Shown one piece after another: positions 1-32,000 of a stretch of DNA of 32,000 bases. This stretch comes from Wallemia ichthyophaga EXF-994 (Eukaryota; Fungi; Basidiomycota), in the NCBI RefSeq assembly GCF_000400465.1, contig NW_008806286.1, forward strand, positions 173,865-205,864. The letters are read 5' to 3'. Under the pieces are notes generated by a model. It was not told the origin of the DNA, did not search any database, and saw only the letters and a program-made list of their open reading frames with translations. Positions within the stretch are counted from its first letter, which is position 1; each line of letters begins with the position of its first letter. Position numbers and translations under genes: made by a program.

Positions 1-3000
1 CTAAGCCAGTAATACAAAGATCCATCTACCAATCCACATACACGATCCCACAGTCACAGCTTCTGAACGCTATAAGCAACCAGAAGTCAAGACAGTCACC
101 AAAGACTATCTCTGAGCTCTTTAAGAGAGTTTCTAGTGCGTTTAATGTTAACGTAGACAGCTCAACGACTTCACAAACTAAGCAAACAACTTTCTTTGTA
201 AAAGGACAGTCGCAGAAGTCTGTTAATGAGGCTATTGCTTATCTTACAAGCACCCTATCAACTAGAATTACTATCACCGTTGAAATTCCAAACTCTTCAA
301 GAGCTCTACTCATTGGTCCAAAAGGTTAGCTTAGAATTGTTGAGGCGCAGGAATACGGTTATTAACACTTTTTAACAGGATCCACCCTTAAATCCATCAC
401 TGACTCCACTAAAACTCGCATTCAAGTTCCTCCAAAACCGGCCTCGGAATCTTTACCAAAGACTTCAAATTCTGAGGATTCTGATCAAGACAGCGAAGAC
501 GACTACTCCATCCCTATCACAATCGAAGGTTTAGAAGATTCTATTCAATTGGCCCAAGAGAAAGTTTACGATATCATTTCTCAAGTCATTAAGTCATACA
601 CCAAGCGTTTCACTTCTATACCTTCTTCATTCTACCCTTTGATTGCTTTAAAATCAGCTCAAATAGAGCAACAATATGCAGTTACTATCACTATTCCCTC
701 ACAAGCTAGATTGCGCGCTATTGCTCATCAAGCTATTGGTGAAGAATCCGATATTAATGAGAATGAACGCATCAAACAATCAGCTATCGTCATTAAGGGT
801 GAAAAGTCTGCTGTAAAGGCTGCTATTCAATCTGTCGAGAGAGTCTACAACGATTGTCAACGTACAACCAAAACCATTTCCATCCCAATTCCCAAGCGTC
901 AACATCGCACTTTGGTTGGTGTTATTGGTGACGAAATTTTAGAAAAGACTCAATGCATTGTCGAATTGCCAGCTGCTGATGATATTTCGGAGACGTGTAC
1001 TATCCGCGGTCCTCAACTGAAATTGCCTGCTGCTTTGCAATTAGTCATGGAAAAAGCTAGTACATTGGCCGTCGAAATTGTTGATTTGCTCTCAGTCCAC
1101 AGAGTCAAGACTGATTTAAACTATGGTGTCAACGTTTTAAGATACCTTCTGCGTGGTGGTAAATTAAACAAAATTGCTGATGCTTATCCAGGTGCAAAGA
1201 TTTATCCTCCAAGATCTGCATATATAGAGAAATCTCAAACTGTCATCATTGATATCGTCAGTTCAGATTCATCAGCTGCTATCAGTGCCAGAGAGCAGGT
1301 TGAGAAGTTGGTATTTACAATCCCACCATCAGCTGTCACGTCAGTAGAGATTGACCATCTCCTTCACCGCCACTTGTTCGGTAAGCAGGCTCGTCAACTC
1401 GAAGACACCAAGAAAATCACTCTTATGTTCCCACATGAATCTGAACAGCACGATGAGGTTGGTTTGATATATACCGGTGCTTCGGAATTAGGATTGGATG
1501 GCAAGGCATTAGACAACAAGATTGGTGAAATTGTTCAACATGGTGTTAACACTGTTCTTGATTTGGCAAAAGCTGCATCAAACATCACCATTCAAATCGT
1601 CAAAGTTGATCCAAAGTTCCACAAATCAATCGTCGGTCCAGGAGGTACGACACTCAATGCCATTATTGGTGAGGATAAATTGGTAGATGTTCAGCTCGGT
1701 ACAAGCAAACCAACAAACCGCAACAACTCAAAGAAGGAGATTAACGAGGATGAAATCTCGGTTCGTGGACAAAAGGAAGAAGTTGATAGGGTTGTTGGGG
1801 AGCTCAACAGAATTGCAGATGAAGCTGAGAACCACCATATCGTTTATGGTCATGAAACTGAAATATCTATTAACAGTCAATACGTGCCACACATTGTCGG
1901 CAAGAACGGATCCTCAATAACAAAGTTGAGAGAATCACTCGGCGTTCAAATTGACATTACCCAGCGTCAACCTAACGATAACTTGAAGAAATCACCACAA
2001 AAGGCTACCATCAAACTTGTCGGACGTAAGGAGAACGTTGAAGAAGCGACGCGTAGATTGAATGGATTGGTTGAACAATTAGCTGATCAAACTGCCGAGA
2101 AATTGACAATTGCTCGTCAATACCACGCATCTCTGATCGGTACAGGTGGTAAATATGCCACGAGATTGGAAGATAAGCATGGTGTCAAGATTACATTCCC
2201 AAAATCATCCAATGAAGAGGAACCTTCCGATATTGTTACTGTCAAGGGTGGCAAGAAGGGTGTTGCACAAGCTAAGGCTGAATTGTTGGAGGCTTTAGAG
2301 TTCGAAAAGGAGAACAACAACACGCTGAACATTTCAATCCCTTCATCATCAATTGCTAGAATAGTTGGTAAAGGTGGACAGCAAATCAATGAGATTAAGG
2401 AGAGCAGTGGCGCTCAAATTGATTTCGACAGATCAACCGAATCTCAACAAAAAGTTACTATCAATTTGAGAGGAACAAAGAAAGCAATCCAAGTTGCTAA
2501 GAGTGATATATTGGCAATCATTGATGAACTTAATGCGCAGCAGATAATTAACATCACCGACATTGATGGCAAGTACCACAAGTCAATCATCGGTCAAGGT
2601 GGATCGAAACTGCGTGAACTAATTGAGAAGGCTGGTGGACCAGCCGACAATCAATCACAGTCAGGAATGGTCCAATTCCCTAAGCCAAACTCAGAATCAC
2701 AGACTATCGTAATCAAGGCAGAGAAGAGTTTAGCTGGAGCAATTGAGACTGAGATTAGAGGATTCGTTGCTGACTTGAGTGACAGAAAAACATACGTTAT
2801 ATCAATTCCAACCGCCTTGCATGGTGACTTGATTGGCAGAGGTGGAACAAAGCTGATGGCCATGCAAAGGGAATACAATGTTAGCATACATTTCCCAGGT
2901 TCTCGTGACTATAACAACATGGATGCACCAGTAAACGTCGATGAGTTGGCTGCAGTCGATCCAGCTACTATTGTCAAGGTCACTGGCAAGACTACATGTG

Positions 3001-3701
3001 TCGAGGCAGCGATTGAGGACTTGAAGAAGAAATCGACTGTCGTTAGCAAGACTATTAATGTTCCAAACAAGCATTATCATAGCATGAGTGAAAATGGACG
3101 TTTCTTCCGCGGTCTTAGATCATACGGTGTGACGGTAGATGTATCAAGCCCACCAGCCAAGACGAATAGCAGTGGATTGCCAGAGCCATCCGATCTCACA
3201 CCACCAGAGCCAGTTTCTAGAGTTGACGTTGACGAGGAGGACGAGATAGCTCATAAATGGGAATCGTATGAATTGCAAAGTGGAGATGATGACTCGCAGT
3301 CTGAATGGAAGAGTGGGTTGGAAAGTGCGAGTGCAAAGATATACTGACACCCCCGACAGTCAATGGTAAAGACGACCAGTCAGTCAATAGGGCTGTCAAG
3401 GCAATAGAGAATGCTTTGGATAGGGTCAAGAGATCTGAATACATCGGATACCTTGTTTTACAGAACAGATCAACTTTCCCCAGAATTGTTGGGAGCAAGG
3501 GATCAGGGATTGAGCGTATCAAGAATGATAGTGGTGTCCAGTCGCTGACAGTGTCCAAGTCTGAACTACCATTAATCACATTCATTGGTAAGTGTTTTGA
3601 GGTTTGCTAGCGCACGTCTAACTTGCACGACAGGTTCAAAAGATGCTATTGAATATGCAAAAGAGTCGGTGCTGAACATCCGACCAGGAAACTCATACTA
3701 G
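1..3701 (+). CDS. SCP160: Scp160/vigilin-like multi-KH-domain RNA-binding protein, 5' truncated by the window edge
   Basis: Many KH GxxG motifs (IGPKGST after splicing, VGPGGTT, VGKNGSS, IGTGGKY, VGKGGQQ, IGQGGSK, IGRGGTK, VGSKGSG). The frame is open from base 3. GT-AG introns at 325-378, 3313-3359 and 3588-3633 join the ORF pieces, ending at TAG 3699-3701. Confidence 0.92.
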
Positions 3702-3776
3702 ACATATAATTGTTTTTTAATCTTCTACTGAATGCATATAATTAGGTTTACATGGGTATCTCCTGTAGTAATGTGG

Positions 3777-4750
3777 CTATCGCTGATCCAAATGAGCGAA
3801 AGTTTGAGCAAGGGTGACACTATCGACGATGTGCATGGTAGAAGTATCCAAAGATGACTCTTTGATTCTATCCAGCGTCTGCTTGCACCTCTTGAACGCT
3901 CTAACCTTGGCCTCCTTCTGATAAGCTGCGACTAGTCCGCTGGTAGAGGGGAGGGTAAAGAAAAGGGATTCATTGTTATCGTCGTGGACTATCTTAAAAT
4001 TCTGCAAGAGAAATCCAGCCGTATGATCGCAGTCACCTGATTTTTCCACTATGTTAACTTTTTTATCCTTATTATCAAGTCTATAGTCGTAATTGAACGA
4101 ATTGGACTTGAAGACAAAGTGTACATCGTCCCAGATAGATTTTCCAACGAGTGCGACTAATTTAGGTTTGTATTTGTGCACCTTCCAACACAACTCAGGC
4201 ACCATAGCTCTGCTCTCTGCCTTTGATAGCTGAGATTGAGTGACAGTGGGGCGGTGATTGAGGTTCGTGATGCTGTAATTGAGTACTGGGAGGGTGTAAT
4301 CCTGCTGTGGACGAAGTTTGGTTGGTGTAAGGCCTGTTTTGGGTATGCTTAGACTGATATTGTTCAAGCAGGTTGAAACGCACCAGATTCATACAAGCAA
4401 CTATAAAATGAGTTGGATGGGTGTGCGAAATGGTGCCCAAGCGTCGCTGATGTCCTGCCTGGGTTTATACCGACCAGCATCAAATCGCACCCTTCTGTCA
4501 TGTAATCAGGCACGCCTGTGAGTTGAGCGAATGATTCCGGTGGCTCGTAGGTATATTTCCTCTTTTTAGATTTGTTGGGTGTGTCTATTCCTGTGTCTGT
4601 GTCCGTATTCGATCTACTAAGCTGTGGCGTCGTGGAGGTGGATGGAGTAGTTGAACTTCTCCTGAGTGGAGTGTATTTACTAGTATAATCGCTAGAATTC
4701 CCTTTACTATACGCAAACCTCGATAAATCGAATGTCTTTGATGATGACAT
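3777..4750 (-). CDS. TDG: Mismatch-specific uracil/thymine DNA glycosylase (TDG/MUG family, Thp1-like)
   Basis: Family-2 UDG motif LVGINPG followed by GHHFAHPSNSFY, then TNL.RPT and the C-terminal motif LPSTSGL. One intron at 4334-4383 (GTGCGT...CTAAG...CAG) joins ORFs 4364-4750 and 3777-4367 in frame. Confidence 0.9.
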
Positions 4751-4781
4751 GATGGCTATCTATAACGTTATACAAATCCCT

Positions 4782-5835
4782 TCAAATCTCCTCCACTAAT
4801 GCGCAAAGTCTATCAAAATCAAAGTCAGATTGGTTAAAGTGGAAGTTATGTAACAGCTTAGCTCTATCCTTGCTACTGTTATCGGTGAATTTGTGAGCGT
4901 TGTAGAAACGCTGCATGGTGAGAATCAGCAGTTGGGCATCTTTACTGTCTAGTACAGCCAACGCCTTATCATCTGCTTGCACTGCTGTCACCTCACCTCT
5001 CATCAGGACGGCGTCATGGGATTTTGCAAGATCAGTGTAGTGCGTGCAACTGACGAATGGCTGAGCGAATGCTTGTCTCTGTTTATACTCATTGAGGCTG
5101 GTGAAAATAAGTGTGCTCGGACGCGTACCACTTCCCAATGTATCTGGAAGGAATCCCCATTCGAGATAGAACACCTCATAGCCCGTCTTGTCTTCCTGCT
5201 TATCGCCCTTAACTTCACGTGGAATTGGTATAACGAATGCTGGATACTTTCTCGCCTGAGTGTACAACCCCTCGTAAGTATCTTTAGGGATTGTAGCACT
5301 GAGATAATTGTCCTTTGAAGAGTGGTGGGCATTCCACAGCTTTGAAATGTGGTCCAATGGTAGCTCAGCCATCTTGCCAACATTTATTATGCTGTCTAGT
5401 GGCTTAACGCCTGTACCGTCACCCTCTTTGCGCCCTTCAACTTTATCAACTGAGCCGACAAAATATTCGTCTTTGCCCGTATCTACTTTTAGCTGATCTG
5501 GGTTCGGTGTCACTGCGGCTGCTTTTGGATGCTTTTCTTTCATTGTCTCTGTCGCGTCTGGCTTCTCTTCTTCTACCGCTGCTGCTCCCGGTGCAAGCTT
5601 CTTCTTGAGCTCTTCAAGCGATTCAACGCCTTCTCTGAGAATTGTTTAGCTGGTGGATTTAGCGGATATAACAAACTCACTGCCTCAGTCGCTGTGACAG
5701 CTTATCCGCATACTTGAGATCATATTTGGCCTTGTTTTCATGTCCATCTCTTTCTAGCACTCTGAATGAATGAGTAAATGACCTCGTTTGTACAGGCAGG
5801 CGTGTAACCCGCGATATTTGCAGTCTTCTCAGCAT
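4782..5835 (-). CDS. ATP11: Mitochondrial F1-ATPase assembly chaperone Atp11 (ATPAF1)
   Basis: Arg-rich presequence-like N-terminus MLRRLQISRVTRLPVQTRSF from ATG 5835, with an intron at 5635-5680. Atp11-like segments: KPLDSIINV, LWNAHH, LSATIP, YPAFVIPIPR, FTSLNEYK, THYTDLAKSHDAVLMRGEV, MQRFY. Confidence 0.88.
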
Positions 5836-5931
5836 GATAGTGATTGTCAAAAGACCAAAGGTAATCGAATAAAGTTTATATAAATATAATTATAATACAT
5901 ATTTGTTTAATGTATATTCATCGTCGTCCTC

Positions 5932-7611
5932 TTAGCGTCTTGTCAAAACGAAACATCCCTGAAAGTTTGGTTACTTGAGGCGAGTTGACATAGCAAACAC
6001 AATACACACTTCATATCCGCTTAGCACTTCAGCTTTATGCTTTGTTAGATGTGATATACCTCGCTCTTCACCACTCACGCGTATAGGTATCGCGCCATCG
6101 ACCAACCAATACTCCACCTGGTAGACTGTATCCTCTATAGAACCACTTACCACGTCCATCAGGCTGCGTAGGTGGATTAGTTGGAGTGAGTTTCCTCTCA
6201 TTACTATTCACCCACCGTATACTCCTTGCCTAATCTCACTCATCAGCTTCCACTTTTTCTCAACTTGCACCCAAATCTCCACTTACATAACATAAACATC
6301 CCATCCCATGCTCTCACCTTCCCACGTAGCTTAAAGCGTCCCCAGGCGGAGTGTCCCTATGTGTACTCCGTGAGTATGTAAACTTACACCTTTATTTCCA
6401 ACCCACCAAACCATTCAAGTGAATCTCTTTGCCGTCGTCGATGGTTTCTGGTTGTATTAGCAGTTCGTTCTTTGTATTACTCCTGGTACTCCTGGTATCG
6501 TCACTTCTTTTTATAGAGAGATGCTGATCGTCATGACCGCCGCAGATATCTTGTAGAGTTGACAATGAAGAGGGTTTCCTGTAGTCTTCCAATGTCTCAT
6601 TTAGCCTCCACACTTGAGGTTGAATGGCGTGCACTCCATTGTATAGCGTGTCGATTGAGCCTGCTAGTATGTCTCGGTAATCGTCAAACTCATAATAACA
6701 GAAGAATCCTTCCCATGCACCTTGAAAGTGATTCTGGAATAGACTGGCGTGACAACCTGGTGAGCTGGACGGGTTTGTACACTGAGACAACCGAATAAAT
6801 TCACTATCAAAGTCATAGCTCTTGAGATTTGGTTTTGGTAGATCATTCTTAAACTTGTATAGAGTGAGAAATGCAGCGTGAGAAGAAATTGGAGGTATCA
6901 GTTCAAGTTTAGATCCAAAATAATTTAAAGTGATTGATTGACTGTTTAATGACATATCAGTCAGGAATGGATCGTCAATTTGCGAGTCAAATTCAGCTGA
7001 AGGGAGAGTTGAGTATGGCCATGGAGCGTAGAACGAATCGTAAAGATGAGCAGCGAATAAGAATGGTTTATATGGTGTTATAGAAGATGGTTTATCATTA
7101 ATCAAGTAATCCAACCAAAGGATGAGTGAGTTGACGTGCTTGTTGATGCTAGGGAAAGAGTCTGAATGTATAAACATACTTGTATACTCCGATATCACAT
7201 TGTTATACTGAATATTGATCAAATCAGACTCAATAACGATGAGATAGAGTCTGAGGAGGTCCGTAATGAGATAATCATCATCGTAAACCCCATCTACACG
7301 CCTCCAAAAGAATCTTTTCAGCGCAATGCACCGCTCTTTCAATTCGCGTGATATACCCGATGCAGTGATGTGAAATCTTCTTTTCGGGGCGTTTAAATCG
7401 AAATAGATTGGGAATAAAGATGAATATAAGTTTTTATTGTAATGAAAGTTGAATTGGCTGTTGAATTGTTTTGAAGTTTGCAATACAGATACAATATCGC
7501 TCAAGGGAGTGAATTGTAAGCTGAAATTGAAGTGTTACCCGTGAGTAGACCTTTTAAAAACACCGCTTACACCCTCTCTAAGCATTCAACGGGTAAATGT
7601 TCAAATTTCAT
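5932..7611 (-). CDS. F-box protein with an uncharacterised fungal C-terminal domain
   Basis: Splicing intron 7521-7570 gives an F-box-like start, MKFEHLPVECLERVLQFTPLSDIVSVLQTSKQF. Five more introns (6357-6406, 6230-6286, 6164-6215, 6033-6078, 5959-6009) give the open C-terminus GHSAWGRFKLRGKVRAWDGMFMLCKEYTPDGRGKWFYRGYSLPGGVLVGRWRDTYTPEVLSGYEGCFVLTRR*. Confidence 0.75.
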
Positions 7612-7710
7612 ACGCAGAAACCAGAAAGCCAACGACGTCACTAAATCAAGCCAATATACAGCCTAAGCCATCGCCTAAACACAGGCTTAATTATATTTTG
7701 ATTACAAAAA

Positions 7711-8284
7711 TTATTTGAGTGCAGCTTCCAACTCGCTGTAGACTTCTAACTCAATTTCGGCCTCTGCCTTTTCAGCGTCGCTGGCAGATGAAGATGACTT
7801 TCTGGCGTCTGCGATGGATTGTTGAAGGGCCTGAGAAGCGTCTTAGTGGGAGAATACACCTACATACATACTCACGCTCTTGTCGAATGCACTCAAATCG
7901 TACGCTTCAACTGCGTTAATGGTGAGTGTGTTGTTTGGGTGGACACTGGCGAATCCAGAGGAGACTGAAATATGAAAATTAGCTCAGTACACGTATAAGA
8001 ATACCCTCCCCACTGAAATACTTGGTGGATTGTCCAGCGCTCTCAATAACCTCTACAACGCCCGCTTTCAATGCTTCAACGGATGGAACGTGGTGCGAGA
8101 GAATTCCCATTTCACCAGTCTGCGCAGGTACACTGACTTGTAAAACTTCTTTATCTTGGAAGATTGTTTGGTGTGGTAATGCGAATTGCAATCTCAGCTT
8201 ATCTGCTGCACCTGCCTCTGAAGCATACGAACGAGCTGAGATGCGTGGTATTTGTACGGCTTGCTTAATTGCTCTGCTGAACAT
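7711..8284 (-). CDS. ATP16: Mitochondrial ATP synthase F1 delta subunit
   Basis: Presequence, then KLRLQFALPHQTI...VSVPAQTGEMGILSHHVPSVEAL, and after splicing SSGFASVHPNNTLTINAVEAY. Introns at 7965-8013 and 7831-7875; TAA at 7711-7713. Confidence 0.95.
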
Positions 8285-8499
8285 TTCCCTTGAAATTTAC
8301 TTGGTTGGAGCTGAACAGGAGGCGGCGGCGGCGTCGGTGGTAGTGAATATCCGCGAGGTTACTTTATTTATTTAAAATTTAAAACGCAGTACAAATACAA
8401 CTTATGTTTTTATTTTATTCTTTTTTTTTTGCACATCTGTACACCTAGTACACCAATTGATGGTGTCTAAGCAGTGTATACACAATATACGATACCTAT

Positions 8500-11400
8500 T
8501 TACATGCCAAATAAAGACGCTATCATGTACGATGCACATCCCAAAAACTTGATTCCCTATGATCCATATCAGTATCCGTTTCTCCCAAAAACAATCCACT
8601 TACACTCGTTATAGCCACAAACGCCAATATCGTTAACATATACGCTTGCACCTTCTTATTCTCATTGTTCCCAAATGCTCCATTTCCTCCTGTACCCACA
8701 AGCACTAATATTATAAGTGCCCCATTGCATAATATCCAACATAGCAGCACGTTGCTTCTAAACGACGCAAGATAATCTGCTGCCTGTCTCTCCTTATCTG
8801 CTGAACTTGGTGGCGGTGTCGGTACTGGCATCTTTGTACGAAGTTTATGTAACGCTTCTGCGTACTGTCCGTCTAAATCCGGTTTGTTGTCATACATCTC
8901 CACCTCCACTGTACCATCCTTCGATGTCTTGAACTTGCCTGTATTCTTCTCTGGTTCTGTCTCTCCTTTTGTTCCCCAAGTCAAGTCATGTAGATTTGAA
9001 AATGCAAATGTAGTAAGCACGTTGATATAACTTGCTGCAAGAAGTAGATACTGTGGGAAACTCGTAAACAAATGCCATGGGTCGAGCGATATTAGACTAG
9101 CTGCAACCCATAATCCATATGTCGCAATTAACGAGATCAACATCTGCGCATACATGGAGTTATGCTCCGACTGCTGTGCTACATGTACAGTACAGATAAT
9201 TGCAGCTACTATCATGTATATTGACAGCATTGCGAACACGCAAATCACTGTCGTATATTTGAGACTCGCGCCTGCCGGTCTATTACCCATACTGAATGTG
9301 AAACATGCAATTATCATCGCTCCATAAACGGCCTGAGCTACGACATTGAAGTATTTGATATCCGGTACACCGAATGCTGGGTCTTCGAGTGCTCGAGTGA
9401 GGACAACGAAGAAACAGTAGAAATTACCGAGAGCGAACCAACTGAAGAATAAATTGATTGCAGCGTAGAATGTCTCAACTAATAACCACGCTTTGCGCGG
9501 TTTGGAATGCCCACTATTTAAAATCTGTTTCGTGTGTGTAAGAGCGTATATCGCTGCAAAGAACGACCCATTCAGCCAACGTCTTCTTTGACTTATCAGC
9601 TCAGGTACTCGGTCAGGTACATCCGTCACTCCAACTGCTGATTTAACATATTTCAATATCCACGCTTCTTTCCGTTTCGCGCATAACTCGAAACAGAGTA
9701 TGCGATCCTCTGCCAACATCATATTACGCGTAAACACACTCTCGTCCTCCGACATGTGAATCGTTTCGCCCTTAAAGTAAGAATGCAGCGGTCCGAGTCC
9801 TAAGTGATCGTCGTCCTTCAGCGCTACGTATCTGTAAGCTGAGAATGCACCGGGCAGGACCGAAATGTAACCTGAACATGTGAGATAGGTAGCAGGCGCA
9901 ATTAAATATTTCCCCACCAAATATAGACTCTGTAGGCTTGTCGAGGATGTTTGACATCTTGTATTCGAAGCTTTATTTTGAGTGAGCTTGCACCGAAATG
10001 ATCAAGAGTCACTCACTTCTGAGACGCGACTATCGGGTTGAGCAGGGCAGAGCCATGTTTGCCAGTATCCGCACGTATCTCACCACATGCTCCTCCAACG
10101 TTGCTGTTCTTGTCGAAGGCTTTCCACAGATGATAAATAGATTTGGGATGTGGGCGTGTACCGACATCGAGCAGAACACAAATGTTGGGCTTTGATGGTG
10201 GTGAGTTTGCTGTATAGCCAAGAAATACCCAAACGCACCTGCAAAATAGGGCAGATAGCATTAAAGAACCATCTGTGCGAGTTGATCTTCTTAGCATTCT
10301 TCTCCTTGAGACAGAAAATAATCTAAAGTTGCTCACGTCAGCAGAGTATTTGAATAACGGCCAGACCAACCTGTGTCGGTACTATGCGTTTCTCTGGCCC
10401 TTTGAATTTCAAATCGGGACCAAGAGCGAGAGATGTAGTATATTCAAACAAATGTGCTTCAACGCCCTGATCGTTGACAGCACCCTTCGCCACGCCTTCC
10501 TGATAGACACCTAAACTAGCAAGACAGTCGAGGACACGCGGATGGACTTTGGTTCTACCATCAGCGACAATAACTACGACTACCTTGGTCCAAGCATCTG
10601 CGCCCCAATTGTTACTGTTCTTCCTACTGCACAGGTGACTAATATTCTTCATGACGCCGTACAGCGTGCGACAAAACAGCACCTCGTCCTCGTTATACAT
10701 GGTTATGCAAATAGCCAGTTCAGTTCTGCGATTATGCAGTGCCTGGCGGAGAGTAAAGTTATTGCGCTCAAAGTGATCCGGGTCGCATGTAACTGCCGTA
10801 TAGCGCACTTTGGACATATCATCCAAATCGCGCCGCATGATCACCTTATCGAGTGTGGATGGGATAGGAAGATCGACAACAAGGTTACCATCCGTAAGCG
10901 CAATCTTCTTCTTAGTCTTTCCGCGACGGCGTATGCGTTCTTCTGGAGGTGCACCATAGTGCGATGTGTCCATGTCGGGAGTGAGCATAGTGATGGCAGG
11001 CGCGGGCGACGTAATGTTTTCTTTCTTACTGTAAAGCCCCTCATAGCTGTCGTCGTCTGCTGGACTGGGCGAGCGCGATTGGTAGCTCAGCCCGTCACCT
11101 TGTTTTTCTATGTCGCTGTAAGAGAGGGGATGAGCTTGTGGGAGCGATACAGGCACCGGTGTTATGCTCTGCTGCTGTATGTATGGCGTGCGTTGATAAT
11201 CCGTTGATGGGTCGAAAGATTGCGAGGTGCCCGTATAAGACGGTGCAGAAGTTTGGAAAGAGGGTTGGGGGTGAGTAAATATTGGTGTGTGCTCATCACT
11301 CGCACTCTGGTAATGCTGGTGGCCGACGTAGTGTGTCGCAGGTGTTTGTTGAAATGATAGGGGTGTACTCGTGGGATTTGAAGTGGGTGACGCGTATTCC

Positions 11401-11570
11401 CGCTCATCCTCAAAGGGATTACTGGCCCTGTGCTCGCTATACTCAACTTGCTCTTCGAGGTGCTGGGCTACCGCGTTGTCATCCGCGTTGTCGTCCGCGT
11501 CTTCTTGCTCCTGGAGTGGACTGTGCGCGTGAATTGGGATTGGCTTTACTTTGAAAGGATTGAAAGGCAT
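8500..11570 (-). CDS. Chitin synthase, division 1 (class I-III type, GT2)
   Basis: Motifs [38 protein letters not shown] (after splicing), [38 protein letters not shown] and QRRRWLNGS, followed by transmembrane helices. Introns at 10323-10370, 10190-10238, 9971-10016, 9872-9917 and 8557-8603. The class was not resolved. Confidence 0.95.
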
Positions 11571-11584
11571 TCTGTGCGTGTTTT

Positions 11585-11738
11585 ACGCGCGTTTTTCTAT
11601 TTCTCGATTCAGTCGGCGTGAAGGAAGATCGGTTACGCGAGTCACTCCGGTTTAATGAAACAAAGTAAAACTTTTTAAAAAGCACAAGCGCAATAATTAC
11701 AGCTTTTTTATTTAAAGCGTGATACAAAAAGCGTGATA
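11585..11738. promoter_or_regulatory. Candidate cis-elements upstream of chitin synthase (MCB-like CGCG boxes and a duplicated 11-mer)
   Basis: ACGCGCGT at 11585-11592, ACGCGA at 11635-11640, and AAAGCGTGATA twice (11714-11724, 11728-11738). Function is inferred only. Confidence 0.3.
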
Positions 11739-12415
11739 TGCTGTGCATGAACGATCCTGGTCTGCTTTTGTGCAAATAAAGGTAGCGAACAGAGTCTCCC
11801 TTGAATCATACTTTGAGCTTGCTCCTTTAATTCCTCCCCTTTCCTCATTGTAAGCTTCAGATCATTAACTGGTCTATCATGCTATGTGCAGGGCGATTGG
11901 AGACGCAGCGACGCTCCTTCCCTTGGTTATACGCAGCTTCAAATGCTGGTGGCGTTTGCACGCAATGCTATAGAAGTTATAAACAAACCAATGTTTCATC
12001 TGGAACAGTCTCTTTCTCCGCTGTATTTCTAGCGTCAAAGATAAGACAACTTGCGACTCCATTGCCAACATTTTCACAACAGTTTCTAATTCAATCCCTT
12101 ATGTATGCCAATTATACTCAATTCTCGCTATTATAGGCCTTATACGATGTAATTCAGCATTTCCCATGTCCTGTGGTCTCAAAGAGAGCCAGGACGTGTA
12201 AATCAAAAAATTATAAGCTCTTACAGATTAGACGGGTTAAAATGACTTGTTCAAACTTGTTTGCTCTTCAGTGGCCCATATCGATTAGCTAGTTCCGACT
12301 TTCAACTAGCCGATGAGGCAGTCGCTGGTATCTTTTCCGCTTTTAAAAACATCAGCTTCCTATTTAAAATAGAAGCTTTCCAATAAAACCTCTTTCACAG
12401 ACCTTCCTCCTTTGT

Positions 12416-13045
12416 TTTGAAATTTCAAAATTCACTTAGTCGACCTTAACCCCTAATTTCAGATTTCGGTTGACCTCCACTTTTCTACACCTTAATGTCT
12501 CCTTCTAATCGTGAAGTGAGGTAGAATAGCAATTTTTCATTTCCTGTAGCCAGGTTTTATAGCTGTAGACGACATATTTTGTAAATCGTTTTTCGCGCTT
12601 ATAGGGCCGTGAAATTAAGACATTTGAGCACTTGCCATTTCTAAAATTTGAGATTTTGTCTTCATCGATAAAGCGCGCCAGATCCTCCATATCTATCCTA
12701 TTGCATGCTCTAGAGCGATTTCGGACTATTGCTTCTGATCGGCGTGCAGGGCGCAATTTGGAGCACGAAAGATCTGATTCTGGCAAAATCATATTTCTCC
12801 TATCCAGAGCTACCTATCGAGCCAGTTTCTTTGGATATCATTAAAACTCGCAAGTCACCATCAGATGAAATAGGTGGTAGAGGAGAATTTCAGATTGTTG
12901 GATATTGAGCGGAGGCTTGAGATGAGGGTGAATTTTGAATTCTGAAGGCATGATAAAATCGATGGTCTTACTAAATTGTTCAAATAGACAATATATGGTA
13001 TCTCTGCATTCGTCTTCTTACTTGGTCATTTGTAGGGTTCCTTGA
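12416..13045 (+). repeat. Copy A of a diverged ~630 bp dispersed repeat (inverted relative to copy B)
   Basis: Colinear with the reverse complement of 28378-29010. Segment 12871-13013 matches 28415-28557 without gaps at 121/143 nt, including an exact 22-mer TATATGGTATCTCTGCATTCGT. Segment 12715-12747 matches at 30/33 and 12416-12445 at 25/30. Confidence 0.9.
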
Positions 13046-13306
13046 AAAAAAATCAATTTGTGGAAATAATTCAGAATACTAGCGTCCGATGTTACTAAAA
13101 GACCTATTCAAAGTGTCCTGTCATCCGGAGTGGGGCAGGGAGGAAGGCAAAGATAAGCAGGTGAGTAAACTGTTGAAAAATTTGTGTTGGAATTGGAAGT
13201 GTACACAAATATTGCCTCAATTTTTTGCTCAGGATGTCAATTAAGAGCATTCATGGAGTTAAGCAGATAGATTCACTAAACCAACGTAAATAAGCAAATT
13301 CACAAA

Positions 13307-14903
13307 TCATACTCTGTTTTTCAATTTCCGCAGGCGCTCTATCTCTTCCTGGGTTGGTTTTGTAGTCGGCTTGCGTGTTTTAGCTTTGTGTGCTTTTGAT
13401 GACAGGTGATTCTCGTACTCCATTCCCTCATTTAAGACGATAGGGTTGTGAGGGTCATTCGTGCATACACCACAGGTAATCTTTCGGTAACCAGTCTCTG
13501 CATTAGATGCAGCTAGTTTCGACTCTTTGCTGAACAGCCTCTCCGCCACTTCCGAGTAGCTTTTAGGGTCGGGCAATGGTTCATCGTTGAGAAACTCTGT
13601 AGATTTTGTTAGCTCAAACTTGTTACCGCACTCAAGCTCACTATCGAGAATGTCTTTAGCAGGGTGTACCACCATCTCATCCCATCTACTAATGTCAGAC
13701 GAGTCAACCATGTATATGTCTATTGATGATGGTACTCCGTCACTGCTGGCACTCTTCTGGTGTGCCACTATCTCAGGTAAAAGTTTATTCTGTATCCATT
13801 TCAATTGCTTCATTGCATATCGTCGAGTGCCTATTTTCATCAGCTCAAGACCTTGTTTGAAAGCCTCATCCCGCTCCTTCTCCGTGGTAGCTTTAAAGTA
13901 AGCGTCAAATTCCTTGTATCCTGTATGCATCTATGTTATAGTGGTTGAAGCATAGAGCAAAGTACCTACCGATGGCTTGGAATAGACCGCGGGTATAGTC
14001 CTGTTGACCATTTGAAATGAAAGCATTCTCAAGCGCACGCAGCTCTTCAATTTCATTCAACAGACCTTGCTTGGGTGCTCTGGTTAGACAGGTGGATCCA
14101 ACGAGCAACACACACACCTCAGTCATCTTCTCAACCCGCCTTTCGAGACGCTTAGACAGCGTATCAGGATCAGTGTACACCCAGAAAACCAAGTTTTTGT
14201 ACTTGGTTTGTGAAAGTGCGTCGATTGACTTGGATGCTTTCTGTTCTTGTTCAATGTCCGAGCGCTTTCTGCCGTTCTCCCAGATAATGTCTAAGCTGCG
14301 TTTGACTTTTCTGAAGTCCCTCAAGTGCCATCTGCTGGCTGTTACAGGGTCAATGAGTGAGAGAATGCGGTGTAAGTGGGAATAGAGCGGGGTGTTGCTG
14401 CTGTCAACGTTGGTGTACTGGGACTCTTTTATTGATGGCAGGGCCATGATAAGATCCTTATCGCTGCTGCTAAGCGGACTGATCATGCTGTAGAAATCGG
14501 CATGTGGATTTGTGGTGAGCGAGTGAGGCTTATCGGAGATGTCGTCCGTCTTAATAAGATTATTCTGGAATATAAGGTGGTGAATATAATAATGAGTTCC
14601 CCCCGCCACGACCGGAAGTGTTTTCTGCGCCGACAGCTTATCAACGAGATAACCAGAGTCAGCGATGAATTGAGGAATTGAGTATTCCTTATCCTTATCT
14701 AGAAATGACATCATATGATGCTTAACTGAGTCCTGCTCACTCTCTGAAATCTTATTTGAGATAACATCCAATCCCTTATACACTTGAATAGAATCTGCGT
14801 TCAAGACGTGTCCATCTCTGTACTTTGCAAGCTGCACAGCTAAGTCTGATTTTCCCGTCGCTGTGGATCCAATTATCGTGATTAGTTTCTTCTTGTTGGT
14901 CAT
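13307..14903 (-). CDS. MOD5: tRNA dimethylallyltransferase (tRNA isopentenyltransferase) with C-terminal zinc finger
   Basis: P-loop GSTATGKS, NADSIQVYKGLDVISNK, VAGGTHYY, RKVKRSL, QAIGYKEF (spliced), TRRYAMKQLKWI, and a C-terminal CxxC...HLSSKAH. Introns at 14070-14117, 13921-13969 and 13597-13641. Confidence 0.94.
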
Positions 14904-14908
14904 CTCCC

Positions 14909-16802
14909 ATGAGAGGTTTAGATAGAGATGACGAGAAGCCAGGCGGCAGGCGTGAGAATGGAAATTATATTAAAATATACGCACTGGTCTTGCTCTCGCT
15001 GGCTTTGGCTGGCTGTACTTACACAAAAATGGTCGTCAACCTCCACAGTTGGCCACCTCATCACTACAAACCTCACTTGGCCTACGGCAAGAATGGCGCT
15101 GTAGCAACGGAATCCAAGGAGTGCTCCGATATGGGCGTTGATATCCTCAAAAGAGGTGGAAACGCAGTCGATTCCGCTGTAACGTCTACTCTCTGTATCG
15201 GCGTTATGAACATGTTCTCATCCGGTATCGGAGGCGGCGGTTTCGCGCTGCATAGAACACCATCCGGAAATATATCATCTCTTGACTTCAGAGAGACTGC
15301 TCCCGCTGCGGCTTACCCATACATGTTCTTCGATTCTCCGTTGCATGCTCAAATAGGCGGTTTGGCTACAGCTACACCTGGAGAATTGGCTGGATTGCAG
15401 GACCTGCATCAGGAGCACGGATCTATGGATTGGTACGATTTGGTTATGCCTGCCGCCCAATTGGCAAAGGGATGGGCTGTGCCGAAGGAGCTCGCTAGGA
15501 GGCTGGACGTGCGTTGCCTTTGTCTGATATTTTATTGCTGACAAGTAGAAAAAGTTGAGTAGTAATTGGATTCTCACAGACCCCGTATGGAGAGAATGGT
15601 TAGCACCAAATGGCACAACATTGGCCGAGGGCGACTGGATAGAGAGACCAGCTTACGCCAAGACATTGGAGACGATCGCAGAGTATGGCGTTGATGCCTT
15701 TTACAAGGTATGTTTGGATCTTGATTTCATTTGCTATCTAACACATCACAGGGCCACATTGGTGACTCATTTGTTGAAACTACAGCCAAATCTGGCGGTA
15801 TTCTCTCCAAATCAGACCTCGAAAGCTACAGCGTTGTCAAGGATCAAGGTCACAGTATGAATCTGCGCGGATTGGATATTCACACTTGCGGGTTTCCGAC
15901 ATCTGGGCCGGTGATGTTATTCATGCTGAACGCACTGGACGAGCTGGATATGTATCCGTCGCGTTCCAACAGCCCCGATGATCTGCACAAATTCATTGAA
16001 GTGATGAAATGTATGTGTCATGTTACGCTCATTCCTCTTGTTAATGCAGCATCCTAAAGTTGGATTTGCAGAACGCACCCGTATCGGCGATGAACCGTTT
16101 ATGAATGACACTGCCCCAATGATGAACATGCTCAACAAGACATACGCTCAGGAAACTGCTGACCTCATCACGGACAAAACGCACACATGGGAGTATTATG
16201 AGCCAGACTTCGAAGTACAGGATACACACGGTACTACCCACCTAACAATTGTAGATGAACAAGGGGGAGTAGTTACACTCACATCAACGATTAACGGCTG
16301 GTTCGGATCCCATGTGCTGGACACAGAAACAGGTATAATACTGAACAACGAAATGGACGACTTTAGTATACCTGGTCATCCTAACATGTTTGGTTTGTGG
16401 CCATCGCCTTACAACCACCCAGAGCCATTCAAGAGACCGTTATCATCGACGGCGCCGACGATTGTTCAGCGGGATGGAAAAATGCTAACTGCGATGGGTG
16501 GCAGTGGAGGTAGTCGTATATTCACCAGCGTATTCCAAACCCTCCTGCACATTCTCGGTGGCTCCGATCCATCATCGGCAATTGAAGCACCGCGAGTCCA
16601 CGATCAGCTTTTCCCACCAATTGCAACATTTGAAAGCGGATTCAGTCCCAGGCTAATCAATGAAATGAAAGAGAGAGGGCACAACACTACAGTGTTTGAT
16701 TTCAACCTCGGCGCGGCGAATGTCCAAGCCATAACGGCAGAAGATGGCACCTTGTTCGCGGCTTCTGATTCACGTAAAAATGGCATTGCAGCTGCTTACT
16801 AG
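14909..16802 (+). CDS. GGT: Gamma-glutamyltranspeptidase (Ntn hydrolase)
   Basis: N-terminal hydrophobic anchor, GAVATE...CSDMGVDILKRGGNAVDSAV, SGIGGGGF, DFRETAP, nucleophile Thr in HGTTHLTIVD, LNNEMDDFS, KRPLSST, GGSGGSRI and SDSRKNG. Three introns near 15509-15550, 15708-15751 and 16012-16059. Confidence 0.94.
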
Positions 16803-16889
16803 ATTGTCAACGACCTTAGTATCGAAATTTATATGTTGTATAAAATACATTATTAGAGTTCTATCAATCTGTGCTTTTGGTGGGTATTC

Positions 16890-17831
16890 TTAAACTTGGA
16901 TAGCAGGGGAAGTCATGGTTACCAGTATGTCCCAGACATATACGAATCCTGTGAGAGTGAGAGGGGGTGAGGAGACAGGTGAAAATCCTCACCGAAAAGA
17001 ATAAATAGGGCAGAGCCACCATATGTGACTGGAGGGAAGATGAGAATAAGACTTGCGAATGAATGTGTCACCGACCTGATTTTATAGATATTCTCGATGC
17101 GACAATGCGTCCGCCAAGCACTGCGACAGCAGTGCACATAGCGTGACCCAAACTAGTACCAAATGCAACAGTTTTCCATCCATGAGCGGCAGCCAAAGCG
17201 ATGGTAGATATTTGGCTACGATCACCCCACTCGCCTAGGAAAGTGAGAGCAAAAGCCTGTACGAAAGCGGGGCTGAATACGGTGATTAATAACTCCCTAA
17301 AAGTGTCAAAAGTTGTCTTTTTGCGTGATTGAGCAGTGGGTTTGGGGAGTTCGTCGTCTTTGTGTTCTATTTCTTGTATCGCTTCTTGCATATCCTCCTC
17401 AACTTCCTTACTGCCACCCTGCATCGCTTTGGCATCCAAGTACATCTTTATTCCAAATACGAGGAATAGGACAGCTGCCATTACTTGTGTATAAGTCTTG
17501 GGGAGGATTGCGGGTAGTATTTGTCCCAGCAGCGCTGAGAGTACAGACATGGCGGCAAGTGCACCAAATGAACCACTAAATACGATTAGTTGCGGGCTTC
17601 TCATAGCGAGAATTGCAGCTGGACGCGTAATTAGGCTGGAGTGCCTGAGCAGTGAACAAGCCCACCGATCAGAAATGTCTTATCACCGACTTCAGAAACG
17701 ACTATCATAGCAATAGACTTGGATTGATTGTTATTGGGATGAATTGTGAGTAAAATTGCACTGACCTGCCATAGTACACTCATATCTATTCCTCCAGTCG
17801 CTGAGCTCTTCGAAGTCGTGGAACAACTCAT
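16890..17831 (-). CDS. GDT1: Gdt1/TMEM165 (UPF0016) Ca2+/Mn2+ transporter
   Basis: Two ExGD(K/R) motifs (SEVGDKTF and GEWGDRSQ) separated by an acidic loop. Four short introns give a continuous frame to TAA at 16890-16892. Confidence 0.92.
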
Positions 17832-17953
17832 TTACGTACTAAGCGCAGTAATTTCAAACAAAAGAATATATTTATACGCATTTGGCGTTTTTTATACACA
17901 TCGTTCTATACTTTGGTATTACTTTACTCCAGTTTCGTAGTGTTTTAGCTGGA

Positions 17954-20900
17954 TTAGCGAGGATCCTCGATCTTGCAAGTGACGAATATCTGAACAGGCG
18001 CGTTAGTATGCCTCACCGCATAAACACCACTTACATCATCAACATCTTTAAATTGTCGCTCGCTATCACCCTCTCTGCGCGATCTACCAACCGACTCTCT
18101 TTCACTCCAGTACTCAATCTGATTGTGGCCATTGTCCGTCTTGGTAGTTGTTGGCATCCACACTCTCTCGCCAGTGTCAGGATCTTGAACTGCGTTGAAC
18201 CATCTAGGCTTGTGTGGAGGTAATTTACCCATTTCTCTCTCTTTACGCGTCCCACGTTGTTTCTCTTCGTTGCGAATCTTGAGATCATTGGCGAGATCAT
18301 ACAGTCCAATTTCAAATGCACGCTGATCTGGTCGAAGTCTACAATCCGTAGATGGCAACCAAGGTCTCAGGTCAGGTCGATCAATTGGTTTCATTGTCGA
18401 TAATCTATCGCCGGGTAAATCGTTCAACGTTATTGCGAATTGCGGTAAATTGAATGGTGTCTTTGGTTTTGCTGAATTCTTCCAAAGCAGCAAGTACTCT
18501 GAAGAATTTTCTACTTGCTGATCGGCATTGATTTCATCAGTCTCGTTGTCAACCTTCTTCGCAACAAGCTGAGTCACCCATCTACCCGCAATCACCCACT
18601 CGCGTTTCTTCTGGCTGTTAGTTACAAATCCTTTTATTTCCTGCCCCTTGCCCCTCCATGGACGAGCCTTGAATGTCAAAGTGCATGACTCGCCAGTGCG
18701 GTGATTAAGGACAACCATATCGCCAAAGTGATCAATAACTGGAGATGCTGTTACAAACCCAGTAACTGCCGTTGTAACCTTTTTCCAACTGTAATGCTCA
18801 ATTATCAACTCTTCTCCAGTAACTTTGCATTTCTCTCTTGGGTATGTTACACCTTCCTTGGCCCAAGCTGCAGGAATCTTCAACTCAGCATGTGCAATAC
18901 CAGTTGGACGAATCTCAAATGAGGTACCCATAAATTTATTTTTTGCATCAACTTCTCCCTTGTAAATCCATCTTGGATTCTCACCCCAACAAGCTGACAT
19001 GGGAGGATGATGGCTGACCTGCTCGCTAAAGTAACGATACTGCTTGTCAAATCTGCAGTACTCAAACGTTTCACCGAGCATTGGATTGAAAGGTTTAGCT
19101 ATTCTGTTCATTGTCGAACTGTAATTGGATGCTGCGAACGCTGCAACGTATGCAACTCTTTTGAGTGGATCTTGACTATTTACTGCAGCATCTAAACACT
19201 CAGTGAACTCCATATCCTCAGCCATTCTTTGAAGCATCGATGTAGGCTCATTGAATGTCACGGGGAATGATATCTTTGTAAGATCTTTGCCAATTGAGCT
19301 TTTTAATACACTCCACAAACTCATTGGCGGACGTTTGTCATCTGATATCGGCATACCATCTCTAAGCTTTTCGTATGGTACGTATGGAGTGAGATCTTCA
19401 ACAGGTGGATCATGCTTCTTTTCTGTCTCGCTGACCTCCTGTGTCATGGGCAAATTACCTTCTTCTACGGCATCGAAAAAGTCATCATCATCATCATCAT
19501 CATCTTCTGAAGATGACGTAACTCTGGCCATGGGAGATGGACGTTGATCATCGTTGATAGGAGCGTGATGAGCAGCTTGTGGAGGTGCACTAACACCACT
19601 TTCATCTTGTTTGTGTGCGGCGTAAATGTTACCTTCTGCTCTAGCAGGTGCTGATTCCTTTGAATCAATAACAGCTGCTTTCATCGGTGGAGAGAGAGTC
19701 GAAGTGCCTGCAGCAGCACCATGTAAATGATGCTTAGTGTGCTTGAGAGCCTTGCGACGATCCTCTTGAGCTTTGTGAACGTTTTCCAATTCGCCTTCAA
19801 CTTTGGCAGTTTCTACGGCGATAGTTGCAATATTCTCCTCCCACAGTTTAGCAGTCTCACGTTCGTGTTGAAGTGACTTTCTGTAGTAAATTTCTCTTTC
19901 ATTAACCATTGATTGCCATCCAGCGATGAGTGAGCTTAGCGTTTGTATTGATCCCTTCAACGCTTCTTTCCGTTCATTGTGCGTGTCGTTATCACCCTCA
20001 AAGTCATCCTTGAGGAAGGTGTTGATAAGCTTTTATGGTGTTAGTTTTTTTTATAGAAATTGGATTGCAATGACTGACACTTTCAGTGGCTTCAATGTGC
20101 GCAGAGAGCTTTTGACCCTCATGTTCAAATGTACCGTTATGTGGAACAGCATTTACATTGTAGCTCTCAACAGTCTCGGCAATAGAGTTTGAGTCAGAAC
20201 CACCCTTCTGACTCTGGAAATCAGCAAGCGAAGTTCTTGAATCGTGGCGGCCATGAATGCTGGAAGACGAGTCATAAAGGAAGGGGGATCTTGGTGCATC
20301 CATAGAAGGATTTTTATCACCATTGTTGATATCTTGCACAGTGAGACTGATTGCCTGCTTCCATGATGCGGCATCGGTTGGATGGTCAGCTCTGACTAAG
20401 AATTTGTTGTTGTGGGAGTGAATTTCGAATTTTCTGCTATCACCGCCTTTGTCTTCCTTCAATTTACCATACTCCAAGTTAATGGCACCTCTAGACAGCT
20501 GCTTGGCTTCATCTTCAGCTGAGAGGTAGTAGTTGAGGATGCCATCTTGGAGGACAAAGTGTCGGTTATGCCAACCAGTGGCGAGATTAACGTACTTCTT
20601 AAGGGTACCTTTCTTATTTCTACTTTGGAAGTTGTGAGCGTTAGGTTTTTGCCTCTCCTGGAGTTTAACGAAGGATTTAATCTGATCGTCTTTGCAAGAA
20701 CTCAAGAGGGACAGGTTACGACTGTCAACGATTGACGAAGATGCATTAGCGTTTTCGAAGGCAGCTTTTAAGAGAGGAAAGTCTTTGTTTGTAACTGCGG
20801 AATGTAAGAGGGTAGAACCGGAGTGGCTGTCAATGTAACTGAGATCGATAATGGGAGAGCAGGGGAGTTTGAGGAGGTCAATGAGGTCCTGGCCAGTATT

Positions 20901-21362
20901 TTTGTCCTGTGAAGACGGCCGTATGTACTCGGCCACTAGGTGACGAAATTCGTCGTTCAACTTGGATTGAGAGTCATGGATAATCAAAGCGCAAGCGTCA
21001 GATTTACAGACTTGGATAGCAGAGCGAGAGTGGTTGTTGCGTATAGAGTCGTTGATGGAAGGGCTGTTGATCAGCAATTCAACTACGTCAGATCTACCGA
21101 GGGAAGAAGCGATGTGGAGTGGAGTGTTGCCATCGGGATCAGTCTCATTAATGTCGATACCGTTAAAAGAGATAATTTGTTGGATTGTGGATGGATTTGC
21201 AGCTTTTACGGCGAGGAGGAGGATTCCTTGGGTGGAATTGGATGAATCCTTTGAATCAGAGGAATCAGAGTGAAGTAATTGAGAAATAGCGTCTGTATCA
21301 TTTGATTGGAAATATTTAAGTAAATTAAACGTTTTCATGGGATCAACTCCCTCGGCGGACAT
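17954..21362 (-). CDS. Oxysterol-binding protein, Osh1/Osh2 type (ankyrin repeats + PH + FFAT + ORD)
   Basis: Ankyrin motifs GNTPLHIA and [10 protein letters not shown] domain ([21 protein letters not shown]...W), FFAT-like [11 protein letters not shown] and the ORD fingerprint EQVSHHPP. Introns at 20030-20078 and 17990-18034. Confidence 0.93.
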
Positions 21363-21391
21363 GATGGCTGTATCCTTCCAAGATTCCAGTC

Positions 21392-22330
21392 ATGTCGAAT
21401 ATACCAGGCAAAGATGGTGAGTTTTTTTATTTCTAGTCTCAAATCAAAGCCGACTATTAGAATCTCAGTCGATCGCAATCAAGAGGCTACTATTTACATC
21501 GGAAATATCCCAGAAGCTGTATCTGACGCTATTATATGGGAATTGATGCTACAAGCTGGTCCTGTCTCTAGTGTCCACCTGCCTAAAGATCGTGTCTCCA
21601 TGTCCCATCAAGGATTTGGTTTCTGCGAGTTTGTCAACGATGAAGACGCTGAGTATGCGTGTAAGATTATGAACCAGATAAAGCTATACGGCAAGCCAAT
21701 AAGAGTTAATAAGGTGGGTAGTTTATTCGGAATCCCCTGTACCCCGCTAAGTACGCTCAAATCCCAGGCATCAACTGATAGGAAGCAAATGGACGTCGGC
21801 GCTAACCTCTTTATCGGTAATCTTGATCCTTCAGTCGATGAGCGCTTGCTCTTTGACACTTTCTCTACATTTGGCCTTATGATGGATGTTGCAAAGGTGT
21901 GTTGCTTTCTTTTATGCCTTTTTTCACCTCTGAAACCTCAAAGATAGCGCGGGATGACACAGGTTACTCAAAAGGCTACGGTTTCATTCAGTACAACGAC
22001 TTTGACAGCTCGGATCAGGCGATAACCGCAATGAATGGTCAATATCTCGTTAACAAGCCACTTACTGTCGATTACGCATTCAAGAAGGACGGAAAGGGTG
22101 AGAGACATGGTACAGACGCAGAGAGAATGCTGGCTGGTGAGGCTAAACGCAACAATGCACTTCCAATGCCTGGCGCTATTCCTGGTCAGCCATTCATGCA
22201 ATATCAGGGTATGTTTGCAGGTGCATTATCTGGTAATCAAGGTGCTATGTCTGCTCAACCACCTGGTGCACCACTGCCATTTGGATTCACACCTGCACCA
22301 CCACCGCCTGCACCTTATGGATTTAGCTAA
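21392..22330 (+). CDS. HSH49: Splicing factor 3B subunit 4 (SAP49/Hsh49), two RRMs plus a short Pro-rich tail
   Basis: [12 protein letters not shown]...ELMLQAGPV...HQGFGFCEF...[14 protein letters not shown]...[11 protein letters not shown]...SKGYGFI. True start is ATG 21392; introns at 21417-21468, 21714-21767 and 21897-21943. Confidence 0.95.
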
Positions 22331-22392
22331 ATTTGTACATGTATATTGATTATTTATTGGAACATTCACCCAGACCGGTATCCAAACCCGGC

Positions 22393-22422
22393 ACCGAAAC
22401 CGAGACCGAGACCGAGACCGAA
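22393..22422 (+). repeat. Hexamer tandem repeat (ACCGAR)x5
   Basis: ACCGAA ACCGAG ACCGAG ACCGAG ACCGAA, read directly. Confidence 0.85.
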
Positions 22423-22478
22423 ATCCCCAACGAGATTTGGAAGGGGGCTGTGAGATAGGTGTATGATTCATATGTGGA

Positions 22479-22518
22479 GGTATGAAATATAAGGTATGAG
22501 GTATGAGATATGAGATAT
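22479..22518 (+). repeat. Degenerate heptamer tandem repeat (GRTATGA)n
   Basis: GGTATGA AATATAA GGTATGA GGTATGA GATATGA GATAT, read directly. Confidence 0.7.
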
Positions 22519-22640
22519 TCGCTTATTCGGTATCTTTTGGATTGTTGTAGTGTCAGTGGCAATGGGAAATTCAACGGCAATGTCAATTAATATATGCAAA
22601 ACAGTCTCAATTGTATTTAATAATGTTTGATAGTATTTAA

Positions 22641-22880
22641 TTACATCCCAGCCATCTCCGTAGAATGGCCGTCGAATGCATGTCTTGAGGCGGTGTAATT
22701 GGCATACAGATAAGCTGCAGCACCAGCAACGATTAAATCCATTATATAAATATACATCTCCACATCCAATCCCGATACGCCTGCCTGCCCGGATGATTCA
22801 GTTACAAAAGATTGCGTGGGCTGAAGTTTGAACAGAGCCAATAGCGGTATTGACGGTAGCAGTGGAATCAGCGTTATCAT
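22641..22880 (-). CDS. Possible small membrane protein (79 aa from ATG 22880), unverified
   Basis: Open frame with two hydrophobic stretches, divergent from OLE1 and followed by an AT-rich 3' region. No family recognised. Confidence 0.25.
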   Translation of the reverse strand: MITLIPLLPSIPLLALFKLQPTQSFVTESSGQAGVSGLDVEMYIYIMDLIVAGAAAYLYANYTASRHAFDGHSTEMAGM

Positions 22881-22996
22881 CCACACGCAAAGTACAGCCG
22901 TATTTATTTGTGTAATTTTTGACTATTTAAGATATTTCATTGGGGATGATAGCTTCTTTAGATTAAACCGCGATCAAGTAAAGGATAATCTCAGCA

Positions 22997-24706
22997 ATGG
23001 CGTTTGAGCAAGTTGTACCGCCACCAGCAGCTACGGCAGCTACTCCAGCTACTCCAGCTTCCCCAGTCTCCTCAATGAGCGCACCAATGTCACCGCCTTT
23101 GACGGACCAGAAGGGCGAATCAGACGCATATATCAGTGACAACGAGCTGCCACCTCCTTTGAACAAGGATACAGATCGTCGGTTGTTTCTTTTCGCCACA
23201 CGAACCATTCTCACATCCCTTGTAGGCCCTGCAGACGCTGATATCGAAGACAACTACGTTCAGAGAACTCTAGCAAATGCAAAGCCTAAGCCACCAATCA
23301 CTTGGTCTACTTTGCTGGGTGAAATTAATTACATTTCGACTACACTTTTACTTGGAGTGCCCATCATTTCCATCTATGGCGCTTTAACTACAGAGTTGAA
23401 ATGGCAAACAGCCCTTTTCAGTGTTCTCTACTATTTCTTCACTGGTTTGGGTATCACTGCTGGATACCACAGATTATGGGCTCATAGAGCATATAACGCT
23501 TCTTTACCCCTTCAATATTTCCTTTGTCTCGCTGGCTCGGGCGCTTGTGAAGGTTCCATCAAGTGGTGGTCTAGAGGCCACAGAGCCCATCACAGATATA
23601 CCGATACCGAACTTGACCCTTACAACGCTCATCGCGGTTTCTGGTACTCTCACGTTGGTTGGATGCTTGTCAAACCACGTATCAAGCCAGGTGTTGCTGA
23701 TATCTCTGATTTGATCAAGAACCCTGTGATTAGATTCCAACAAAAGCATTACGTTAAGTTATTGCTCATCATGGGTTTCATTATTCCAACTGTTTTACCT
23801 GGTTTATTATGGGGTGATTACCGCGGTGGTTACTTTTACGCTGGTGCTGCTCGCTTGTTATTCGTTCACCACTCCACATTCTGTGTAAACAGTTTAGCAC
23901 ATTGGTTAGGTGAACAACCATTCGATGATAAAAACACACCAAGAAATCACTTTATCACTGCTTTATGTACTGTCGGTGAAGGCTACCACAACTTCCATCA
24001 TCAATTCCCAATGGACTTTAGAAACGCTATCAGATGGTACCAATATGACCCAACTAAATGGTTCATTAGCGTTTGTTACGCACTCGGTTTAGCCACGCAT
24101 TTGAAAATGTTCCCATCAAATGAGATTAAGAAGGGTGAATACACAATGGAATTGAAAAAATTGGAAAGAGTTGGTGAAGAAATCAATTGGCCAATTGACT
24201 CGAATGAGTTACCAGTTATTTCATGGACTTCATTTCAACAGCAAGCTAAAGAGAGACCACTGGTTTTGATTCATGGTTTCATTCATGATGTGTCTTCATT
24301 TATGGATGAACACCCAGGTGGAAAGCACCTCTTGTCAAAGCAAGTTGGTAAGGATGGTACAACGGCCTTCTTTGGTGGTGTATACGATCACTCCAATGCC
24401 GCTCACAACCTGCTCGCAATGATGAGAGTTGGTATTCTCGATGGTGGTATGGAAGTGGAGATACTCAAGATAGAAGAAGCACAAGCTAAGAAGAAGGAGC
24501 AAGCGCTGTCTATTGTTAAGGATATAGAGAATGAGCAAGACAGGAAGCGTGCGCACGACGAAGCAATGAAGGATGTCAAGAGGATTGAGCATGAGATGCA
24601 ATTAGCCTTGCTGAGAGCACCACCTCAACAAGTGAGATCGAGGAAGGCCACGGATTACTTCCCACCATCCCAACAACTCAGCATAAAGAAGCAGGCTGAT
24701 AGTTAG
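22997..24706 (+). CDS. OLE1: Delta-9 acyl-CoA desaturase with fused C-terminal cytochrome b5
   Basis: His boxes HRLWAH, HRAHH and HNFHH; GITAGYHR; FCVNSLAH; b5 heme motif HPGG. One uninterrupted 569-aa ORF. Confidence 0.97.
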   Translation: MAFEQVVPPPAATAATPATPASPVSSMSAPMSPPLTDQKGESDAYISDNELPPPLNKDTDRRLFLFATRTILTSLVGPADADIEDNYVQRTLANAKPKPPITWSTLLGEINYISTTLLLGVPIISIYGALTTELKWQTALFSVLYYFFTGLGITAGYHRLWAHRAYNASLPLQYFLCLAGSGACEGSIKWWSRGHRAHHRYTDTELDPYNAHRGFWYSHVGWMLVKPRIKPGVADISDLIKNPVIRFQQKHYVKLLLIMGFIIPTVLPGLLWGDYRGGYFYAGAARLLFVHHSTFCVNSLAHWLGEQPFDDKNTPRNHFITALCTVGEGYHNFHHQFPMDFRNAIRWYQYDPTKWFISVCYALGLATHLKMFPSNEIKKGEYTMELKKLERVGEEINWPIDSNELPVISWTSFQQQAKERPLVLIHGFIHDVSSFMDEHPGGKHLLSKQVGKDGTTAFFGGVYDHSNAAHNLLAMMRVGILDGGMEVEILKIEEAQAKKKEQALSIVKDIENEQDRKRAHDEAMKDVKRIEHEMQLALLRAPPQQVRSRKATDYFPPSQQLSIKKQADS

Positions 24707-24933
24707 CTGTGCTGCTTCTTTTTTGCTATATTCTTGATGTCACTTTAACGTTCTTCTTTTGGCTATCTTTGTCTCTATTTCAACTCACTTCTCTATTTTT
24801 AACGATCTAGAATTGCAAATGTTTTCTTGCTGTGGTTATAACGAAAATCTTCAAATAAATTTCGAAACGTGTATTTGATTTGATATATTGAATTATTACA
24901 TAAAATTACAAATTGTGAAGATGTTGGAGATAA

Positions 24934-25399
24934 TTACTCATCCCAATCGAATTCTGGTTGTTCAGTCTCACCAGCATCTTGGGCCTTGCTAGCAAGAGAA
25001 GCTTGATGATGACGAAATTTAGCCAAATAAATTCTGAGAAGCTGAGTGTAATTCTCAAATCCCAATGCGGACATGGAGTGAATCAGGTCTTCGCCGTTAA
25101 TCGTCTTCCTCTTTTCCAACAAAGATCTCTCTTGAGCTTCAGAGGTGATGAAAGAGATGAACTCAGAAACGCATTCTTGAACAGATTCCTTTGAATCTTT
25201 AGAAATTTTAACGTTATCAGGTAGAGAATTTTTCATAATTCTAGCGACGTTTGCGATCTGAGGTGGGTGAGTGGATATAGGTATAATAGGTGTAAATTAC
25301 AGGGAGGAATCTGTCTTGCTCTTTAAACTCGCCTAATTCCGAATCAGTGAAATTTGGTGTATGCTTTAATGGCTGTATTGGATTAATTGGAATTGACAT
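24934..25399 (-). CDS. HAP3: CCAAT-binding factor subunit Hap3 / NF-YB (histone fold)
   Basis: After splicing intron 25258-25300: [49 protein letters not shown]...[10 protein letters not shown]...LGFENY. Confidence 0.95.
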
Positions 25400-25419
25400 G
25401 ATTGTTGTCCAGAGCAGCC

Positions 25420-26008
25420 ATGTCGAATAAGATCGTTGAAGACGTCTATAGCGGCGTTATAAATGACGTTTCAAAGAACGTTAAATACGATTTTGAGGAG
25501 ATGGGTATTGAAGATATCGTTTTACAGGAATTGCTAAGCGTTGGTCCACGAATTGGATTTATAGGTTGGGCTAATGATTTGTTAGATATGGCAGCATAAA
25601 CTGGATGATAACAATAACAACAATCCATCAAACGATGATAATAACATTCTACAGTCTTTGATTAATCAGCAGCAGTCATTACAACAACAAGCAACTTCTT
25701 CAACCAATTTCAAGCAAGATTCAAATAAAATAAGCCTCGATGATTTCGACGATAATAAGGATTCTAAATCAAATGATAAGATTAAAGAGATGGATAATGA
25801 CGATGACAACGCTATAAACTCAGATCTAGACGACGACGACGACGACGACGATAACGATTTGGATTCTAATGATGATATAGTACTCTGCTTATACGATAAA
25901 GTACAAAGGGTTAAAAACAAGTGGAGAATGCAACTAAAGGATGGTATTATATCGATAAACAACAAAGATTACTTATTCTCAAAGTGCTCTGGTGAATTCG
26001 AGTGGTAA
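25420..26008 (+). CDS. TOA1: Transcription factor IIA large (alpha/beta) subunit
   Basis: N-terminal MSNKIVEDVYSGVINDV...DFEEMG...LQELLSIW (intron 25540-25585) and the conserved C-terminus LCLYDKVQRVKNKWRMQLKDGII...DYLF...GEFEW. Confidence 0.93.
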
Positions 26009-26097
26009 AGCACAATGTACTTAACATATATATCCTCTTTCTCTTTTTCTTTGTTTTTCATTCGATCAGATGATGTTCCACCTCTTCCACCACCTCT

Positions 26098-28014
26098 ATG
26101 ACCAACCCACCCCCGCGACTAATCGCTCTCTCCCAATCCCAGCTAATCCTCATAAATGACGTTAACAAGCTCGATTACGTGGCTTTGAACAAGGATCTCA
26201 ATTTACTCTTCAACTCCCCTAACAACCTCGTCTTGGCTGGTCATGACGGCGTTTTTCAATTTGATCCCTCAATTTCCAATTTATCAAATCTAGTTTTACC
26301 TGTTACCGTTGAGTAGTTAATTTGACGCGTTATTCATCCCTTACTTACCCCCCACAAGTCCCCTTCCTCCCCACATCACATTGAACCAATCACCGCTATT
26401 GACGCGTCTTCAAACACCCTCTACTTTGCTAGAGAACATAATGTTTACGCCTCTGATACTCTCCATAAGCGTATCCAACTCCTTTATCAAGGCCACACTG
26501 GTATAATCCTAGAGCTATCCCTATCAACCCACCAAACCCACCTCGCTAGCTGCTCAAAAGCAGGCGCTTTAATCCTCCACGATTTGATCCAACACTCGTA
26601 CCACATCCTTAATTACTCCCCACGTGAATCCTTATCCTGTTGCGCGTTTTCCCCGCACTTCAATTTCATCCTATGCACTGCTACTGCGTCAGGAACACTC
26701 CTCATACACAACACGTCATTCTTAAATGACCCTCCTTACTTGATCTTCCCCAAGCTTCACCCCTCCCCAATCACCTCCATCGCCTACTCTCACGCTTCAA
26801 AATCTTTAATAGCAACTGTCTCAAAGGACGGCTGGATCGCTGTGATCGATATCGAGACTAAATCCGTAATAAGAGTCATCAACACCACTCACAATCTCAC
26901 TTCACTAGCCTTCGAAGGCGCTCTTCTCGTAGCTGGTACTGCTGATGGTAGAATTTTCATTTACAATTTAAGATCTGGTTCATCTCCACAGACTATTAAC
27001 TGCTCTAGCCATCCCATCGATGCACTCATCTTTCAAAAAGATAAGCGGAAGCCAGTTGGTCTTAAAGCGCGCGATTATGCTGTACATTTCGCTGAGCCGC
27101 TAGTGACTGATCAATCAAAGGATGATCGCTTGACACGTGATAAAAAGAGCAACTCTTCTTCTAACCTCTCAGCGTTAGCGATGAATCCTGCTCGCCATTC
27201 ACTATCCTCTCTCATATCTTCAAGTGCAGTTCCACTACCACCTTCTAAAGATCCACCAAGAGACACACAAAAAGATACACAAAACAAAGAACTTTCAACT
27301 CAAAACCTACCAGTGTACATGCCCTCAAGCGCAGGTGCACTGCGTCCTAACGCCAATCTCACCGATAAAGTTAACTCTGACGAGCAACTTCATACAAGAT
27401 CTAGGCGTACATCTGGCAACGCCGTCTCTCAACCACGTCCAGTCTCTATGGCCAACAGCACAGACAGTCACCTCGCCACAGTTAATGCCTCACTTAATCC
27501 AAATGCTAGTCTACCAAGAAGGCGCAGACATAGCAGCAGATCTGAGAATAGACCGCGCATCGATGAGGTAGATTGGTTTAAGGATCTTCGAGAGAATCGA
27601 GAGAAAGAAAAGACTTCGAAGCAAACAGCTGCGCCGGTTAGTTATCACAACAACAGTTTAAAAAGGAGTGGAAGCAGCAGCTCGTTGCGTCAATACGGCC
27701 ACAATCATAGCCGCACCAATTCCATTGACAGGAACGCTGAGAAACCGGCATCCTTACAATCCACTCAGCCGTCACAAGAGGAAACGCTCAAAAAGTTGAT
27801 TGAAAGCGCCAACGCTCTGAGCTTAAGCACTGAAATTCAGAAAGCTAGGGATGTACTGGAAGTGGGTGTCGTGAATTTTATTTTTAACATACTAACGAAC
27901 AGCTCTCAGGGTGATTACAAAATCAAACTAGAGAGTTACTCTCAAGAGATACGTAAGCTTCGTTCAGAAAATGCACTGCTCAGGAGAGAAAACGATAGAA
28001 TTCGGCGACAATGA
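26098..28014 (+). CDS. WD40-repeat protein with C-terminal coiled coil, NEDD1/GCP-WD-like
   Basis: Repeated WD-like blades (GHTGIILELSL, LHPSPITSIAYS, DGWIAVID, GTADGRIFIYNLR, HPIDAL), a Ser/Arg-rich linker and terminal RKLRSENALLRRENDRIRRQ. Introns at about 26308-26358 and 27862-27909. The NEDD1 assignment rests on architecture only. Confidence 0.65.
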
Positions 28015-28377
28015 ATCGGATTATACCAATAAAAGTGATCTGACATAGTAGGCTAGGATGAGCCTCCTCTTATGTGGATTACATAATAATGTAGTATACA
28101 CTTCAACTCTTTCCCCCCTTTTCCCCAAAACCATAACATCACAAGCGATGAAATATAAGTTATAATAGTCTTAATATCAAACAGTTGTATTATTTTAAAT
28201 TATCAATACACGCAGTCATACACGCATCATAGCATCAATTGATTGAGTTTGACGTAGAAATTTTTAGCTCGCTGCAAGCTATTAGCACCACTTTAAGAGG
28301 GCAGAGAGTTTTGAGCGGTCAACCTATATTTCAGGTAGGTATTCATAATGAGGCTTCGTCAAATTAATTGAATCTGG

Positions 28378-29010
28378 TCAAGGCACCCTGCAAATAACCA
28401 AGTAAAAAAAGATTACGAATGCAGAGATACCATATAATGACAATTTGAACAATTTAACAAGATAATCGATTTTAACACGCCTTCAGCATTCCAAATTCAT
28501 CCTCATATCAGGCCTCCCCTTAATAACCACTAACTTGAAATTCTCCCCTACCACCTAGTTCATCTCAGATGGTGATTTAAAAGTTATGATGATCTCCAAA
28601 TAAAATAGCTTGATAGATAGCTGTGGCTGGGAAGAAAAGCAATTAGCCAGATTTATATCTTTGGTGCACCGAATTGCACTCAGCACGCCGATCGGAAACA
28701 ATGGTCCGAAATCGCTTTAGAGCTCGCTATACGATAGATATGGTCGACTACACGCGATTTATCGATAGGGTGAAACTTCTCTAGCTGAAGGAGACCGCCA
28801 ACACACAAAATTCTCTTTTATTCGGCTTGATAATCGCGATTTACGTTTTATGACTTGGCGTCCACAGGGCTTAATGCCGGCTCCAGGGAAAAAGTAAGGT
28901 CGTTCTGGATTATCGCAAGAGTATTAACTGCGATTTACGCAAAGAAAGGAGGGTCCACCCAGCCCTGAAATCGGGGGTTAGGTCGACCAAATGCATTTCG
29001 ACATTTCAAA
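28378..29010 (-). repeat. Copy B of the diverged ~630 bp dispersed repeat (inverted relative to copy A)
   Basis: Its reverse complement aligns colinearly with 12416-13045 (see copy A). It lies in the 1.4 kb gap between two convergent genes. Confidence 0.9.
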
Positions 29011-29424
29011 TAATGGGAGTGTGAAGGCGATTAAGGCTGCTTTGGAATCTCAGAAAGTATTTTATTTGGAATTTTAATTTTAGATACCGCTTTATACTCC
29101 CTGAAACATGTGACATCTATCAGGACAAGTACAAAGCACATAACTAAGCCATTCATCATAGACAAACTATAATTTATCGCAAAATCAGTCGCTACTGGAG
29201 GATACCAATATTACTCAATTTTGCATTAACTACAGTGCTATTGGAAATACGCAATTGAGCATGCCATTCTGTGACCACATCACTACTTGAATTCATGCAT
29301 ATCGCGCACTGGAAGTCGTTCGTAAGTCGAACTCAAGATAGTTAAACTGTTGAATATAAGTAAAGCGTTTTATGAAAATCATCTATACAAGCGTCATATA
29401 TCTAGTCGATCTCAACCACAAGGC

Positions 29425-30073
29425 TTATCTATCAAGGTTGATGGAATCCTAGTATATCTGTTAGCAGTAATCTAATATTTCACACCCAGCCCACCTTGAA
29501 CTTGCTCTTCAGATGCACCTTCAATTCCGACATACTCCTCTCACAATCCTCAGCTCGGGATTTGAGTCCATCGATAATGGCGTCCAGAGCGTTGCAATCG
29601 GCCTCAATTTGCGACTGAGCTTTCTCTAGACTTATGTACACGAAAGAGTCACCAAGTTTGTATCTTTAAGAAGAGTAAGGACGTTATTTGGTACACAGCT
29701 CGGTTACTCACAACACGGGCTGATCTTCGTCAGCCAATTCCAATTCCATACTCAAGTCATCTATCTGCTCTCTTTCAGTCTGTGCGCGCTCTTTGTTAGC
29801 TTTGTGATTACCAGTGATAGCAGCTGCATACTTTTTTATCTGTCAACGCTTCTTCAATGTCTTCGAGGCGTTTGTTGTACTTTGAGAATTCATTTATTCT
29901 CGACTGGTCCTCTAATTGCCTGTGAGTGGAGTGTATTGAATATAAGTATCACTACTAACGCCATGTAACTTCCTCTGAAGCGTCTTCTTGGTTTTTCTCG
30001 AGCTGTTGCACAATGTAAACACAATGTGGCTCTTTACTGTACGGCAAATCCTCACCATACTCAGCGATGACAT
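29425..30073 (-). CDS. GIM3: Prefoldin subunit 4 (absent from the supplied ORF track)
   Basis: Five canonical introns splice to MSSLSMLEKNQEDASEEVTWQDQSRINEFSKYNKRLEDIEE...IDDLSMELELADEDQPVLYKLGDSFV...MSELKVHLKSKFKDSINLDR*, which matches the PFDN4 pattern. Confidence 0.9.
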
Positions 30074-30166
30074 GTTCACCTAATCAAATCACTTGGATCA
30101 AGTCAAGCAGGTTGATCCGCTACGACGACCAAATCAGGAATAAAAATCAGTGAAATCCAAAGGAAA

Positions 30167-31553
30167 ATGGATCCAGTGGATATTATTAATAGGGCTAATA
30201 TAAAAAAAACATGGTTAATGACCCAGCCCATCAAGTATATATACATATTCGGCGTATGCTTATCTATAGCACTCTTATCACCAATTTGGGCACTTATTGA
30301 TTATCCACTTAGTAACAGGCCAAACAAGGATTGGCCTTTGAGTAGATGTATACGCATTCGAGCATTTAGAATGATTGAACCCGTCATACCGCTCTGCGCA
30401 TTCGATAGAGATTTGGGGAGGATACCAACAGAGCTACCTTACGCACATCTACTTAAGCGGTCTAAGTTTACCTATATACCTCCACTTGCAGAGGAGTATA
30501 TCAGTGGGTGGCTTCGCAATCTCATTGAGAGTGTGGAAACGCTTCGGATAGAGAATGAGACAAAAGTCGGTGTTATTAATGAAAGATGGCTGCAGGATTA
30601 CACACCAAAATTGGAAACATGTAGGCCAATTCAAATACCCTGTTACGTCTACTTTGATGAAAGAGTCTCACCTGCAAAAGCATCAACACTTGACTTAAAC
30701 TTGGATTTGGAGGAAGATGATAAAGTCATGTTGCAGTTTCACGGCGGTGGATATATTGTAGGCAGTGCTCACGAAAACGATGTGACAGCAACGCTTTGTA
30801 AAGACTTTATCAAGTTTGGGTCAGTCAAGAAAATATTTAGCGTAGATTATAGATTAGCGTGGTATGCTCCATTCCCAGCTGCTCTGATAGATGCTATCAG
30901 CTCGTGGTCTTACCTGGTTAACCAACTTGAAATCAAACCACATCAGATAGTATTTAGTGGTGACAGCGCAGGTGCTAATCTCGCACTCGCATTGACAAGA
31001 TATTTGATAGAAAACGAACTGCCGGGACCTTCAGGTTTAGTACTACATTCACCGTGGTCAGATATGACATTTTCACGTAGAGTGATGTCTACTTCATTCA
31101 CCACGAACAAATACAAGGATATTCTCGAATCAACATTTTCGCCTTATGCCGTCAAGATGCTGACGCGTTATGTGGGAGTTGAGATGATTAATTCAGTGTA
31201 TCTATCACCAATGTCTCAACGGAATGGTAAGGATGTTGAAACATTCAAACAATTTCCGTCAACGTTCATAATTGCTGGTGAATGTGAGATGTTACTGGAT
31301 GAGTGCGTTGATTTGCACGAATCAATGATTAGAAGTGGCGTTGGATGTAGATTGCACATTGTTGGCCGTGGTGTACATGATCCAGCCATGTTCAGCTCAT
31401 GGCAAGAACCAGAACGGAGTGAAATGTTTTATACATTAGCAAGGTAAGTACTACAAGAATAATTGATATCGATATTGAAAAATAAAACGCAGCTGGATTG
31501 ATGGATTATTTGGGGTTCCCAAACCGGATTACGGGGATTCAAATCAAGTTTAA
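30167..31553 (+). CDS. Hormone-sensitive-lipase family alpha/beta hydrolase (esterase/lipase)
   Basis: Oxyanion motif FHGGGY, VDYRLA, nucleophile elbow GDSAGANL, acid in GECEMLLDE and His in GVHD. An intron at 31444-31492 leads to TAA at 31551-31553. Confidence 0.9.
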
Positions 31554-31581
31554 AGATGTAAAAATCATGTAAATTGTATTT

Positions 31582-31788
31582 TCAAATACCCAAACGCTGT
31601 TCCATAGTTTGCTGCTGACGACGTTTCTCATTTGCTTCGATAGCGTTGTATGGTGTACTGCTATCAATGCTTCTATCGAGGCTAGTATCTTGGCCGTCTC
31701 TTTGGAAATTCTTTTTATTCAAATCTTTTGAGAAATCCAATAAATCTTGTTGGGTTAGCGCTATCTTTGTCGGATCGCGTCTGAGCAT
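31582..31788 (-). CDS. CDC26: Anaphase-promoting complex subunit Cdc26 (Apc12)
   Basis: 68 aa with the characteristic Cdc26 N-terminus MLRRDPTKIALTQQDL and a low-complexity tail. Confidence 0.75.
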   Translation of the reverse strand: MLRRDPTKIALTQQDLLDFSKDLNKKNFQRDGQDTSLDRSIDSSTPYNAIEANEKRRQQQTMEQRLGI

Positions 31789-32000
31789 TCTGATTGGTCA
31801 ATTTTGAAGAGAGGCGAAGAGAAGAAATTTCACAAAGCGGAAATGTTCTTCTCGTACACCCAAGTGCATGCTTCTTACTGGCACAACATCTGGAGAGTAA
31901 GTAAAGCGTTAGACCAAGGAATCAATCTAATCAGAGTATTTAGCTACATTTCTGACGCTGTATACAAATCACTCAATTACTAAGAATGTTACTCAAGCAA

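What the first reader, a model, noticed from the sequence alone, without database searches (positions are those of the whole stretch)
12416..13045. Unexplained ~630 bp non-coding element present in two diverged copies
Seen: 12416-13045 is colinear with the reverse complement of 28378-29010 and has nearly the same length (630 vs 633 bp). Best blocks are 121/143 without gaps (12871-13013 vs 28415-28557), 30/33 and 25/30; the middle third is more diverged. Most intergenic gaps here are 5-220 bp, and these copies fill the only two gaps over 1.3 kb. I found no shared intact ORF, no clear codon-position bias (10/8/4 mismatches over the three positions in the best block) and no obvious TIRs or TG..CA LTR ends. 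Inference: a non-autonomous mobile element relic, a multicopy structured ncRNA, or a chromosome-function element such as an origin or centromere-associated repeat. The uneven conservation hints at constraint.
Basis: partly seen in the sequence, partly recalled or inferred. Interest (0 to 1): 0.78.

Follow-up and report, generated by a model that had tools for sequence, protein, structure and literature searches.

The report
Old inverted repeat bracketing a gene block
Two decayed, inverted copies of one ~0.7-kb non-coding sequence sit at the two ends of a 15-kb block of housekeeping genes in the salt-loving fungus Wallemia ichthyophaga; they look like a neutral leftover of an old duplication or transposition, not a working gene or RNA.

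Summary
The window is Wallemia ichthyophaga EXF-994, scaffold KE007236.1. Copy A (about 12390-13080, +) and copy B (about 28338-29035, -) are homologous and colinear (blastn E 3.5e-92). They fill the two largest spacers in the window (1736 and 1411 bp) and occur in every W. ichthyophaga assembly examined.

Both spacers are lineage-specific expansions. In W. mellicola the same gene pairs lie 100 and 59 bp apart. Another Wallemia contig has about 100 bp at site A. W. hederae has no element at site B.

I found no shared ORF, no protein or Pfam relative, no Rfam match, no unusual RNA folding and no covariation above shuffled controls. There are no LTR, TIR or poly-A hallmarks.

The uneven conservation is significant (K2P 0.22 inner half, 0.59 outer half, p = 1e-8). 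It does not look like constraint: the element is as polymorphic among strains as other spacer DNA, and the nearest relative shows no similarity to it.

The arms bracket a 15.3-kb block of nine housekeeping genes and lie downstream of its two outward-facing end genes. In the nearest relative, assembly contigs break at both equivalent positions and share a 32-nt repeat node, so that block may also be repeat-flanked or inverted.

Best reading: an inert inverted low-copy repeat, of transposon or breakpoint-duplication origin, partly re-homogenised by gene conversion. Interest is modest.

The parts
12390..13080 (+). Copy A of the repeat (arm next to the 3' end of the tRNA isopentenyltransferase gene).
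   Evidence: No gene is annotated here in the reference or in 6 strains shown.
28338..29035 (-).
   Evidence: No gene is annotated here in 6 strains shown.
12693..13035 (+). Inner, better-conserved half of copy A. It pairs with 28388-28737 of copy B at 79-81% identity (K2P 0.22).
   Evidence: The longest perfect match between arms is 22 nt, at 12992-13013.
12395..12692 (+). Outer, more diverged half of copy A. It pairs with 28738-29030 of copy B at about 57-60% identity (K2P 0.59), is colinear and has few gaps.
   Evidence: The difference from the inner half has chi-square p = 1e-8.
11571..13306 (.). Expanded spacer at site A, from the chitin synthase ATG to the IPPT stop (1736 bp). Only about 11587-11670 aligns to the ~100-bp ancestral spacer.
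   Evidence: W. mellicola L012 has a 100-bp spacer. Wallemia sp. L015 has about 100 bp. Ancestral part located. Six-frame Pfam scan empty.
28015..29425 (.). Expanded spacer at site B, from the WD40 stop to the prefoldin stop (1411 bp). 28047-28217 is a conserved WD40 3' flank and 29346-29425 is the conserved prefoldin 3' flank.
   Evidence: W. mellicola L002 has a 59-bp spacer. W. hederae L001 has about 540 bp between the WD40 stop and the start of prefoldin homology, with no element. Alignment to the nearest relative.
13081..28337 (.). The bracketed 15.3-kb block: IPPT(-), gamma-glutamyltranspeptidase(+), GDT1(-), oxysterol-binding protein(-), RRM protein(+), delta-9 desaturase(+), NFYB-like(-), TFIIA and WD40(+). 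Its two end genes point outwards into the arms.
   Evidence: Pfam scans. Annotation of the same scaffold and of strains.
28199..28236 (+). Left copy of a short motif (ATCTATACACGC-like, here degenerate and partly tandem) that flanks the site-B insert as a direct repeat. The right copy is at about 29378-29399.
   Evidence: The motif is single in W. mellicola and occurs twice (exact 13-mer, 247 nt apart) in W. hederae.

Best explanation
The pair is an old, now inert, inverted low-copy repeat of non-coding DNA.

One ~0.7-kb sequence came to lie in inverted orientation in two spacers that were originally only about 60-100 bp long. This happened in the W. ichthyophaga lineage after it separated from W. 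mellicola and W. hederae-like species. The two arms bracket a 15.3-kb block of nine housekeeping genes. Each arm lies just downstream of an outward-facing end gene, with the same polarity towards it.

Shown: the homology, the lineage-specific spacer expansion, the absence of coding or RNA-structure signal, the two-step divergence, and strain polymorphism no lower than in neighbouring spacer DNA.

Inferred: the arms arose in one duplicative event. This was either ectopic copying or breakpoint duplication linked to rearrangement of the block, or two nearby insertions of one mobile element. The timing was roughly that of the split from the nearest relative, because the outer-half K2P of 0.59 matches the 0.56 measured at fourfold sites between the two species. 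The inner 350 bp was later re-homogenised once by gene conversion between the arms (K2P 0.22).

With at most 22 nt of perfect match left, the arms are probably too diverged to recombine today. All assemblies examined have the same orientation.

Such arms are the kind of structure that causes, or is left by, inversion of the enclosed block. The nearest relative's assembly graph suggests that its block is also flanked by an inverted repeat, and possibly inverted.
For: - Homology and extent.
- Organism and scaffold: (L014 is 100% identical to the window).
- Empty or small ancestral sites.
- No gene annotated in either spacer in the reference or in the strains shown.
- No coding signal. Six-frame comparison shows stops in copy B wherever copy A has ORFs. 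The 95-aa ORF matches only itself among 5.8 billion proteins and 1.84 billion representatives. The Pfam six-frame scan is empty.
- No RNA signal.
- Two-tier divergence: K2P 0.585 vs 0.224, p = 1e-8, ts/tv about 1, no CpG depletion.
- Neutral yardstick between species: K2P 0.56 at fourfold sites.
- Polymorphism: 8 sites in 690 nt (copy A) and 10 in 700 nt (copy B). Other spacer DNA shows about 1.0-1.2% and flanking coding DNA 0.2-0.8%.
- Block geometry.
- Nearest relative (Logan run SRR25399871). The last 28 nt of contig L011 equal the first 28 nt of contig L009. With k = 31 this implies a 32-nt node with two entries and two exits. The 15,653-bp contig that holds L011 ends 170-200 nt past the IPPT stop. 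By coordinate mapping it starts about 230-360 nt past the WD40 stop. Those are the positions of the inner edges of the W. ichthyophaga arms (227 and 324 nt).
Against: - Gene order at both junctions in W. ichthyophaga is the ancestral one (IPPT next to chitin synthase, WD40 next to prefoldin, as in W. mellicola and W. hederae). No inversion is needed to explain this genome.
- The repeated sequence has no recognisable source in the ancestral spacers, which argues against a simple staggered-break duplication.
- Each spacer holds much more new DNA (about 1.6 and 1.1 kb) than the shared 0.7 kb.
- The nearest relative's junction DNA shows no similarity to the element. A shared origin of the two species' repeats is therefore unproven.
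- I could not read the left end of its 15.6-kb contig, nor decide the orientation of its block.
- Genome-wide copy number could not be measured with these tools. A dispersed transposon family is not excluded.
- The polymorphism comparison rests on few sites.
Confidence: 0.5

Rival explanations
1. The copies are two independent (perhaps local-hop) insertions of one non-autonomous transposable element. The better-conserved half is the end that the family needs in cis for mobilisation, so the unevenness reflects family-level conservation and not host constraint. The position at the ends of a gene block is then chance, or reflects that few spacers in this compact genome tolerate insertions.
For: Both copies are lineage-specific insertions into tiny spacers. 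The size (~0.7 kb), non-coding nature and neutral polymorphism fit. The genome paper reports about 85 kb of DNA-transposon sequence in a genome with 1.67% repeats (PMC3849046). The site-B insert is flanked by a direct duplication of a motif of at least 13 nt, which resembles a long target-site duplication.
Against: No terminal inverted repeats, no TG..CA ends and no poly-A tail shared by both copies. No significant target duplication at site A. No transposase or RT relic. No third copy in the 41 kb of W. ichthyophaga DNA examined, and no related ORF in any public assembly. The motif duplication at site B also exists in W. hederae, which lacks the element, so it predates the element. This model leaves unexplained the equal polarity towards the block's end genes and the relative's contig breaks at both block ends.
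Confidence: 0.3
2. It is a functional non-coding element present twice. Candidates are a pair of long or structured ncRNA genes, a chromatin boundary pair insulating the block (as IR-L/IR-R do at the fission-yeast silent mating-type region), a shared 3' terminator module for the two end genes, or a replication-origin or centromere-associated repeat.
For: Uneven conservation with islands of identity. Symmetric placement downstream of both outward-facing end genes. Possible repeat at the same positions in the nearest relative.
Against: No Rfam match. No folding or covariation signal. Polymorphism is as high as in other spacer DNA and highest in the best-conserved block of copy B. The element is absent from W. 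mellicola, W. hederae and another Wallemia contig at the same sites. There is no sequence conservation with the nearest relative, although neutral divergence (K about 0.56) would still allow a constrained block to be detected. There is no AT-rich or otherwise unusual composition.
Confidence: 0.08
3. It is a decayed pair of duplicated orphan protein-coding genes, or one live small gene in copy A and its pseudogene in copy B.
For: Copy A has a 95-aa ATG ORF (12505-12792, minus strand) and a 58-aa open stretch in the conserved block.
Against: The same frames are broken by stops and frameshifts in copy B. Mismatches show no codon-phase bias (8/10/4). The ORF matches only itself in two exhaustive protein searches; the single other hit is a repeat-summed artefact on an ankyrin-like protein. 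No gene was called in the RNA-seq-supported reference annotation or in any strain.
Confidence: 0.05
4. It is an active flip/flop switch: the arms still recombine and invert the 15-kb block, as in the Ogataea MAT region or the Saccharomyces chromosome XIV flip/flop region.
For: An inverted repeat flanks a block of similar size (15 kb against 19 and 24 kb in PMC5720833 and PMC9731477). The relative's assembly graph is compatible with either orientation.
Against: The arms are only 57-79% identical, with a longest perfect match of 22 nt, whereas known flip/flop repeats are kept nearly identical. All W. ichthyophaga assemblies retrieved have the same orientation at both junctions. The block holds housekeeping genes and no mating-type genes.
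Confidence: 0.03

Closest known systems
Inverted duplications at inversion breakpoints (staggered-break model; Ranz et al. 2007, PMC1885836)
   Same: Two inverted copies of otherwise non-repetitive sequence sit exactly at the two ends of a chromosomal segment. They are low-copy, non-transposon-like and of sub-kilobase to kilobase size.
   Different: In that model the duplicated DNA comes from the ancestral breakpoint sequence and the enclosed segment is inverted. Here the segment has the ancestral orientation and the repeat has no source in the 60-100-bp ancestral spacers.
Saccharomyces chromosome XIV 24-kb flip/flop region with homogenised 4-kb inverted repeats (Salzberg et al. 2022, PMC9731477)
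   Same: A block of housekeeping genes of similar size is bracketed by inverted repeats. Gene conversion between arms acts there and is inferred here. There is possible positional conservation of the repeat in a related species together with sequence turnover.
   Different: There the arms are almost identical, contain expressed sporulation genes and invert recurrently. Here the arms are 57-79% identical and non-coding, and every isolate has the same orientation.
Flip/flop mating-type regions of methylotrophic yeasts (Ogataea polymorpha, 19 kb; PMC5720833)
   Same: Inverted repeats flank a block of about 15-20 kb.
   Different: There are no MAT genes in this block, the arms are highly diverged and there is no sign of switching. 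W. ichthyophaga is reported to lack most mating and meiosis genes (PMC3849046).
Relics of non-autonomous transposons (solo LTRs, MITEs, SINEs)
   Same: Sub-kilobase, non-coding, lineage-specific insertions in spacers, decaying neutrally.
   Different: None of the structural hallmarks is present and only two copies are known.
IR-L / IR-R boundary repeats of the fission-yeast silent mating-type region (my own knowledge, not checked here)
   Same: Inverted repeats bracket a domain of 15-20 kb.
   Different: Those arms are identical 2.1-kb repeats that bound heterochromatin. Here the arms are diverged and enclose expressed housekeeping genes. No chromatin data were available.

Membership tests
LTR retrotransposon solo LTR | 5'-TG...CA-3' ends at the limits of homology, flanked by a 4-6-bp target-site duplication | tested here: not met
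   Homology continues beyond the only candidate TG (12418) and beyond the candidate CA. The 6 nt after it (GAATAC) are shared by both copies. No matching flanks.
MITE / TIR DNA transposon | Terminal inverted repeats at both ends of each copy, plus a short TSD | tested here: not met
   The repeat finder on both spacers finds no terminal pair. The only pair touching an end (12417-12435 / 12928-12946) is internal and poorly kept in copy B.
SINE / non-LTR retrotransposon | tRNA, 5S or 7SL-derived head with Pol III boxes, an A-rich or simple-repeat tail, and a variable TSD | tested here: not met
   No tRNA-like sequence and no Rfam match. The A8 run at 13045-13052 is in copy A only. No RT relic.
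Helitron | 5'-TC ... CTRR-3' ends with a 3' hairpin, inserted between A and T | tested here: inconclusive
   The ends of homology are fuzzy, especially the outer one. No CTRR end or conserved subterminal hairpin was seen by eye. No formal scan was run.
Dispersed repeat family (any transposon) | More than two copies in the genome | not testable with these tools
   No fungal whole-genome DNA search was available. There are two copies in the 41 kb examined. A metagenome scan with the conserved 21-mer gave only a chance bacterial match.
Structured ncRNA gene | Match to a known family, or folding energy and covariation above background | tested here: not met
   Rfam 0 hits at gathering threshold and only E>0.06 noise. 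MFE z-scores -2.1 to +1.5. Alifold z -1.4 and +0.9, with compensatory pairs 5 and 3 against 4.1 and 2.8 in shuffles. Only two diverged sequences were available, so power is low.
Protein-coding gene or pseudogene pair | Shared reading frame, codon-phase bias of substitutions, homologues elsewhere | tested here: not met
Inversion-breakpoint inverted duplication (staggered breaks) | Enclosed segment inverted relative to the outgroup, and the duplicated DNA single-copy at one breakpoint in the outgroup | tested here: not met
   Junction gene order equals the outgroups. The element is absent from the outgroup spacers. The orientation in the nearest relative could not be resolved.
Flip/flop invertible region | Near-identical inverted repeats, and both orientations present among isolates | tested here: not met
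   57-79% identity with a longest perfect match of 22 nt. A single orientation in all assemblies retrieved.
Centromere / replication origin element | Binding of CENP-A or ORC; AT-rich or otherwise distinctive sequence; positional conservation | not testable with these tools
   Composition is unremarkable (GC 0.385 and 0.414 against 0.432). The element is absent at the same sites in three other Wallemia lineages. No ChIP data.

The most novel reading that the evidence does not exclude
The W. ichthyophaga clade may carry a positionally conserved inverted-repeat pair around this 15-kb housekeeping block. Its arms would turn over in sequence but be re-created or re-homogenised within each species, and the block would invert from time to time. 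That would be a basidiomycete counterpart of the Saccharomyces chromosome XIV flip/flop region, in a fungus thought to be asexual.

The supporting points are as follows. The nearest relative's 15.6-kb contig spans almost exactly the inter-arm block. It ends on a 32-nt node shared with the prefoldin-side contig. The older tier of arm divergence equals the species divergence.
Probability: 0.12. Interest if true: 0.6.

Novelty: new member of a known kind. Interest (0 to 1): 0.3.

Why it matters
W. ichthyophaga has one of the most compact fungal genomes known: 9.6 Mb, 1.67% repeats, about three quarters coding (PMC3849046). Kilobase-sized non-coding spacers are therefore rare and worth explaining.

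These two turn out to be lineage-specific expansions that hold an old inverted duplication. This gives a dated example of how such genomes gain spacer DNA and of gene conversion between diverged arms. It also marks a candidate rearrangement hotspot: the block ends coincide with assembly-graph breaks in the nearest relative.

The work also removes a candidate. There is no sign of a new RNA gene, centromere or origin here. Unless block inversion in the relative is confirmed, this is an ordinary structural relic.

Tried and rejected
- **Known RNA family.** Rfam at gathering threshold over the whole window, and at E<=10 over both spacers, gave nothing credible. No tRNA was found.
- **Structured RNA.** MFE z-scores and alifold against column-shuffled controls showed no signal on either strand. 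An earlier folding script timed out.
- **Coding.** Six-frame comparison, Pfam on ORFs and on all six frames of spacer A, a 5.8-billion-protein search and an exhaustive phmmer search were all negative. The only foreign hit, P0153, is a summed score over about 25 ankyrin-like repeats matching 24 residues, in the part of the ORF that copy B does not share.
- **Further copies.** The only related ORF in public assemblies (P0121, L010) is copy A itself from another sample. A metagenome scan with the conserved 21-mer hit a bacterial signal-peptide region by chance.
- **Transposon ends.** No TIR or LTR was found. A suspected long target duplication at site A was not significant (second-best local alignment p about 0.1).
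- **Hidden homology with the nearest relative's junction DNA.** blastn, nhmmer with --max, and Smith-Waterman against shuffles were all at background.
- **RIP-like mutation.** ts/tv is about 1 and CpG observed/expected is 0.86-1.04, so there is no signature.
- **Gene-conversion footprints in strain SNPs.** Alleles often equal the paralogue's base, but that is expected for ancestral alleles, so the result is uninformative.
- **Literature.** No description of this repeat or of an inversion here was found in the Wallemia genome paper.

Full report
**What the window is.** The largest ORFs carry eukaryotic, fungal domains: chitin synthase, oxysterol-binding protein, a delta-9 desaturase with cytochrome b5, KH, WD40 and others. 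The alpha/beta-hydrolase at 30167-31447 is 100% identical to a Wallemia ichthyophaga protein. Locus L014, from the EXF-994 reference scaffold KE007236.1, is 100% identical to window 3307-24903. The genome is known to be very compact: 9.6 Mb, 1.67% repeats, about three quarters coding (PMC3849046).

**The observation.** The repeat finder recovered the inverted pair independently. blastn gives a 389-nt HSP at 78.9% (E 3.5e-92) and a 71-nt HSP at 76% (E 6e-7).
- A global alignment extends homology slightly, to about 12390-13080 and 29035-28338.
- Identity is about 57% over 12395-12692, about 79% over 12693-13035 and 66% to 13080. Outside it equals the 33% +/- 5% of shuffled controls.
- In the public annotation the two spacers measure 1736 and 1411 bp. 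The next largest are 666 and 533 bp.
- Both copies are present, at 99.1-99.8% identity, in the reference and in every other W. ichthyophaga assembly retrieved. No annotator called a gene in either spacer.

**Both spacers are lineage-specific expansions.**
- In W. mellicola, IPPT and chitin synthase are 100 bp apart (L012), and WD40 and prefoldin are 59 bp apart (L002).
- A contig of another Wallemia species (L015, about 73% DNA identity) has about 100 bp at site A.
- W. hederae (L001) has about 540 bp between the WD40 stop and the start of prefoldin homology, with no similarity to the element.
- At site A only about 11587-11670 aligns with the ancestral spacer.
- About 1.6 kb (site A) and 1.1 kb (site B) are therefore new DNA. 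Only 0.7 kb of it is shared between the sites.

**It is not a gene or a recognisable RNA.**
- Wherever copy A is open, copy B has stops or frameshifts.
- The 95-aa ORF of copy A matches only itself in a 5.8-billion-protein search. That hit (P0121, L010) is copy A from another sample. An exhaustive phmmer search of 1.84 billion representatives gave the same result. The single foreign hit is a repeat-summed artefact on an ankyrin-like protein.
- All six frames of spacer A are empty in Pfam at E<=1, apart from one sub-threshold match (E 0.0099, 16.8 bits against a cut-off of 26.2) that I take as noise.
- Rfam gives nothing at gathering threshold and only noise at E<=10. There is no tRNA-like sequence.
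- Folding energies of both halves, both strands and both copies lie within -2.1 to +1.5 SD of dinucleotide shuffles, without agreement between copies.
- The alifold consensus energies (z -1.4 and +0.9) and the counts of compensatory pairs (5 and 3) match column-shuffled alignments (4.1 and 2.8). With only two diverged sequences this test is weak, but it gives no support.

**It is not a recognisable transposon.** There are no terminal inverted repeats, no TG..CA ends at the limits of homology and no shared A-tail. No significant target duplication exists at site A, and there is no transposase or RT relic. I could not search the whole genome. No third copy exists in the 41 kb of W. ichthyophaga DNA I held. 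A metagenome scan with the best-conserved 21-mer found only a chance bacterial match.

**The uneven conservation is real but does not look like constraint.**
- The inner half has K2P 0.224 and the outer half 0.585 (chi-square p = 1e-8). Transitions and transversions are about equal and there is no CpG or RIP-like signature.
- Among the reference, six strains shown at each site and one further sample for copy A, the element has 8 variable sites in 690 nt (copy A) and 10 in 700 nt (copy B). The remaining spacer DNA shows about 1.0-1.2% and flanking coding sequence 0.2-0.8%.
- The best-conserved block of copy B carries 8 variants in 360 nt.
- Neutral divergence to the nearest relative, a species known only from Logan run SRR25399871, is K2P 0.56 at fourfold sites. 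A constrained block should still be detectable at that distance, yet blastn, nhmmer and Smith-Waterman find nothing there.
- The simplest reading is two ages. The duplication is about as old as that species split (0.585 against 0.56). A later gene-conversion event re-homogenised the inner 350 bp.

**Geometry.** The arms bracket 13081-28337. This block holds IPPT(-), GGT(+), GDT1(-), OSBP(-), RRM(+), OLE1(+), NFYB-like(-) and TFIIA/WD40(+). The two end genes point outwards. Each arm starts 227 or 324 nt beyond their stop codons, with the same polarity (better-conserved half first). Gene order across both junctions is the ancestral one.

**The nearest relative.**
- Its contig L011 runs from OLE1 to IPPT and ends 170-200 nt after the IPPT stop. 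Its contig L009 begins 1355 nt before the prefoldin 3' flank.
- The last 28 nt of L011 are identical to the first 28 nt of L009. With k = 31, two contigs that overlap by 28 nt and not 30 imply a 32-nt node with at least two entries and two exits, that is, an exact repeat. This step is my inference from how de Bruijn contigs end.
- L011 is positions 3859-15653 of a 15,653-bp contig, and its position 2 maps to window 24513. The contig should therefore begin about 230-360 nt beyond the WD40 stop.
- The relative's contig thus spans almost exactly the inter-arm block, with breaks at both equivalent inner edges.
- This fits an inverted repeat around the same block in that species. The graph is equally compatible with a colinear and an inverted block. 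I could not fetch the contig's left end, so the point is suggestive and not shown.

**Interpretation.** The shown facts fit an old, neutral, inverted low-copy repeat. Its origin is open, and the two candidate origins are not exclusive.
- One option is a local inverted duplication tied to rearrangement of the block, as in the inverted duplications at Drosophila inversion breakpoints (PMC1885836).
- The other is two insertions of a non-autonomous element whose hallmarks have eroded.
- The closest functional analogues are the flip/flop regions of Saccharomyces chromosome XIV (PMC9731477) and of Ogataea (PMC5720833). They differ in having near-identical arms and both orientations in nature.
- Here the arms share at most 22 nt of perfect match, and all isolates have one orientation. 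I therefore regard the repeat as inert today.

**Verdict.** The mobile-element option survives as a rival. The structured-RNA, constraint, origin and centromere options are not supported. It is a new instance of a known kind of structure, and interest is modest (0.3). The one thread that could raise it is confirmation that the block is repeat-flanked or inverted in the sister species.

Noticed in passing
window 28199-28236 and 29378-29399; L001 9001 and 9248; L002 9311; L009 1394: A motif (T)ATCTATACACGC lies once in the 59-bp WD40-prefoldin spacer of W. mellicola. It occurs twice, as a direct repeat flanking the inserted DNA, in W. hederae (exact 13-mer, 247 nt apart) and in W. ichthyophaga (left copy degenerate and partly tandem, TRF period 12 at 28206-28231). 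This looks like a long target duplication or a duplicated 3'-end signal. It predates the 0.7-kb element.
   Followed up: partly
L011 end (11768-11795) and L009 start (1-28): Two contigs of the nearest relative (Logan run SRR25399871) share an exact 28-nt terminal overlap. This implies a 32-nt repeated node at the position equivalent to the inner edge of the repeat. The block orientation in that species is unresolved.
   Followed up: partly
L002 and L012 (W. mellicola) against window 13307-28014: The 15-kb block is not one unit in W. mellicola. GGT-IPPT-chitin synthase lies next to Mus7/Bud13. RRM-OLE1-TFIIA-WD40-prefoldin lies next to an RNase PH/Bax1-I gene on another contig, without GDT1-OSBP between them. 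An older rearrangement therefore joined these parts in the W. ichthyophaga/W. hederae lineage.
   Followed up: no
window 28404-28437: There is a cluster of five strain variants (one indel, four substitutions) within 34 nt. It lies at the T-rich stretch next to the longest perfectly conserved run of the repeat in copy B. It may reflect a slippage-prone tract or a small conversion or mutation cluster.
   Followed up: partly
window 13167-13223: A 21-nt imperfect hairpin lies about 85-140 nt downstream of the IPPT stop. It gives a sub-threshold Rfam mir-15 match (20.6 bits against a gathering score of 57.3, E 0.06). This is most likely chance or a 3'-end hairpin.
   Followed up: no
L003, L018, L020, L012 gene tables: Several public gene models fuse neighbouring genes across tiny spacers: OSBP+GDT1 (1313 aa), chitin synthase+ATP synthase delta+ATP11 (1757 aa) and TFIIA+WD40 (728 aa). 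The IPPT model differs between the reference (484 aa) and the strains (515 aa). These are probably annotation artefacts of a very compact genome.
   Followed up: no
window 22393-22518: Short tandem repeats (ACCGAG x4.8; a 7/14/21-nt unit GAGATAT x6) lie in the 666-bp spacer upstream of the delta-9 desaturase gene, the third-largest spacer of the window.
   Followed up: no
L009 1-1355: In the nearest relative, 1.3 kb of DNA upstream of the prefoldin 3' flank has no similarity to anything in the window or to the other Wallemia loci. It has no ORF longer than 82 aa. This is that species' own unexplained spacer expansion at site B.
   Followed up: partly
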